62,811 nucleotides of DNA from an uncultured Acidimicrobiales bacterium (GCA_937969345.1 CALBVK010000037.1:1-62811); one strand, 5' to 3'. Shown: positions 1 to 62,811, counted from the first letter of the stretch. A program made the numbers and translations. The notes: generated by a model from the sequence alone, not told the origin.

Positions 1-174
1 AATCTCCGTAATCACACCAGCGACCGGAGACGGAACCTCAGAATCGACCTTGTCCGTCGACACCTCAAACAACGCCTCATCCTCAGCCACCGTGTCACCC
101 ACCTGCTTAAACCAGCGGGTAATCGTTCCTTCGGTCACCGATTCTCCAAGCAAGGGGAGAGTGATGTCGCTCAT
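1..174 (-). CDS. 2-oxoacid dehydrogenase E2 (dihydrolipoamide acyltransferase), N-terminal lipoyl domain; the 3' part runs off the window
   Basis: Reverse translation from ATG 174-172 gives [58 protein letters not shown]. This is a classic lipoyl-attachment domain (TDK lipoyl-lysine). It lies 75 nt downstream of lpd on the same strand. It is absent from the ORF track because it is truncated to under 60 aa. Confidence 0.8.
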
Positions 175-249
175 TGGGTTGTCCTTCACGTGTGTGATGT
201 CGGGGATAGTGCGCCCAGTCGAGCGCGGTTGACAGGTTGGGTACTGACG

Positions 250-1659
250 TTAGCCGTGCAACGCACGGCCGGTGAGCGCCATGACGGTCTCACCATAGAG
301 TTCGCTCATTGTTGGATGTGGCTGGATAAACGCCGCCACTTCGTCGACGGTCGCTTCCCAGTTGATCGCCATGTATCCCTGGCCGAGTTGTTCGGTGACC
401 CATGGGCCGACCATGTGGACACCGAGCATCCGTCCAGCACGACCATCGGCGTTCTTTTCAGCGATGACCTTCACTAGACCCTCGGTCTCGCCGACGATCA
501 TCGCACGACCATTGCCTGCGAACTTGTGGGTCGAGGTGACCACGTCGAAACCAGCCTCTTTAGCCGACTCCTCGGTGTGTCCAGCAAATGCAACTTCGGG
601 GTGGCAGTAGATGCACCAAGGCACGTTGAGGTAGTCGACGGGCTGAGGGTCCTCACCGAGCACGCCTCGAATGGCGACCATACCTTCGGCAAATCCAATG
701 TGTGCCAGCTGTGCGGTAGCGATCACGTCGCCGACCGCCCAAACACCGGGAACCGACGTGCGACACGTCTCATCGACTGGCACAAAACCACGCTCGTCGA
801 CGGGAACACCAACGGCGTCAAGGCCGAGGAGGTCTGCAAATGGTCGACGACCAATCGACAGAACGATCATGTCGACGTCGACGCTTTCACCATCGCCGAA
901 CGAAACGCGCTTCGCGCCGTCGACGGTTTCGTGACCAGAAACCATGACCCCGGTGCGGATGTTCACACCGCGCTTCTTCAGCGAGCGCTCGACGATGCGG
1001 GCAGCATCGGGATCGACGCCTGGAATGATCTTTGGCATTGCTTCGAGCACGGTGACTTCGGTGCCGAGGTCGGCCATCATCGAGGCGAACTCGATGCCGA
1101 TGGCTCCGCCGCCGATGACCGCTGCCCGCTTCGGAAGTTCTTGAACCGCAAGCAATTCGTCGGAGGTCACGATGCTCGTACCGTCGACATCGAAGCCAGG
1201 AATGGTCCGCGGAACCGAGCCTGCGGCGATAATCAGGTTGTCGGCGGTGACCGAAACATCTCCGGACTCTCCCCCGCTGATTGAGACACCCTTCACGTCA
1301 CCCGCCGAGGTTACGACGCCGACCCCGTCAAAGACGGTGACCTTGCGATGCTTGAGCAGTCCGGCGAGCCCCTTGGTCAGGTTGTCGATGACCCCCTGCT
1401 TGCGCACCTGGGTGACACTGAAGTCGACCGTTGGCTCGGTGGTGTTTACGCCGAACGCCGATGCGTGCTGAACCGTGCGATAGACCGCAGCGGTCTCGAG
1501 CAGTTCCTTCGCTGGGATGCAGCCAACGTGGAGACACGTTCCACCGAGCTTGGACTTCTCGACGAGCGCAATGTTGAGCCCGGCAGCTGCGCCGTAGAGG
1601 GCTGAGGCATAGCCCGCTGGACCGCCTCCAACTACGACTACATCGAAATGGTTGGACAT
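250..1659 (-). CDS. lpdA: dihydrolipoyl dehydrogenase (E3)
   Basis: The track ORF 250..1665 starts at GTG. I prefer ATG 1659-1657, which has AGGAGA 7 nt upstream. Motifs: VVVVGGGPAGY (FAD) and the redox disulfide GGTCLHVGCIPAKELL. Length is typical for the family. Confidence 0.92.
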   Translation of the reverse strand: MSNHFDVVVVGGGPAGYASALYGAAAGLNIALVEKSKLGGTCLHVGCIPAKELLETAAVYRTVQHASAFGVNTTEPTVDFSVTQVRKQGVIDNLTKGLAGLLKHRKVTVFDGVGVVTSAGDVKGVSISGGESGDVSVTADNLIIAAGSVPRTIPGFDVDGTSIVTSDELLAVQELPKRAAVIGGGAIGIEFASMMADLGTEVTVLEAMPKIIPGVDPDAARIVERSLKKRGVNIRTGVMVSGHETVDGAKRVSFGDGESVDVDMIVLSIGRRPFADLLGLDAVGVPVDERGFVPVDETCRTSVPGVWAVGDVIATAQLAHIGFAEGMVAIRGVLGEDPQPVDYLNVPWCIYCHPEVAFAGHTEESAKEAGFDVVTSTHKFAGNGRAMIVGETEGLVKVIAEKNADGRAGRMLGVHMVGPWVTEQLGQGYMAINWEATVDEVAAFIQPHPTMSELYGETVMALTGRALHG

Positions 1660-1702
1660 ATTCACGTCTCCTGAGTGGCTGTGTCGACTCTATCCAGATG
1701 GC

Positions 1703-1792
1703 TCATCGCGCCAGCACTACTTGCGTGGCAAAAGCGACAAGGATCACTACACCGAGGACCAGGGAGGACAAGATCAGCTTTCGGGTGCTCAT
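1703..1792 (-). CDS. hypothetical 29-aa hydrophobic micro-protein (candidate)
   Basis: Not in the track (under 60 aa). ATG 1792-1790 to TGA 1705-1703 encodes MSTRKLILSSLVLGVVILVAFATQVVLAR. AGGAGA sits 7 nt upstream of the ATG, the same SD and spacing as lpd about 43 nt downstream. It has one TM-like helix. Confidence 0.35.
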   Translation of the reverse strand: MSTRKLILSSLVLGVVILVAFATQVVLAR

Positions 1793-1993
1793 ATGTGGGT
1801 CTCCTGAACGCATCGCACAGTGGTCGTGCCCGGTTCGGATGTAATCACACCAGGGCCGAACACGTCGTCAAGGGTAACCAAGAAGCCCCATATCGACGCT
1901 GATCATTCCACGGTCACGCAGCGTCGAACTTTGATCGCTGTTTCTAGACTGGGTGACGATGCCTGCAGCGTGCCACACTGATCCGACCACACC

Positions 1994-3679
1994 GTGTGTC
2001 CGCCTCGCGCCCCCGATTGTTCTATGACCTCGCCCTCCGAACGCCCCACCTCGAGTTCACGAGCCCTCTCCGATGCTGCCGTCGGCGCTGTCGTCGCGTT
2101 CATTCGGGTGGTCGAGCTCTACGACCCGGCGGTCGCTCATCGCGCCGCCATTCGCGCACTCGTAGCCGACCTGATCCTCGATGCCGTCGACCCCGGCGCC
2201 GACCGATCCGAGGTTCTGGCGAGTGCAGCCCTCGCCGACATCGATCTGGTCGTTAGCAGACCAGCAGACCCAGAAGCCGCGCACGAACCAACCCGTTCGC
2301 TACTGAGCGCGACCATCGTCGGACGTGTCCCGGGGCTTCGAAACGTGGCTGGGGCCATCAGCGCACGTCGAGAGCGATGGGACGGCACAGGCGAGCCCGG
2401 AGCGCGAGTTGGCCAAGACATCCCGTTGGGCGCCCGAATTATTGCGCTCACCGACACCCTCGTCGGCAACCCCGCCGCCGGATTTGTCCCGTCGTGGGAT
2501 CATGGCCTGCGACGAGTCAGGCGGAATCGTGGCTCTTCGCTCGATCCACAGCTCTGTGACGCCGTCGCCACCTGCGACCTCGACTCGATCGATACACCGC
2601 CGATCCCCTCGGCCACAGTCCTCGATCTGCTCGAGCGTGAAACCGTTGCGGACAGTGCAACGGCGGGAACCACAACCGCAACGACGATTCGCTCGGCCGT
2701 TGCAGCAGCCGGCCACACCAACCAACTCATGGCGCTCTTCGCCGAAACCGCACAGCGCACCGTCTCGGCCGCAGAAGTCCTCATCGTTGGACTGACGAGC
2801 ACGCACCTCGAATCCGAACCGTCAGCGCGAGCAACCGATGGCCAAGAACCGCCGCTCCCCCTCGAACGACTCGATGACCTCCGAGAGTTCACGATGCAGG
2901 CCGAGCTTCGCGCCGGAGTGACGCTCAGCCGAGCGCTCGATGGTGACGACGAAGGACCGGTCCACGAAATGATCGTTCCGATCATGACGAACAGCGAAGC
3001 GTGGGGCGTCGTTGTCGCCACCCGCCGCGTCGACCAACCGCCCTTCGATGCGCACGAGCTCAGCATTCTGCGCCATATCGCTGGCGAAGCAGCGGTTGCG
3101 GTCTCCAGCACAACTCATTGGGCCGAGATGGAGCAGATGGCGCTGCGGGACCAGCTCACCGGTCTAGCCAATCGCCACGAGCTCTATCGAGTGCTCGACC
3201 AGATCTTTACTCGGCCGCCACTCGAACGAATCGATAGTGCGCTGATCATGTGCGACGTCGATGGCCTCAAAGTTATTAACGACACCCTGGGACACCACGC
3301 TGGGGATCGCCTCCTGATCGATGCGGCCGCAGCGCTTCGTGGAGCTATCCGAGATCCCGAGCGCACGACGGTGTGCCGAATCGGTGGCGACGAGTTCTGC
3401 ATGGTCATCGATGGTGGAGCGCTGCTGACGGCACATGACGTCTCGGACATGATCGAGCGTCTCTTCGCCCGATCGGCGGGCTCGGGGGCACCGCGTTCAA
3501 TCTCGTGCGGCATTGCCTTTGCCAACGACGAGATCGACAGCCGAAGTGCGTTACTGCGGGCTGCTGACGAGAACCAATACCAAACAAAGCGAGCACGCAA
3601 GGCCGAACGCGAGGAACTCGCCGCAGCCCTCGGCGAGTCGAACGTGCAACCTCACGACCGTCGAGCAATTCGCGACTGA
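1994..3679 (+). CDS. diguanylate cyclase with a degenerate HD-GYP-like N-domain, a GAF-like middle and a GGDEF C-domain
   Basis: GGDEF domain: LTGLANRHELYRVL, CDVDGLKVINDTLGHHAGDRLL, RIGGDEFCMV. The N-terminus resembles HD-GYP, but HD is replaced by AD (ALADIDLV), HHE by RRE and GYP by GEP (RRERWDGTGEPGARVGQDIPLGARIIALTD). The start codon is uncertain (alternative M at 2024). Confidence 0.8.
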   Translation: MCPPRAPDCSMTSPSERPTSSSRALSDAAVGAVVAFIRVVELYDPAVAHRAAIRALVADLILDAVDPGADRSEVLASAALADIDLVVSRPADPEAAHEPTRSLLSATIVGRVPGLRNVAGAISARRERWDGTGEPGARVGQDIPLGARIIALTDTLVGNPAAGFVPSWDHGLRRVRRNRGSSLDPQLCDAVATCDLDSIDTPPIPSATVLDLLERETVADSATAGTTTATTIRSAVAAAGHTNQLMALFAETAQRTVSAAEVLIVGLTSTHLESEPSARATDGQEPPLPLERLDDLREFTMQAELRAGVTLSRALDGDDEGPVHEMIVPIMTNSEAWGVVVATRRVDQPPFDAHELSILRHIAGEAAVAVSSTTHWAEMEQMALRDQLTGLANRHELYRVLDQIFTRPPLERIDSALIMCDVDGLKVINDTLGHHAGDRLLIDAAAALRGAIRDPERTTVCRIGGDEFCMVIDGGALLTAHDVSDMIERLFARSAGSGAPRSISCGIAFANDEIDSRSALLRAADENQYQTKRARKAEREELAAALGESNVQPHDRRAIRD

Positions 3680-3692
3680 CGGGGTAACCCAA

Positions 3693-3713
3693 CGTCGCCG
3701 ATCATCGGCGACG
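3693..3713. terminator. GC-rich hairpin between convergent genes (candidate bidirectional terminator)
   Basis: CGTCGCCGAT-C-ATCGGCGACG is a perfect 10-nt inverted repeat. It lies between the cyclase stop (3679) and the kinase-fusion stop (3718). There is no clear U-tract. Confidence 0.45.
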
Positions 3714-3717
3714 AAAG

Positions 3718-4905
3718 CTACGCAGCGGCGGCGTCGCCGGCTCCGGCTCCGCGCCGACGACCGAACAGGTTCTCCAAGGTTTGCAACGGCCCATCCCCAC
3801 CGGCATGGGCGAATTCATAGGCCGGCAATGCGTTAGCAAGGCGAATCATCGCGTCAAATGCAGGCTGTCCAACGCGGTCGAAGTCGAACGCATTCGAGAT
3901 CAACTTCTGCATGACCTCGAATGGCTCGAGCGGGCGCACCTCGGTGCTACCGCCAGCGCGAAACGTCGGAAACACGATTGCGCGGATCATGCCACCCGGT
4001 GACAAGCGACCCGGACCAACGGTGCGCGGGTCGACATCCCATGTCGCCGTAAGTCCGGCAGCTGGCGACAACTCGGGCAGGAGGTGCTGCGACCCTTCTT
4101 CGATGCAGATCGCCTTGTGAAACGGAATGGCGTGCAACGAGTCGACGCCGACAGCCACAGCCTCATCGGTCAGGTACTCGTGTCCTCGCCGGACCAGCTG
4201 GGTAACGAGCGTTGACTTTCCGGCGTTGCTCACGCCCGGGAACAACACAAGACCGTCTCCAAGGTCGGCGGCTGCTGCGTGGAAGACCACCGCGGAACGA
4301 AGCATTCGCAACGGCGCAGCGTTGCACTCGCTCAGCGCTGCACGAAGTGCTCGCGGTCGGCTGGACGTTCGAGAGACCGACCGACCATTGCTGGTCAGTT
4401 GCCAGATCCCATCTTCACAGACCATCCGCAGGCCGATGAGGTGACCGCTCCGGTCACCGCTTAGGTCGATGGTGTCATCTCGCAGTGGATCGAGGATGCG
4501 GGACAACTCGTTGCGCAGCAGCTCGTCGTCAACCTCGAGAAACAAAGGAACGCCCATCGCCCGAAACGGACCAAGATGCATCGCTGATCGATCGATTGGC
4601 CACGAGACCTCATCGACCGGGACGGGCGGCGGACGAAGGCCCACGACGTCAGGGTCGACACACAAACCAGCATCGAGGAATCGCTCCACGAGGCCGGCGA
4701 CATCATCGGCGATCTGCTCGGCATCGATGCCATAGCTATAGGCGAGCTCGGCCACCATGGCATCGACGGTTGTTGGCTCATCGGCGAGCAGCCAAACGTT
4801 CGCGGCGGTCGAGTTCAGGACGTGGAGTCGACGGTCATCGACCGACCACAACAGCAGGTCGTCGCCGATCGTGCCCCAACACACGCGCGGAGATCGTTGA
4901 ATCAT
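3718..4905 (-). CDS. PqqD-like domain fused to an HPr-kinase-related P-loop kinase domain
   Basis: The track ORF 3718..5247 overlaps the upstream gene. The internal ATG at 4905 (MIQRSPRV...) forms an ATGA start/stop overlap with that gene's stop at 4902-4904. PqqD-like segment: LHVLNSTAANVWLLADEPTTVDAMVAELAYSYGIDAEQIADDVAGLVERFLDAGL. HprK-like P-loop: FPGVSNAGKSTLVTQLVRRGHEYLTDEAV. Confidence 0.65.
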   Translation of the reverse strand: MIQRSPRVCWGTIGDDLLLWSVDDRRLHVLNSTAANVWLLADEPTTVDAMVAELAYSYGIDAEQIADDVAGLVERFLDAGLCVDPDVVGLRPPPVPVDEVSWPIDRSAMHLGPFRAMGVPLFLEVDDELLRNELSRILDPLRDDTIDLSGDRSGHLIGLRMVCEDGIWQLTSNGRSVSRTSSRPRALRAALSECNAAPLRMLRSAVVFHAAAADLGDGLVLFPGVSNAGKSTLVTQLVRRGHEYLTDEAVAVGVDSLHAIPFHKAICIEEGSQHLLPELSPAAGLTATWDVDPRTVGPGRLSPGGMIRAIVFPTFRAGGSTEVRPLEPFEVMQKLISNAFDFDRVGQPAFDAMIRLANALPAYEFAHAGGDGPLQTLENLFGRRRGAGAGDAAAA

Positions 4906-6362
4906 CGCCGTCGCTCCGGCGCCGATCGCCGGCGACTGTTTCGAACGTGTTCGGCACCAAGACCAAACGCGATGAAGAGCAAGATGAACGGCGTCACCTG
5001 CGCCCGCTGTCGGCTGAGAATACCGAAGTTGCCAATAGCGGAGAACACATAGACGAACACGGCGGTGAACGCGACCGAGTACAACAGCTGTCCGCGTTGC
5101 ACCAACTGGCCGGCGCTGTTGAACAGGCCCGGGAGGGCTCGCAACAAGAACAAGAAGATCAGCGCGCTTTCCCCTGCACTCACCAAGGAGGCGGCAGAAT
5201 CTGCTTCCCAAGGGAACGGCCGAAAGAGCACCGTCAGCGCCGCCCACGGATAATCGAGTGGATTCTGCACGCGCGCTGCGACGAACTGCGCCTCGTCCTG
5301 GGAGGTGCGTTGCTGGGCAAAGTCAAGCGCAGCGTTGACGTCGGACACACCGTCGAAGCTCTCGAGACCAAACAGCGTCGCCGAAGCGCCGGCCGTAACC
5401 ATCGACGCGACCAAAATGAGGCCGAGGAAGGTGAGGTGGGTAGCGATTCGACCACGGGTGTGATGGCGTCGGGCCAGTAGACCGACGAAGAGTCCAATGA
5501 GGAGAACCATTGCGACGTGCGGACGCACCATGCCGACCGAGAAACTCCCGAGCAGCACGAACCACAAACCGTGCCAGTGGCGGTCATACAGCTTTGCCGC
5601 ACCGAACGCTCCGAGGCCGATGCCCAGCAACGACAGGCTCTCTTTGCCGACCGAAGACGGCCAATACGCGAGCGTCGGAGAAACCATCAGCCCGATCGCC
5701 AGAACGCGAAACTGCTTTGGATTCAGCGCACGCTCGGTCGCCATCAAGAAGAAGACCTGACCAACGAACGCGATCGACGCAAAGAGGAGAAATGTCGCAA
5801 TGTACGTGGACCCGGTGGCGACGTTGACGACGCCGGTGAAATAGCGAACAGATCCGGTACCCGGGATTGCACGGCCGGTATCTACGCCGAAGTCGAAGTT
5901 GCGAAGCGCAACCGCGATACGCACCCCCTCTCGGTAGTACACCGGCGAGTCAGCTCCACCGAGAAGACGTGGAACTGCGCCGAGCATACGAAGCCCAAAG
6001 CCGGCCACGAGGATGGCGGCGGTGACATCGCCCAGTCGCGGACGAACCCAGCGGTTGATCAAGACCAACGCAATCGTGGTCAACACGGGAGCGACGACGA
6101 GGCCCGGTGTCGTGTCCGCTCGCCCGGTCAGTCCAAGAAATCCAAACGAAACAGCTGCCGCGCCCGCACTCACACCGGCCAACGTCAAGAAGCTTGAGCG
6201 AAGTGATCGATCACGACCACTGAGGCCAGCGGGGCGCGATGTTTTGGGCAGCTCGCGAGACCGTGAACCAGGGTCACGAAGATCCACCGTGCTGGCACGG
6301 CCACGCGGACCTGCCATTCGTTCACTCGGACGCGGCACGATGCGCGTCGGACCGTTGCCCAT
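4902..6362 (-). CDS. polytopic membrane protein, putative polysaccharide polymerase (Wzy-like)
   Basis: 486 aa with at least 10 hydrophobic segments after an Arg/Ser-rich N-terminus. Its ATG at 6362 is 3 nt after the BY-kinase stop. The function is inferred from topology and context only. Confidence 0.55.
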   Translation of the reverse strand: MGNGPTRIVPRPSERMAGPRGRASTVDLRDPGSRSRELPKTSRPAGLSGRDRSLRSSFLTLAGVSAGAAAVSFGFLGLTGRADTTPGLVVAPVLTTIALVLINRWVRPRLGDVTAAILVAGFGLRMLGAVPRLLGGADSPVYYREGVRIAVALRNFDFGVDTGRAIPGTGSVRYFTGVVNVATGSTYIATFLLFASIAFVGQVFFLMATERALNPKQFRVLAIGLMVSPTLAYWPSSVGKESLSLLGIGLGAFGAAKLYDRHWHGLWFVLLGSFSVGMVRPHVAMVLLIGLFVGLLARRHHTRGRIATHLTFLGLILVASMVTAGASATLFGLESFDGVSDVNAALDFAQQRTSQDEAQFVAARVQNPLDYPWAALTVLFRPFPWEADSAASLVSAGESALIFLFLLRALPGLFNSAGQLVQRGQLLYSVAFTAVFVYVFSAIGNFGILSRQRAQVTPFILLFIAFGLGAEHVRNSRRRSAPERRR

Positions 6363-6365
6363 CGT

Positions 6366-8255
6366 CTACTTCTTGGCGCCGGTCGACGACAGTTCGTTCT
6401 CGGAGTCGACGAGGTCCACAACATCATCGGAGAGGTCGATATCTGCACGACGCCGGAACCAGGAGAATCGGCCGGTTTCGACCACCGGGCGCTCTTCGTA
6501 GTAACCGCCGTAGTAGTAGTAGTCAGCGGAATGGCGAGCGTCGACATCGGTGATCGCCACGCCGAGAACATGGGCCCGGCGGCGATCGAGGATCTCCGCA
6601 GCACGATCCGCTGCGTGCATGGTCGTCTTTCCAGCGCGCATCACGAGCACGACATCGTCGACGAGGTCGAGCAGGTCTACTGCGTCATTGGTCGCGAGCA
6701 ACGGCGCGGTGTCGATCAGGATGAGGTCGTACAACTTCATCGCCTTCTTGATCACCGACCGCTGTGCCGCGATAACTTCGGTCGGGAGCGCGTCGCTGTT
6801 CTCCACCACGTTCGAGATCAATTCCACATCAGGAATCTGCGTCTTGTTGAGATCCATTGGCTGATACTCAGAGCCGGTCAAGACATGCAAACGGGGGCGC
6901 CGGAAGTCGCAATTCATCAACAGCACACGCTCGCCAGCTTCAGCCAACATCGCACCGAGGTTGGCAACGGTTGTGGTCTTGCCTTCGGAAGGACCAGGCG
7001 AGGTCACGAGCACGACCTGACCGGTCGTGCGACGGGACCTGCGGGCGTAGCTCAGCGTCGATGCGATCGCTCGATATTGCTCGGCGAACCGACTGCGCGG
7101 ATTTTCTCGCGCATGCATTTCAGCAGCACGCTTGTGTGTGCGGGCGAGAGACGGCACCTCGGCGATCACCGGCAGATCGAGCAGCGCCTCTACCTGACGC
7201 TTCGACCGAACGCGGTTGTCGAGGCGGTTGAGGACCATCGCAATGATGACTCCAGCGAGCAGACCAAGAAGTGCACCGCTCCCAACCCGCGGCAACATGC
7301 CGTTGGGAAGTCGACTACTGACGGCAGAGAGTGCACCCGTATCGGACTGCGATTCAACATCATCACCGAAGAGCGCTTCGATGTTCTGTCCAATCGATGC
7401 GTTGTCGATGAGTTCGCCAAAACGGTCCTGCGAGATAACCGCCGACTTACCAGCAGCGCTCTGCAGCGACTCGATCGGAACGATCGGCACCCCGTCAGCG
7501 CGGGCTTCGAGCACGGCTGCATTCGCGATAATTCGAGCGCTGATGAACTGCTGCTCGTCCTGCACGAGAAGGTTCTCGGTTCGTTCGTCTTCGGCGGCAC
7601 GAGCAATTCGAAGGTTGTTGCGTGTCGCTGCGAGGTTGGCCTCGGCTTCGGCGAGACGAGATTCAGCGCTAGCGATCGCGTCCGCAGCGTATTGCTCGGC
7701 CTCTGCGTTCAGGTATCGGAGCAACTCGGTTGCGTATGCGTCCGCGAGCGCTTCGGCCTGAGCCGGCGTCGTGCCGATCGCGACGAGGTCGAGCGATTCG
7801 CTATCCGACCGGATCAGGACACGAATTTGTGTGGCCGCAGCGGTCGGGGTGACGCCGACCGACTCCGCAACGGCGTTTGGAACTTCACCGATTGTGATCC
7901 GCTTGGCGAGCACGTTTAGGTTCCGAACGCCGAGGATTGCTTGGGTGTCCGGAACGTTGCTATCGAGAACGAGTACGTGCTTGGCCTGGTAATGGTCGAT
8001 GGCGACCGGAGCGGTATCCGCCTCCGTCGCAACGACGCCCGAAAGCCAACCGAGCAACCCGCCAACGGCCAAGAAGAGGACCAGCATCCGCCAACGACGA
8101 AGGATATTACGGAGCGGACCGAGCGGATCTTCGAGCACACCGGCCCCCCGATCTGCATGCGTCACAGGACCAAGGACATCCTCGGTCGCCCCATACATCT
8201 GCGTAGCGTGCGAGGATTCGTCAAGACGATCGTCGCGAACAACACGGTTTTCCAT
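6366..8255 (-). CDS. Wzz-domain / BY-family protein tyrosine kinase (Wzc-like), copy 1
   Basis: Walker A VTSPGPSEGKTTT, A' NCDFRRP, B ILIDTAP, and a C-terminal Tyr cluster DYYYYGGYYEE. The N-terminus has a TM segment and a coiled-coil chain-length-determinant region. The track start is GTG 8288; I list ATG 8255 (MENRVV, with GAGGTG upstream). Either start is possible. Confidence 0.85.
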   Translation of the reverse strand: MENRVVRDDRLDESSHATQMYGATEDVLGPVTHADRGAGVLEDPLGPLRNILRRWRMLVLFLAVGGLLGWLSGVVATEADTAPVAIDHYQAKHVLVLDSNVPDTQAILGVRNLNVLAKRITIGEVPNAVAESVGVTPTAAATQIRVLIRSDSESLDLVAIGTTPAQAEALADAYATELLRYLNAEAEQYAADAIASAESRLAEAEANLAATRNNLRIARAAEDERTENLLVQDEQQFISARIIANAAVLEARADGVPIVPIESLQSAAGKSAVISQDRFGELIDNASIGQNIEALFGDDVESQSDTGALSAVSSRLPNGMLPRVGSGALLGLLAGVIIAMVLNRLDNRVRSKRQVEALLDLPVIAEVPSLARTHKRAAEMHARENPRSRFAEQYRAIASTLSYARRSRRTTGQVVLVTSPGPSEGKTTTVANLGAMLAEAGERVLLMNCDFRRPRLHVLTGSEYQPMDLNKTQIPDVELISNVVENSDALPTEVIAAQRSVIKKAMKLYDLILIDTAPLLATNDAVDLLDLVDDVVLVMRAGKTTMHAADRAAEILDRRRAHVLGVAITDVDARHSADYYYYGGYYEERPVVETGRFSWFRRRADIDLSDDVVDLVDSENELSSTGAKK

Positions 8256-8361
8256 GGCTTTGTGTACACCTCGATTAACCCGCTGCACGACAGGTGTGCA
8301 GAGGTTCTCCGTTCAATCGGCCAAATAGCAAGATTCGTAAGTCAAACGGCCCCCCTTTCCC

Positions 8362-9513
8362 ATGAGCCATACACCCCACACCACATCCGAGGCCACGAAC
8401 AGCCCACATCGCGAGACGTTGCGCGTGGTTCACCTAATCAAGGGGCTTGGGCCCGGCGGGGCGGAGCGACTTATCGTCAATCAGCTCGAAACCGCTGATC
8501 CTGACATCGACTACACCGTCCTTCGGCTCGTGGGTCACAAGAACCACCTCGTCGCCGCTGTCGAGGCAGCGGGAGCAACGAGCCATCTAATCGGCGGTGG
8601 CCGGTTTTGGCCGTTTGCGCTTCGCAAGAAACTCACCGCGATCGCTCCAGACGTGATTCACGTCCACTCCCCTGTTCTGGCCATCGCCGCCCGAGCCCTG
8701 GTCACCATGACCGCACTCGACGCGGCCGTCTTGACGACAGAACACAACCGCTGGCCACGACACCATTGGCTTACCCGCTTCGGCAATCGGCTTACCGCAG
8801 CCCGCGATACCGCACGGATCGCCGTGTCCGAGGACGTCCGCCAATCGATGAGCGCATCGCTGCACTCCACCACCGACGTTCTCGATCATGGCGTTCCGCT
8901 CGCTCCGCTGATCGGGCTCCGCACGAAACGACCCGAGATGCGCGCCCGGCTCCTTGGAGATTCGGCGGATTCGTCGATCATCATCGGCATCGTCGCAAAC
9001 TTTCGCCCGGAAAAGGCCTACGACGTATTTCTCGACGCGGCGGACCAGCTCAACGAGCGGCGCTCCGACGTCCGGTTCTTCGTCGTTGGCCAAGGTCCCG
9101 GCGAAGCGGCGTTCCGTAACGCCGTCCGCGAACGCGGACTCGAGTCTGTTGTCGAGGTGCTCGGTTATCGTGACGACGCGACCGAGGTGATGAGTGCGTT
9201 CGATATTTTTACGCTCACCTCACGCCACGAAGGCAAGCCGGTTTCGCTCATGGAAGCATTCGCCCTCGGAATTCCTGTGGTGGCGACCCGAGCAGGTGGC
9301 ATACCCGAAGCGGTTCTCGACGGGACGAACGGCATTCTCGTCGACATCGATGACGCTCCCGCCGTCAGTAGAGCGTGGGAACAACTCGCCGCAGATACCG
9401 AACTTCGATCGCAAATGGGTCAGGCAGCTGCGGTCGCAGCCGCCGGCTTCGATGCCTCGGTCGCAACCAAGTCGATCGAAGCGGTGTACCGCTCTATCGC
9501 CGGACGCGGTTGA
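8362..9513 (+). CDS. glycosyltransferase, GT-B fold (GT4-like)
   Basis: N-terminus VVHLIKGLGPGGAERL. C-terminus TSRHEGKPVSLMEAFALGIPVVATRAGGIPEAV (the EX7E region). Confidence 0.85.
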   Translation: MSHTPHTTSEATNSPHRETLRVVHLIKGLGPGGAERLIVNQLETADPDIDYTVLRLVGHKNHLVAAVEAAGATSHLIGGGRFWPFALRKKLTAIAPDVIHVHSPVLAIAARALVTMTALDAAVLTTEHNRWPRHHWLTRFGNRLTAARDTARIAVSEDVRQSMSASLHSTTDVLDHGVPLAPLIGLRTKRPEMRARLLGDSADSSIIIGIVANFRPEKAYDVFLDAADQLNERRSDVRFFVVGQGPGEAAFRNAVRERGLESVVEVLGYRDDATEVMSAFDIFTLTSRHEGKPVSLMEAFALGIPVVATRAGGIPEAVLDGTNGILVDIDDAPAVSRAWEQLAADTELRSQMGQAAAVAAAGFDASVATKSIEAVYRSIAGRG

Positions 9514-10685
9514 GCAATACCTGCATCGTCGAGCAAAGAACGGTACAGGCCCAAGGTTCGGGCAATCACGCGCTCTTGATCAAACTCGGCGGCCGCACGT
9601 GCACGAGCAGCCCGACCCATCGAGTTCCGTTTCGCCGGGTCGTCGATCAGCGTTCGGATCGCCGAAGCCAACGCGATGGGAGATCGCGGTTCGACGAGCA
9701 AACCCGTCGTGCCATGATCGACGACTTGACGGCATCCGCGGACGTCGGTCGATACCACCGGCACGCCCATTGCGCTCGCTTCCATAGCTGCGCGTGGAAA
9801 TCCCTCTCGATGTGATGGCAAGACAAAGATGTCGAAGAGCGCGAGCATCACGTCCACGTCGGTTCGTGAGCCGAGGAAATGCACACCTCGCTCAGCCATT
9901 GCATCGATCGTTTCTTGGTCGACGGCACCGGCCTTGCCCGGCTCGGTCGGTCCAACGACGATGATCGCGATATCGAGATCGTCACAAAGCAGCCGCTCGA
10001 CAGCCTCGAAGAACTCTCGATAGCCCTTCTCCCATACCAAACGACCGACCATTCCTACGACGGTCGTGCTCGGAGCGATGCCCAGCTTGCGGCGCCGAGC
10101 TCGAGCCATTCGACTCTTGGACGCCGACGGAGCGAACCGATCGAGGTCAATGCCGTTGCCGAGGAGGTGAACCCGTTCGGCGGGGACACCCAACGAGCGC
10201 AGAAGCTCCACGTCTTCGACGTTCTGGACCAGTTCGCCTTGGCTGCATGCCGCCGCAAGTCGTTCGGCACCGTACACAACAGCGCGTTTGGCAACAGGAT
10301 CGGTCGGCTGAGCGAACAGGCCGTGCACCGTGTTCACCACGATCGGCACCTGGCACCGTCGCGCGAGCATTCGGCCGAGCACTCCGGGCTTGGGGTTGTG
10401 GGTGTGCACGATGTCGGGTCGTACCTTCTCGAACACCGCTCGCAGTTCGGACCATGCGTGCCGATCCGAGCGAAGGTCCATCGAACGCGACAGCGATGGG
10501 ATGGCGATGTGGCGATGTCCACGTTCGAGAATTGCGTCGACGTGGGGTCCAGGAGCAGACACCGTGGTGAGCGCATAACCCGCCGCGGCGAAGGCATCGA
10601 GTTGTGGGCCGAGCAGCCAGTCGAGGCTGATCGCCGTGGTCGTGAGGTGAAGCAGCCGTGGCGGCCGGTACGACAGGTCGGTCAC
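9420..10685 (-). CDS. glycosyltransferase, GT-B fold (GT4-like)
   Basis: PSHREGFPRAAMEASAMGVPVVSTDVRGCRQVV. The GTG start forms a GTGA overlap with the upstream deacetylase stop. About 35 aa of non-conserved C-terminal tail overlaps the convergent gene. Confidence 0.85.
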   Translation of the reverse strand: MTDLSYRPPRLLHLTTTAISLDWLLGPQLDAFAAAGYALTTVSAPGPHVDAILERGHRHIAIPSLSRSMDLRSDRHAWSELRAVFEKVRPDIVHTHNPKPGVLGRMLARRCQVPIVVNTVHGLFAQPTDPVAKRAVVYGAERLAAACSQGELVQNVEDVELLRSLGVPAERVHLLGNGIDLDRFAPSASKSRMARARRRKLGIAPSTTVVGMVGRLVWEKGYREFFEAVERLLCDDLDIAIIVVGPTEPGKAGAVDQETIDAMAERGVHFLGSRTDVDVMLALFDIFVLPSHREGFPRAAMEASAMGVPVVSTDVRGCRQVVDHGTTGLLVEPRSPIALASAIRTLIDDPAKRNSMGRAARARAAAEFDQERVIARTLGLYRSLLDDAGIAQPRPAIERYTASIDLVATEASKPAAATAAA

Positions 10686-11521
10686 GATGCTTTACCTCGA
10701 TATCGGGCGACGTTAATCACCCGTCGAATGTCATCCTCGGTTCGCATACCGCCGTTCACCTTCCGACTAAAGCCCTCCCAGCCGTCAGCGTTCTGGATGG
10801 GCGAGCGATACAACCGAAACAGGTCGGTTGCCCCGGGAACATTGGATCGAGTTCCCGCGACCGCTGCACTGCGGTAGCGCGCACGCACGAGCGCTTCGAT
10901 ATCGACCCGAGCCGGGACGGCTTTCGGATATGCGAAGTGCCGCGGCGTCATGCCGAGCTCGTCCTCGATTCGCTCATTGCAGCGGTCGAGCTCTTCGGTG
11001 GCAACAGCGACCGAACAGCGATCGAGCAAGACGTGGTTGTGCGTATGGGCACCGATCGTCACCAGACCGGTCGACAATGCATCGCGCAAACCAGCCCAGG
11101 AAACCGGACGCCCGTTGGCCGGGTAGCTCTTTCGGGAATCGACGAATCCAGTCGACAGGTAAAGCGTCGCTGGAAGCTGAAACTCGAGCAGGATGGGCAG
11201 CGCGACGTCGACGAAGTCTGCCGTGCCGTCATCAACGGTCAGTGCCACCGAGTTCGTTGTGGTCATACCCGACTCAAGATTGTCGACGACCGTATCGAGC
11301 GCTTCGACACACATCGCAGCGCGCAGGTGAGCCATTTGTCGGCGAAACAGCTCCGTTGGCAGATCCACTGGGCTTACGGTGCGAGCTCCAACTCGGTGAT
11401 ACGCCAGAACAACAGCCCCGTTGGGCGATGGACGGACACTGTCAACAACCAATGCGAGACGCTTTGCAGCGCGACGCCCGGTCGAGATCGACGAGGTCGT
11501 TGTTGTGGCGGTGGTCCCCAT
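10682..11521 (-). CDS. polysaccharide deacetylase (NodB homology domain)
   Basis: LTVDDGTADFVDVALPILLEFQLPATLYLSTGFV and GAHTHNHVLLD are NodB-type motifs. Confidence 0.8.
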   Translation of the reverse strand: MGTTATTTTSSISTGRRAAKRLALVVDSVRPSPNGAVVLAYHRVGARTVSPVDLPTELFRRQMAHLRAAMCVEALDTVVDNLESGMTTTNSVALTVDDGTADFVDVALPILLEFQLPATLYLSTGFVDSRKSYPANGRPVSWAGLRDALSTGLVTIGAHTHNHVLLDRCSVAVATEELDRCNERIEDELGMTPRHFAYPKAVPARVDIEALVRARYRSAAVAGTRSNVPGATDLFRLYRSPIQNADGWEGFSRKVNGGMRTEDDIRRVINVARYRGKAS

Positions 11522-12527
11522 GAAAGAGCTAGTCGGCGACCGGTTCCCAAAGCTGAGCCATATGACTCACTACGATCTCGCCATGACCTTGGACAACGTC
11601 GACATACGCGCCGCCACGGGCGCTGACATCGAGGAGATCATCAACGTGTGCAGCTCGGCGCTTGGTTGGGCCGATCCCGAATTCGATGAAGCATTGTTTC
11701 GATGGAAACACCTCGACAATGCATTTGGGCATTCGGCACTTCTCGTCGCTGTCGAAGCTGGCGAGATCTTGGCTGTTCGTCCGTTTATGCGTTGGCGCTT
11801 CGCCAGTGAAACCGAAACGCTCTCCGCAGCCCGAGCTGTCGATACCGCGACCCGGCCCGACGCACAGGGGCGCGGGCTCTTCCGAGCGCTCACTGAAGCC
11901 GGAGTTTCCCAACTCCGCTCCGAGGACGTCGGCTTCATCTTCAATACACCCAACGCCAAAAGCCTCCCCGGGTATCTGAAGATGGGTTGGGAGCAGGCCG
12001 GCTCGGTTCCGCTCGGCTACAAAATGCGTTCCCCGCAAGCCGCAGGCCGAATGCTCAAGAGCAGGACAGCGGCCAACAAACCCTCCATCCCCACGCCCAA
12101 GCTTGGGCAATCGGTCGCCGAGGGCATCGCCGGCCTCGAACCTGGGCTGCTCGTCTCACGCGATGAGTTCCTCCGCACCGACCACACGTTCGAGACGCTG
12201 CTGTGGCGATACAGCTCAGGCCCAATCGAGTACCGCTTTGTACCAGGCCCGCATACGACCGGAGCAGTGGTGCGCCTTCGCCAACGCGGCCCAAGCCGAG
12301 AGCTGGTCGTAGCTGAGTTGCTGGGCACCCCGAGTATCGACGATGCCCGCACCATTGTTCGCGACACGCTGGCCGAGACCGACGCCGACTACTGCATTTG
12401 TACAGCGGGAGTTCGCCGCACCATCAGCATTGAACGACTTGGCCCCAAACTGGCCATTCGTGAGATAACACGCGCGCCGAAGCCCGACTCGCTGCACTGG
12501 CAACCTGGCGATATCGAACTCTTCTAG
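11520..12527 (+). CDS. GNAT-family acetyltransferase
   Basis: IRAATGADIEEIINV ... LLVAVEAGEILAVRPFMRW ... TRPDAQGRGLFRALTEAG (acetyl-CoA binding Q/RxxGxG/A). The start is uncertain. ATG 11520 would overlap the divergent gene's ATG head-to-head; alternatives are ATG 11562 and 11583. Confidence 0.6.
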   Translation: MKELVGDRFPKLSHMTHYDLAMTLDNVDIRAATGADIEEIINVCSSALGWADPEFDEALFRWKHLDNAFGHSALLVAVEAGEILAVRPFMRWRFASETETLSAARAVDTATRPDAQGRGLFRALTEAGVSQLRSEDVGFIFNTPNAKSLPGYLKMGWEQAGSVPLGYKMRSPQAAGRMLKSRTAANKPSIPTPKLGQSVAEGIAGLEPGLLVSRDEFLRTDHTFETLLWRYSSGPIEYRFVPGPHTTGAVVRLRQRGPSRELVVAELLGTPSIDDARTIVRDTLAETDADYCICTAGVRRTISIERLGPKLAIREITRAPKPDSLHWQPGDIELF

Positions 12528-12571
12528 GCCAGGATCGCGCTCGCGGCTCAATAGTTCGTTCGACCCACCGA

Positions 12572-13738
12572 TTGGAGCAGGTGACCCCAGAGCGCCCCTC
12601 ACCTCCATCTCCAACGGACCCTCAACCTCTGCGGGTGTTGTTCGTTTCATCGACCACTGGAGGCGGATCGGGCCGCAGCCAGCGCTCGCTCAACACTGCC
12701 CTACGACGACGTGGCGTGCAGACGATGATGCTCGTCGACAACGCAACGGGAGCGACCGTCACTCGGTTCCTGCACGAACAACTGTGGGACGCCTCGGTCC
12801 GTTTCAAGAACCGTCGGGTACTCGGCGACTCAGCATCCTGGCTCCGATCCTTCCCCGGCCGCACTGCCCATCGAATTCCCGGTGATGTGCTCGTGACCCC
12901 GGCCCCGGAGAACGCGTTCCCGGACATCGCCGTTTCGTTTAAGCCCGACATCGTCATTGGCTCGAGTATCGCCCGACCGACGTGGCGACAAATTCGCAAG
13001 ACGTGCGAAGAACTCGAATTGCCCGCCGTCCTATACCTCCGAGAGGAAACCGCGCTGACGCACCTGGACTCGGGGCATCATGCTGGCGTGATTGCGAACA
13101 GTAAGACGCTGGCCGCAGGAGCAGGAAACTATGGCGTCGATGCGGCGTTCGTTCCCTCGATCGTGGAACTCGCTGACGCTCGCGTGAACTCGACGCGAGA
13201 ACGCATCGTTCTCGTAAACCCGAGGCGAGAACACGGCGTCGATGTCGTCGAGGACCTCGCCAAAAACTTCCGCACTATCGAGTTCGTCCTACAGGAATCG
13301 TGGAAGCTCACCACCACCGAACGTGCACACGTGGACGGCATCTTGAGTCGCCACCCAAACGTGTGTTTCCGGCAACGGGTCGACTCTCCAGCCGAGGTCT
13401 TTCGCGACGCAGCGATCGTGCTCGCCCCACACCGCATCGATAACCGCCCGCGGACGATTCTCGAGGCCTTGAGCAACGGAATTCCGGTAATTGCCAGCAA
13501 CCTTCCCGGGTTGGTTGAATCGGTAGGCCCCGGCGGGATCATCGTCGATCACGAGAACGGCTGGACCGACGCCATCAGCACCCTCTGGCAAGACCCGGTC
13601 GCCTATCGCCGGTACGAACAGCAGGCATTCCAATTCGCCGAGCGAAAAGAAGTACAGACCGACCACATCGTTGGTGAGTTCCTCGACGCCGTCGGCAGGA
13701 CCATTCGCTCCCAGAACGCAAGAAGCGGGGTTCTATGA
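12572..13738 (+). CDS. glycosyltransferase, GT-B fold (GT4-like)
   Basis: RVLFVSSTTGGGSGRS at the N-terminus and PRTILEALSNGIPVIASNLPGLVESV near the C-terminus. TTG start (alternative GTG 12581). Confidence 0.7.
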   Translation: MEQVTPERPSPPSPTDPQPLRVLFVSSTTGGGSGRSQRSLNTALRRRGVQTMMLVDNATGATVTRFLHEQLWDASVRFKNRRVLGDSASWLRSFPGRTAHRIPGDVLVTPAPENAFPDIAVSFKPDIVIGSSIARPTWRQIRKTCEELELPAVLYLREETALTHLDSGHHAGVIANSKTLAAGAGNYGVDAAFVPSIVELADARVNSTRERIVLVNPRREHGVDVVEDLAKNFRTIEFVLQESWKLTTTERAHVDGILSRHPNVCFRQRVDSPAEVFRDAAIVLAPHRIDNRPRTILEALSNGIPVIASNLPGLVESVGPGGIIVDHENGWTDAISTLWQDPVAYRRYEQQAFQFAERKEVQTDHIVGEFLDAVGRTIRSQNARSGVL

Positions 13739-14592
13739 GCAGCCCGCTTTCGGTAGTCATCGCAGCCAAGGATGCCGAGGAAACCCTCGCCGATCAGCTC
13801 GACGCGCTCGTATCGCAGCCATGGCCAGACGGCGGAGAGATCATCGTTGCGGACAACGGATCCAGCGACCGCACCGTGGCCGAAGCCAACCGGTTCGATC
13901 ACTCAGACATCGATGTCCGCGTCGTCGACGCCAGCTCGGTTTCGGGGGCCGGACACGCACGAAATCGTGGCGTCGACGTAAGCACCTATGACTACGTTGC
14001 GTTCTGTGATGCCGACGATGTCGTGCACGAATCCTGGGTACGTTCGGTCAGCGCCGCCCTCGACCACACCCCGGCGGTGGGTGGCAAGCTCGAGTTCGAC
14101 AAGCTCAATCCCGATTGGGTCGTTGGCTCCCGCGGCCAGCTCCACGCGGTGAACGACCTTCCACGCTTCGATGGCCTCTTCCCTGTTCTCAGTTCGTGCA
14201 ACTTAGGAATTCGGCGAGCGGTCTTTGACGAGTTGGGCGGGTTCGATGAGACCTATCTGCGCGGCCAAGACGCCGAACTCTCGATGCGCCTGCATCACGC
14301 CGGCATCTCGATGGGCTTTGCCGAAAATGCAATCGTGCACTACCGCATGCGTTCGGGCCTCCGTTCCATATACCGCCAAGCCGCCGGCTGGGGTGAAGTG
14401 CAGCATCGTCTTCGCCGCGCGCTACCGGACACACCGCCCACCGACCACAAGCGAATTTTGCGATCGTGGGCATGGCTCGGCACCCACCCACACTTGCTCG
14501 CAACCCAAGCGGGCCGAGCCCGGCTTGCCTACGTTGCGGGCATACGAGTGGGCGTCGCTCGCGCACAACTTCAGCAGTACAGGCAACGATGA
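13735..14592 (+). CDS. glycosyltransferase family 2
   Basis: LSVVIAAKDAEETLADQLDALVSQ ... IIVADNGSSDRT ... FCDADD (DxD). ATGA overlap with the previous gene. Confidence 0.85.
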   Translation: MSSPLSVVIAAKDAEETLADQLDALVSQPWPDGGEIIVADNGSSDRTVAEANRFDHSDIDVRVVDASSVSGAGHARNRGVDVSTYDYVAFCDADDVVHESWVRSVSAALDHTPAVGGKLEFDKLNPDWVVGSRGQLHAVNDLPRFDGLFPVLSSCNLGIRRAVFDELGGFDETYLRGQDAELSMRLHHAGISMGFAENAIVHYRMRSGLRSIYRQAAGWGEVQHRLRRALPDTPPTDHKRILRSWAWLGTHPHLLATQAGRARLAYVAGIRVGVARAQLQQYRQR

Positions 14593-15461
14593 CGATGGAC
14601 CCCACCGTCGGGCCGACCGCCTCGATCGTGATGCCGTGCTACAACGTCGGCGACACGTTGAACGATCAATTGGAACGGCTCCTCCCCCAGATCGATCTGA
14701 CCGGAGCCGAACTCGTACTCATCGACAACAACTCGACCGATGACACGCCAGAGTTACTCGAGGCCGTAAAACATCGCAGCAACGTCACCGTCGGCAGCGC
14801 TACGAGAGCCCAGGGTGCGGCGTATGCCCGAAACCATGGAGTTGCTCTGGCACGCTCCGACAAACTTCTCTTCTGCGACGCGGACGACCTCGTGAGCCCA
14901 CAGTGGGTCGAGACCATGTCGAATGCGCTCGCCAGCAGCCCCGTGGTCACGGGCATGCTCGACGTCACCGAGCTCAATACCGACGTTCAGCAAGCCGGAC
15001 GTGGAACCGGAAACGGTCCCGCCAGCTTTTATGGTCTCTTTCCAATCGCACATGCCGGGAACATGGGCGTCACGCGTAGCGCCTGGAATGCGATTGGCCC
15101 ATTGGACGAGACGCTCACGACCGGTGAGGACATGGAGTGGTCGCTGCGAGCAAAAACGAGCGGACACAACATTGTTCGCGCCGATGATGGAGTTGTGCAC
15201 TACCGCTACCGCCAAACCGCCAAAGCCCTGTGGCGACAGGGGTTTCTGTACGGCCAGTTCCGACCCGAAATTGCGCGCCGAGTCAACGAGTCCCTCGGCG
15301 AACGGGTACCCCGCATCGCTGGAGCACGATCGTGGGCGTGGCTCGCGCTCAATAGTCCACGAGCGATACGGCGCGAACTTCGTCCACAGCTCGCCTGGGT
15401 CGCTGGGAATCGACTCGGACACATCGTTGGCAGCATCCGAGCCAGATTCATGGTGCTCTGA
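14589..15461 (+). CDS. glycosyltransferase family 2
   Basis: The internal ATG 14589 (MTMDPTVGPTASIVMPCYNVGDTL) forms an ATGA overlap with the upstream stop. LIDNNSTDDT and FCDADD motifs. The track extension 14466-14588 overlaps the previous gene. Confidence 0.85.
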   Translation: MTMDPTVGPTASIVMPCYNVGDTLNDQLERLLPQIDLTGAELVLIDNNSTDDTPELLEAVKHRSNVTVGSATRAQGAAYARNHGVALARSDKLLFCDADDLVSPQWVETMSNALASSPVVTGMLDVTELNTDVQQAGRGTGNGPASFYGLFPIAHAGNMGVTRSAWNAIGPLDETLTTGEDMEWSLRAKTSGHNIVRADDGVVHYRYRQTAKALWRQGFLYGQFRPEIARRVNESLGERVPRIAGARSWAWLALNSPRAIRRELRPQLAWVAGNRLGHIVGSIRARFMVL

Positions 15462-16381
15462 TGGCAGACCTCTACGGAGCGCTATGCACCTATCGACGAT
15501 CGAGCGACCTCGTCGAAATGCTCAACCGTCTCGATAGCCAGACCCGCCCACTCGACCATCTCGTCGTCGTCGACAACGACGCCGACGATCACGTCATCGA
15601 CCTGGTGACCAAGCACCCAATCTCCAATCGCGTCACCGTTGAAATACTCGGCGCCCCCGACAACCCGGGACCTGCCGGAGCGTTCGCGCTCGCCCAGCAA
15701 CGTCTTGTGGGAGTGGCCCAGCCGGACGATCTATTCATCACATTCGATGACGACGACCCGCCGGCTACAGACACATTGCTCGAAGACCTCAGCGCCTTCG
15801 CCGAGGTCGAGCTCGCCGATGAAACCGTAGCTGGCGTTGGCCTACGTGGTGGGGTGCTCAACGAGAGAACGGGCATGATCTCGCCGCGCCCGCAGCACCC
15901 GGAACTCGCACACGGCCCAGACAGCGAAGAGGCCGATCATCTCCACGGAGGCTGGTTTCCCTGCTACCGATTCGGAGCCCTTCGCGAGGTATCGGGATTT
16001 GATGAAGGCCTCTTCTGGGGATTCGAGGAGCTCGATGTTGGCCGACGACTGAGGGCCCACGGGTATTCGCTGCGGGTCGCCTCCGCCCTTTACCGATCCG
16101 TCGCTCCTGTGCGGGAGCCAACGGGTTGGTTCACGCCACTGGCCGAACCATCATGGCGGCACTTCTATCGACACCGAAATCTGATCAGAATTCTCCGGCG
16201 CGACCGCGCCTGGGCGGGACTGTCGCTCACCATTGGTCTGCGCCTGGTGCTCAAACCCCTGGTCCAGGTCCGGCGCTCGCCGACTCTTGCCTTTTGGCAT
16301 CTGCGAACCAACCTCGACGCGGTTCGCGACGGCTTCCGTCGCTGCCCAGACCCCAAACACCGACGCCACCTTCCCTCGTAG
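15461..16381 (+). CDS. glycosyltransferase family 2-like (rhamnosyl/galactofuranosyl-transferase type)
   Basis: LCTYRRSSDLVEMLNRLDSQTRPLDHLVVVDNDADD and FDDDD motifs. TGATG overlap with the previous gene. Confidence 0.75.
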   Translation: MADLYGALCTYRRSSDLVEMLNRLDSQTRPLDHLVVVDNDADDHVIDLVTKHPISNRVTVEILGAPDNPGPAGAFALAQQRLVGVAQPDDLFITFDDDDPPATDTLLEDLSAFAEVELADETVAGVGLRGGVLNERTGMISPRPQHPELAHGPDSEEADHLHGGWFPCYRFGALREVSGFDEGLFWGFEELDVGRRLRAHGYSLRVASALYRSVAPVREPTGWFTPLAEPSWRHFYRHRNLIRILRRDRAWAGLSLTIGLRLVLKPLVQVRRSPTLAFWHLRTNLDAVRDGFRRCPDPKHRRHLPS

Positions 16382-16437
16382 CCTCGAGGGCTCGACTCAT
16401 TTCCTACCTCCCTATCTCGATCGAAAGCCTGAACTCA

Positions 16438-16451
16438 TAGGTCTTTTGGCC
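16438..16451 (+). promoter_or_regulatory. recurrent upstream motif TAGGTCTTTTGGCC (site 1 of 6)
   Basis: Lies 69 nt upstream of ATG 16507. See the finding on the shared motif. Confidence 0.3.
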
Positions 16452-16506
16452 GATAGGCCATAGCGCCCAATCCGCACAGGGCCATGACGTAGGAGAGCGA
16501 GAACCA

Positions 16507-17487
16507 ATGCGAGTTTTGATCACTGGAGGCGCCGGATTTATTGGCGCCAACCTCACGCGAGAGCTCCTCTCGAACGGCCACGACGTCTCCATCGTCGACG
16601 ACCTCTCAACCGGTCGGCTGTCCAATCTCGAAGGGCAAGATGTCGAGTTTCGTCGCGGCAGCATCCTCGACATCGACTTGCTGACAGCACTCGCCTTCGA
16701 CAGCGATGCAATCGTGCACCTCGCAGCACGTTCGTCGGTGCCTCGGTCGCTGGACGCTCCGATCGCCAGCCATCAGGCAAATGCCTCAGGCACGCTCAAC
16801 GTTCTCGAAGCGTCGAGAGCCGCTGGAGGTCGCCATGTGGTTATGGCGTCGTCCTCGTCGGTGTATGGGGCTAACCCTGAGCTACCAAAGCGAGAGAGCG
16901 CGGCTACGCGTCCAATGAGCCCGTACGCTGCGTCCAAGCTCGCTGCCGAGGCGTACGCCCTCGCCTATCGATCCTCGTTCAACATCCCGACGCTCGCCTT
17001 CCGTTTCTTCAATGTGTTCGGCCCTCTCCAACCTGCGGGCCACGCGTACGCAGCCGTTATCCCCGCGTTCGTCGACGCCGCTTTGCGCGGCGCCACGATC
17101 ACCGTGCACGGCGATGGAACCCAGTCCCGAGACTTCACCCACGTGTCGACCGTGTGCAACACCATTCGACAGGCGCTCGAAAACGAGGTCTCGTCGGCGG
17201 ACCCGGTCAACCTTGCCTTCGGCTCACGCATCACGCTCAACGAAGTCCTGGCGCTCATCGCCGAACAGGTCGATCAGCCTCTGGTCGTCCAGAACGTCGC
17301 CAATCGTGTCGGTGACGTGCCGCACTCCCAGGCTGATTGTTCATTGTTGCGATCGCTCATCGCCGACATTGAGCCGAAGGAGTTCACGGCCGGACTCACC
17401 GAGACCATCGATTGGATGCGCACCGTCGTTGGCCAACCAGACCTCGACCTGTCGACCACCTCCGAATCGTCGACCTCGCTCTCGTGA
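16507..17487 (+). CDS. NAD-dependent nucleotide-sugar epimerase (UDP-hexose 4-epimerase family)
   Basis: MRVLITGGAGFIGANL Rossmann motif and the SPYAASKLAAE (YxxxK) catalytic motif. Confidence 0.85.
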   Translation: MRVLITGGAGFIGANLTRELLSNGHDVSIVDDLSTGRLSNLEGQDVEFRRGSILDIDLLTALAFDSDAIVHLAARSSVPRSLDAPIASHQANASGTLNVLEASRAAGGRHVVMASSSSVYGANPELPKRESAATRPMSPYAASKLAAEAYALAYRSSFNIPTLAFRFFNVFGPLQPAGHAYAAVIPAFVDAALRGATITVHGDGTQSRDFTHVSTVCNTIRQALENEVSSADPVNLAFGSRITLNEVLALIAEQVDQPLVVQNVANRVGDVPHSQADCSLLRSLIADIEPKEFTAGLTETIDWMRTVVGQPDLDLSTTSESSTSLS

Positions 17488-18194
17488 GTACCGTGCGCAC
17501 CACACGATTGCTTCGCTGCATGGATCTAGCCCTGATCGCGGTGGCGGCGCCCCTGTGGATACCAGCGTTTGTGCTCATTGCGTTGGCCGTACTCCTTACG
17601 TCGGGATTTCCGATCCTGTTTTGTCAAGAGCGAGTGGGGCGAGACGGTCGCAGTTTTTCGATGCGCAAGTTTCGATCGATGCGCAACGGCAACAACCCAC
17701 TGATCCCCGACCCAAACCGGATCACCCGCATCGGTGCGGTACTACGCAGAACGTCGCTCGACGAGCTGCCACAGCTCCTCAATGTGTTGGACGGATCAAT
17801 GAGTCTCGTCGGCCCGCGCCCAATGCTTCCCTCACAGCTCTCAGCGCTGTCGCCGGCACAGCTCGATCGACACCTCGTCCGCCCCGGTCTCACCGGACTC
17901 GCACAGGTCAATGGACGAAACGCCCTCACGTGGGACGAACGTTTCGTGTTCGACGTCGAATGGGCAACCAAACCGTCGCTTCGTCGCTATGTCGACATTC
18001 TTGGTCGAACGGCATCGACCGTGATCGCCGGCGACGGCGTGGACGGCCATGCAATCAATGACCGTGTCCTTGTCGAGAGCCAGGCAGCGGTCCTCGACCT
18101 CGACGAGATCTCGTTACGAACGAGCACGTCGACCCAACGGTCCGAGCACATCGACGCAATCGCCCCACTCGCAGAATCGATGGATCTCCTATGA
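17484..18194 (+). CDS. undecaprenyl-phosphate sugar phosphotransferase (small PglC-like bacterial sugar transferase)
   Basis: RKFRSMR ... DPNRITRIGAVLRRTSLDELPQLLNVLDGSMSLVGPRP. I start at GTG 17484 (GTGA overlap with the epimerase stop); the alternative is ATG 17520. Confidence 0.85.
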   Translation: MSTVRTTRLLRCMDLALIAVAAPLWIPAFVLIALAVLLTSGFPILFCQERVGRDGRSFSMRKFRSMRNGNNPLIPDPNRITRIGAVLRRTSLDELPQLLNVLDGSMSLVGPRPMLPSQLSALSPAQLDRHLVRPGLTGLAQVNGRNALTWDERFVFDVEWATKPSLRRYVDILGRTASTVIAGDGVDGHAINDRVLVESQAAVLDLDEISLRTSTSTQRSEHIDAIAPLAESMDLL

Positions 18195-18916
18195 CGTCAG
18201 TTCGAACCAACCGTCCTCGTCGTCCAGAACCCGACGTCCCCGAAATAACGATCGTCCAAGCGCAGCGACAGCGTGTTCGACAGGTCGTTGTTCTCGGAGC
18301 CGGCGGGCACGGCAGGGAACTCGCCGACATCATCCGCGATGTCGCCCAGCAATCCAGCGACGTCAGTCTCCTCGGCGTAATCGACGACAACGAACCCGAC
18401 CGAGTACTTCTCGCCCGGTCTGGAATGCGATTTCTTGGCGGTCGTGCGGCGCTCGACGGACGAGACGTCGACCTCCATATCGGTGTTGGCTATCCCCACA
18501 TCCGCAGAGCGATTGACGAAACGCTCCAACGGCCTGCGGACGCAATCATTCACCCGAGCGCTCTGGTTGGTTCCACCGTTTCGCTCGGAACCGGGGCCGT
18601 GCTCGCGCAGAACGTGATCGTCACAACCAACGTGACCATTGGACGCCACAGCCACGTCAACATCGGCGCGTCGATCTCGCACGACTGTCACCTTGGCGAC
18701 TACGTGACGGTTTGCCCGCACGCAACCATCACAGGCGCTGCACAGATCGGCGATGAAGTATTCATCGGAGCCGGTGCCACACTTCTTCCCGGAGTAACCA
18801 TTGGCGACCGGGCCGTCATTGGAGCTGGTGCGGTCGTGTCGGTCGATGTCGCCCCAGATACGACAGTCGCTGGCGTGCCGGCGCGTCAGATCAACAGTTC
18901 TGACCGATCCCGCTGA
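18191..18916 (+). CDS. NeuD/PglD-family sugar N-acetyltransferase (hexapeptide left-handed beta-helix)
   Basis: VVVLGAGGHGRELADII N-domain plus C-terminal hexapeptide repeats (IGDEVFIGAGATLLPGVTIGDRAVIGAGAVV). ATGA overlap with the upstream gene. Confidence 0.8.
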   Translation: MTSVRTNRPRRPEPDVPEITIVQAQRQRVRQVVVLGAGGHGRELADIIRDVAQQSSDVSLLGVIDDNEPDRVLLARSGMRFLGGRAALDGRDVDLHIGVGYPHIRRAIDETLQRPADAIIHPSALVGSTVSLGTGAVLAQNVIVTTNVTIGRHSHVNIGASISHDCHLGDYVTVCPHATITGAAQIGDEVFIGAGATLLPGVTIGDRAVIGAGAVVSVDVAPDTTVAGVPARQINSSDRSR

Positions 18917-20286
18917 ACAAAACGTCCGTGTCCAGGGCGACCGACAAACGTCCGCTCGTCGATCACGAACGATCCCCGACACAAGACACTGCGCACCTGA
19001 CCGGTCACCTCAACGCCCTCCCAGGCCGAGTTGTCGATCTGCATATGGTGCGATGCCGCCCCGAGCGTATGACCAACGGTTGGATCGTAGATCACGACAT
19101 CTGCGTCTGAACCAGGAGCGAGCACGCCCTTCCGGGGATACATCCCAAACATCCGAGCCGGCGTGGTCGAACAGGTCTCGACCCATCGGGCCAAGCTGAG
19201 CTCGCCGGCAACAACACCTTGATGAATGAGGTCCATCCGGTGCTCGATTGATCCCAGACCGTTTGGAACCCCGGTGAAATCCTCGCCGAGCAACTTCTCG
19301 TTGTCACAAAACGGACAGTGGTCGGTTGCCACCACAGCCAAATCATCGTTGCGCAACCCTGCCCACAGGCTCGACTGCCCGTCGCTCGGTCGAAGCGGCG
19401 GGGAGCAGATGTGTCGGCGGCCCGAAATGCCCGGTTGGTCGAGATGCTCCTCGATCGAAAGATACAGGTACTGCGGGCACGTCTCCGCAAAGATGTTCTG
19501 ACCGCTTCGACGAGCGATCGACACCTGCTCGAGGGCCTCGGCAGACGAAAGGTGCACGATGTACAGCGGCGCTTCAGCCACCGAAGCAAGCGCAGCCGCT
19601 CGATGAACTGCCTCAGCTTCGAGACGAGCCGGACGGGTTCTTCCGTGCCATACCGGGTCGGTCTTTCCCGCCGCCACTGCACGAGCGCGCAAGACATCGA
19701 TCGCCAAACCGTTCTCAGCGTGCATCATCACCATGGCGCCGAGGTCGGCGGCTCGGTACATCGCAGAGATCAGCTGGCCATCATCGCTGTACCACGCACC
19801 CGGATAGGCCATGAAGTACTTAAAGCTCGTGATGCCCTCGTCCATAACGGCGCTCATCTCACGTAACGACTCGTCATCCACCTGGCCCATCGCGAGATGG
19901 AATGCATAGTCGATGGCGCACTGGCCGTCGGCTTCGCTGTGGCGGGTTTCGACAGCGTCGCGAACATGCATGCCGCTGAGCTGCCCAGCAAAGTCCACAA
20001 CGGTCGTCGTTCCGCCCCACGCCGCAGCCGCGGTCCCGGTTGCGAAGGTGTCAGACGACGTGGCCTCAGGTGTCATTTCGAGTTGCAGATGCACGTGCGA
20101 ATCAACACCGCCGGGAAGCACATAACACCCCAACGCATCGACGACCCGTTCGGCCGACTCCTGAGCGCGAACGGAAACATCGCTCCCCGGCGATACCAGG
20201 GCAACGATCTTTTCTCCCTCGATGAGCACGTCGGCGGGAGTTGCCCCCGATGACGACACGACTTGGCCACCCGTTATGACGAACAT
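18886..20286 (-). CDS. dihydropyrimidinase / D-hydantoinase (cyclic amidohydrolase)
   Basis: Start at the internal ATG 20286 (MFVITGGQVV). Motifs: GGVDSHVHLQ, SFKYFMAYPG (carboxylated Lys), MHAENG, TDHCPF. It lies 13 nt downstream of the CapD-like gene and has a 31-nt tail overlap with the convergent acetyltransferase. Confidence 0.85.
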   Translation of the reverse strand: MFVITGGQVVSSSGATPADVLIEGEKIVALVSPGSDVSVRAQESAERVVDALGCYVLPGGVDSHVHLQLEMTPEATSSDTFATGTAAAAWGGTTTVVDFAGQLSGMHVRDAVETRHSEADGQCAIDYAFHLAMGQVDDESLREMSAVMDEGITSFKYFMAYPGAWYSDDGQLISAMYRAADLGAMVMMHAENGLAIDVLRARAVAAGKTDPVWHGRTRPARLEAEAVHRAAALASVAEAPLYIVHLSSAEALEQVSIARRSGQNIFAETCPQYLYLSIEEHLDQPGISGRRHICSPPLRPSDGQSSLWAGLRNDDLAVVATDHCPFCDNEKLLGEDFTGVPNGLGSIEHRMDLIHQGVVAGELSLARWVETCSTTPARMFGMYPRKGVLAPGSDADVVIYDPTVGHTLGAASHHMQIDNSAWEGVEVTGQVRSVLCRGSFVIDERTFVGRPGHGRFVQRDRSELLI

Positions 20287-20299
20287 GCCCCTGATCGTG

Positions 20300-22189
20300 T
20301 CATAGAACGATGGGCTTCGCCGCACTCTCGCGCGAGCTGAACGGGACTCGCTGAGAAAGCTCTCGCATCGAGTTCCGTGCATTGTCGTTCGTACTGTTGT
20401 CGAACAGACCGAGCTGGGTTGGCCGGAACGCTGGCACCGCGACGTGCGAGATCAGCGGATGCGCTCGACGAATATCGAGTTCTCCAACGCTGATCAGGTC
20501 TTCGTGCATCTTCTCACCGGGACGAAGGCCGGTGAAGACGATGTCTATTGGTTCGCCAGCGTTTGCCACCAACCGCTTCGCGACGTCGAGGATCCGCACC
20601 GGCTGCCCCATGTCGAGCACGAGGGCCTCGCCGCGATGCCCAACAGCGCCGGCTTGGATGACGAGCTGACACGCTTCCTGCGGGGTCATGAAGTAGCGGG
20701 TGGCGTCGGGATGGGTAACCGTAATTGGCCCGCCGGCCTCGACCTGGGCACGGAAGGCGGGCAACATCGATCCACGAGAGCCCAAAACGTTGCCAAATCG
20801 AACGCTTACCCAATCTCCGCGACTGCGGTTGGCATACCAAGACGTGAGTTGCTCGGCAATGCGCTTGCTGTATCCAAGAACGCTCGTGGGGTCGGCAGCT
20901 TTGTCGGTCGACACGTTCACGAAGTGCGTCACGCCCGTTTGGGCCGACGCACGCAAGACGTTGTTCGTACCGAGCACGTTGGTCTTCCAGCCCTCCTCTG
21001 CGTACATCTCCAACAAGGGCAAGTGCTTGAGCGCCGCAGCGTGGAAGACCACGTTTGGGCGATGCTCACCGAATACCTCAGAGATTCGGTCGCCGTCACG
21101 AATATCCGCGACGACCAGGTTTCGGGTGTCGAGCAGGGCACGTCCCTCAAGACTCATCTGCACGCCGTGAAGCGCAGACTCGTCTCGATCCAACATGATC
21201 AGCTCACTCGGTTCGAAGCGAGCAATCTGTCGACAGAGCTCAGATCCAATCGAGCCGCCGGCTCCGGTCACGAGGACACGCTGGCCACTCAGGTACGACG
21301 CGATCGCATCGAGATCGGTATCGATCGCTCGGCGCCCGAGCAGATCGGCTTCGGTGACCTCTCGGACGTCGGAGAGCGTCACGATCCCGTCGACGAGCTC
21401 CTGAGTCGGCGGCAAAACGCGTACATCGAGTCCACACGACGTGGCATGATCGGCAACTGCGCGAATGGTCTTCGCGCCAGCGCTCGGGATCGCAATGATC
21501 ACAATCGAACAGTCGAGTTCGCCAGCAACGTCGATCAGCTGGCGCCGGGTACCTCGAACGGGCACGCCTTGGACACGCAGATGTCGTTTGCCTGGGTCAT
21601 CGTCGAGCAACGCAACCGGAACATACCTACTTGATGGATTCTGAAGCATCGACCGAACGAGCTGTGTACCGCCGTCGCCAGCGCCGAACACGATGACCGG
21701 TTCCAACGTGTTTGCGGCCGACTCTCGTCGTGTGGCGCGCTCGTGGGCGTGTCGACGCACACCGCGGATACCGATCATGGCGCACATGGCCACAAACGGG
21801 GAAAGCACACTGATCGCGACGGTGACTCCCAGAGCGGCCGCGCCGACGCGCAATATTGCGAGCAAGACGGTTACCACAGTGACGGTTCCAGAGAGCGCTA
21901 TGACCTCTTCAAAGCTCGCCAGGCGCCACCGCCCGCGATAGAGGCCAGACACGATTCCGAGGACGGCTTGAAGCGTTGCGGCGATACCACCGGCAACGAC
22001 ACCATGCACCAGTGATGCACCAAGCGAAGCGGCACCGACGGCCATTGCCGCTACCCATAGGACGGCGTCTGCAACAAGTCTCAGGCTGAGGTTCGCACGG
22101 AGCAACGTCAGGTTGGACGTGGCCTCCGGGGTCCGAAGACCCCGGAGATACCAAAGCCCGCTCCGCACGCGATTTCGATCTTCCTTCAT
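20300..22189 (-). CDS. membrane-anchored CapD/PglF/WbpM-like UDP-sugar 4,6-dehydratase
   Basis: Four N-terminal TM segments, then VIVFGAGDGG and VLVTGAGGSIGSELCRQI Rossmann motifs. 629 aa, typical of the family. Confidence 0.85.
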   Translation of the reverse strand: MKEDRNRVRSGLWYLRGLRTPEATSNLTLLRANLSLRLVADAVLWVAAMAVGAASLGASLVHGVVAGGIAATLQAVLGIVSGLYRGRWRLASFEEVIALSGTVTVVTVLLAILRVGAAALGVTVAISVLSPFVAMCAMIGIRGVRRHAHERATRRESAANTLEPVIVFGAGDGGTQLVRSMLQNPSSRYVPVALLDDDPGKRHLRVQGVPVRGTRRQLIDVAGELDCSIVIIAIPSAGAKTIRAVADHATSCGLDVRVLPPTQELVDGIVTLSDVREVTEADLLGRRAIDTDLDAIASYLSGQRVLVTGAGGSIGSELCRQIARFEPSELIMLDRDESALHGVQMSLEGRALLDTRNLVVADIRDGDRISEVFGEHRPNVVFHAAALKHLPLLEMYAEEGWKTNVLGTNNVLRASAQTGVTHFVNVSTDKAADPTSVLGYSKRIAEQLTSWYANRSRGDWVSVRFGNVLGSRGSMLPAFRAQVEAGGPITVTHPDATRYFMTPQEACQLVIQAGAVGHRGEALVLDMGQPVRILDVAKRLVANAGEPIDIVFTGLRPGEKMHEDLISVGELDIRRAHPLISHVAVPAFRPTQLGLFDNSTNDNARNSMRELSQRVPFSSRESAAKPIVL

Positions 22190-22232
22190 CGGAATCCATA
22201 TCGGAGCCAGCCGATTCGATGTGAGGGCAACG

Positions 22233-22246
22233 TAGGTCTTTCCGCC
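22233..22246 (+). promoter_or_regulatory. recurrent upstream motif TAGGTCTTTCCGCC (site 2 of 6)
   Basis: Lies 36 nt upstream of ATG 22269. TAGGTC at 22233 is also inverted against GACCTA at 22264-22269. Confidence 0.3.
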
Positions 22247-22268
22247 CAGAAATTTCGCTAAACGACCT

Positions 22269-24719
22269 ATGCCTCATGTCTGCTTGTTCACCGCCGATAG
22301 GGCGAACGGACTAGTTATGAGTATCGACCTACGAGACCAGCTGCGCATCGACGAGGATCCCCAACAGATCCCCGAGATCCTTGACGCCACGCCCCAGCAC
22401 TCCCCAGCGCGTGCTCGCCGTGACCACCAACGTGCAACCGTGTCGCTCATCATTGTTTCGGCGATCCTCTGCATGTTGTTCTCCACGGCCTCACCTGCCG
22501 GCATCGACGTTGCTGACGCGTTGTATCGCGGTGCGTTCGGGGCGCTCGTCGTCTGGGCGGCGTCGCGTTCTCGCCGCTGGACCTGGGCGCTCATCACCGG
22601 GGTCGCGGCCGTCGCTGCTGCCAGCCTGCTCACGCAGCTTCTGGCGATCGCCGGTGTCGCTGTCGCAGCGAACGCCCTACGCACGAGACGGCGCCACCAC
22701 CTCGCCGGCGCCTGTGTTGCGGCCCTATCGATGCCCGCACTACTTACCCAAGGGGCCGGGCCGGTATGGCGCCTTTCGGGCGGCACCTTCGACGACCCAT
22801 TTGCGATGAGCGCAATCATCACGCTCATCGCGACCGCTCCGGTGATCCGTTCCGGGTGGAGAACCTTGTCACGTCGCAAACGCCGACAGATCCGGACTCG
22901 TACTCGGCGGCTCGGTTACGTCATCGGCGGTGTTCTGGCCGCCAGCCTCGCGGTTTGTGCAGCCGCGGTGCCCGCCATGGTCGATGGGCTCAACGAACTC
23001 CGCCGGGCTACAGAGTCGGCCCAAGCGGGCGACTTCGATCAGGCATCGACGCGGTTCGATACCGCTGCTGCGGACTGGGAGCGAGCGAACACGATCGTCT
23101 CTGGCCCCTGGATGGTGCCGGCCCGCCTCGTACCGGTCCTGGGCCAGCACGTTCGCGCAGCTCAGGTCGTCAGCGGGCAATCGAGTGCACTGAGCTCTTC
23201 AGCGGCCGTAGCCACGCGTCGGGTCGACCCCGACTTACTCATCATTGACGGGGCGATCAACCTTGACGAGATCGGCGAAATCACACCGGCCGTCGATGCA
23301 TTCGCCGCTACGGTCGACCGCGCTGCCGAACGCATTGGACAGACCCCCTCGCCGTGGCTCCTCCCTCCCGTCGCAGACCGCGTCGATCGCTCACTCGAAT
23401 TGCTCGTACCAGCCTCTGGCGTCCTGAACGCAGCGGCCGAAGGGCTCCATGTGGGAGCAGAGCTCCTTGGACACTCGCGACCGGCGAACACGCTGGTCAT
23501 GTTCTCGACGCCAGCCGAAGCTCGTGGAACCGGCGGTTTCGTCGGCAACTGGGCCGTGGTCAGCGGCAACGACGGACGAATCGAGATCGCCGCGCAATAT
23601 CGCACCCGGGAGCTCAATCTGCTCCTCGAAGAAAACCGAGCCGAACTTCGCGCCGACGCGGAATACGAAGCTCGATACGGCCGGTTCGCCGTCGAACGCC
23701 ACATTCAGGACGTCACGCTCAGCCCCGACTTCCCATCCGTCGCCCCGGTCGCAGCGGACCTCTTCACCCAAGCCACGGGTGTCGAGATCGACGCCGTGTT
23801 GCTGGTCGACCCGTTCGTGATCGAGAAGCTGCTGCAATTCAGCGGACCGCTCGATCGTGGCGACGGCACGATGTTGACTGGCGCAAATGCAGCGAACGAA
23901 TTGCTCGTCGAACAATACGAACGCTTCGGCGACGACGAATCGGGCCGAGAAGCCGAGCTGCGTGAGTTGACGACCCTCCTGGTCTCGACGCTGCTCGACA
24001 CTCCCCCGGATCCCATCGCCTTCGCGACAGAACTCGCACCACTCGCCGATCAGGACCGCGTCTCGCTCTGGTTGGCCAACGATGCCGACGGCTCGATCGC
24101 CTCACGCCTCGGCCTCGACGGGGCCTTCCCGACATCGAGTGGCGACCTACTGTCGGTGGTCCATCAAAACGCCGGGCAAAACAAAATCGACAGCTTCCTC
24201 GAACGCGACATCGCCATCACGACACGGTTGGATCCCAAGGGCAGCATCGTCGAGCATGACGTCACTATCACCCTCGACAACACCGCGCCGAACAGTGGCC
24301 TGTCGCCAGCGATCCTGGCCTCCAACGACCAGGGCTTGCAGAACGGCACCAACCGAATGGTGCTCTCGGTGTACACCGCCTTGCCCATCACGACAGCGCG
24401 AATCGACGGCGCCGAACTTCCGCTCCAGGCAGAGACCGAGTTTGGCCACTCGGTCTATTCGGCGGTCATCGCAATCCCCGCGAGCGACTTCGTCACCGTC
24501 GAGCTCCAGCTGGCAGGACCTGTCGACCTGGCGAACGGCTACGACGTCACCCTCGGCGCACAACCGACCGTTATCGCCGATGACGTGTCGTGGCACGTGA
24601 TGACGACGACGGGCGACAAGGTCCTAGCGCCGAGCGACTGGGCGAGCAGCAGGGACGGCGCTCGCTGGTCCGCAGTGCTCGACCGAGACAAAACACTCCA
24701 CTTCGACCTCGAGGACTAA
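22269..24719 (+). CDS. DUF4012-like membrane/extracellular protein
   Basis: N-terminal TM region, then FSTPAEARGTGGFVGNWAVVSGNDGRIEI, which I recognise as typical of the DUF4012 family found in actinobacterial glycan loci. Confidence 0.65.
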   Translation: MPHVCLFTADRANGLVMSIDLRDQLRIDEDPQQIPEILDATPQHSPARARRDHQRATVSLIIVSAILCMLFSTASPAGIDVADALYRGAFGALVVWAASRSRRWTWALITGVAAVAAASLLTQLLAIAGVAVAANALRTRRRHHLAGACVAALSMPALLTQGAGPVWRLSGGTFDDPFAMSAIITLIATAPVIRSGWRTLSRRKRRQIRTRTRRLGYVIGGVLAASLAVCAAAVPAMVDGLNELRRATESAQAGDFDQASTRFDTAAADWERANTIVSGPWMVPARLVPVLGQHVRAAQVVSGQSSALSSSAAVATRRVDPDLLIIDGAINLDEIGEITPAVDAFAATVDRAAERIGQTPSPWLLPPVADRVDRSLELLVPASGVLNAAAEGLHVGAELLGHSRPANTLVMFSTPAEARGTGGFVGNWAVVSGNDGRIEIAAQYRTRELNLLLEENRAELRADAEYEARYGRFAVERHIQDVTLSPDFPSVAPVAADLFTQATGVEIDAVLLVDPFVIEKLLQFSGPLDRGDGTMLTGANAANELLVEQYERFGDDESGREAELRELTTLLVSTLLDTPPDPIAFATELAPLADQDRVSLWLANDADGSIASRLGLDGAFPTSSGDLLSVVHQNAGQNKIDSFLERDIAITTRLDPKGSIVEHDVTITLDNTAPNSGLSPAILASNDQGLQNGTNRMVLSVYTALPITTARIDGAELPLQAETEFGHSVYSAVIAIPASDFVTVELQLAGPVDLANGYDVTLGAQPTVIADDVSWHVMTTTGDKVLAPSDWASSRDGARWSAVLDRDKTLHFDLED

Positions 24720-24777
24720 TAGTGGGCAAGTCGCTCGCTTCGTCTCAAAAATTGACAGGTATTGCCGAAGGACACGG

Positions 24778-25389
24778 GTGGAACAGTCCAAACGCGCCTT
24801 TCGACGCCTGAGCACCATCAGCATCGTGCTGCTGCTCGTGATGTCGGCCTTGGGCAGCCCAGCGGGCGCCCAATACGGCGGCGTCTCGGGACTGTTCGTG
24901 ACCTCGTCACCGACCCGTCCCGGCATTGCGGACTTCTCCGGTCTCGGCTGTCAAGGAGGCGAAGAAGTCGTCCTTTACTTTCCGGGACTGCAGCCAACGA
25001 ACACCGATCCCGCTGCGACCCAAACCGTCCCCGGCCGCATCCTTGCAGTGACGACCGCTGTCTCGAGCCCCGATGCGCTTATCAACGGGACGTTCTCGTT
25101 CTCGAACGTGGTGCTTCCAACCGACGTCGAACCCGGCGTGTACGAGATCCACGCTCGCTGCGGCACCCTCGATCTTCGAGTTCTGATCCAGATCAACGGC
25201 GACGGTGAAATTACGATCGATACGGACCCGAACGCACCGATCATCAATGCGACCAACGAAGAAGGCATACCAAGTGCGTTGCCCTTCACCGGCAGCGACT
25301 CGAATCGCATCGTGTCTATGGGTGCGGGTCTGATCGCTGCAGGCATTGCGTTCTTGGCGTTGTCGCGGCGACGCAACGCCACGGCCTGA
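24778..25389 (+). CDS. secreted protein with an LPXTG-type (LPFTG) cell-wall sorting signal
   Basis: GTG start with AAGGA 5 nt upstream. Signal peptide RRLSTISIVLLLVMSALGSPAGAQ. C-terminus LPFTGSDS plus a hydrophobic stretch and RRRN. Confidence 0.75.
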   Translation: MEQSKRAFRRLSTISIVLLLVMSALGSPAGAQYGGVSGLFVTSSPTRPGIADFSGLGCQGGEEVVLYFPGLQPTNTDPAATQTVPGRILAVTTAVSSPDALINGTFSFSNVVLPTDVEPGVYEIHARCGTLDLRVLIQINGDGEITIDTDPNAPIINATNEEGIPSALPFTGSDSNRIVSMGAGLIAAGIAFLALSRRRNATA

Positions 25390-25423
25390 CGCAACAGGAT
25401 TGCTACATATTCGTCCGCCAATG

Positions 25424-25436
25424 TAGGTCTTTTGAC
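25424..25436 (+). promoter_or_regulatory. recurrent upstream motif TAGGTCTTTTGAC (site 3 of 6)
   Basis: Lies 46 nt upstream of ATG 25470. A second TAGGTC occurs at 25461-25466. Confidence 0.3.
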
Positions 25437-25469
25437 TTATCTCATTGGCGAGGTGGCCGATAGGTCAGC

Positions 25470-26732
25470 ATGCGTGATGTTGAACAAACCACGGTCGCCG
25501 TGTTCGGCCAAGGATACGTGGGCCTGCCCGTTGCCATTCGGGCCGCTGACGTTGGTTTCCAAGTCATTGGATTCGATGTAGACGAACACAAGATCAATGG
25601 CCTGCGACGAGGAATTTCTCACGTTGAGGACATCGCCAGTTCGATCGTCGCCGCTTCGATCGAGAACGGGTCCTACTTCCCGACCTCGTCCACCGACGAC
25701 CTCGCCGGCTTCGACATTGCGGTGATCTCGGTACCGACGCCGCTCACGAACGACGCCCCGGACTTGAGATTCATCGAGTCCGCCGTGGACATGTTGTGCC
25801 CGCACCTCCGGCCCGGGGCAACGGTCATCCTCGAATCGACCACCTATCCCGGCACGACCGATGAGCTCGTCGCCCCTCGGATCGAACATGCAACCGGACT
25901 CGTCGCCGATCGCGACTATTTCCTCGGCTATTCACCGGAGCGGATAGACCCCGGCAACCCAATCTGGAATCTCGTCAACACCCCGAAGGTCGTCTCCGGC
26001 GTTGGGCCGGCGTCACTCGACGCGGTCCAGTGGTTCTTCGACCAATGCATTGACAAGACCATCCCGGTCCGCACGACGCGCGAAGCAGAAATGACCAAGC
26101 TTCTCGAAAACACCTTTCGCCATGTCAACATCGCACTGATCAACGAACTCGCGATGTTCGCTCACGACCTCGACGTCGATATCTGGGAAGTCGTGGATGC
26201 GGCAGCCACGAAGCCATTTGGTTTCATGCGATTCACGCCGGGGCCCGGCGTTGGCGGGCACTGTCTGCCGGTCGACCCTTCCTACCTATCTTGGGCCGTC
26301 GAGAATCGACTCGGGAAGACCTTCCGATTCGTCGAACTCGCAAACGACATCAATCGACATATGCCGGACTATGTGGTTCGTCGTCTGCAGGCTGGGCTGG
26401 CCGAGCGAAACTCGCTCAACGGTGCAGAGGTCGTCCTCGTCGGCATGTCGTATAAGGCAAACACGAGCGACGCACGCGAGTCACCGTCGGTCCACGTCGC
26501 GAACCGTCTCATCGACCTCGGCGCGTCGGTGCGAATCGTCGACTCACACATCGACGAGCGAAACATGCCAACCGGCGCCACCGAGATCGACCTCACGGTG
26601 GAGACGCTCGAGTCGGCCGAGGCCGTCATTGTTCTGGTCGACCACGACGATGTCGACATCGACCTGATCGAGGAACACGCCAAGTACGTGCTCGACTGTC
26701 GCGACGTCGTCAACGGCGCCGACAAGCTGTAA
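25470..26732 (+). CDS. nucleotide-sugar dehydrogenase (UDP-ManNAc/UDP-GlcNAc 6-dehydrogenase family)
   Basis: VAVFGQGYVGLPVA Rossmann motif and the catalytic-Cys region GPGVGGHCLPVDP. Confidence 0.85.
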   Translation: MRDVEQTTVAVFGQGYVGLPVAIRAADVGFQVIGFDVDEHKINGLRRGISHVEDIASSIVAASIENGSYFPTSSTDDLAGFDIAVISVPTPLTNDAPDLRFIESAVDMLCPHLRPGATVILESTTYPGTTDELVAPRIEHATGLVADRDYFLGYSPERIDPGNPIWNLVNTPKVVSGVGPASLDAVQWFFDQCIDKTIPVRTTREAEMTKLLENTFRHVNIALINELAMFAHDLDVDIWEVVDAAATKPFGFMRFTPGPGVGGHCLPVDPSYLSWAVENRLGKTFRFVELANDINRHMPDYVVRRLQAGLAERNSLNGAEVVLVGMSYKANTSDARESPSVHVANRLIDLGASVRIVDSHIDERNMPTGATEIDLTVETLESAEAVIVLVDHDDVDIDLIEEHAKYVLDCRDVVNGADKL

Positions 26733-26806
26733 CCCTCCCTAGTAGAACTGGTCGTTCGAGCCCGCTCAGGCCGTAGCTGGTTGTCACCGACAGCTACGCT
26801 TGAGCT

Positions 26807-27694
26807 ATGAAGGTTGCTATTACCGGTTCATCAGGCCTGATCGGCTCCGCGCTGATCACGGCACTCGAGGCACGTGGCGACGAGGTGGTACGCGTCGTGC
26901 GAAGCAACGCTCGTCCCACGGACTGTGCGTGGGACATCTATGCGGGAACCATCGACTCCGAGGCACTCGCTGGTGTCGATGGGGTCGTCCACCTCGCGGG
27001 CGAAGGCATCGGCGAGAAAAAGTGGTCCGACGAACAGAAGAAGAAGGTTCTGGAGAGCCGCACGATGGGCACTGCGCTTATCGCCGAGACCATCACGTCG
27101 CTCGACCCCAAGCCGTCGGTCTTCGTCAGCGGCTCCGCGATTGGTTTCTATGGCAATCGCGGCGATACCAAGGTCACCGAGCGAGACGAACGCGGCAGCG
27201 GTTTCTTAAGCGATGTCACCACCGCTTGGGAAGAGGCCGCACAGCCAGCGATCGATGCCGGCATCCGTACTGCAATGATTCGCACAGGCGTCGTGTTGAG
27301 CACCGCCGGCGGTGCCCTCAAAGAGCAGCTTCCCTTCTTCAAGATGGGCATCGGCGGCAAGATCGGTAACGGTCAACAGTATTGGAGCTGGATTTCGATG
27401 ACCGACCAGATCAACGCGATTCTGCACATTCTCGATAGCGACATTTCCGGTCCGGTCAACCTCACTGCCCCGAACCCTTCGACGAACGCCGACTTCACCA
27501 AAGCCCTTGGTAAGGCTCTCGGGCGGCCCACCTTTCTTCCAACTCCGAAGCCTGCGGTGCAGCTTCGGCTCGGCAAGGAGGCGGCCGAAGAGATGCTCTA
27601 CTTCAGCACGCGTGTCATTCCCGAGGTGCTGCTCGACTCGGGTTTCTCGTTCGCACATCCAACAATCGACGACGCATTCGCTGCGGTTCTCTGA
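26807..27694 (+). CDS. TIGR01777/YfcH-like atypical SDR epimerase (DUF1731 C-terminus)
   Basis: MKVAITGSSGLIGSAL and a C-terminal VIPEVLLDSGFSFAHPTIDDAF. Confidence 0.75.
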   Translation: MKVAITGSSGLIGSALITALEARGDEVVRVVRSNARPTDCAWDIYAGTIDSEALAGVDGVVHLAGEGIGEKKWSDEQKKKVLESRTMGTALIAETITSLDPKPSVFVSGSAIGFYGNRGDTKVTERDERGSGFLSDVTTAWEEAAQPAIDAGIRTAMIRTGVVLSTAGGALKEQLPFFKMGIGGKIGNGQQYWSWISMTDQINAILHILDSDISGPVNLTAPNPSTNADFTKALGKALGRPTFLPTPKPAVQLRLGKEAAEEMLYFSTRVIPEVLLDSGFSFAHPTIDDAFAAVL

Positions 27695-27703
27695 GGTAGA
27701 GCA

Positions 27704-28189
27704 ATGACGACAACCGGCCTCATCGATATGGCAGCAAGACGTGCCACGGCATCCAAGCGGATCAACGCGTCCCCCGACGTCATCTTCGACCTGTTGGCCG
27801 ACCCCGCAAAGCATGGTCTCTTCGACGGTTCCAACATGGTCCAGGGAAGCGCAACCAGCTCCCAACGTCTGGCAATGGGATCGAAGTTCGCCATGAGCAT
27901 GAAGCTCAAGTTCTTTCCGTACCGGATTGGAAACACGGTCGTCGAGTTCGAGGAGAACCGACTCATTGCGTGGCAGCACTTTGGCAAGCATCGGTGGCGG
28001 TACGAACTCGAACCCATCGACGAGGACACGACGCTCGTCACCGAGACGTTCGATTGGTCAACGGCCCGGTCGCCAAAGGCCATCGAGACCGCCGGGTACC
28101 CAAAGATGAACCTGGCCAGCATTGAGAAGACACTCGAACGTCTCGCCGATTTGGTCGAGGGCGACGCGTTGAACGCTGCGTCGGAATAG
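27704..28189 (+). CDS. SRPBCC-superfamily (polyketide cyclase/dehydrase-like) protein
   Basis: 161 aa. INASPDVIFDLLADPAKHGLFDGS, typical size and N-terminal pattern. GAGG upstream of the ATG. Confidence 0.6.
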   Translation: MTTTGLIDMAARRATASKRINASPDVIFDLLADPAKHGLFDGSNMVQGSATSSQRLAMGSKFAMSMKLKFFPYRIGNTVVEFEENRLIAWQHFGKHRWRYELEPIDEDTTLVTETFDWSTARSPKAIETAGYPKMNLASIEKTLERLADLVEGDALNAASE

Positions 28190-28217
28190 AACGACGAGCG
28201 ACGGAGTTTTTCATCAC

Positions 28218-28505
28218 ATGGCTACTGCAACCTTCAACGGCAAGATCATCGCTCAGAGCAACGACACCACGTTTGTCGAGGGCAACCACTATTTCCCAAT
28301 GGAGTCGCTCGACTCGAGCGTCGTGACCGAGACCGACCTGCACACGGGTTGCCCGTGGAAAGGAACAGCGTCGTACTTCTCGATCGAAGTCGATGGTCAG
28401 GTCGCGGAGAACGCAGCGTGGTACTACCCCGAACCGAAGGTGGGCGCAGAAGAGGTCGCCGGGCGTGTGGCGTTTTATGCGAGCAAGGTAACGGTCGAGG
28501 GCTAA
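28218..28505 (+). CDS. DUF427 domain protein
   Basis: GCPWKGTASYFSIEVDGQVAENAAWYYPEP is the hallmark DUF427 motif. Confidence 0.75.
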   Translation: MATATFNGKIIAQSNDTTFVEGNHYFPMESLDSSVVTETDLHTGCPWKGTASYFSIEVDGQVAENAAWYYPEPKVGAEEVAGRVAFYASKVTVEG

Positions 28506-29017
28506 CTCGTCCTGACCTGACCGTCGGCGCCGTTTCCTGCGGCTGCTTCAACAGCCAGCTGGTCGGCAACCTCGTTCCATTCGTCGCCGCTGTGGCCCTT
28601 GACCCACCGAAAGGTCACGTCTGACACTTTGTAGGCGGCAATCAATGGCTTCCAGAGGTCCTGGTTGGCGACCTCTTTCTTCTGGCTGTTCTTCCAGCCT
28701 CGACGCTCCCAGCCTTTCCACCATTGGTCTTTGAAGCAGTTGACGACATAGGTGCTGTCGCTCACGATTTCGATCGGCCCCTCGAGGTTCGTGACCGCGT
28801 GGAGCACGGCTTGTAGCTCCATGCGCTGATTGGTCGACGGGTTCTCGGCGCCCGAGGACCACAGTTCGCCCGGCATAACCCATCCCCAGCCGCCCGGTCC
28901 GGGATTTCCCTGGCAGGCACCGTCGGTGTACACGAGCCGTCGAGGTTGATCGCTGGGGGTTGGAGTTGGCTGTTCGTCGGGGATGTCGTCGAAGGGATCG
29001 GTATCAAAGAGCGTCAT
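28502..29017 (-). CDS. rnhA: ribonuclease HI
   Basis: VYTDGACQGNPGPGGWGWV, NQRMELQAV, DSTYV, WVKGHSGDEWNEVADQLA. Its stop codon overlaps the DUF427 stop (CTAA). Confidence 0.9.
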   Translation of the reverse strand: MTLFDTDPFDDIPDEQPTPTPSDQPRRLVYTDGACQGNPGPGGWGWVMPGELWSSGAENPSTNQRMELQAVLHAVTNLEGPIEIVSDSTYVVNCFKDQWWKGWERRGWKNSQKKEVANQDLWKPLIAAYKVSDVTFRWVKGHSGDEWNEVADQLAVEAAAGNGADGQVRTS

Positions 29018-29116
29018 TGCGAATCATCTTGCCGCAGTTTCAAAGAACCACCGCGGAACCCACCCAACGGACCACGATCGCACGCCCTGCGAAGACGACG
29101 TTTCGAGCCCCAGGAC

Positions 29117-29234
29117 CATGGCCGCTTATCACGGATCTTGGGCGGAAGTCCCAAGAAACGGCCCCATCGGGGAGCGCAGCTCGCGAAGCGATCATGGCCG
29201 CATATCACGGATCTTGGACGGAAGTCCCAAGAAA
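29117..29234 (+). repeat. two 42-nt direct repeats (2 mismatches, 76-nt period) in the aceE leader/promoter
   Basis: 29117-29158 is CATGGCCGCTTATCACGGATCTTGGGCGGAAGTCCCAAGAAA. 29193-29234 is the same with T>A and G>A changes. Each copy contains the hairpin TCTTGG-N9-CCAAGA. Confidence 0.9.
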
Positions 29235-29294
29235 AATACAGAAACTTCCGCAAAAGTTACCGCTTATCCAACTTGCTTGAGAGAATACAAACAT

Positions 29295-31997
29295 ATGCAC
29301 GAGAACTTCTCCCAGCAGCTTCCCGATATCGATCCTGAGGAAACGAGGGAATGGCTGGAGTCGCTCGATGCGGTTGCCGCCGGCTCAGGTAAACAGCGAG
29401 CCCGCTTCATTATGTCGAAGCTGCTCGCCCGATCCCAGGAAACCCAGATCGGGACACCCCCGAGTGTGTGGACCCCGTACGTCAACACAATCCCAACAGA
29501 GCACCAGCCATTCTTCCCCGGCGATGAGCACATCGAGCGGCGTATTCGGGCGTTTATCCGGTGGAACGCCGCGGCCATGGTGGTCCGTGCCAATAAGAAG
29601 GCCGATGGCATCGGCGGGCACCTCTCGTCGTTTGCTTCGTCTGCGTCGCTGTACGACGTGGGCTTCAACCACTTCTGGCGGGGCAAGGACGACGGCCTAG
29701 CCGGCGACCATATCTACATGCAGGGTCACGCTGCGCCGGGAATCTACGCACGTGCGTTCCTCGAGGGCCGATTGACCGAGGAGAACCTTGACAACTTCCG
29801 TATGGAGATCGGCGGCAAGGGCCTTTCGTCGTACCCACATCCGCGGTTGATGCCGGAGTTCTGGGAGTTCCCCACGGTGTCGATGGGTCTTGGCCCGATC
29901 AACTCGATCTATCACGCACGCTTTGCTCGGTACATGACGCAGCGTCACATCGATGACGCATCACAGGGCAAGATCTGGGCGTTTCTCGGCGATGGCGAAA
30001 CCGATGAACCCGAAACCCTCGGCGCGATCTCGTTGGCTGGCCGCTCCGGCCTTGGAAACCTCATTTGGGTCATCAACTGCAACCTGCAGCGCCTCGATGG
30101 TCCGGTTCGTGGAAACTCGAAGATCATCCAGGAGCTTGAAGGAAACTTCCGCGGCGCCGGATGGAACGTCATCAAGGTCGTCTGGGGTTCCAAGTGGGAC
30201 GAACTACTTGCCCGCGACGTCGATGGCGTCCTTCTCAACAAGATGAGCACGACGGTCGATGGCGAGTTCCAGCGGTACGCGGTCGAAGACGGCGCCTATA
30301 TCCGCGAGCATTTCTTTGGACCTGACCCGCGCCTTCGAAAGCTCGTCGAGCACCTTTCCGACGAGGACCTACGAAACCTGCCTCGTGGTGGACACGATTA
30401 CTTGAAGCTGCACGCCGCGTATCAGGCCGCGGTCGACGAGACCGACCGTCCCACGGTAATTCTGGCGAAGACGATCAAGGGCTGGACCCTGGGCCAAGGC
30501 TTCGAAGCACGCAACAGCACCCATCAGCTCAAGAAGATGAATAAAGAGCAGATGCTTGAGATGCGCGGCCGTTTGCACCTCGAGGAGGAGATCCCCGAGT
30601 CCGAGCTCGACGACGAGTTGCCGCCGTACTACAAGCCCGCTCCTGATTCTGAGGAAATGCAGTACCTCTTGCAGCGCCGATCTCAGCTCGGCGGTCACCT
30701 GCCCGAGCGAGTTGTACGGACCCGTCGTCCGCTCTCGCTCCCCGACGAGTCGGTGTTCGATGATCTCGCAAAAGGGTCGGGCGGTCGTGAGGTGTCGACC
30801 ACCATGGCGTTTACCGCCACCCTTCGTTCGCTCATGCGAGACGAGGCCTTTGGCCAGCGCGTCGTCCCGATCATTCCCGACGAAGCCCGTACCTTCGGCA
30901 TGGACTCGATGTTCCGGGAGTTCGAGATCTACGCCCCGCACGGACAGAAGTATGAGCCGGTCGACCATGAGCTGCTGCTCTCCTACTCCGAGGACACCGA
31001 CGGTCAGATTCTCGAAGAGGGCATCACCGAAGCCGGTGCTATGGCGAGTTGGATCGCCGCAGCCACCAGCTACGCGAATTACGGCGTCCCAATGGTGCCG
31101 TTCTTCACGTTCTATTCGATGTTTGGTTTCCAGCGTGTGGGCGATTTGATCTGGTCGGCCGCTGACTCCAGGGCTCGTGGGTTCCTGATGGGAGCGACCG
31201 CAGGCCGTACGACGCTCATGGGCGAAGGTCTCCAGCATCAGGACGGACACAGCTTGGTTCTGGCCTCGACCGTTCCGGCCTGCGAGGCCTATGACCCCGC
31301 ATACGCATACGAGTTGGGCACGATTATCAAAGAGGGGTTGCGCCGCATGTACGGCGATGGTGCTGAGGGCGGCGAAGACGTCTTCTACTACCTGACGATC
31401 TACAACGAGAACTACGAGATGCCGGTCCGCCCGGATCATGTTTCCGACGAGGACATCTTGTCCGGCCTGTACTACTGGGGCGATGCTCCGGAAAAGACGC
31501 ATAAGGCTGCGATCCTGTTTTCTGGGTCGACCCAAGGCGCAGCACGCGAAGCTCAGGCAGAACTCGCCGAGCATTATGACGTCGGTGCCGAGCTCTGGTC
31601 GGCAACGTCGTACAAGAAGCTGCGCGAGAACGCGCTCGGCATCGAGCGAGCCAATCGACTTCGAGTCGAGGGCACAGCGCTCGCACCTGATGTCACCATC
31701 AAGCTCGCCAACGTTGGCGGTCCTATCATTGCCGTCACGGACTTCATGAAGTCCGTGCCCGATCAGATTTCGCGTTGGGTTCCCGGCAAGTTCGTCCCTC
31801 TCGGCACCGACGGCTTTGGCCGCTCCGACACTCGCGAGGCGCTCCGTGCGTTCTTCGAGATCGATACGGCCAATATCGTCGTCGCAACGTTGTCCGCGCT
31901 CGCCGATGAAGGACGTATTGACCGCAGCGTGGTCGTGGATGCAATCCATCGATACGGACTCGACCCCAATGCCGCAGACCCAGCGCTTTTGCACTGA
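29295..31997 (+). CDS. aceE: pyruvate dehydrogenase E1 component, homodimeric type
   Basis: Start at ATG 29295 (MHENFSQQLPDIDPEETREWLESL), the conserved AceE N-terminus. 900 aa. GDGETDEPE thiamine-diphosphate motif region. Confidence 0.92.
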   Translation: MHENFSQQLPDIDPEETREWLESLDAVAAGSGKQRARFIMSKLLARSQETQIGTPPSVWTPYVNTIPTEHQPFFPGDEHIERRIRAFIRWNAAAMVVRANKKADGIGGHLSSFASSASLYDVGFNHFWRGKDDGLAGDHIYMQGHAAPGIYARAFLEGRLTEENLDNFRMEIGGKGLSSYPHPRLMPEFWEFPTVSMGLGPINSIYHARFARYMTQRHIDDASQGKIWAFLGDGETDEPETLGAISLAGRSGLGNLIWVINCNLQRLDGPVRGNSKIIQELEGNFRGAGWNVIKVVWGSKWDELLARDVDGVLLNKMSTTVDGEFQRYAVEDGAYIREHFFGPDPRLRKLVEHLSDEDLRNLPRGGHDYLKLHAAYQAAVDETDRPTVILAKTIKGWTLGQGFEARNSTHQLKKMNKEQMLEMRGRLHLEEEIPESELDDELPPYYKPAPDSEEMQYLLQRRSQLGGHLPERVVRTRRPLSLPDESVFDDLAKGSGGREVSTTMAFTATLRSLMRDEAFGQRVVPIIPDEARTFGMDSMFREFEIYAPHGQKYEPVDHELLLSYSEDTDGQILEEGITEAGAMASWIAAATSYANYGVPMVPFFTFYSMFGFQRVGDLIWSAADSRARGFLMGATAGRTTLMGEGLQHQDGHSLVLASTVPACEAYDPAYAYELGTIIKEGLRRMYGDGAEGGEDVFYYLTIYNENYEMPVRPDHVSDEDILSGLYYWGDAPEKTHKAAILFSGSTQGAAREAQAELAEHYDVGAELWSATSYKKLRENALGIERANRLRVEGTALAPDVTIKLANVGGPIIAVTDFMKSVPDQISRWVPGKFVPLGTDGFGRSDTREALRAFFEIDTANIVVATLSALADEGRIDRSVVVDAIHRYGLDPNAADPALLH

Positions 31998-32062
31998 TTT
32001 GTACGCTGAGGCGTTCCTAATCTGACCGATCGGCACGCAGCCGCTATCGTCGGTCGATTCAT

Positions 32063-33148
32063 ATGACCCATCGATTGGATGACCCGGCGGACATACGCTC
32101 GACAACTGTGACCACACTCGCGCCTGCAGAGGGCAACAGCGCTGAGCGCAGCTTCGATCGAGGAACACTTGCTTGGGCCGCGCCGATTTTGCCTTGGCTG
32201 TGGTTCGTTGTTCGCAGCGTGCATTCGTTGATGGACTGGATCGCGATTGGGCTTCCGGTCCTGACGATCGCAGCGAGCGTCATTGCGCTCTACGCGACCG
32301 TCACCCGAGCCTCGTTGCGCTGGTTGTTGGTCTTTGTCTCGCTGGTGCTTTTCTTCGTCGTCGCCGTTGTTGGACCCTGGCGTCCAACCAATGGCAGCGC
32401 TCCGACCGAGTCGATTCGTATCGCCACGGTCAACACTGGCCTGTACTGGTTTAGCGACAACGATGTTGGTTTCTTGGTGAATCAAGAAGAGCCCGACCTC
32501 GTTATCGGCGTGGAACTCACCGAAGCCCACGACACCGAGCTTCGGTCGAGGTTCGTCCACGCCGAAGCTGAGATTTTGCCACTCGAACGCCAGCAACAGA
32601 ACGAGATCGCCCTTCAGCCCAATGGCGACAGCTATCGACGCAATGGTCTGCCGAGCATCGGCGTGTACTCCAACATTGATATGGAACTTCTCGCCGACCC
32701 GCTCGCTGGTGTCATCGACGGAGGCCTACCCGGCTTTCGGTTACAGGTCGAGACCGATTCGGGTCCGATGATCGTGTACGCGTTGCACATTCCTCGGCCG
32801 ATCGGAGGCGACGGACCATACGAGGTCTCGGTTTCTGAGCACGTGGCGATGGTCGAGGCAATCGCTGACGCCGTCGACGCAGAGACACTTCCGACGCTGG
32901 TCGCAGGCGACCTCAATGCCGTCGACCGCGGCCAGAGTTACCGACGCCTCACCGAGAATTTGGTCGATGGCATGCGTCACGATGGCTGGGCGGTTCCCAC
33001 CGCCGATCGACCACTACCCTTTTCTTTGCTTTTCGCGCGCATCGATCACCTTTTGATGTCACCGAGTCTTTGCACGGATAACACCGCTTCAATCAATACG
33101 CGCTACGCAGACCACCGGCCACTCGTGGCCGATGTCGGACCCTGCTAG
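32063..33148 (+). CDS. membrane-anchored endonuclease/exonuclease/phosphatase (EEP) family protein
   Basis: N-terminal TM segments, then VAGDLNAVD, ARIDHLLMS and ADHRPLVADV (the EEP catalytic His/Asp region). Confidence 0.7.
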   Translation: MTHRLDDPADIRSTTVTTLAPAEGNSAERSFDRGTLAWAAPILPWLWFVVRSVHSLMDWIAIGLPVLTIAASVIALYATVTRASLRWLLVFVSLVLFFVVAVVGPWRPTNGSAPTESIRIATVNTGLYWFSDNDVGFLVNQEEPDLVIGVELTEAHDTELRSRFVHAEAEILPLERQQQNEIALQPNGDSYRRNGLPSIGVYSNIDMELLADPLAGVIDGGLPGFRLQVETDSGPMIVYALHIPRPIGGDGPYEVSVSEHVAMVEAIADAVDAETLPTLVAGDLNAVDRGQSYRRLTENLVDGMRHDGWAVPTADRPLPFSLLFARIDHLLMSPSLCTDNTASINTRYADHRPLVADVGPC

Positions 33149-33205
33149 TGCGTCGAGAGCGAGCACAACTACCATGGTTATGAACCACGAGGAGCACACC
33201 AGCTC

Positions 33206-34855
33206 ATGATGTATGAACCCGGATCTCAGGCGAAGGAAACGCCAGGACTTGAGGATTACCTGTCCGCAATCCGCCAGCGCAAGTGGCTGATCCTTGCGTG
33301 CGCGGTGCTCGGACTCGCCGCGGGTATCGCCTATGGCGCGATTCGCGAAAAGACATGGGAGGCCTCAGCGAAAGTCCTCGTCAACCCGACGAACGTCGGC
33401 AGCACTGATGGCCGTCTCGAGCGACCAGTCCTCGAACGCGAGCGCGAGGTCGTCGACTCAAACGCGGTAGCCCGCCTGGTCGCTGAAGACCTGGGAATTA
33501 CAACCTCTCCGCTGTTGCTCTTGCGCGACCTCGAGGTCGTGTTCGTCGATGACAGTGACACGCTCGAGTTGCTCTATGTCCATCCTGAGGCTGATCAGTC
33601 TCAGGACATCGTGAACTCCTTCGCCTCCCAGTACGTCTCGAAGCGCAATCAAGAGGCGACCGATCTCGACGATGCGACGATCCTCGAGTATCAGACCGCC
33701 GTCGACGAGTTGACCGCCCAGATCGACGAACTCGAAGCCGAAATGACCGAGCTCGAGCGTTTGCGTCGGGCTGCGGCAGGAACCCCTGACGCGACCGAGT
33801 TCAACGCACAGCTTGGCGAAGTTCGGACCGCTCGCAACGCACTGCTCAACGACCTTCGTGCTCCGAGCAGCGATCTGAGCGATGCCACCATCGCAAAGAA
33901 CACCCGAACGCTTCCCGCTGAAGTCCTCCAGCTGGCTGATCTTCCGACAACCCCGACCGGATTCTCCGACAACATCTTGCGGGCGCTCGGCCTGTTCCTC
34001 GGAACCGGACTCGGCGCAGCCCTAGCGTTCGTCCTGCACCGTCTGGATCGCACCGCTCGAGAAACCGGCGACGTCGAACTTGCTCTCGGCACCAGCGTGT
34101 TGGCGTCGATCCCCTCGTTCGGCATGGCCTATCGCAGTGGTTCTGCAGCGATCGTCATGCTGTCGGGTGGCCGGTCGGCTCGCGTCCAACGGGCACGGGA
34201 AGCATTCCGCCGTCTGCGTTCGTCGGTGCAGTTCCTCGGGACGACCCGCGACGCCGAGTCGTTCCTTATCACCAGCGCACGTCCTGCCGAAGGCAAGTCG
34301 ACAACCGCAGCCAACCTTGCAATCGCCTTGGCCCAAGGTGAAACCAAGGTGTGCTTGGTCAACGCCGACTTGCGCCGGCCAACGATCGAGAAGGTCCTCG
34401 GCATCCCGTCGAGCCAGCAAGGCCTCGGCGATTGGCTCGGAGACCAAAGCGTCACGAACATCATGGTTTCGGTTCCCGGTACGCCCGGCCTCGTGGTTGT
34501 CCCCGCAGGTCCGCCACCATCGAACCCAGGCGAACTGCTCGCTACGAACCGCTTCGCTAGCTTGATGGACGAACTCTCCGAGCAGTTCGACATCGTATTG
34601 GTCGACGCTCCCCCTGTTCTCTCCGCCGCTGACGCGTCGAGTATTGCGAGCGCCGTCGATGGCACGATCATCGTCGTCGACAGCAACCGGACCGACACCG
34701 ACACGCTCCTGCGTGTCCGTTCCGAGATCGACCGTGCTGGCGGAACCGTCGTCGGTGCAATCCTCAATCGCGACAACTCCGATGGCGGCGGCGGCGTGCT
34801 CCGCAAGGACCGTTACGCCTACGAGAAGGTGACGGCCTCTCGGGCCAGCCAGTAG
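33206..34855 (+). CDS. Wzz-domain / BY-family protein tyrosine kinase, copy 2
   Basis: Walker A ITSARPAEGKSTT, A' NADLRRP, B VLVDAPP. Weak C-terminal Tyr content (DRYAYEKV). Confidence 0.85.
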   Translation: MMYEPGSQAKETPGLEDYLSAIRQRKWLILACAVLGLAAGIAYGAIREKTWEASAKVLVNPTNVGSTDGRLERPVLEREREVVDSNAVARLVAEDLGITTSPLLLLRDLEVVFVDDSDTLELLYVHPEADQSQDIVNSFASQYVSKRNQEATDLDDATILEYQTAVDELTAQIDELEAEMTELERLRRAAAGTPDATEFNAQLGEVRTARNALLNDLRAPSSDLSDATIAKNTRTLPAEVLQLADLPTTPTGFSDNILRALGLFLGTGLGAALAFVLHRLDRTARETGDVELALGTSVLASIPSFGMAYRSGSAAIVMLSGGRSARVQRAREAFRRLRSSVQFLGTTRDAESFLITSARPAEGKSTTAANLAIALAQGETKVCLVNADLRRPTIEKVLGIPSSQQGLGDWLGDQSVTNIMVSVPGTPGLVVVPAGPPPSNPGELLATNRFASLMDELSEQFDIVLVDAPPVLSAADASSIASAVDGTIIVVDSNRTDTDTLLRVRSEIDRAGGTVVGAILNRDNSDGGGGVLRKDRYAYEKVTASRASQ

Positions 34856-34861
34856 GCCGCA

Positions 34862-36193
34862 ATGGCAGCTCCTGCAATTACCGTCGACACCATTACGAGC
34901 GCATCGGCCATCGAGCCGTTCGTGCGAGGCCCCGGCTTCGTCGAGCGGATCGTCGCGTCGGCGATGATCTTCGTATTCGCCTTCTCACTTCCGACCGAGT
35001 GGTTTGTCCGAGTCGGTAATTCGTCTGCGGGAGCGGTTCAGGGCGGAAGTCCCCTCGCCACCCTGGCCTTCCTGGCGTTCTTCGGGATCGTGATCATCAG
35101 CATGAACGGCAACTGGCACATCCTGCTCGCCGCCAGTGCCAGAGAACCGCTGTTGCCGGCGCTCATCGCCCTCGCTCTGGCGTCGACGATGTGGTCGGTC
35201 AATATCGTCGAGACCTTCACCGCAGGCGTCGTACTCGTGATCACGCTGGCGGTGGGCATGTACTTCGCAATCCGCTACCGACTGGAGGAGACCCTGTGGC
35301 TCGCAGCGATAGCGCTCGCAGCTGGCGTCGTCGTCAACTACATCTTCATCTTCGTGTTCCAACAGTTCGGCCTCGACACAATCAATGTCGGCACCGACGG
35401 CGGCAGCCGGTGGAGCGGTGTCTTTGTCACCAAGAACGAGCTCGGTCGAATCGCCGTGCTGAGTGCGATGATCTTCGCATTCGTTGCACGAATCCGCCGT
35501 AGCTATTTCGTCTGGCCGCTATGGACCGCCCTTGCGCTCGTCCAGGTGGTCGCGAGTGATTCGGCGACTTCTCTTGGCGCCATGTTTGGGCTTGCGGCTC
35601 TTGCCGTCGTGTTCTTTGGGTTCCGTGGTCGCAAGACGCTGTACGGGGCGACCGCTCTGGCAATGGCGACGGTGTTTTCGACGCTGGTGCTCCTGGCCGC
35701 CACGAACCTTGCTGCTGCAACAGGCCTGCTTGGCAAGAGCAGCAACTTCACCGGCCGGCTTCCGTTGTGGATCGATTCATTCCGTTACGGGATCAGCGAA
35801 CGTCCATGGTTCGGCTTCGGGTGGCTCGCCTACTGGCCAGAGGACCAGTCCTTCGATGTACGAATTCGTGCGAACTTCGAAGTCCCTCACGCCCACAATG
35901 CGTTTATCGACGCCTGGCTCTATGTCGGTCCCATCGGCGCCCTGCTCCTCATGGGGATCTACGCCCGCGGGCTCGTCTGGGGGGCCCGCAACATCCGAGC
36001 CGTACCATCGATCCTTGGTCTGGTCCCGATCATGATCATTTCCTATGGCCTCATCTTCTCCCTCACCGAGGCTGGAGTTGTTCGCCGCGACATTTCGTTC
36101 GTGCTGTTCGTGGTAGCAATCGTCACCGCGGCGCGAAACAAGGGGGCAAAAACCCCATACATCCCGCCACGGAGCCCCTCTCCAGCTAAATAG
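34862..36193 (+). CDS. O-antigen ligase/polymerase family (Wzy_C-like) membrane protein
   Basis: At least 10 TM segments and a periplasmic-loop motif, RPWFGFGWLAYW ... HAHNAFIDAWLYVGPIGALLL. Confidence 0.75.
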   Translation: MAAPAITVDTITSASAIEPFVRGPGFVERIVASAMIFVFAFSLPTEWFVRVGNSSAGAVQGGSPLATLAFLAFFGIVIISMNGNWHILLAASAREPLLPALIALALASTMWSVNIVETFTAGVVLVITLAVGMYFAIRYRLEETLWLAAIALAAGVVVNYIFIFVFQQFGLDTINVGTDGGSRWSGVFVTKNELGRIAVLSAMIFAFVARIRRSYFVWPLWTALALVQVVASDSATSLGAMFGLAALAVVFFGFRGRKTLYGATALAMATVFSTLVLLAATNLAAATGLLGKSSNFTGRLPLWIDSFRYGISERPWFGFGWLAYWPEDQSFDVRIRANFEVPHAHNAFIDAWLYVGPIGALLLMGIYARGLVWGARNIRAVPSILGLVPIMIISYGLIFSLTEAGVVRRDISFVLFVVAIVTAARNKGAKTPYIPPRSPSPAK

Positions 36194-36202
36194 TTCGGTA
36201 AG

Positions 36203-36217
36203 TACGGCCTTTTGGCC
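36203..36217 (+). promoter_or_regulatory. recurrent upstream motif TACGGCCTTTTGGCC (site 4 of 6)
   Basis: Lies 74 nt upstream of TTG 36277 and 10 nt after the ligase-like gene stop. GGCC-TTTT-GGCC is also self-complementary. Confidence 0.25.
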
Positions 36218-36276
36218 CTCAAGAGATCAGCGAATCCGTCGATCATTTCGTCATCAAACCGAAACATTTCATTCTC

Positions 36277-37002
36277 TTGGCCATCGTGGTCTTTTCGTGC
36301 CTCGGCGTGGCCGTCGCGCAACTAACCCGCGCGTCCTCATCAGACTCCACGAGAAACGTCTCCGGCGGCTATGACCTCACGACCGAGGGCGGTACCGGCC
36401 GTTTGGTTGGTGAGCCCGCGCCAGGACGTGCCGTGGGCTCTCCCGACATTCCGCGGACGCTCGCGTTTGCCTCGGCCAATGTCTCCGAGCTCACCGAGTC
36501 AATCAGCCGATCGAGAGCATTCGACTCCGCCGAACTGGTCACAATCGCCTCGTTGCGCCAAGCGGTCGAAACAAGCCGCGAGGTTTGCGCTGGCGTGCCA
36601 CGGCCCACGACGGCCGAGGACATCCTCGATACACAAGCATTCCGCATCAGCCAGGACGGGGCTGTCGCCGACGTGCGAATTACTGAATTCGAAGATGACG
36701 AGGTCGTCGACCGCGTCCTGCAGGCGAGCCGATCGGCGTGGGAGTCATGCGACGGCATGCCGGACGGATTAGGCAGTACGGTCAATCGAAGTGTGTTGTC
36801 CTTTTCCAGCCTCTCAGGAACACCCGGCGTGAATCTGCGATCAGACCTGATCGATGCGTCTGGCGCGGTCGCGTCATCGAGCCAGACGCTCGCTGTACCG
36901 GCCGGCGACGTTCTCATCGAGGTCCGGCTGATCGTCGACGGAACCTTGCGTGGTCAAATCGACCCCGTGGTGCTGCTGGCCGAGGTGGAGGCACTTCTAT
37001 GA
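36277..37002 (+). CDS. hypothetical secreted or membrane-anchored protein
   Basis: TTG start with hydrophobic N-terminus AIVVFSCLGVAVAQL. No motif recognised. Its stop forms an ATGA overlap with the next gene. Confidence 0.5.
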   Translation: MAIVVFSCLGVAVAQLTRASSSDSTRNVSGGYDLTTEGGTGRLVGEPAPGRAVGSPDIPRTLAFASANVSELTESISRSRAFDSAELVTIASLRQAVETSREVCAGVPRPTTAEDILDTQAFRISQDGAVADVRITEFEDDEVVDRVLQASRSAWESCDGMPDGLGSTVNRSVLSFSSLSGTPGVNLRSDLIDASGAVASSSQTLAVPAGDVLIEVRLIVDGTLRGQIDPVVLLAEVEALL

Positions 37003-38714
37003 CCACACGTCTCCGAGCAACACTCCTGACCATCGTTACGTCGGTCGCTCTCCTCGCCGCCTGCAGCGGCGACGACCAGGCCGCGCCGGTCGTTCCCGAC
37101 GTCAACGTCGACCAACCCGAGATTGGACCGGCGGTCAGCGACGAGTCCAGCGGCACGACAACGATCGACCCAGGCTCGGCGGACGAAATCGTAGAGCCAA
37201 CGGTCCTACGAGAGACAAAGCTCGGACGGGTCTACATTGCACCGAACGGGAACGATGGCCGCAGCGGCGAAGGCGCTGGGCAAGCCGTGGCCTCCCTCGA
37301 CCGGGCGCTCTCCATCTTGGCCCCTGGGGGAACGGTCGTCTTTCAGCCGGGCACATATGGCCCGCTCAAGATCGATGGGGTAAACGGCGCTGCCGGCTCA
37401 CCGATTCGCCTCGAGGCAGCTGGCTCGGTTGAGTTTCGCGATGATGACTATCGGTCTGGCGCAGGGATCCTGATTCGAAACTCTCAGCACATCGAGGTGG
37501 TGGGCATGACCGTCCGCCGGGCGTTGTGGGGCTTCTATATCGAGAACGCACACCACATCACTGTGCGAGCAAACAATGTTGGTGACATTGGCCAGGAAGG
37601 CATTCGTATCAAGGGCGGTTCCTCGAGCATCCGGATCGATGGCAACACCGTGGCCGACACGGGCCGACGGACCGATAAGGGCGAAGCCAATGGCGAAGGC
37701 ATCTATATCGGCACTGGCACTCCAGCTGGCGTCGATCATGTGAAGAACATCGTGGTCATCAATAACCGGATCATGCGAACCACTGATGAGGCCATCGACG
37801 TAAAGCGCCCTGCGACCAATGTCGACATCATCGGCAACACGATCTCCGACGTCGTGACCCAAACCTCGGGGGCGATCGTTGTTCACCTCAACGGTGACCA
37901 AGGCGGCGATCCCAAGATCAACGTCGAACGTAACGTCATCCGCAACGTCACCCGTTCGTCGCCGTACCGCGACGGAAACTGCATCGTTGCGCAGGTGACC
38001 ATACGTATTGTCAACAACGTCCTACAGAACTGCCAGCATCGCGGCATTTTCCTTCGCGGCAGCGGCGGCACCGCAACCGTCATGCACAACACGCTGTTCA
38101 ACACCGGCAGTCTCGGAACCATCGTTGACGAAGGTCGGGGCATGCGCGTCGTCAGCGAGAACAACTTGGGCGCCGATGGCAACGCGAACCGATCGGCGAA
38201 CGCCGATGTCTTTGTCGACGCCAACAGCGGGAACTTCCGACTTCGCGACAATGCCCCGGCAGATCTGCGGTCGGCGCCAAACAAGGGTGTTGCAAACGAT
38301 GTCACCGGAGCCCGCCGCCCGGGGTCAGGCGCCGTCACGTTCGGCGCCTATGAGTCCTCCCAGGGCGCAGCTCCAGTAACGACCACGACGACCTCTCCCC
38401 CGCCGACCACCGCTGCGGCCCAAAGGGCTGCCCCGGTCGAGTCCGCGTCAGCGTCGACTAAAACAACGACGGCCCCAACGTCGAACCAGCCGGTCGGTAG
38501 CAACGCTGCAGCGGCCAACATCGTCCCGACGCAACCAACGGGTGCCTCACCGCAGCGCCCAGCGACAACACCAGGAACGACGACATCACGCACCGCAGCA
38601 GATCCGTCGTCGGGCCCGTTTATTCCTGGTCGCGACGATGACGGTGGGACCAGCGACGGCGACAGAGCGTCGTGCTTTGAGTCGCTCGTGTGCGGTTGGG
38701 CACCTTTTCTGTAA
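36999..38714 (+). CDS. lipoprotein with a right-handed parallel beta-helix domain and a Pro/Thr/Ala-rich C-terminal tail
   Basis: Internal ATG 36999 (MTTRLRATLLTIVTSVALLAACSG, lipobox LAAC). Beta-helix repeats: NNVGDIGQEGIRIKGGSSSIRIDGNTVADTGRR ... INNRIMRTTDEAIDVK. Paralogous to 43563..45164. Confidence 0.75.
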   Translation: MTTRLRATLLTIVTSVALLAACSGDDQAAPVVPDVNVDQPEIGPAVSDESSGTTTIDPGSADEIVEPTVLRETKLGRVYIAPNGNDGRSGEGAGQAVASLDRALSILAPGGTVVFQPGTYGPLKIDGVNGAAGSPIRLEAAGSVEFRDDDYRSGAGILIRNSQHIEVVGMTVRRALWGFYIENAHHITVRANNVGDIGQEGIRIKGGSSSIRIDGNTVADTGRRTDKGEANGEGIYIGTGTPAGVDHVKNIVVINNRIMRTTDEAIDVKRPATNVDIIGNTISDVVTQTSGAIVVHLNGDQGGDPKINVERNVIRNVTRSSPYRDGNCIVAQVTIRIVNNVLQNCQHRGIFLRGSGGTATVMHNTLFNTGSLGTIVDEGRGMRVVSENNLGADGNANRSANADVFVDANSGNFRLRDNAPADLRSAPNKGVANDVTGARRPGSGAVTFGAYESSQGAAPVTTTTTSPPPTTAAAQRAAPVESASASTKTTTAPTSNQPVGSNAAAANIVPTQPTGASPQRPATTPGTTTSRTAADPSSGPFIPGRDDDGGTSDGDRASCFESLVCGWAPFL

Positions 38715-38753
38715 TCGCACGACCCCGACTCTCTGATCAAGCGCGTATCCCGA

Positions 38754-38768
38754 TACGGTCTCTATTGC
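38754..38768 (+). promoter_or_regulatory. recurrent upstream motif variant TACGGTCTCTATTGC (site 5 of 6)
   Basis: Lies in the 162-nt intergenic region upstream of the 38877 glycosyltransferase. Confidence 0.25.
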
Positions 38769-38876
38769 GGGACGAATCCTTCAGGTCGGCAGAAATAATG
38801 CCAAATAGATTTGGAGCTACTGCGCAGCCGCGAGGAAACTCAGCGTGTAAGCCGTGGAGAGATGTAGGGAAGTTCC

Positions 38877-40049
38877 GTGCGAAACAACATGACGGGAACC
38901 ACCGAGCCGGTGGTGACCATCTTGTTCAAGAACTGTCATCAGTACCGCGTGCCGTTCTTCCGGCAGCTGCGGCGCAATCTTGAGCAAAAGGGAATCGAAC
39001 TTCGTCTCGTGGTCGGCGGCGGCCTGCCCGAGGATCTCGCGAAGGGCGACACAGCCGTGGAGAGTTTGCCGTGGGCCGAGGAGCGGCCGTTTCGTTCGGT
39101 CACCTTCCTTGGTCACACAATGCTGTGGCAACCGGGATTCGACCTGGCGCGGTCCTCTGACCTCATCATCACCGAGCAAGCATCGAAGCAACTGTTCAAT
39201 ATCGTTCTCGCGTACGGCCAACGAGTCTTGGGCACCCGACATGCATTCTGGGGACATGGCAAGAACTTTCAGGCGTCGCTCGAAGGTGGCGCTGGCGAAG
39301 GCCTGAAACGTCGCCTCACAAAGCGCGCACACTGGTTCTTCGCATACAACTCGCTGTCCGCTGACGCTGCCGTCGAGTTTGGCATGGATCCCGACAACGT
39401 CACGAGCGTGATGAACTCGACGGACACCGAGCACATGCGTGACGTTCGGATGTCGCTACCTGCACATACCGCACAATCGGTCCGCGACGAACTCTCCATG
39501 GGCGACGGCCCTGTCGCCCTCTATCTCGGTGGCGTGTACCTACACAAGCGTCCGGACTTTCTCGTCGAGGCGGCCGAGCACATTCGCGAACTCATCCCAA
39601 ACTTCGAGATGGTCGTTATCGGCAGCGGCAGCGCCGTCGGTGTCATCGAAGAAGCAGCAACTCGACACGACTGGTTCCACCACCTCGGCGCTCGGTATGG
39701 CGATGAACGCATTCGTCTCGCATCGGTTGCCGATATCCAGCTGATGCCCGGACTCGTGGGGTTGAACATCGTCGATGGCTTTGCGTTAGGCCTGCCGACG
39801 ATCACGACCAATATCGACTATCACAGCCCAGAGATCGAGTACCTCCTCGAGGGTGTCAACGGAATCGTGACACCTGAGCATTCCACGCCACAGGAATTCG
39901 CCGCGGCCGCCGCCGAGGTACTCGGATCGCCTGAGCAGCTCGCCGCCTTGCGTGAGGGCGCCGAGCTCGCCGGCAAGGAACTGTCTATTGCCGATATGGC
40001 GCAACGCTTCGCCGACGGTATTGTTCAGGCGCTTCGCGAGAACGCCTAG
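38877..40049 (+). CDS. glycosyltransferase, GT-B fold (GT4-like)
   Basis: GTG 38877 (alternative ATG 38889). GLVGLNIVDGFALGLPTITTNIDYHSPEIEYLLEGVNG. About 60% identical by eye to the C-terminal half of the next gene. Confidence 0.75.
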   Translation: MRNNMTGTTEPVVTILFKNCHQYRVPFFRQLRRNLEQKGIELRLVVGGGLPEDLAKGDTAVESLPWAEERPFRSVTFLGHTMLWQPGFDLARSSDLIITEQASKQLFNIVLAYGQRVLGTRHAFWGHGKNFQASLEGGAGEGLKRRLTKRAHWFFAYNSLSADAAVEFGMDPDNVTSVMNSTDTEHMRDVRMSLPAHTAQSVRDELSMGDGPVALYLGGVYLHKRPDFLVEAAEHIRELIPNFEMVVIGSGSAVGVIEEAATRHDWFHHLGARYGDERIRLASVADIQLMPGLVGLNIVDGFALGLPTITTNIDYHSPEIEYLLEGVNGIVTPEHSTPQEFAAAAAEVLGSPEQLAALREGAELAGKELSIADMAQRFADGIVQALRENA

Positions 40050-40179
40050 CGAGAGGTAGCCAACGTGGTTGCTGGCAATCATCAGCTCCACTCTTGGGGA
40101 GATCTGCCGATTGGCACCGTTGACAGCAGCGTTGACAGGACCGATCTGTTGCAGGCCAATTCTGAGCGAGGTGACGACG

Positions 40180-42327
40180 ATGACCGCGAATGAATATCGA
40201 TCGCTCGAACGGGCCCCCACTCCTGGTGACCTTACGATCGCAATCTGCACGATCGGCCGAAATGGGTTCCTTCAGGCAGCGCTCCAATCGCTGCTTGACA
40301 CCACTCCAGCGGGCGTATCGCTGCACGTCGTGCTGAATGCCCCAGAGGACGCAAGTCTCGCCACAGCCGTCGAAGACATGACCTCGCGTTGGGACGGCCC
40401 TTTCTTGCTGACTCTGCTCGACGATCGACTGAGCATCGCTGGCTCGCACAACACTGCTCTCGACCTCGCGACCACACCATTCATCACGTTTATGGGCGAT
40501 GACGACATCGTGCTCGAACCTCGCGTCCACCGCATCCTCGACCTGTTCTGGAGCACGACGCCCACGCCAGCTGTCGTGGGCAGCTTCTGCCGACGGGTCA
40601 GCGGGTCATACGACCGTCCTCGTTTCTCTACCAACAAGGACTACGGGCCAACGACAGTCGCAGCGTGGGAGGCCGAACGAGACTCGGGCGAACTCATCGA
40701 GATCGTCTTTCCGTCCGCGGTCTACCGCACCGACCTGCTCCGATCGATCAACGGCTTCGAGGAGCGCTTTGGCTCCGCCATGGATCTTGCGACCTTCACC
40801 ACACTTGGCATGAACCATCCGGTGCTCGCCGATCCACGGCGAAGCTTTGCACACCGAATCCACGACGGTTCGGTTACCTCGAGCAGCGCCAGCGAACACG
40901 CAACACGACTGCGCTACACCGAAAAATGTATGACGGCGATTCGGGCGGGCGAGGAACAGCCCTCGTGGGGTGCTTTCCTCGAAGCAACCGAAGCGTCGTC
41001 GCCAATTCGTCGCCTCTCCGACCAACGCCGGGTGCTAAGCGCCACGTTATTTCGCCAAGGCGGCGCAGCTGTGGCCTCGGGCAGCAGCCCGGCAGGCCTT
41101 GCCAAAGTCGCCGCGTCGGCGATCTTGTCTCCCAGCACCTTCCTTGGCCGGTCCAAGTCCCAGGTCTCTCGAGAGGAGACCGGCGAACGTGTCGTTGCCG
41201 TCCTGTTGAAGAACCTGAACCAGTACCGCGTACCGTTTTACGAGGTCGTCCGCGAAGACCTCAGAGCACACAACATCGAGCTGCGCTTGATCGTCGCTGA
41301 TGGGATGACCGAAGACCACGCCAAGGGTGACCGGGCCACACTCCCTTGGGCCGAACATCGACCTTTCCGCGAATTTTCACTCGCAGGCAAGAAGCTTCTG
41401 TGGCAGCCGGGATTCGACACGGCTTCGGGAGCGGACTTGATCATTACCGAGCAAGCGTCAAAGCAACTATTCAATATCGTGCTCGCGTACGGCCAGCGCG
41501 GACTCCACACCCGGCTCGCATTTTGGGGTCACGGGAAGAACTTTCAGACATCGATCGAGGGGTCTTCTGGCGAAGGCCTCAAGCGCCGCCTCACCCAGAA
41601 GTCTCACTGGTTCTTTGCCTACAACGCCCTCTCCGCCGAGGCGGCAGTTGAGGCAGGTATGCCAGCTGATCGCGTCACCTCGGTGATGAACTCAACCGAT
41701 ACCGAGAACATTCGATCGGTGCTCGCGTCCCTTCCAGAATCGACCGACGCCGATGTTCGAGCAGAGCTCGGCATGGGCAATGGGCCGGTCGTGTTGTGCA
41801 TGGGGGGCATGTATCCACCGAAACGTCCCGCCTACCTCCTCGAGTCTGCGTACGCCTTACGCGAACTCATACCCAACGTCGAGCTCTTGGTCATCGGAGG
41901 CGGTAGCGAGCAGCACCTGGTGGCCGAAGCCGCCGAGCAACACCCCTGGATCCATGCAACCGGGCCCATCTACGGCGATGACCGTCTGCGTCTTGCATCG
42001 GTCGCTGCGCTCCAGGTGATGCCCGGCCTCGTCGGGCTCAACATCGTGGACGCGTTTGGTCTCGGGCTACCGACGATCACGACCGACATCGACTATCACA
42101 GCCCCGAGATCGACTACCTCGTCGACGGGGTGAACGGGGTCATCGTCACCGGCGACCCCTCACCGACCGAGTTTGCTGCCGGAACTGCTGCGGTGCTCAC
42201 TGACCCCGATCGACTCGACGCGCTCCGATCAGCCGCTGACCATACCGGCCGAGAACTGACGATCGAGAATATGGCGCGGAACTTTGCCGATGGTGTGATC
42301 GCCGCACTCAACGCACCGGCACGCTGA
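40180..42327 (+). CDS. two-domain glycosyltransferase: N-terminal GT2 fused to a C-terminal GT-B (GT4-like) domain
   Basis: ATG 40180 with GAGGTG upstream. GT2: LTIAICTIGRNGFLQAALQSLL ... FMGDDD. The C-domain from about nt 41188 is paralogous to 38877..40049. Confidence 0.8.
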   Translation: MTANEYRSLERAPTPGDLTIAICTIGRNGFLQAALQSLLDTTPAGVSLHVVLNAPEDASLATAVEDMTSRWDGPFLLTLLDDRLSIAGSHNTALDLATTPFITFMGDDDIVLEPRVHRILDLFWSTTPTPAVVGSFCRRVSGSYDRPRFSTNKDYGPTTVAAWEAERDSGELIEIVFPSAVYRTDLLRSINGFEERFGSAMDLATFTTLGMNHPVLADPRRSFAHRIHDGSVTSSSASEHATRLRYTEKCMTAIRAGEEQPSWGAFLEATEASSPIRRLSDQRRVLSATLFRQGGAAVASGSSPAGLAKVAASAILSPSTFLGRSKSQVSREETGERVVAVLLKNLNQYRVPFYEVVREDLRAHNIELRLIVADGMTEDHAKGDRATLPWAEHRPFREFSLAGKKLLWQPGFDTASGADLIITEQASKQLFNIVLAYGQRGLHTRLAFWGHGKNFQTSIEGSSGEGLKRRLTQKSHWFFAYNALSAEAAVEAGMPADRVTSVMNSTDTENIRSVLASLPESTDADVRAELGMGNGPVVLCMGGMYPPKRPAYLLESAYALRELIPNVELLVIGGGSEQHLVAEAAEQHPWIHATGPIYGDDRLRLASVAALQVMPGLVGLNIVDAFGLGLPTITTDIDYHSPEIDYLVDGVNGVIVTGDPSPTEFAAGTAAVLTDPDRLDALRSAADHTGRELTIENMARNFADGVIAALNAPAR

Positions 42328-43583
42328 TGACGGTCGATCGCAGCGATAAAGGGCTCGCGCAGAACGCGGCTTTCGTCCTCGTCGCCGAGCTCATCGTGCA
42401 AGCCACTCGGGCCGCCACGATCTTCGTCCTGGCCGACGTGTTTACGGTTCCCGTGTTCGGCGACTACGTCTCGATGCTAGCTCTGACAACACTGCTCGCT
42501 CCGGTGAGCCAGTGGGGCATGAACCATGTCGGGGTGCGAGCCATTGCCCGAAACGTTCCGTTCGCCGAGACATGGGCCAAGGTGATCTCCGCGGTATCCA
42601 TCGGCGGCCTGCTCGGAACCTGTGTCGCGACGATCGTCGGGTTCGCACTGCTCGACATCCGCCCCGTTGTGGCCTTTGCCTTTGGTATTGCCCAGCTCAT
42701 TGGTTTCAACGCAGCGCAGGCATCCACCATGATGACCGAGGCCCACCACCGTTCAGATGTTGGCCTGCGCATCAATCTGACGGGCGGAGCGGTTCGGCTC
42801 GTCTTGCTTTTGTCATTCGTCCTGCTCGGGTTCGACAGTCTCTTGCAGTGGTCCGTGTTCCTGTTCGTCGGAATGGTCTCGTGGGGAGTGCTCAGCTCAC
42901 TGCAGGTCGCCCGAGCATTCGGAGGAACACATTCCCTTCTCGCTCCGAACCGCGAGGATCTCCGGCACGGCTTCGGGTTCGTCTTCGTGCAGACGTCGTC
43001 GAGTGGCCAGACCGACATCGATAAGTTCGTGCTCGGCGCAAACGACCTGAAGGCCGACGCCGCGATCTACTCGCCGGCATACCGGATCGTCGAGATGTCG
43101 ACCATCCCCCTGATCGCCGTCGTCCGAGCAACGTACGCGGAATTCTTCCGGAAGGGCGCGTCGACCGTCTCTGAGGCAATGGCGTTCGCAAAGCGTTTAA
43201 CGGCAATTGCGGCGGGCTACGGACTCGCAGCTGGCTTGGCCTTGTTCCTCGGCGCTCCGCTCATCTTGTTGATCCTCGACGAAGCCAAATACGGCGACTC
43301 GGTCGAGGCCGTCAAATGGCTCGCGTTCATCCCGTTGGTCAAGGGCCTGCAGTACTTCCCGGGGAATGCCTTAACCGGGGCTGATCATCACAACGTTCGC
43401 TCGTGGATCATCTTTGCGACAGCGATGGTCAACCTGGTCGGCAACCTTGCCTTTATCCCTCGGTACGGGTGGCAAGCAGCGGCGGTAACGACGCTGATCG
43501 CCGAAGTACTCTTTGCGGCCTTGCTGTGGACGGCGGTTTCGGTGCTCGCCCGCCGGGAGGGTTCAGCTTCCGCTGTTGTTTGA
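42327..43583 (+). CDS. polysaccharide flippase (Wzx/MOP-superfamily-like)
   Basis: 418 aa with about 12 TM segments. TGATG overlap with the upstream glycosyltransferase. Function comes from topology and context. Confidence 0.65.
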   Translation: MTVDRSDKGLAQNAAFVLVAELIVQATRAATIFVLADVFTVPVFGDYVSMLALTTLLAPVSQWGMNHVGVRAIARNVPFAETWAKVISAVSIGGLLGTCVATIVGFALLDIRPVVAFAFGIAQLIGFNAAQASTMMTEAHHRSDVGLRINLTGGAVRLVLLLSFVLLGFDSLLQWSVFLFVGMVSWGVLSSLQVARAFGGTHSLLAPNREDLRHGFGFVFVQTSSSGQTDIDKFVLGANDLKADAAIYSPAYRIVEMSTIPLIAVVRATYAEFFRKGASTVSEAMAFAKRLTAIAAGYGLAAGLALFLGAPLILLILDEAKYGDSVEAVKWLAFIPLVKGLQYFPGNALTGADHHNVRSWIIFATAMVNLVGNLAFIPRYGWQAAAVTTLIAEVLFAALLWTAVSVLARREGSASAVV

Positions 43584-45164
43584 GGTGTTGACCTTGGCCT
43601 TGGAACCGGACTGCCAAATGCCAGCCCGTCCAACGTTCGAGAACTTGTTGTCTCGGATGTTCACCGTGATCCGGTTGCCTTGTGAACCTTCGTCCTCAAC
43701 CCGGATTGCATAGTGCTGAGTGTTGCGGATGTTGTTGCCAATGACATCGGCCGACGAACCAACAACAATGCCCACACCGTCTCGGAATCCCGAGTTCGTC
43801 GAAATGTTTGTGATGGTGTTGTAGGCAATCCGAATGTTCGGGCTCGATGCGGAGTAGTCCTTCTCGATGTGAACAACGACAGCACCGCTTGTTCCGGTAC
43901 GGATGTCGTGGATGTTGTTGTTCGAAATCTCTACGTTGTGCACTGGTTGCTTGACGTCGATTGCCTCAGTCATGGTGTTCGAGATGTCGTTGTTCTTGAT
44001 CGTGACGTGGTGGACTTCGTCGCTCGAGTCTTTGCCCGTTCCGAGGTAGATGCCCTCGCCAAAGAGCGAGTACGGCTGACCGTCCGGTGCGGTACCGGTA
44101 CGTCGACCGGTCTTGGAGATCGTGGAGTTGGTGATCGTCACATATGACGAACGCTGCATGACACGAATGCCCTCTTGGCCAATATCGTCGATTCGAACGT
44201 TGTCGATGAGGATGCCAGAGGATCCCTCGAGGCGGATTCCCCACATGGACTTGCGGATGTTGATGTTCGAGACCGTGATGTTGGAAGATCCCGAAAGTTC
44301 AATGCCTGCACGACCCGTGTAGCTGTTGTCGGTGAAGGTGGGTCGGTTTCCGCTATCGGCTGCGGTGAGCACGATCGGGTTACCCTGCGCTCCCTTTGCG
44401 CCAGAGACTTTGATCGTCCCGTGGTTGCCGCCGGAGAACTCGAAGCGAGTTCCGGGCTTCGCCCGCGCAATCGCATCGTTGATCGGCGTGTTGGAGAATC
44501 CTCCACCATTCGCAACGCCGTTCGACACCCGAACAGTGCCGGGCGCCTGGGTGGTTGTCGGCGCTGCGGTCGTGGTGGGCGCTGCAGTTGTGGTGGGCGC
44601 TGCAGTGGTCGTCGGTCGTGCGGTCGTGGTGGGCGCTGCAGTAGTTGTTGGCGCAGCGGTCGTCGTCGTGGCCGGCGCAGTGTCTGGCACGTTCTCGGCA
44701 ACGTTTCCGCGTGCGTCGAGGTCGATCGCGATCGTCGTTGTCGTTGCTTTCGGAACGACCGTGGTGTCAAAGATCTTCGGAGCAACGGACGACTCCGGCG
44801 CGGGCGGAGCGGTGACTGTCGCACCCGCAATCTGACTTGAACCCACTGGGGTCGCCGGCGCCGCAGGTGCAGGGGTGAGTGGGTTTGCGTCGACGACAGT
44901 TTGCGCGTTCTCGATCGTGACCGGCTCAGCAACACTTGCATCGACCACGACGAGTTCGACGGCGGTTCCGGTGGCAGGGTCGATTTCGACGTCGACCACG
45001 GAACGAGCAACAGAAGGTGTTCCAAGATCGCGGCCGGTGACCGTAACCACTGTGCGTCCCATTTCACCGAGCGCGCCACGAAGACCACCAGCAGTGGTGA
45101 TGGCAACCACCAAGACCACAAGAAGTGATACCCCTACCCGCCGAACGGGACTCCACGAACGCAC
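43563..45164 (-). CDS. secreted right-handed beta-helix protein with an (APTTTAA)n linker
   Basis: GTG start and N-terminal TM/signal SLLVVLVVAITTAGG. Beta-helix: IRKSMWGIRLEGSSGILIDNVRIDDIGQEGIRVMQRSSYVTITNSTISKTGRRTG. Its 21-nt tail overlaps the flippase gene. Confidence 0.8.
   Translation of the reverse strand: MRSWSPVRRVGVSLLVVLVVAITTAGGLRGALGEMGRTVVTVTGRDLGTPSVARSVVDVEIDPATGTAVELVVVDASVAEPVTIENAQTVVDANPLTPAPAAPATPVGSSQIAGATVTAPPAPESSVAPKIFDTTVVPKATTTTIAIDLDARGNVAENVPDTAPATTTTAAPTTTAAPTTTARPTTTAAPTTTAAPTTTAAPTTTQAPGTVRVSNGVANGGGFSNTPINDAIARAKPGTRFEFSGGNHGTIKVSGAKGAQGNPIVLTAADSGNRPTFTDNSYTGRAGIELSGSSNITVSNINIRKSMWGIRLEGSSGILIDNVRIDDIGQEGIRVMQRSSYVTITNSTISKTGRRTGTAPDGQPYSLFGEGIYLGTGKDSSDEVHHVTIKNNDISNTMTEAIDVKQPVHNVEISNNNIHDIRTGTSGAVVVHIEKDYSASSPNIRIAYNTITNISTNSGFRDGVGIVVGSSADVIGNNIRNTQHYAIRVEDEGSQGNRITVNIRDNKFSNVGRAGIWQSGSKAKVNTSNNSGS
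44544..44678 (-). repeat. in-frame 21-nt tandem repeat encoding (APTTTAA) about 6 times
   Basis: Protein residues 163-207 read APATTTTAAPTTTAAPTTTARPTTTAAPTTTAAPTTTAAPTTT. Coordinates are computed from residue indices. Confidence 0.85.
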
Positions 45165-45260
45165 AGTGAATGTATATCACAGCTTGTAATGAAAACGACA
45201 TGTCGGGAGGAGTTTGTTTTGTCACGCGCCGCTGCCAGATTCGCATACTGCGGCCCCCGT

Positions 45261-45279
45261 TAATGTTACGGAAACATTA
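45261..45279. promoter_or_regulatory. AT-rich palindrome TAATGTT-N5-AACATTA in a divergent promoter region (candidate operator)
   Basis: A perfect 7-5-7 inverted repeat in the 183-nt gap between the divergent genes starting at 45164 (-) and 45348 (+). Confidence 0.35.
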
Positions 45280-45347
45280 CAGCAGGATTCGAGCGAAAGA
45301 TCGGACAGATCAGTGGCACGCAGTGAGACCGTGCTCAATAGAGTGTC

Positions 45348-46355
45348 GTGATGTCGATAGCCCGTGTGTTTTGGTCAGTTACCCCCCACCAGACACAAAG
45401 CCCGTACATCCGAGACCTTGCGAACGCCGTCGAAGCGCTCGGCTGTCAGGTTGAGCCCCTCACCCTCCGTGCGGTTGCCAAGACCACTCACCAGATTGTG
45501 CACATTCAATGGCCCGAGCATGTGTCGCGAGGTCCTTCGACCGCAACCACGATCGCCAAACACGGACGGGCCCTCGCCCTTCTCGCAGCACTTCGTATTC
45601 GCAAACACGCAATCGTCCTCACGGCGCACAATCGAGCCCCGCACGGCGAATCCGACACGTTCGACGCATGGTTCCGTAGAGCTGTCCAGAAACACGCAGC
45701 TGCGACAATTCTTCTCGTACCCGGTCACCAGCAGACGCTCGAGGCCGACGGCGCTATTGGCGACAACACCCTTGTGCGGACCATTCCCCATCCCACACAT
45801 CCGCCCGACGGTCCCCTGGCTCTTCGCCCCGAGGCGGAGCGTACCCAGCTCGTCGTCTTGGGCCAGATCCATCCTTACCATCGGATAGAAGAGTTCATTG
45901 CCGCCCTCGATGCCCAAGACAACACCCGACCGGTGCTGATCATCGGTGGCGTCGGCGACGAGGCACTGCTGTCGCGGCTCAGCCAAAAGGCCCACACGCT
46001 GCCATGGCTGACCATCCAGCCCGGCTTCGCCGACGATGACACCCTTGAGCCAATCTTGGAACAGAGCGCCGCAATCGTCTCGCTGCAGCGCAATACCTTC
46101 AACTCGGGCGGACCGTTCTATGCGTTGCCCCGCGGCCTGCCAATTATCATGAGCAGCGGAGCGCAAGCGTCTGATATCAACGAACATGCCGGTGATGACT
46201 GGGTCTTTGCCGTCCCCGACGATGTTGGGTCGCTCGACGTCGCTACCCTTAACGCCTGGCTAGACCGCAAGCGGACAAAACCTGTGCTCGAACGCTTTGC
46301 AATCGATCGCATCGCGGCCGCACATATTGAGTTGTACGAATTATTGCAGTTCTAG
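45348..46355 (+). CDS. putative GT-B-fold glycosyltransferase (weak call)
   Basis: GTG 45348 / ATG 45351. HIQWPEHV N-terminal motif and a C-terminal nucleotide-binding-like half (LVVLGQIHPYHRIEEFI). No strong catalytic motif recognised. Confidence 0.4.
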   Translation: MMSIARVFWSVTPHQTQSPYIRDLANAVEALGCQVEPLTLRAVAKTTHQIVHIQWPEHVSRGPSTATTIAKHGRALALLAALRIRKHAIVLTAHNRAPHGESDTFDAWFRRAVQKHAAATILLVPGHQQTLEADGAIGDNTLVRTIPHPTHPPDGPLALRPEAERTQLVVLGQIHPYHRIEEFIAALDAQDNTRPVLIIGGVGDEALLSRLSQKAHTLPWLTIQPGFADDDTLEPILEQSAAIVSLQRNTFNSGGPFYALPRGLPIIMSSGAQASDINEHAGDDWVFAVPDDVGSLDVATLNAWLDRKRTKPVLERFAIDRIAAAHIELYELLQF

Positions 46356-46365
46356 CCGTCAGCAC

Positions 46366-46381
46366 TACAGTTTTCTATTGC
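46366..46381 (+). promoter_or_regulatory. recurrent upstream motif variant TACAGTTTTCTATTGC (site 6 of 6)
   Basis: Lies 25 nt upstream of ATG 46406 and shares TCTATTGC with the site at 38754. Confidence 0.25.
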
Positions 46382-46405
46382 TGCAACTGAGGAGCTCATA
46401 AATTC

Positions 46406-47488
46406 ATGTCAGTGATTCTTGTTACTGGTTCCGGCGGGCTAATTGGGTCACAGGCGGTGACACACTTCGCCCCGGAAGCCGACACCATCGTCGGCATCGA
46501 CAACAACATGCGCCAGGAGTTCTTTGGACCTGAGGCATCGACGGATTGGGTCGTCAATGACCTGACGACGCGATACGACAACTATCGCCATGTCGCTGCC
46601 GACATTCGCGATACCGACGCGATGAACGCGCTGTTCGCCGAATACGGCACGGACATCTCGCTCATCGTGCACACGGCCGCCCAGCCATCGCACGATTGGG
46701 CTGCCCGGGATCCGCACACCGACTTCAGCGTCAACGCAAACGGCACGCTCAACCTTCTTGAGGCAACCCGCCAGCACTGCCCCGAAGCGGTCTTCATCTT
46801 CACATCGACCAATAAGGTCTATGGCGATACGCCGAACTTCTTACCGCTCATTGAACTCGAATCTCGCTGGGAGCTCGACCCTGAGCACCCGTGGGCCGAG
46901 CACGGAATTCCCGAAGAGATGTCGGTCGACCAGTCGACTCACAGTCTGTTTGGCGCATCCAAGCTCGCCGCCGACGCCCTCGTTCAGGAATACGGTCGGT
47001 ATTTCGACATGAAGACCGCAGCATTTCGAGGCGGTTGCCTTACCGGACCCGACCATTCCGGAGCCGAGCTTCACGGGTTCCTTGCGTACCTGGTCAAGTG
47101 CACCGTTATTGGCCGCCCGTACACAATCTTTGGGTACAAGGCGAAGCAGGTCCGCGACAACATCCACGCATCGGACCTCATCTCGGCGTTCGACCACTTC
47201 TACCGTGCGCCTCGCGTCGCCGAGGTGTACAACATCGGTGGCGGTCGTGCGATCAACTGCTCGATGCTCGAAGCAATCGACCTCGCTGAGGAACTGTCAG
47301 GCAACAAGCTCGACTGGACCTACTCCGATGAGAACCGCATTGGCGATCACATGTGGTACGTCAGCGACGTGCGTCGCTTCCAGAACCACTACCCCGACTG
47401 GAAGTTCACCTACGACCTTCGCGCCATCATGGGCGAGATCCACGACAAGATGGCCGAGCGTTGGCTTGCCGAAGGTGACGACGCGTAA
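46406..47488 (+). CDS. NAD-dependent epimerase/dehydratase (CDP-paratose-2-epimerase-like extended SDR)
   Basis: [16 protein letters not shown] and [12 protein letters not shown] (YxxxK-equivalent region). GGAG 11 nt upstream of the ATG. Confidence 0.8.
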
Positions 47489-48255
47489 TGCTCACTGCGA
47501 ATGCCGAACAGGTCGACATCTTCGGTGTCGAGCTCTCCATCACCGACTACGAAGATGCCACCAAGCGCATCGTCGAGGCAGGCCGTCAAAAGCAATCGTT
47601 CGCAATGAGTGCGCTCGCGACCCACGGCCTGATGGAAGCTGTTCATGACGACAGCTTTCGCGAGGTCGTTAATGGACTCGATCTCGTAACTCCCGATGGC
47701 CAGCCAGTGCGTTGGGCCATGAACCTGCTGCACGACGCTGACCTCGATGAACGCGTATACGGGCCTGACCTCACATGGAAGGTCTGCGGTGCGGCCGCAG
47801 ATGCAGGGGTGGGCATTTACCTGTTTGGCTCGACTCCCGAAACCTGCGATGCGTTCGTGGCTGCGATTCTCAAGGAATGGCCACATGCGATCATTTCCGA
47901 TGTTCAGCCTGACCGGTTCCGCGATGCAACTCCTGAAGAGGACGCAGCCGACATAGAACGCATCAACAACTCAGGTGCTGGTGTTGTTCTGGTCGGACGA
48001 GGCTGCCCGCGTCAAGAGAAGTGGGTGGCAGCACACAAAGGCAAGGTCAACGCCGCGATGATGGCCGTTGGCGCGGCGTTTGATTACCACGCTGGCCAAC
48101 TTCGCAAGCCACCAGCCATGATGCAGAAGTATGGCCTCGAGTGGTTGTGGCGTCTCGGCCTCGAGCCAAAGCGACTCTTTAAGCGCTATGCGGTTACCAA
48201 TAGCCAGTACGTTGTGGAACTCGGGAAAGCCCTCGCAAAGAAGCGGCGTTCTTAA
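47488..48255 (+). CDS. WecB/TagA/CpsF-family glycosyltransferase (GT26)
   Basis: LVTPDGQPVRWAM, GAGVVLVGRGCPRQEKWV, YGLEWLWRL. TAATG overlap with the upstream gene. Confidence 0.85.
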   Translation: MLTANAEQVDIFGVELSITDYEDATKRIVEAGRQKQSFAMSALATHGLMEAVHDDSFREVVNGLDLVTPDGQPVRWAMNLLHDADLDERVYGPDLTWKVCGAAADAGVGIYLFGSTPETCDAFVAAILKEWPHAIISDVQPDRFRDATPEEDAADIERINNSGAGVVLVGRGCPRQEKWVAAHKGKVNAAMMAVGAAFDYHAGQLRKPPAMMQKYGLEWLWRLGLEPKRLFKRYAVTNSQYVVELGKALAKKRRS

Positions 48256-48285
48256 CCATGCGTGTGCTGACAGGAGACCTGGTCA

Positions 48286-49827
48286 ATGGCTGATTCCGTT
48301 GCTGAGCTACAGCTCACCGACTATCTCGACATCGTCGGACGCCGCAAGTGGATCATTGTTGCCTTGGTCGCGGTGTTGCTCGCTGCAGCGATTGCGATGT
48401 CTGCATTGCAGACGCCGCAATACCGTGCGTCTGCTCGTGTCCGCGTCGATCTTGGCTCATCAAACCCCCTCGACGACACCACCAACGTGTCGAGTTCAGT
48501 GCGATCCCGCAACCTGCAGAACGAGGTCGAGTTTGCGAACAGCGACCGCGTCGCGACGCGGGCCGCGATTGACTTTGGGGACTCGATCGGCGCGTCCGTC
48601 GCTGCGTCCACCAACTCTGACACGCTGAGTTTCACCGCTGTAGACGCCGACCCGCAACGCGCCGCTGACGTCGCCAATACCTTTGCCAATGCCTATGTGG
48701 CTGAAAGCTCGCTGGCCTCTGGCGAACGCTTTATTGCTGCGGTGAGCGTCATCAACAACCGTCTCGCGGAGATCAGCACGGAGCGCCTCGCGCTCGAACG
48801 CGAGTTGCTGAGCACAACCGATACGTCGAGTGTGCAGATTCAGATCGATTCGCTCGATGCCGAAGAAATTCGTCTTCGAGCTCAGCTCAACCAGATCGAT
48901 GTGTCGAGTCAGCTGAACAACAGCGCCGCAGTGTCGATCCTCAACGAAGCCGGAGCCCCAGGCAGTCCGTTCGCTCCATCGTGGGTCCGTAACATCGGTC
49001 TTGCCCTCGTCGCTGGAGCGATACTCGGAGCCGGTGTCGCCTTGCTCCTCGAGACCCTCGACGACACGATTCTCGACAAGCGCGATCTCGAACGGGCAAC
49101 CGACGGCGTTCCCGTCATTGGCGTTATCCCGCCACCCCTCAAGTCCCGGTTCGCGAAGCGCGAGCGTCGCCTCATCACCAGTCGAACCGGAGCCTTCACC
49201 GAGGCGTTTCGATCCCTGCGCTCTGCAATCGAGCTCGGCCAGGCGGCTGGCACCGAGATTCGCTCGATTCTGATTACGAGCGCAAACCCCTCAGAGGGTA
49301 AGTCGACGGTGGCTGCCCATCTCGCTGTGGCATTCGCACGATCCGGAGCCAACGTCCTGGTCATCGACGCGGACATGCACAACCCCACCCAGCATCAGCT
49401 GTTCGGGATCGGTAACGACAACGGTCTGGCCGAGCATCTGTCCAGCGTTGGCAACGCGGAGATCATCACCGAGCAGGCATCTGGTGAAGGTCTGGTGTCG
49501 GTGATTCCCGCTGGTTCGAGCGGATCCCCACCCGCAGAGCTATTGCGGTCGGTCCCGGCTCAAGAGTTCATCGAGAAGCTGTCGTATGCCTATGACCTGT
49601 TGATCATTGATTCCCCGCCATTACGCCCGGTCGCAGATACCTTGCCGTTGGTGAGAATCGCCGATGCGACGCTTCTCGTGTCGATGCGTGGACAGACCAA
49701 CGCAGCGGAGCTCGATCAGGCAATGGAGCTCCTCCTACGAGCTCAGGCCCGCCCACTCGGAGCCGTGCTTAACGGCGCTGACGAGAGCACGAGCGGCTAC
49801 GGCTACGGCTACGGCAACAACAAGTAG
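48286..49827 (+). CDS. Wzz-domain / BY-family protein tyrosine kinase, copy 3
   Basis: Walker A ITSANPSEGKSTV, A' DADMHNP, B LIIDSPP, and a C-terminal Tyr cluster SGYGYGYGNNK. Confidence 0.85.
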   Translation: MADSVAELQLTDYLDIVGRRKWIIVALVAVLLAAAIAMSALQTPQYRASARVRVDLGSSNPLDDTTNVSSSVRSRNLQNEVEFANSDRVATRAAIDFGDSIGASVAASTNSDTLSFTAVDADPQRAADVANTFANAYVAESSLASGERFIAAVSVINNRLAEISTERLALERELLSTTDTSSVQIQIDSLDAEEIRLRAQLNQIDVSSQLNNSAAVSILNEAGAPGSPFAPSWVRNIGLALVAGAILGAGVALLLETLDDTILDKRDLERATDGVPVIGVIPPPLKSRFAKRERRLITSRTGAFTEAFRSLRSAIELGQAAGTEIRSILITSANPSEGKSTVAAHLAVAFARSGANVLVIDADMHNPTQHQLFGIGNDNGLAEHLSSVGNAEIITEQASGEGLVSVIPAGSSGSPPAELLRSVPAQEFIEKLSYAYDLLIIDSPPLRPVADTLPLVRIADATLLVSMRGQTNAAELDQAMELLLRAQARPLGAVLNGADESTSGYGYGYGNNK

Positions 49828-49834
49828 CTGAGGC

Positions 49835-50614
49835 TCAGGTCGCTCCAGCAGTCGCTGGACGTCCCCGGCGGTCTAGGAAGCCAATCGCTGTGGCCATCGC
49901 CCGCGGGTCGTGTCGCAAGTGGTGGCGGGCACCATCGATGATTCGCAGCTCAACGCTCGGGTGCGCATCGGCGATCGCACGTGCGTCGAGTTGTGGAACG
50001 CCATCGTCGTTGCTGCCGTGCAGGACCATGAGACGCCCGCCTGAACCGGCGAACCGTTCTGCGCTCTTCACGGTCGAAACCCCGACGAGTTCTTTGGCCC
50101 ACCCACCGAAGTCTGACGGAAAGTCGTTGTCGCTTATTGCGCCGCATCGGCGGGCGTGGGATAAAAGCTCACGCGGACGCGATGCCCAGTCCTGAAAGTC
50201 GGCGGGTGCTGCCGCCGATACGACCCCGGCAATATTGCCGTCGTCTGCTGCTGCATCAACGGCGAGCGCTCCGCCCGTGCCGAAACCCATAATCCAAACC
50301 GAGGAGTCAACGCCCTCCACGCCCCGAATGTGTTGAATCGCGGTCCGTAGGTCCTGTCGCCACCCATTGAGCGAAAAATGACCTCCGCTCGTACCGATTC
50401 CTCGGAATGCCAGCGCAAGAGTGATCATGCGCGCATGGTCTGCAATACGGTCGGCGAGATCGGGAAAGGTCCGAAACGAATTCGCTCCACCGCCGGTGTC
50501 GGTCGGAAAGCCGGGTACCAGAACAAGGCCTGGCCGACCGTTCTCGGGTACACGCTCGGGCCTTGCGAGCCAGCAGTCGAGTGGTCCGGCTGCTCCGTCG
50601 AGCGCGACGTTCAT
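49835..50614 (-). CDS. alpha/beta-hydrolase-fold protein (dienelactone-hydrolase-like), nucleophile apparently substituted
   Basis: PGLVLVPGFP, HGSNDDGVP, GARHHL. The nucleophile elbow reads G-F-G-T-G (IMGFGTGGA) rather than GxSxG or GxCxG. Confidence 0.65.
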   Translation of the reverse strand: MNVALDGAAGPLDCWLARPERVPENGRPGLVLVPGFPTDTGGGANSFRTFPDLADRIADHARMITLALAFRGIGTSGGHFSLNGWRQDLRTAIQHIRGVEGVDSSVWIMGFGTGGALAVDAAADDGNIAGVVSAAAPADFQDWASRPRELLSHARRCGAISDNDFPSDFGGWAKELVGVSTVKSAERFAGSGGRLMVLHGSNDDGVPQLDARAIADAHPSVELRIIDGARHHLRHDPRAMATAIGFLDRRGRPATAGAT

Positions 50615-50622
50615 CGAGAGGT

Positions 50623-50817
50623 CTACGCGGTCCGGAGGCGGTAGCCGCGGTTGCGGGCCTCGGGCAGGGTGTCGGGGCCGAACGTGGCGACTTGTTCGCT
50701 CTCGACGAGTTCAGAAATGACTTCGCCGTTGTTGTCGGCATTGTCGAGGTCGTAGACGACCTGGGTTCGCTTATCGCCGATGTAGCGGAACTCGTGATAT
50801 TGCTTGGGACGATCCAT
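50623..50817 (-). CDS. hypothetical 64-aa protein
   Basis: MDRPKQYHEFRYIGDKRTQVVYDLDNADNNGEVISELVESEQVATFGPDTLPEARNRGYRLRTA. It ends 8 nt before the hydrolase start. No obvious SD and no family recognised. Confidence 0.45.
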   Translation of the reverse strand: MDRPKQYHEFRYIGDKRTQVVYDLDNADNNGEVISELVESEQVATFGPDTLPEARNRGYRLRTA

Positions 50818-50833
50818 GTGGAGATTCTAGTTT

Positions 50834-50875
50834 CGGCAAAACAGAAAAGAGGAGGTCCGGATGGACCCCCTCTTT
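50834..50875 (-). terminator. intrinsic terminator (minus strand): 13-bp stem, 4-nt loop, U-tract
   Basis: Minus-strand RNA reads AAAGAGGGGGUCC-AUCC-GGACCUCCUCUUU followed by UCUGUUUUGCC. The single imperfect position is a G-U wobble on the minus strand but an A-C mismatch on the plus strand. Confidence 0.7.
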
Positions 50876-51141
50876 CCGTAACACAATTCGCTGGATAAAC
50901 CGATCTACCTGTTTACGACCCCGTGTCGCTGAAGTGGCATTCGAAACGCTCCTTCTGCGGGGGAATCGTGCCGGGTGGAACAACGTCCGACGGTTAGTTC
51001 GGCGGTGTCTGACACTGTCTGCAGGGCGGACAGCGAGTCAACATTCTCGCCTGTGATCCAGCGGGCCCGACCTAACGGTCAGACACCTCCAAGGTTCCAA
51101 AATCAGTATTAATCTGGACCACCCCCTTTCTCTCGGTATCT
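50876..51141 (-). ncRNA. candidate structured RNA (cis-regulatory leader or long 3' UTR), class unknown
   Basis: A 266-nt non-coding stretch. A 10-bp long-range helix (GGTGTCTGAC 51004-51013 with GTCAGACACC 51078-51087) encloses two small hairpins (51015-51033 and 51033-51050). It ends in the terminator above. Confidence 0.35.
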
Positions 51142-51582
51142 CTACCGTACCTCATCTCCGACCGCTCCGATATCGCGGAGGTAAGAAACGAGGGCATCGA
51201 CGATCACCGTGATGTGAATGGCGTCGAGCACAGATTCGGATTCGACGCTGCGAGCAACGGCGTAATCGACCGCTCCGATCTCATCGGCAACGGCTCGCTC
51301 ACCGTCGACCCAGTCCCCTCCGAGCTCTTCGCCGTACGTGCTCGACATACCCAGTTCTTCGAAGAACTCGAGAACCCAGCCAACGACGGTTTGTACATCG
51401 TCGTGACTGACCACAGCCGAAACTTCGAACGGGAGGGCTTCTGCGACGACTTCGACTGCGTCATCAACCTCGAGCAATGCGGGAGCGACGGTCCCTTCGA
51501 GTTCAACGGAGACTCGTGCAACGGCAACGACGGCAATGCCAACGATCAGAACGAACCCAAGGACTGCAATAAGCCAAACCAC
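51142..51582 (-). CDS. hypothetical membrane-anchored acidic protein
   Basis: GTG start. N-terminal TM WLIAVLGFVLIVGIAVVAVA, then an Asp/Glu/Val-rich domain. No family recognised. Confidence 0.5.
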   Translation of the reverse strand: MVWLIAVLGFVLIVGIAVVAVARVSVELEGTVAPALLEVDDAVEVVAEALPFEVSAVVSHDDVQTVVGWVLEFFEELGMSSTYGEELGGDWVDGERAVADEIGAVDYAVARSVESESVLDAIHITVIVDALVSYLRDIGAVGDEVR

Positions 51583-51594
51583 GGCCCAAGGCTA

Positions 51595-51747
51595 CCGGCC
51601 AGCAGCCGAGCATCGAGAGCCGCCAGGCTCGGATTGCGACCGCTCCCTCCACACACCTAGTTCGAAGCTGCGAAGCCGGTTCGAACGGGCGCGGCCTCCG
51701 GCCAGCAGCCGAGCATCGAGAGCCGCCAGGCTCGGATTGCGACCGCT
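51595..51747. repeat. two perfect 50-nt direct repeats (103-nt period), intergenic
   Basis: 51595-51644 and 51698-51747 are both CCGGCCAGCAGCCGAGCATCGAGAGCCGCCAGGCTCGGATTGCGACCGCT. The flanks are unrelated. Confidence 0.9.
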
Positions 51748-51810
51748 GGAAGAAACAGCGTCTAATTCCGTCCGGCGAGAATCGCGGCGGAGCCGCTCGC
51801 CGGAAAGGAA

Positions 51811-52926
51811 TTAGATCCCGATGCGCTGGGCGAGAAGTTCGCGATGGTAGGTGGGGTCGCCGAAGAGAAGTTCGGAGCTCTTGGCACGCTTGAAATACAG
51901 GTGCGCCGGGTGTTCCCAGGTGAAACCAATGCCGCCGTGGATCTGAATGTTCTCGGCGGTTGCGTTGAAGTAGGCCTCGGAGCAGTAGCTCTTGGCGAGG
52001 CTTGCCATGGCGGGGAGCTCGTCGTTGTCCTCTGAGGCACACCACGCTGCGTAGTACGCGGCGGACTTCGCGGATTCGACTTCGAGGAGCATGTCGGCAC
52101 ACTTGTGCTTGATGGCCTGGAACGATCCAATGGGGCGTCCAAATTGCACGCGGACCTTGGCGTATTCGACGGCCATGTCGAGCACCATTTGCGCTCCACC
52201 GACCTGCTCTGCGGCGAGGCCGACAGCTGCACGGTCGAGCACGCGTTCCATGGTGGTCCAGCCAGCACCGTCGGTACCGACGAGGCGTGCTGGCGTGTCG
52301 GCAAGTTCGATCTTTGCTTGCTTGCGAGTTTGGTCCATCGTGGCGAGCGGTGTCCGGGTCATGCCCGCTGCGTCACCGTCGACGGCGAACAGGGAGACGC
52401 CGGCGCTCGTGCGAGCAGCGACGATGATGAGTCCAGCGGTGTGCCCGTCGAGCACGTAGTGCTTTGCACCGGAGAGTGTCCATGCGTCGCCGCCCTGAGT
52501 GGCGGTTGCGGTGACGCCAGATTCGTCCCAGCGTCCGTTCTCTTCGGTCATCGCCACGGTGGCGATAAGTTCGCCGCTTGCCATCTTTGGCAAGTATTCG
52601 CCCGCTGCATCTGCATCGTCACTGAGCAGGAGCGCTGATGTGGCAAGAACTGCTGTTGAGAAGAAGGGAGCGCACAGGAGTGCCCGACCCATCTCTTCGA
52701 GAACGACAACGAGCTCGACCCAGCCGAACCCTTGTCCACCGAACTCCTCGGGGATGATCAGGCTTTGCAGACCGAGCTGTTCTGCCATCTGCGACCAGAC
52801 AGCATCGTCGTAGCCCGACTCGGTTTCCATGAGTTCGCGCACGGCCTCTTCACTCGACTTTTCCTCCAGGAACTGGCGGACGAAGGAGCGGAGCTGTTCT
52901 TGTTCTTCGGTGAAAGCAAACTGCAT
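51811..52926 (-). CDS. acyl-CoA dehydrogenase
   Basis: FGGQGFGWVELVVVLEEMG and YAKVRVQFGRPIGSFQAIKHKCADM. 371 aa. Confidence 0.85.
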   Translation of the reverse strand: MQFAFTEEQEQLRSFVRQFLEEKSSEEAVRELMETESGYDDAVWSQMAEQLGLQSLIIPEEFGGQGFGWVELVVVLEEMGRALLCAPFFSTAVLATSALLLSDDADAAGEYLPKMASGELIATVAMTEENGRWDESGVTATATQGGDAWTLSGAKHYVLDGHTAGLIIVAARTSAGVSLFAVDGDAAGMTRTPLATMDQTRKQAKIELADTPARLVGTDGAGWTTMERVLDRAAVGLAAEQVGGAQMVLDMAVEYAKVRVQFGRPIGSFQAIKHKCADMLLEVESAKSAAYYAAWCASEDNDELPAMASLAKSYCSEAYFNATAENIQIHGGIGFTWEHPAHLYFKRAKSSELLFGDPTYHRELLAQRIGI

Positions 52927-52936
52927 GACCTTTAAC

Positions 52937-54043
52937 TTACCCTGTGGTCACTTGTTCATGCGAGCTAAGCGGTACGCCCGTATCTTGCGGTGTTGCTGGC
53001 GTACGTAAGGGCCGCCGTGGCCGTCGAGCCGATGCCAGCAGCTGTCCAAGGCCTCGACGGAGCGCTGATACGGTGGTCTTGACGCCAATCACCGGGTGGC
53101 GAACCATCCACATTGGGTTGCGCAGGCCGGTGAACGGGTACGCCATTTGGGCCATCATCGAACGGGGTACGTCTTCGTCTACGCCGTACACCTGTGGGCG
53201 CCGGTCCGGCGGCATGTACCAGGTACCAAAGAGCATGTCCCAGGCGGGCAAGAAGACCGAGTAGTTCGAGTTGATCGCATCGGTCTCATTGGCGTGATGC
53301 CAGTGGTGGAAGTCCGGGGTGATGACGATCCGTTGGAGGGGGCGCCACCGCCACCGCACGTTTGCGTGGAGGAAAATGCCGGTGAGGATTTGCACGACCG
53401 TCAGGATTCCGGTGACTTCCAAGCTGAAGCCAGCGGCGAGCATAAAGGCAACTGCCGGCGCAATGATGAGTCCGTCGATTGGGTGGTTACGAAATGCCGA
53501 CACCCAGTCCATAGTTTCGATCGAATGATGAATCGAGTGGAAACGCCAGAGGAAGGGAACCTCGTGGCTCCAGCGGTGGACCCAGTAGATAATGAGGTCG
53601 AAGACCACGAACCCGACGAGCATCTGGGCGACGGGCGGCAGCGCTGAGACGACTGGACGGAACGCAAGTCCAGGGAGCCAGGCAAAGCTCAAAGCGGCCA
53701 CGACCATGCCGGAGACGAGGGCAACGGCGGTGAGAGCTGGCTGGCCGAGTGCGTACGTAATGTCGAGGCCGAGGTGCTCACGCCGAAGCGGTTGGTCGTG
53801 TCGCGGAAACAGCTTCTCGAATGGGACGACCAGCACGAAGAGGAGCGCGAGCAGTACGAGCGGCGACTGGTCGAACCAGAGGGAGCCGGCCACCACGGCG
53901 GCGGCGAACATTCGCACGAGCCACACTCCCTGCCGTGTCGTCGAGTGAGACGTCGGAGTGGCGTTCGGGTTCGGTGGTGGCGGAATCGAACTCGGGATCG
54001 AGTGTGGCGCTGGCGGAGGGGGTTGTTGGGTTGTGGTGTCCAT
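52937..54043 (-). CDS. fatty-acid hydroxylase / sterol desaturase family membrane protein
   Basis: His boxes HRWSHE, HSIHHS, HHWHH. Pro-rich N-terminus; the start could instead be the internal M (MFAAAVV). Confidence 0.8.
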   Translation of the reverse strand: MDTTTQQPPPPAPHSIPSSIPPPPNPNATPTSHSTTRQGVWLVRMFAAAVVAGSLWFDQSPLVLLALLFVLVVPFEKLFPRHDQPLRREHLGLDITYALGQPALTAVALVSGMVVAALSFAWLPGLAFRPVVSALPPVAQMLVGFVVFDLIIYWVHRWSHEVPFLWRFHSIHHSIETMDWVSAFRNHPIDGLIIAPAVAFMLAAGFSLEVTGILTVVQILTGIFLHANVRWRWRPLQRIVITPDFHHWHHANETDAINSNYSVFLPAWDMLFGTWYMPPDRRPQVYGVDEDVPRSMMAQMAYPFTGLRNPMWMVRHPVIGVKTTVSALRRGLGQLLASARRPRRPLRTPATPQDTGVPLSSHEQVTTG

Positions 54044-54168
54044 ACCGCTCAGAGTGACAAAATGGATACCAAAGTTCTATCGGGGATAGCCCTAATGACA
54101 CCCTGAGATGACCCCACTCGGCCTCATGGACCATGCAGGGATCGTAGGATCTTGCCGATCCCTTTCGC

Positions 54169-56835
<2,667 letters not shown>

Positions 56836-56874
56836 TCAGCCGCCCGCCTTGGGTCGGGCATCTACACTCGGCAC

Positions 56875-57690
56875 ATGGATCACGCCATCGACCACGATCA
56901 ATATCGAATCGCACCCGGCAGCTCACCGAGCGTTCGCGACCTCAGCACCAACGATGACGGTGGGCTCGACAAGGACGAGGTGAAGTCGCTCCAGAAGCAG
57001 CTGAACAAACGTCTCGAGGTCTTGCAAGAGAATCTGTACGCCCACGAGAAGCAGCGGCTTCTCGTCGTCCTTCAGGCAACCGATACTGGCGGCAAGGACG
57101 GCACCATTCGGGCCGTCTTCGATGGCACCAACCCGCAGGGCGTGCACGTTGCGTCGTTCAAGAAGCCAACGTCGCAGGAGCTTGCACACGACTACATGTG
57201 GCGCATTCATCAGCACACTCCGGCGAAGGGGCACATCACCGTGTTCAATCGGAGCCACTACGAAGACGTCCTTATCGTTCGCGTACGAGACCTGGTTCCC
57301 GAAACCGTGTGGCGCAAGCGTTACGAGCACATTCGAAACTTCGAGCAGATGCTGGCCGACGAGGGCACGACGATCATCAAGATCTTTTTGCATATCTCCA
57401 AGGATGAACAGCGCGAGCGACTCCAGGCCCGGATCGACGAGCCGGCAAAGCACTGGAAGTTCGAGCTCGGTGATCTGGAGGAACGAAAGCTGTGGGACGA
57501 CTACCAGGAAGCGTTCGGCGACATGCTCGCAGAGACCTCAACGACAGATGCACCGTGGTACGCCATTCCGGCCGATCGCAAGTGGTATCGCAACCTTGTC
57601 ATCAGTCAGCTCCTCGTCGACACGCTGGAGAAGATCGCTGGAGACACGTTCGAACCCAACCCCGAGCTGACCGGACTAGTAATCGAATAA
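56875..57690 (+). CDS. ppk2: polyphosphate kinase 2 family protein
   Basis: LLVVLQATDTGGKDGTIR (Walker A-like), FNRSHYEDVLIVRV, and a PPK2 lid region. Confidence 0.85.
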   Translation: MDHAIDHDQYRIAPGSSPSVRDLSTNDDGGLDKDEVKSLQKQLNKRLEVLQENLYAHEKQRLLVVLQATDTGGKDGTIRAVFDGTNPQGVHVASFKKPTSQELAHDYMWRIHQHTPAKGHITVFNRSHYEDVLIVRVRDLVPETVWRKRYEHIRNFEQMLADEGTTIIKIFLHISKDEQRERLQARIDEPAKHWKFELGDLEERKLWDDYQEAFGDMLAETSTTDAPWYAIPADRKWYRNLVISQLLVDTLEKIAGDTFEPNPELTGLVIE

Positions 57691-57699
57691 CGCAGGCAA

Positions 57700-58590
57700 T
57701 TAGCCGGCAAAGCTTGGCTCGGGAACACCAGCAACGCCGACATCGAGCGCAATCAGCGCACCGGCTGGCACGCCGGCGCTTCGTTCAGGATCGACCAAAC
57801 CACCGTCGATGCTCGTTACGTACAGCGTCGATAGGTCACGGCCTCCAAAGGCTGGCATCGTCGGCATCGCTAGCGGGACATCGACGATGCGATCGACTGA
57901 ACCATCGGGGGCGATGCGGGTGACTGCCCATCCGTGAACCGATGCCGACCAATAAAACCCTTCGGCATCGAGGCACCCTCCGTCGGGGAGTCCGTGGGCG
58001 TCGTCGTGCTCGCCGTAGTCGAAGAAGACGCGCTTGTTGGTGCGCTCTCCCGAGCCGACGTCATAGTCCCACACCCAGATCGTCGCCTGAAAAGTGTCCG
58101 CCCAGTACATGAGCGAACGTTCGTTGTCGAAGACGAGTCCGTTCGGAATGCCGACTTCGGTTTCGAGTGTCGTGACCGATCCAGATGGTTCGATTGCGTA
58201 CAAGGAGCCGGCGGACTTGCCTTCCTCTGCCTCAGGCCACATGGTGCCAACGACATAGCGTCCGGAGTGATCGCATCGTCCATCGTTGAGACGATTACCT
58301 CTGGCTCCATCCTCAATAGACACAAAGTGCTCGGTCTGTCCGCTCGCCCAGTCGAGCCAAACAGCATCGGTTTCTAATCCGACGATAAGCCGGCCCGGAG
58401 TTGCCGTCGTTGCGAACGAACCGGGACGCCCGTTGAGCAGTCGGCTGGTTGTGGTGTCCGTTGCGGGGTCATAACGATGGATCTGTTTTCCATCGATGTC
58501 CTCCCAATAGAGCGCCTGCTCTGCATCTACCCACACCGGGCACTCCCCTAGCGCCGCAACAACATCTCCCACAACATCGATCTCAACCAT
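57700..58590 (-). CDS. SMP-30/gluconolactonase/LRE-family beta-propeller protein
   Basis: LGECPVWVDAEQALYWEDIDGKQIHRYD, NDGRCDHSGRY, PNGLVFD, PDGGCLD. Confidence 0.85.
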   Translation of the reverse strand: MVEIDVVGDVVAALGECPVWVDAEQALYWEDIDGKQIHRYDPATDTTTSRLLNGRPGSFATTATPGRLIVGLETDAVWLDWASGQTEHFVSIEDGARGNRLNDGRCDHSGRYVVGTMWPEAEEGKSAGSLYAIEPSGSVTTLETEVGIPNGLVFDNERSLMYWADTFQATIWVWDYDVGSGERTNKRVFFDYGEHDDAHGLPDGGCLDAEGFYWSASVHGWAVTRIAPDGSVDRIVDVPLAMPTMPAFGGRDLSTLYVTSIDGGLVDPERSAGVPAGALIALDVGVAGVPEPSFAG

Positions 58591-58621
58591 GTTTGGACGC
58601 TAGCCACAATGGCCCGGACGC

Positions 58622-58660
58622 GCAGAACCAGTGCCTCAGGAGGGAAGGCACTGGTTCTGC
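58622..58660 (-). terminator. 14-bp perfect hairpin downstream of the lipoprotein gene
   Basis: GCAGAACCAGTGCC-N11-GGCACTGGTTCTGC, 33 nt after the stop at 58693. There is no U-tract on the minus strand. Confidence 0.5.
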
Positions 58661-58692
58661 TGTGTTGCGGTGTTGCTGTGTTGCGGTGGGAA

Positions 58693-59814
58693 CTAGTTCA
58701 GGGTGGCTGTCCCGGTTGGGAAGGCCGGTCCAGCCCCGAGCTCGACTCCTACGTGGTCAGCGGTTCCGGCAGGAACCTCTGCGGCTAGTGGCTTGAAGGC
58801 GAACGGCGCTGGGCTGTCGTCATCTTCGGGCTCGATGCTGATCACGATGGTCGAACCGGTCAGATCGGTCGGGAAGTCAAGGCCATCGGGAGCGTTCTGG
58901 ACGAAGTCCTCACCTGGGTAGTTGGGTCCGGTTGCATCGGTGCCGGAGAATCCGTTGAAGTCGTCCGCAGCTGCAGGATCGACGAAGCGACCAGTGCTGA
59001 CGGGCTGTCCGTCGATGACGGCCCAGCCCTCATATACCCAGCCAGCTGGCAGTTCGGGGAGGTCCAAGCCAGTCGTCGCTGCGCCATCGACGATGTCGAT
59101 GAACCATACGCCGGACAGCTCGTCGTCCTCGACGGTAGTTGTTGGCGTTGCGAGCACGAACTGGCCTCCGGCTTCAGAGAAGTCGTTGCCGAGTGCGGCT
59201 GGATGGCCGACCGTCAACTGTGCCACGCCGTCGACCAGGTCGCCTGCGAGTACATGAGCGTCTGCGGGAGCAGGGTCATCTCCTAGGGCTGGTTCGATCG
59301 TGAGGACGTATGCGGTACCTGCAGAGAGGTCGTCCCAGTCAGATCCGGTGTGGTACAGCCGGCTGCCATCAGCCTCGATCGTGAATCGACCGGTGCTGTA
59401 CGGGTTGCCGTCGACGATGACCCAACCTTCGTATACGAAGTCCTCACCGAGGGGCTCAAGACCATCGAACTCGAGCGAGACTTGCTGGGGAGCGCCTTCG
59501 CCATCTTCCATGGCGTCATCTTCCATGGCGTCATCGTCGGCCATCGCCTCGTCTTCCATGGCGTCGTCTTCCATGGCCCCATCGTCGGCCATCGCCTCGT
59601 CTTCCATGGCGTCGTCTTCCATGGCGTCGTCTTCCATGGCCTCGTCTTCCATGGCGTCGTCTTCCATGGCCTCCTCTACCGGTGCGGCGGCATCGGCGGC
59701 TGCGGCATCGACGGAGGCGGAAGTATCGCTGCCACACGCAGCGGCGACCAGTGCGGTAGACAGCAGCAGCGCAGCCATCTTCGTCCGAGAGTTTTCCTTC
59801 TTCGAGCTAAACAT
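58693..59814 (-). CDS. lipoprotein with an (AMEDD/E)n acidic Met-rich repeat and two RskA-C-terminal-like domains
   Basis: Signal and lipobox MAALLLSTALVAAACGSD. About 11 AMED(D/E) pentapeptides. Duplicated YEGWVIVDGNPYSTGRF / YEGWAVIDGQPVSTGRF, each followed by (V/I)xIEP...P(A/F). Confidence 0.75.
   Translation of the reverse strand: MFSSKKENSRTKMAALLLSTALVAAACGSDTSASVDAAAADAAAPVEEAMEDDAMEDEAMEDDAMEDDAMEDEAMADDGAMEDDAMEDEAMADDDAMEDDAMEDGEGAPQQVSLEFDGLEPLGEDFVYEGWVIVDGNPYSTGRFTIEADGSRLYHTGSDWDDLSAGTAYVLTIEPALGDDPAPADAHVLAGDLVDGVAQLTVGHPAALGNDFSEAGGQFVLATPTTTVEDDELSGVWFIDIVDGAATTGLDLPELPAGWVYEGWAVIDGQPVSTGRFVDPAAADDFNGFSGTDATGPNYPGEDFVQNAPDGLDFPTDLTGSTIVISIEPEDDDSPAPFAFKPLAAEVPAGTADHVGVELGAGPAFPTGTATLN
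59500..59676 (-). repeat. 15-nt in-frame tandem repeat (about 11 units) encoding AMED(D/E)
   Basis: The plus strand reads cttccatggcgtcgt repeated with minor variants. Coordinates come from residues 47-105. Confidence 0.85.
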
Positions 59815-59948
59815 GACGGGGGTCCTTTCAAGAACAGCGCCCCCTGTACCTCAGGTGGGCGATCAGTTCGTGATGTAGAGGAAAGCGCCGCTCGCTGCCG
59901 ATCTTTCCCCAAACTCCGTCTGTTCCGAACTCGTTTTGAAGTCGTTTC

Positions 59949-61292
59949 TCAGCCGTTCACCAGCGCGAGGATCGTGTCGGCTGCGAAGTCGATGTCGTTG
60001 GTCGTCGTGGCCCAGCTCGAAATGCTGATTCGCATCACATTTCGCCCCTGCCACTGCGACCCTCCGCACCAGATCACGCCGCTCCGCTGCACGTTGGTGA
60101 GCAGTGCCGACGTGGCGTCGTCGGTATCGAGGCTGACGAGAATCTGGTTGAGGTTGACCTCGTTGTGCACCGTCACTCCGCCATCGCTAAGCCGTTGGGC
60201 CAGGTGCGCAGCGTGGTCGCACATGCGGTCGGTCAGCTCGGCAACGCCGGAGACCCCGAGCGACTTGATGACCGCCCACGCCTCCACTGCCTTTGCCCGT
60301 TGCGACATGTCGATGCCACGGCTTACCGGCTCGATCCGACTCGAATCCGGGAGATACGCAGCGCCGACATGGAAGGTCCGAGCCATGTCCTCGCCCCGGC
60401 GAACGACCGCTACGGCAGAGTCGTAGGTCGTGTTCAGCCACTTGTGCATATCGGTCGCCCAGGAGTGTGCACGTGCGACGTCAGCGACCAAGTGCCTGCG
60501 GCGCGGCGAACTTGCCGCCCATAGCCCAAACGCTCCATCGACATGCATCCAGTAGGGCGACCCATCGAAGTGGTCGGCGATCGCTCCGAAGGGATCGCTC
60601 GCTCCCGAATTCACATTTCCGGCTTGGGCGATCACCAACGTTGGTTCTCCAGCAACCGGAAGCTGCGATGCCTCGAGGCGGCCTTGCTCATCGGCGGGAA
60701 CAACGATCGCGCGGTCTCGACCAAGCCCCACGTATCCGAGTGCCTTGACCACGCTTGAGTGTGCTGCCTCGCTCACCACAACTCGAATCTCGGGAGCTCC
60801 AAAGACACCCTGCGCAACCGAGTCCCAACCAACGTCGGCCAGGAGCTTGTCGCGAGCTACCGCAAGACACAGCGCGTTCGCAGCAGAGGTCCCGGTAACA
60901 AACTGGTGCTGAGAATCTGCAGGCAATCCCAACAACCGAGCGAGCCACGCCCCAGCGACGGTATCGATAACCCCGGCAACGGGCGACATTACCCCCAACG
61001 CGGCGTTCTGATCCCAAGCGGCAGCGAGCCAAGACGCACCGACAGAAACCGGGTGCGCGCCGCCGGTAACAAAGCCGAAGTAGCGGCCGCCACTCGACGC
61101 AACGGTTCCGGGACTACCGATCTCGTCAAGCATGGCGAGCACGTTCGTTGGGTCCATACCCACATCGGGTAGTGCCTCAACAAACCGACTCAGCTGTTCA
61201 ATAGACGTATCGTCGGGAAAGACCGGACCGTCACCGCGCTCACGCAAGTAGGTGATCGAGCGGGCGGCGGCTTCTGCGAGGATTTCGTCCAT
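59949..61292 (-). CDS. pyridoxal-phosphate-dependent (group II-like) decarboxylase
   Basis: GGRYFGFVTGGAHPVSVGASWLAAAWDQNA, HVDGAFGLWA, and the PLP-Lys region TDMHKWLNTTYD. Confidence 0.75.
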   Translation of the reverse strand: MDEILAEAAARSITYLRERGDGPVFPDDTSIEQLSRFVEALPDVGMDPTNVLAMLDEIGSPGTVASSGGRYFGFVTGGAHPVSVGASWLAAAWDQNAALGVMSPVAGVIDTVAGAWLARLLGLPADSQHQFVTGTSAANALCLAVARDKLLADVGWDSVAQGVFGAPEIRVVVSEAAHSSVVKALGYVGLGRDRAIVVPADEQGRLEASQLPVAGEPTLVIAQAGNVNSGASDPFGAIADHFDGSPYWMHVDGAFGLWAASSPRRRHLVADVARAHSWATDMHKWLNTTYDSAVAVVRRGEDMARTFHVGAAYLPDSSRIEPVSRGIDMSQRAKAVEAWAVIKSLGVSGVAELTDRMCDHAAHLAQRLSDGGVTVHNEVNLNQILVSLDTDDATSALLTNVQRSGVIWCGGSQWQGRNVMRISISSWATTTNDIDFAADTILALVNG

Positions 61293-61315
61293 CTAGCGAC
61301 CCTAGCGGTGACGCT

Positions 61316-61735
61316 ATGGTTAGGCCCATGGCCGGAGAGATGGACCTCGCAAAGATGCTCGAATCACTGACGGTGTCCGTCCGCCCCGAACCGTACGTGC
61401 TCGTGGCGCTACCGGCCGAGGAGACGCCACCACCGCTAAGCAATGGGGTTGCTGCAGTTATCGAGGAAGCTGAGGGACCCACCGTCATCGCGACACTGTC
61501 GCGGGCCGCTCACGAGGAATGGCCACACGACTTCGTCGCGTCGTGGCTCACGCTCGATATTCACAGTGCACTGGAGGCCGTTGGCCTCACCGCGACCTTC
61601 TCGCGCCAACTGGGCCGAGCAGGAATCCCGTGCAACGTGATTGCTGGCTTCTACCACGACCACATCCTGGTCCCGGTCGACAAGACCGACGCCGCAGTCG
61701 AGGTCATCGAGGCGCTCGCTAAGCCAGCGCCCTAG
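61316..61735 (+). CDS. ACT-domain-containing protein
   Basis: LTLDIHSALEAVGLTATFSRQLGRAGIPCNVIAGFYHDHILVPVDKTDAAVEVIEAL. The start is uncertain (M1, M5 or M9). Confidence 0.6.
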   Translation: MVRPMAGEMDLAKMLESLTVSVRPEPYVLVALPAEETPPPLSNGVAAVIEEAEGPTVIATLSRAAHEEWPHDFVASWLTLDIHSALEAVGLTATFSRQLGRAGIPCNVIAGFYHDHILVPVDKTDAAVEVIEALAKPAP

Positions 61736-61775
61736 GCCGCTCAGGTAGTTGTACGAAAATGCCGAGGATCTGGGT

Positions 61776-62546
61776 ATGTGGTCAGGGTCTCTCGATCTCG
61801 GGCGAATTTCATTAGCGCAGCTTGGCGCGGCATTACCAACGTTCATCGAACGCCTGGCAGATATCGAGTTTGATTCAGATGGGATTGCACTCGTGAACGG
61901 TCTGTCGTGTCCGGGCCTTCGACTGCTCTCTGGGCAACACCTAGAGGCAATGGCAACGTATGCAATCGTCCTCGCCGAGCAAGACCGCCCTCAGAAGTTG
62001 ACCGTTGCGACAATCGACGAAGCATCCGATGATCGACTTGTCATTGTGTTTACCGAATCGGATAGCCAGCACAGCACCGACCAGCGTTGGGAGCTTCAGG
62101 ACCTCACAGGGGCAGGTCGATTGCGCATCTCCTGCATGCAAAGCACAATGAAGAACGACAACATCAGGTATCTGTTCGACCTCGACGCCGATCTCGTCGG
62201 CCTGCGAAAGGGCACCGGCCCAGATCCGGTCCAGATAACGGCAAGCCTTGGCAAACACCGCTGTTGGATGGCGCTCGGTCCCGAGGTGCATGGACGGGTG
62301 CCGTACCGGGCCGGCCCAACATCCGCCCGCTCCGCTGGGCTGCTCACCAATGCGAAAGCAAAGCTGGAAGGCGGCGTGGTCAAAGTATGGCTTGGGTCAA
62401 TCGCCGCTGTACTACGCCATGCCACCAAGAACGTGGCCGGTGACGCCGAGGAAGTCCTATGGCACCTGACGATCGGCCAGCTCGCACCAAAGTTGGAGCG
62501 ACCAGTTCGCAAGCAACTCGCCAGACTCGCCCCGAGTGCAGCGTAG
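61776..62546 (+). CDS. hypothetical protein (orphan, lower GC)
   Basis: The track starts at TTG 61749. I prefer ATG 61776, which has GAGGA 7 nt upstream. No motif recognised. Two hand-counted 60-nt lines gave 52-57% GC, against about 62% elsewhere. Confidence 0.55.
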   Translation: MWSGSLDLGRISLAQLGAALPTFIERLADIEFDSDGIALVNGLSCPGLRLLSGQHLEAMATYAIVLAEQDRPQKLTVATIDEASDDRLVIVFTESDSQHSTDQRWELQDLTGAGRLRISCMQSTMKNDNIRYLFDLDADLVGLRKGTGPDPVQITASLGKHRCWMALGPEVHGRVPYRAGPTSARSAGLLTNAKAKLEGGVVKVWLGSIAAVLRHATKNVAGDAEEVLWHLTIGQLAPKLERPVRKQLARLAPSAA

Positions 62547-62567
62547 AACAGCGGCAACAAAACGAGA

Positions 62568-62591
62568 ACGAGCCGCCCGAAGGCGGCTCGT
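62568..62591 (-). terminator. intrinsic terminator after atpC (10-bp stem, CGAA loop)
   Basis: ACGAGCCGCC-CGAA-GGCGGCTCGT. On the minus strand it is followed by TCTCGTTTTGTTGCC. It lies between convergent genes. Confidence 0.7.
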
Positions 62592-62612
62592 CTACGAAGT
62601 TACTGATCTGCG

Positions 62613-62811
62613 CTAGGCGGGCAGTTCGCCCGACGCAACACCGAGTCGAATCATGGCACGGCGCAGTGCAGCCTTTGCAGCAGCGTCCTCAGCGTCGGCC
62701 GAAATTGCAGCCTCGGCCGTTGCCTTTGACGCTTGTGCACGAGCGACATCGATGTCTTCTTTGCGTTCGGAAACATCCGAGAGGATCGTCACCTTGTCGC
62801 CGGACATCTGC
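62613..62811 (-). CDS. atpC: F-type ATP synthase epsilon subunit, C-terminal part (the 5' end is outside the window)
   Basis: ...GDKVTILSDVSERKEDIDVARAQASKATAEAAISADAEDAAAKAALRRAMIRLGVA is typical of the helical C-terminal domain of epsilon. The ORF is open to the window edge. Confidence 0.7.
   Translation of the reverse strand, partial: QMSGDKVTILSDVSERKEDIDVARAQASKATAEAAISADAEDAAAKAALRRAMIRLGVASGELPA

Follow-up and report, generated by a model that had tools for sequence, protein, structure and literature searches.

In an uncultured actinobacterium of the Acidimicrobiales, a translationally coupled operon ends with a gene for a single conserved polypeptide of 395 aa, in which a lasso-B1-type RRE/PqqD domain is followed by a small middle domain and a P-loop kinase of the HPrK/PEPCK fold. 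The gene (3718..4905, minus strand) follows those for a BY tyrosine kinase and a membrane protein with a GT-C-like predicted fold, and the operon sits within an exopolysaccharide locus of the 62.8-kb stretch of DNA that was analyzed as a whole (the window). The nearest relative of the protein is the uncharacterized "HprK-related kinase A" family, and the fusion represents a form not seen before of a system that has been catalogued without being characterized. The reading favored here, at a probability of roughly 40%, is that a cytoplasmic Ser kinase docked through its RRE phosphorylates a tail motif of an operon partner, thereby tuning polymer assembly or export. If true, this would represent a previously unrecognized layer of Ser phosphorylation in polysaccharide assembly.

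The minus-strand genes are packed as tightly as the original prediction described. The BY-kinase ORF of 640 aa (8288-6366) ends in a stop codon at 6368-6366; the gene for a 486-aa polytopic protein (6362-4902) starts 3 nt later with an ATG at 6362; and its TGA (4904-4902) overlaps, as ATGA, the ATG (4905-4903) of the 395-aa ORF, which has a GGAG 8 nt upstream of its ATG and ends at 3718. Because homologues share the N-terminus M-I-Q-R-S-P, position 4905 is the true start of this ORF, rather than an upstream GTG at 5247. The 4-nt overlap between the membrane-protein and fusion genes is seen again in loci L004, L023, and L040. Intergenic gaps across the operon are 38, -4, 3, and 73 nt, too short for a precursor ORF to fit between the genes. 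Beyond the last gene, a GC-rich hairpin (3693..3713) lies between the convergent stops of the fusion gene (3718) and a GGDEF gene (3679). The 61-nt stretch that contains it folds at -30.3 kcal/mol (z = -3.15 versus shuffles), no terminator-like site within the operon rises above chance, and the hairpin likely marks the operon's end as a bidirectional terminator.

The convergent gene (1994..3679, plus strand) encodes an HD_5-GAF-GGDEF protein of the diguanylate cyclase type (Pfam GGDEF E 2e-29, together with HD_5 and GAF). It is a conserved neighbor of the operon throughout the loci of the clade, and the order Wzc, membrane protein, PqqD-kinase, and convergent GGDEF is kept in more than 20 Acidimicrobiia loci. 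The polysaccharide locus also encodes a Bac_transf initiating transferase and many GT genes, and no Wzy_C, Wzx, or Wzz Pfam domain was recognizable around the operon. A canonical Wzz-kinase/Wzy_C/Wzx locus, without a PqqD-kinase, occurs elsewhere in the window (33206-49827). Only one conserved small ORF lies nearby (1703-1792); its 29-aa product is hydrophobic and TM-like, and the ORF goes together with lpdA and is absent from L018.

The first gene of the trio (6366..8288, minus strand) encodes a Wzc-like, BY-type tyrosine autokinase/co-polymerase, as had been proposed. Its product matches TIGR01007 (E 1.2e-25; 90 bits, under the 108-bit cut-off) and the Wzc model PRK11519 (E 2e-19, below the curated cut-off), and the expected motifs can be read on the minus strand as Walker A GPSEGKTT (nt 6972-6995), Walker A' LLMNCDFRRP (nt 6894-6923), Walker B LILIDTAP (nt 6702-6725), and the Tyr cluster YYYYGGYY (nt 6498-6521). 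A Pfam Wzz domain is missing from this kinase and present in both other BY kinases of the window. With respect to the predicted synteny with Wzc and Wzy genes, a Wzc-type BY kinase occurs in every related locus examined, but the other partner is not demonstrably a Wzy.

The description of the 486-aa protein (4902..6362, minus strand) as "Wzy-like" is not supported. Neither Pfam, even at E 0.5, nor NCBIfam gave a match to it, and none of its 109 homologue clusters (0/109) carries a Pfam domain. Its AF2 model (pLDDT 89.4, pTM 0.87) retrieved PglB, STT3, ALG9, AglB, ArnT, and Pmt4 in Foldseek, all with a probability of 1.0 but with E values of 3e-3 to 0.2 and TMq of 0.37-0.47; PglB (6gxc) was the top match (E 2.8e-3, TMq 0.45). 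Asp138, in the loop after TM3, is invariant in the family, and a distant member, P0275, matches PMT_2 at E 8.7e-5, just under threshold. In hhalign, comparison with two genuine Wzy_C proteins gave probabilities of 0.4% and 0.2%, and in Foldseek WaaL reached a probability of only 0.33 and a TM of 0.25. As modeled, the protein appears to resemble GT-C transferases and is not demonstrably a Wzy.

The fusion itself is divided into an RRE domain (aa 1-82; nt 4660-4905), a variable linker (aa 83-107), an alpha/beta middle domain (aa 108-200; nt 4306-4584), and a kinase domain (aa 201-383; nt 3757-4305). Both stretches quoted in the original prediction, LHVLNSTAANVW... and FPGVSNAGKSTLVTQLVRRGHEYLTDEAV, are present in the protein, and profile searches agree with the domains that were read from them, at full threshold for the PqqD-like N-terminus but below curated cut-offs for the HprK-like C-terminus. 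Specifically, Pfam PqqD (PF05402) matches aa 23-81 with E 1.7e-11 and 44.7 bits, above its gathering score of 23.4. The best NCBIfam match is TIGR04352 (HprK_rel_A), which aligns to aa 204-380 with E 9.5e-22 over model positions 95-280 of 280 only, and its 77.4 bits fall far under the 200-bit curated cut-off. Pfam Hpr_kinase_C (PF07475) covers 46 residues with E 5e-4 and 20 bits, under the gathering score of 33.3. An hhalign comparison of the kinase domain with an annotated HprK-related kinase A gave a probability of 99.4 (E 2e-21, 30% identity); the N-terminal third is not alignable. Among NCBIfam PqqD subfamilies, the lasso PqqD models score best (E 1e-5), and no match to the HPr-rel-A PqqD models is listed at E <= 0.01.

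Structure prediction is in keeping with these assignments. The AF2 model has three domains and no TM helix (pLDDT 89 and above 89 in the RRE domain; pTM 0.86). The RRE domain adopts the winged-helix fold of lasso B1 proteins, three-stranded sheet included, and Foldseek superimposes it on TbiB1 (5v1u/5v1v) with TMt 0.81-0.83 and an rmsd of 1.7-1.9. Its most conserved part is strand beta3, D-R-R-L-H-V-L-N (aa 24-31; 4813..4836, minus strand), in which R25, H28, L30, and N31 are invariant or nearly so in an alignment of 21 sequences (A1), and the pattern R-x-H-x-L-N recurs in distant fused members. In lasso B1 proteins, including the TbiB1-leader complex matched by Foldseek, beta3 lies at the edge of the sheet, where the bound peptide pairs with it. 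With regard to the kinase, Foldseek matches HprK/P (probability 1.0, TMt 0.42-0.56), and the whole protein matches ATP-PEPCK over about 330 columns. The P-loop G-V-S-N-A-G-K-S-T (aa 224-232; 4210..4236, minus strand) is flanked by His209 and Asp247 (RGHEYLTDEA), and all of these are invariant both in A1 and in a distant set (A2). The three elements are colinear with those of HPrK/P, which are arranged as His, GxSGxGKSE, and RGHxLVADD.

The joining of the two modules, which had been considered unusual in itself, turned out not to be rare. Thirty-two full-length homologues of the fusion were collected, and an exhaustive profile search returned 1662 matches with E <= 1e-30; about 120 of the best 150 are full-length fused proteins matched in a single stretch. 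One of the fused relatives is labeled "PqqD family protein of HPr-rel-A system" by JGI. Other fusion types exist as well, namely permuted kinase-PqqD, Bac_transf-PqqD-kinase, and NTP_transf_5-kinase. L018 has an unfused NTP_transf_5-kinase followed by two tandem, free-standing PqqD genes; L041 and L038 carry, in order, Wzc, PqqD, NTP_transf_5, membrane protein, DegT, and a ScmC-like kinase, and an NTP_transf_5-GT4 fusion occurs in L038; and in L021 a Bac_transf-PqqD-kinase triple fusion adjoins a Wzy_C/Wzc/PqqD/NTP_transf_5 operon. NTP_transf_5 occurs in the related loci L018, L021, L029, L031, L038, L039, and L041, and the whole clade to which the present operon belongs is without it. The earlier statement that uncharacterized HprK-related kinase/PqqD cassettes have been catalogued was accurate, as RefSeq contains an annotated, unfused cassette of "HPr-rel-A system PqqD," "HprK-related kinase A," and a nucleotidyltransferase, and the PqqD-then-kinase order of the fusion is that seen in Sphingomonas (NZ_CP155749). 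Since these modules turn up beside Wzc and the membrane protein in more than one arrangement, a functional linkage beyond vertical synteny is suggested. The PqqD-kinase module occurs widely in uncultured Actinomycetota, and in other bacteria as well.

Two short motifs in the operon partners are candidate targets. In the membrane protein, the N-terminal tail is disordered (pLDDT ~50) and contains the near-invariant linear motif R-I-V-P-R-P-S-E-R (aa 7-15; 6318..6344, minus strand), along with a weaker second motif, T-V-D-L-R-D (6273-6290, minus strand). Many Arg residues mark this tail, which lies ahead of TM helix 1, and the fusion lacks a TM helix, so both are expected to be cytoplasmic according to the positive-inside rule. 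PRPSxR is present in 59 of 72 close homologue clusters and a relaxed form in 64 of 72; six of the eight clusters without a motif of this type look like N-truncated gene calls. The motif is found in all loci where the fused kinase follows a membrane-protein gene whose N-terminus is on the contig, the distant L027 carries the variant RRPPSDR, and the L018 tail has PRPGRV, without a Ser. Two of three prediction tests of the motif/kinase pairing were passed; P0258, with the motif, is adjoined by a fused kinase, and P0268, without the tail, has none. This correlation is confounded by phylogeny, as motif and kinase belong to one syntenic clade. Moreover, in L041 and L038 the unfused PqqD/kinase/NTP_transf_5 set adjoins family members without an N-tail, and the tail is therefore not a universal target of the module. 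The other candidate docking peptide, A-D-I-D-L (aa 615-619; 6432..6446, minus strand), lies in the Wzc tail past the Tyr cluster, where [DE]-[IV]-[DN]-L is kept at the same position in L001-L014 and L040 while the tail around it varies. Because beta3 of the RRE is basic (RR-H), an acidic peptide such as D-I-D-L fits it better than the basic PRPSER.

In the proposed mechanism, the fusion would be a cytoplasmic, ATP-dependent Ser kinase, for which the HPr-kinase homologues that phosphorylate peptide Ser in lasso pathways provide a precedent (PMC8498205). Docking would occur through the RRE domain, which would bind a short peptide motif in another product of the operon; R-x-x-P-R-P-S-E-R in the membrane protein's N-tail is the best candidate, its Ser being the likely acceptor, and D-I-D-L in the Wzc tail is the second. 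Phosphorylation may then tune polymer assembly or export, alongside tyrosine autophosphorylation of Wzc and the neighboring c-di-GMP enzyme. In related loci, the PqqD and kinase pair would work with the NTP_transf_5 nucleotidyltransferase that this clade is missing, and the layer in those sister loci could be one of Ser-phosphoglycosylation. That the polymerase/co-polymerase machinery is subject to a second layer of phosphorylation, with the PRPSER tail motif as candidate target, appears to be the best reading, and the fusion probably adds a serine-phosphorylation control layer to the polysaccharide locus. It is tempting, if more doubtful, to suggest that protein regulation has here co-opted a RiPP recognition element, with the RRE tethering a lasso-type Ser kinase to a short linear motif in the cytoplasmic tail of the GT-C-like assembly protein or in the BY-kinase tail.

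The kinase might instead act on a sugar, a lipid-linked intermediate, or the polymer, yielding a phosphorylated polysaccharide or, in related loci, a phosphate glycosylated by NTP_transf_5, with PqqD serving only to adapt the kinase to the assembly machinery. The module is consistently set among glycosyltransferases and is fused to glycan enzymes (Bac_transf-PqqD-kinase, and NTP_transf_5-GT4 in L038), the whole-protein fold match is PEPCK, a small-molecule kinase, and hexoses are added onto a phosphate by an NTP_transf_5-type enzyme in pseudomycoidin (PMC8498205). This alternative is nonetheless rated as rather unlikely, given that the RRE fold and the conserved beta3 edge strand favor peptide binding, that the characterized relatives (HPrK/P and the lasso kinases) all phosphorylate Ser of a protein or peptide, and that repeated independent PqqD fusions and the tandem PqqD genes of L018 are hard to explain as mere scaffolding. 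Less likely again is a cryptic RiPP-like tailoring system, in which the RRE binds a free peptide encoded elsewhere for the kinase to phosphorylate and the polysaccharide locus is a mere neighbor. Lasso-peptide B1 proteins and lasso kinases are the closest characterized systems, the PqqD subfamily matches are led by lasso models, and HPr-kinase homologues do phosphorylate the C-terminal Ser of lasso precursors, as had been stated (PMC8498205). Yet no precursor or exporter was found within the 62.8 kb, Pfam scans covering 48 of the window's 50 predicted ORFs (all except 28218-28505 and 36371-36772) revealed no Asn-synthase-type cyclase, transglutaminase-type protease, or NTP_transf_5, in line with the earlier observation that lasso-type genes are absent, and tblastn of the window with two NTP_transf_5 proteins found nothing. 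The operon is also without space for a small ORF, the sole conserved one nearby is TM-like, linked to lpdA, and lacking in L018, and fused, unfused, and permuted forms alike, including the Bac_transf fusion, remain associated with Wzc and the membrane protein.

Phosphoglycosyl priming, whereby the Ser of a carrier protein or tail would be phosphorylated and then glycosylated to leave a glycan-protein phosphodiester link, recalls the PqqD, HprK-like kinase, and NTP_transf_5 triad of related loci, which equals the enzyme set that phosphoglycosylates pseudomycoidin, and a protein that resembles GT-C/OST enzymes in its model adjoins the fusion. It is considered very unlikely here, with NTP_transf_5 missing from the window and the whole clade, and with GT-C enzymes acting on the external side of the membrane while the kinase is cytoplasmic; to our knowledge, glycan-to-protein phosphodiester priming has no bacterial precedent. 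Finally, the 395-aa ORF might be an assembly or frameshift artefact joining two genes, as was raised at the outset, or a decaying pseudo-enzyme. No other gene of the region evolves as fast as the fusion (81% identity versus 91-99% for its neighbors in L006, and 40-50% versus 50-89% elsewhere), a pace that also weighs against the favored reading, and its linker is only 15% conserved. However, a single ORF of 380-430 aa is kept in independent MAGs and metagenomes, down to ~25-30% identity, which refutes the artefact, and the invariant catalytic residues and confident AF2 model (pTM 0.86) make this account as a whole highly improbable.

The favored reading, an RRE-docked Ser kinase acting on an operon partner, can be set against several known systems. 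Like Wzx/Wzy-dependent assembly, the locus has a Wzc-type kinase with Walker A/A'/B motifs and a Tyr cluster, a Bac_transf, and many GTs; unlike it, the membrane partner appears GT-C-like in its model, and recognizable Wzy_C, Wzx, and Wzz Pfam domains are missing. The P-loop kinase fold and the colinear His, GxSxxGKS, and RGHxxxD(D/E) elements are shared with HPrK/P and PEPCK, whereas the HPr/PTS context of HPrK/P is absent and the N-terminal domains differ. ScmC (SynChlorMet cassette protein, PF27840), presumably another HprK-like family from a peptide-modification cassette, gives faint or weak precomputed matches on several relatives and on the unfused kinases of L038 and L041; in the Pfam copy searched, PF27840 has no match on the 395-aa protein, however, and radical SAM/SPASM partners are lacking. 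The lasso tailoring set comprises the B1 RRE (TbiB1), the HPr-kinase-like PadeK, ThcoK, and PsmK, and the nucleotidyltransferase PsmN. The RRE fold and the HPrK-like Ser kinase recur here, and related loci add the NTP_transf_5 family too, but the scanned ORFs of the window include no precursor, exporter, B2 protease, or C cyclase, the RRE shares one chain with the kinase, and the context is polysaccharide assembly rather than a RiPP cluster. In addition, lasso kinases target the C-terminal Ser of a free peptide, whereas the target proposed here would be an internal Ser of a membrane protein. Compared with the uncharacterized HPr-rel-A system of NCBI/TIGRFAMs, which consists of the TIGR04352 kinase, a PqqD chaperone ("HPr-rel-A system PqqD family peptide chaperone," TIGR04353), and NTP_transf_5, the present gene has its PqqD partner fused to the N-terminus of the same polypeptide, has a middle domain that differs and cannot be aligned, lacks the NTP_transf_5 partner, is embedded in a Wzc operon, and resides in Acidimicrobiia rather than Proteobacteria. 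Nevertheless, it shares both the PqqD and the kinase module with that system, and in the same order.

The 395-aa protein in which a PqqD-type recognition element (RRE) is fused to an HprK-like kinase (3718..4905, minus strand) is very probably an active P-loop kinase with a predicted peptide-binding module, since its invariant catalytic residues are colinear with those of HPrK/P and its modeled domains find matching structures. The PqqD-like N-terminus proposed in the original prediction was recovered by Pfam PqqD at residues 23-81 (E 1.7e-11, above the gathering score). The HPr-kinase-type C-terminus was likewise borne out: NCBIfam TIGR04352, “HprK-related kinase A”, matched residues 204-380 (E 9.5e-22; 77 bits against a 200-bit cut-off, covering model positions 95-280 only) and the P-loop is invariant, whereas Pfam Hpr_kinase_C remained sub-threshold. 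The invariant residues of the family are His209, G224-x-S-x-x-G-K-S-T232, and Asp247 (in RGHEYLTDEA), and their arrangement follows the active-site pattern of HPrK/P.

From an alignment of 21 homologues, AF2 gave a confident model (pLDDT 89, pTM 0.86) with three folded parts (residues 1-82, 108-200, and 201-383), the first two separated by a poorly conserved linker with 15% mean pairwise identity. In Foldseek comparisons with the PDB, the N-domain matched TbiB1, a lasso-peptide B1 RRE protein, with its leader peptide (TMt 0.81-0.83, rmsd about 1.8); the C-domain matched HPrK/P; and, across some 330 columns, the middle and C-domains jointly matched ATP-dependent PEP carboxykinase. HPrK/P and PEPCK share a common fold. 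Within the fusion, the kinase core is conserved most and the linker least, while the best-conserved part of the RRE is its basic beta3 strand, DRRLHVLN. The fusion also evolves fastest in the region: relative to the closest locus, L006 from an uncultured Acidimicrobiales MAG, it is 81% identical versus 91-99% for Wzc, the membrane protein, GGDEF, and LpdA, and relative to the other loci of the L001-L016 set it is 40-50% identical versus 50-89% for the same four.

The joining of both modules in one polypeptide, originally regarded as unusual and as open to refutation by an assembly frameshift, proved to be common. A word-index search returned 32 full-length homologues of 389-421 aa, and 1662 matches at E <= 1e-30 came from an exhaustive profile search of 1.84 billion representatives with the fusion family. 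Among its best 150 matches, about 120 run from PqqD through kinase as a single stretch in proteins of 380-450 aa. Together, these results rule out a frameshift or assembly artefact. With more diverse alignments of the family, a metagenome scan (A3) yielded 12 loci, mostly short, and a word-index search (A2) only 5 proteins. In the plasmid collection there were just two weak, unfused relatives, and the fusion had no cultured host there. Public names for these proteins are confined to “PqqD family protein”, “PqqD family peptide modification chaperone”, “HprK-related kinase A”, and “PqqD family protein of HPr-rel-A system”.

Other arrangements of the module exist. The order is permuted, kinase then PqqD, in the homologues P0072, P0123, and P0137, and P0148 is a 702-aa Bac_transf-PqqD-kinase protein that resembles annotated “sugar transferase” genes over its first 220 residues. 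The 702-aa Bac_transf-PqqD-kinase lies at 10001-12109 of the related locus L021, where three PqqD-kinase genes fall inside 12 kb, and a 739-aa NTP_transf_5-GT4 fusion, involving the nucleotidyltransferase partner of related loci, lies at 4747-6966 of L038; both link the module to glycan synthesis. L018, which belongs to a more distant MAG of the Acidimicrobiia, has its kinase joined to NTP_transf_5 rather than PqqD (8627-10546), and two tandem, free-standing PqqD genes come next (10540-10907 and 10904-11182).

The tight packing of the minus-strand genes was borne out by the ORF coordinates. The 640-aa Wzc-like BY tyrosine autokinase ORF (8288..6366) is followed after 3 nt by the ATG (6362) of a 486-aa polytopic membrane protein, the TGA of which (4904-4902) overlaps the ATG of the fusion (4905-4903) in an ATGA. 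The fusion ATG has a GGAG 8 nt upstream, and the start at 4905 is considered correct because homologues share the same first residues. No terminator-like sites above chance occur inside the Wzc, membrane protein, and fusion operon; at its end, a GC-rich hairpin (3693-3713) separates the stop of the fusion (3718) from that of the convergent GGDEF gene, in a 61-nt stretch folding at -30.3 kcal/mol (z = -3.15).

In this Acidimicrobiales genome, the operon is the first part of an exopolysaccharide locus (3718 to about 25400) that contains GT4, GT1, GT2, deacetylase, GNAT, epimerase, Bac_transf, CapD-like dehydratase, and DUF4012 genes, and in which Wzx flippase, Wzy_C, and Wzz Pfam domains were not recognisable. 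The DUF4012 protein (22269-24719) also adjoins related systems in L018 and the related locus L039, and two ORFs of the locus (18197-18982 and 24778-25389) are family-less. A second, canonical Wzx/Wzy-type locus (33206-49827) comprises a Wzz-domain BY kinase (33206-34855), Wzy_C (34862-36193), Wzx/Polysacc_synt (42327-43583), WecG (47488-48255), and another Wzz-domain BY kinase (48286-49827), along with two beta-helix proteins and GTs, and has no PqqD or HprK-like gene. Farther along are an 888-aa HD_5 (HD-GYP-like) protein with a lamin tail (54169-56835, plus strand) and a PPK2 polyphosphate kinase (56875-57690, plus strand).

The earlier “Wzy-like” label for the 486-aa protein did not survive and was dropped in favor of a GT-C-like fold. 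The protein has no Pfam or NCBIfam match (Pfam tried to E 0.5), a Pfam domain is absent from all 109 of its homologue clusters, its family aligns with the Wzy_C of the second locus (34862-36193) and of L021 at hhalign probabilities below 1%, and both a PDB sequence profile search and plasmid tblastn were negative. Its AF2 model, confident apart from residues 1-45 (pLDDT 89.4, pTM 0.87), best matches PglB (E 2.8e-3, TMq 0.45) and also the GT-C transferases STT3, ALG9, AglB, ArnT, and Pmt4, with WaaL far weaker; a distant family member matches PMT_2 (E 8.7e-5). The catalytic acid of GT-C enzymes is external, and Asp138, which lies in the loop past the third TM helix and is invariant in 56 sequences, appears consistent with such a role. 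Since the locus lacks a recognisable Wzy_C or Wzx, the 486-aa protein may be its functional polymerase, and its family, with no Pfam domain and at least 109 clusters, is a candidate new polymerase/transferase class for loci without Wzy and Wzx.

The order Wzc, membrane protein, fusion, and convergent HD_5-GAF-GGDEF is kept in the related loci L001-L016, L023, and L040, so that the expected synteny with a Wzc-type gene was found. By itself, this order could reflect vertical inheritance, because the neighboring lpdA is syntenic too. A functional link among the PqqD, kinase, Wzc, and membrane-protein modules is supported by their reordered recurrence in more distant loci: Wzc, membrane protein, NTP_transf_5-kinase, PqqD, and PqqD in L018; Wzc, PqqD, NTP_transf_5, membrane protein, DegT, and ScmC-like kinase in L041; PqqD, NTP_transf_5-GT4 fusion, GNAT, membrane protein, DegT, ScmC-like kinase, and PqqD, with no Wzc call, in L038; a Wzy_C, Wzc, PqqD, NTP_transf_5, and GT4 operon facing Bac_transf-PqqD-kinase, plus two more PqqD-kinase fusions, in L021; and further combinations of these modules in L029 and L031. 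The window clade is thus the variant that is fused and without NTP_transf_5.

A candidate target is found in the N-tail of the membrane protein, which is disordered. There, R-[VAI]-[IV]-P-R-P-S-[EQ]-R (the PRPSER motif; within MGNGPTRIVPRPSERMAGPRGRASTVDLRD in the window, where its Ser is Ser13) lies at residues about 8-25 and precedes a hypervariable Arg/Ser/Pro-rich stretch. PRPSxR is present in 59 of 72 close membrane-protein clusters and a relaxed form in 64; six of the eight clusters without it resemble truncated gene calls. The motif occurs in every locus with the membrane-protein N-terminus on the contig and a fused kinase next to it, including L023, where the called start had left it out, and the distant, high-GC L027 has the variant RRPPSDR. 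L037 encodes a distant family member without the N-tail and has Wzc, with PqqD and kinase absent. A rule that the motif appears wherever PqqD and kinase do is broken by L041 and L038. Three neighborhoods of individual homologues served as predictions: a fused kinase adjoined P0258, which has the motif, and none adjoined P0268, which lacks the N-tail, both as predicted; an unfused PqqD/kinase/NTP_transf_5 triad adjoined P0272, also without the N-tail. Hence, the motif goes with the fused type without NTP_transf_5, not with the module in general. Variants of the motif are PRPSER, PRPSQR, RPPSDR, and PRPGRV. In L018, the N-tail of the membrane protein is instead a proline-rich repeat, PRPGRVPQPRRGVPQPRVPDPRVP.

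A second candidate is [DE]-[IV]-[DN]-L in the Wzc tail past the Tyr cluster (ADIDL in the window), the rest of this acidic tail being variable. The membrane-protein N-tail TVDLRD (6273-6290, minus strand) and the Wzc C-tail ADIDLSDD (6432-6446, minus strand) are both of the x-[IVL]-D-L-x-[DE] type, the N-tail version reading D-L-V-I-I-D-D or similar in other orthologues. On topological grounds, the two tails would share the cytoplasm with the soluble fusion.

It is tempting to suggest that the RRE docks the kinase on the PRPSER or the Wzc tail motif, whereupon the kinase would phosphorylate Ser and this modification would regulate polysaccharide assembly. The proposal takes its precedent from the lasso pathway (PMC8498205): HPr-kinase homologues place a phosphate on a Ser of the precursor, and this phosphate is in turn glycosylated by an enzyme of the NTP_transf_5 type. 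Alternatively, the protein could phosphorylate a glycan or a lipid, its RRE serving as adaptor; its substrate could be a free peptide encoded elsewhere; or it could act in phosphoglycosyl priming. In line with the original description, which saw no precursor ORF, lasso cyclase, or protease near the fusion, Pfam scans of 48 of the 50 ORFs called across the window, together with tblastn for NTP_transf_5, revealed neither a cyclase of the Asn-synthetase type nor a transglutaminase-type protease, an NTP_transf_5, or a free small ORF. Immediately upstream of lpdA is a 29-aa hydrophobic ORF (1703-1792, minus strand; MSTRKLILSSLVLGVVILVAFATQVVLAR) preceded by an AGGAGA Shine-Dalgarno. Over 15 related loci have it in the same position, at 55-100% identity, although only two of them have it called as a gene. 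As a precursor or substrate it was rejected: it is TM-like, has no C-terminal Ser, is missing in L018, and is separated from the fusion operon by the GGDEF gene.

RRE/PqqD domains are taken to mark pathways for peptide natural products. In the present case, the RRE shares a polypeptide with a kinase and is tied to polysaccharide operons, and a peptide pathway was not seen. If docking on a protein tail is true, RRE biology would extend beyond RiPP leaders into protein regulation, and caution would be due where genome mining scores each RRE as a RiPP cluster. The orphan HPr-rel-A/NTP_transf_5 module would gain its first function, and Ser phosphorylation would take its place in the control of capsule/EPS assembly next to the familiar inputs from the Tyr autokinase and c-di-GMP. 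The conserved PRPSER motif leaves the idea open to direct testing with peptides.

In the literature searched, the PqqD-kinase module is treated nowhere outside lasso-peptide papers. An annotated cassette on a Sphingomonas replicon comprises a hypothetical gene, an “HPr-rel-A system PqqD family peptide chaperone”, an “HprK-related kinase A”, and a nucleotidyltransferase (NTP_transf_5). Its PqqD-then-kinase order is that of the fusion, but its genes are unfused and NTP_transf_5 is present, whereas the window clade is fused and lacks it. In hhalign comparisons, the fusion family profile matched the Sphingomonas kinase with a probability of 99.4 (E 2e-21) and its PqqD protein with one of only 61 (E 8e-5). 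The component parts of the fusion are known families, and the unfused pair is catalogued and uncharacterised; the novelty is a fused variant of this catalogued, function-less system, together with a testable hypothesis for its target.
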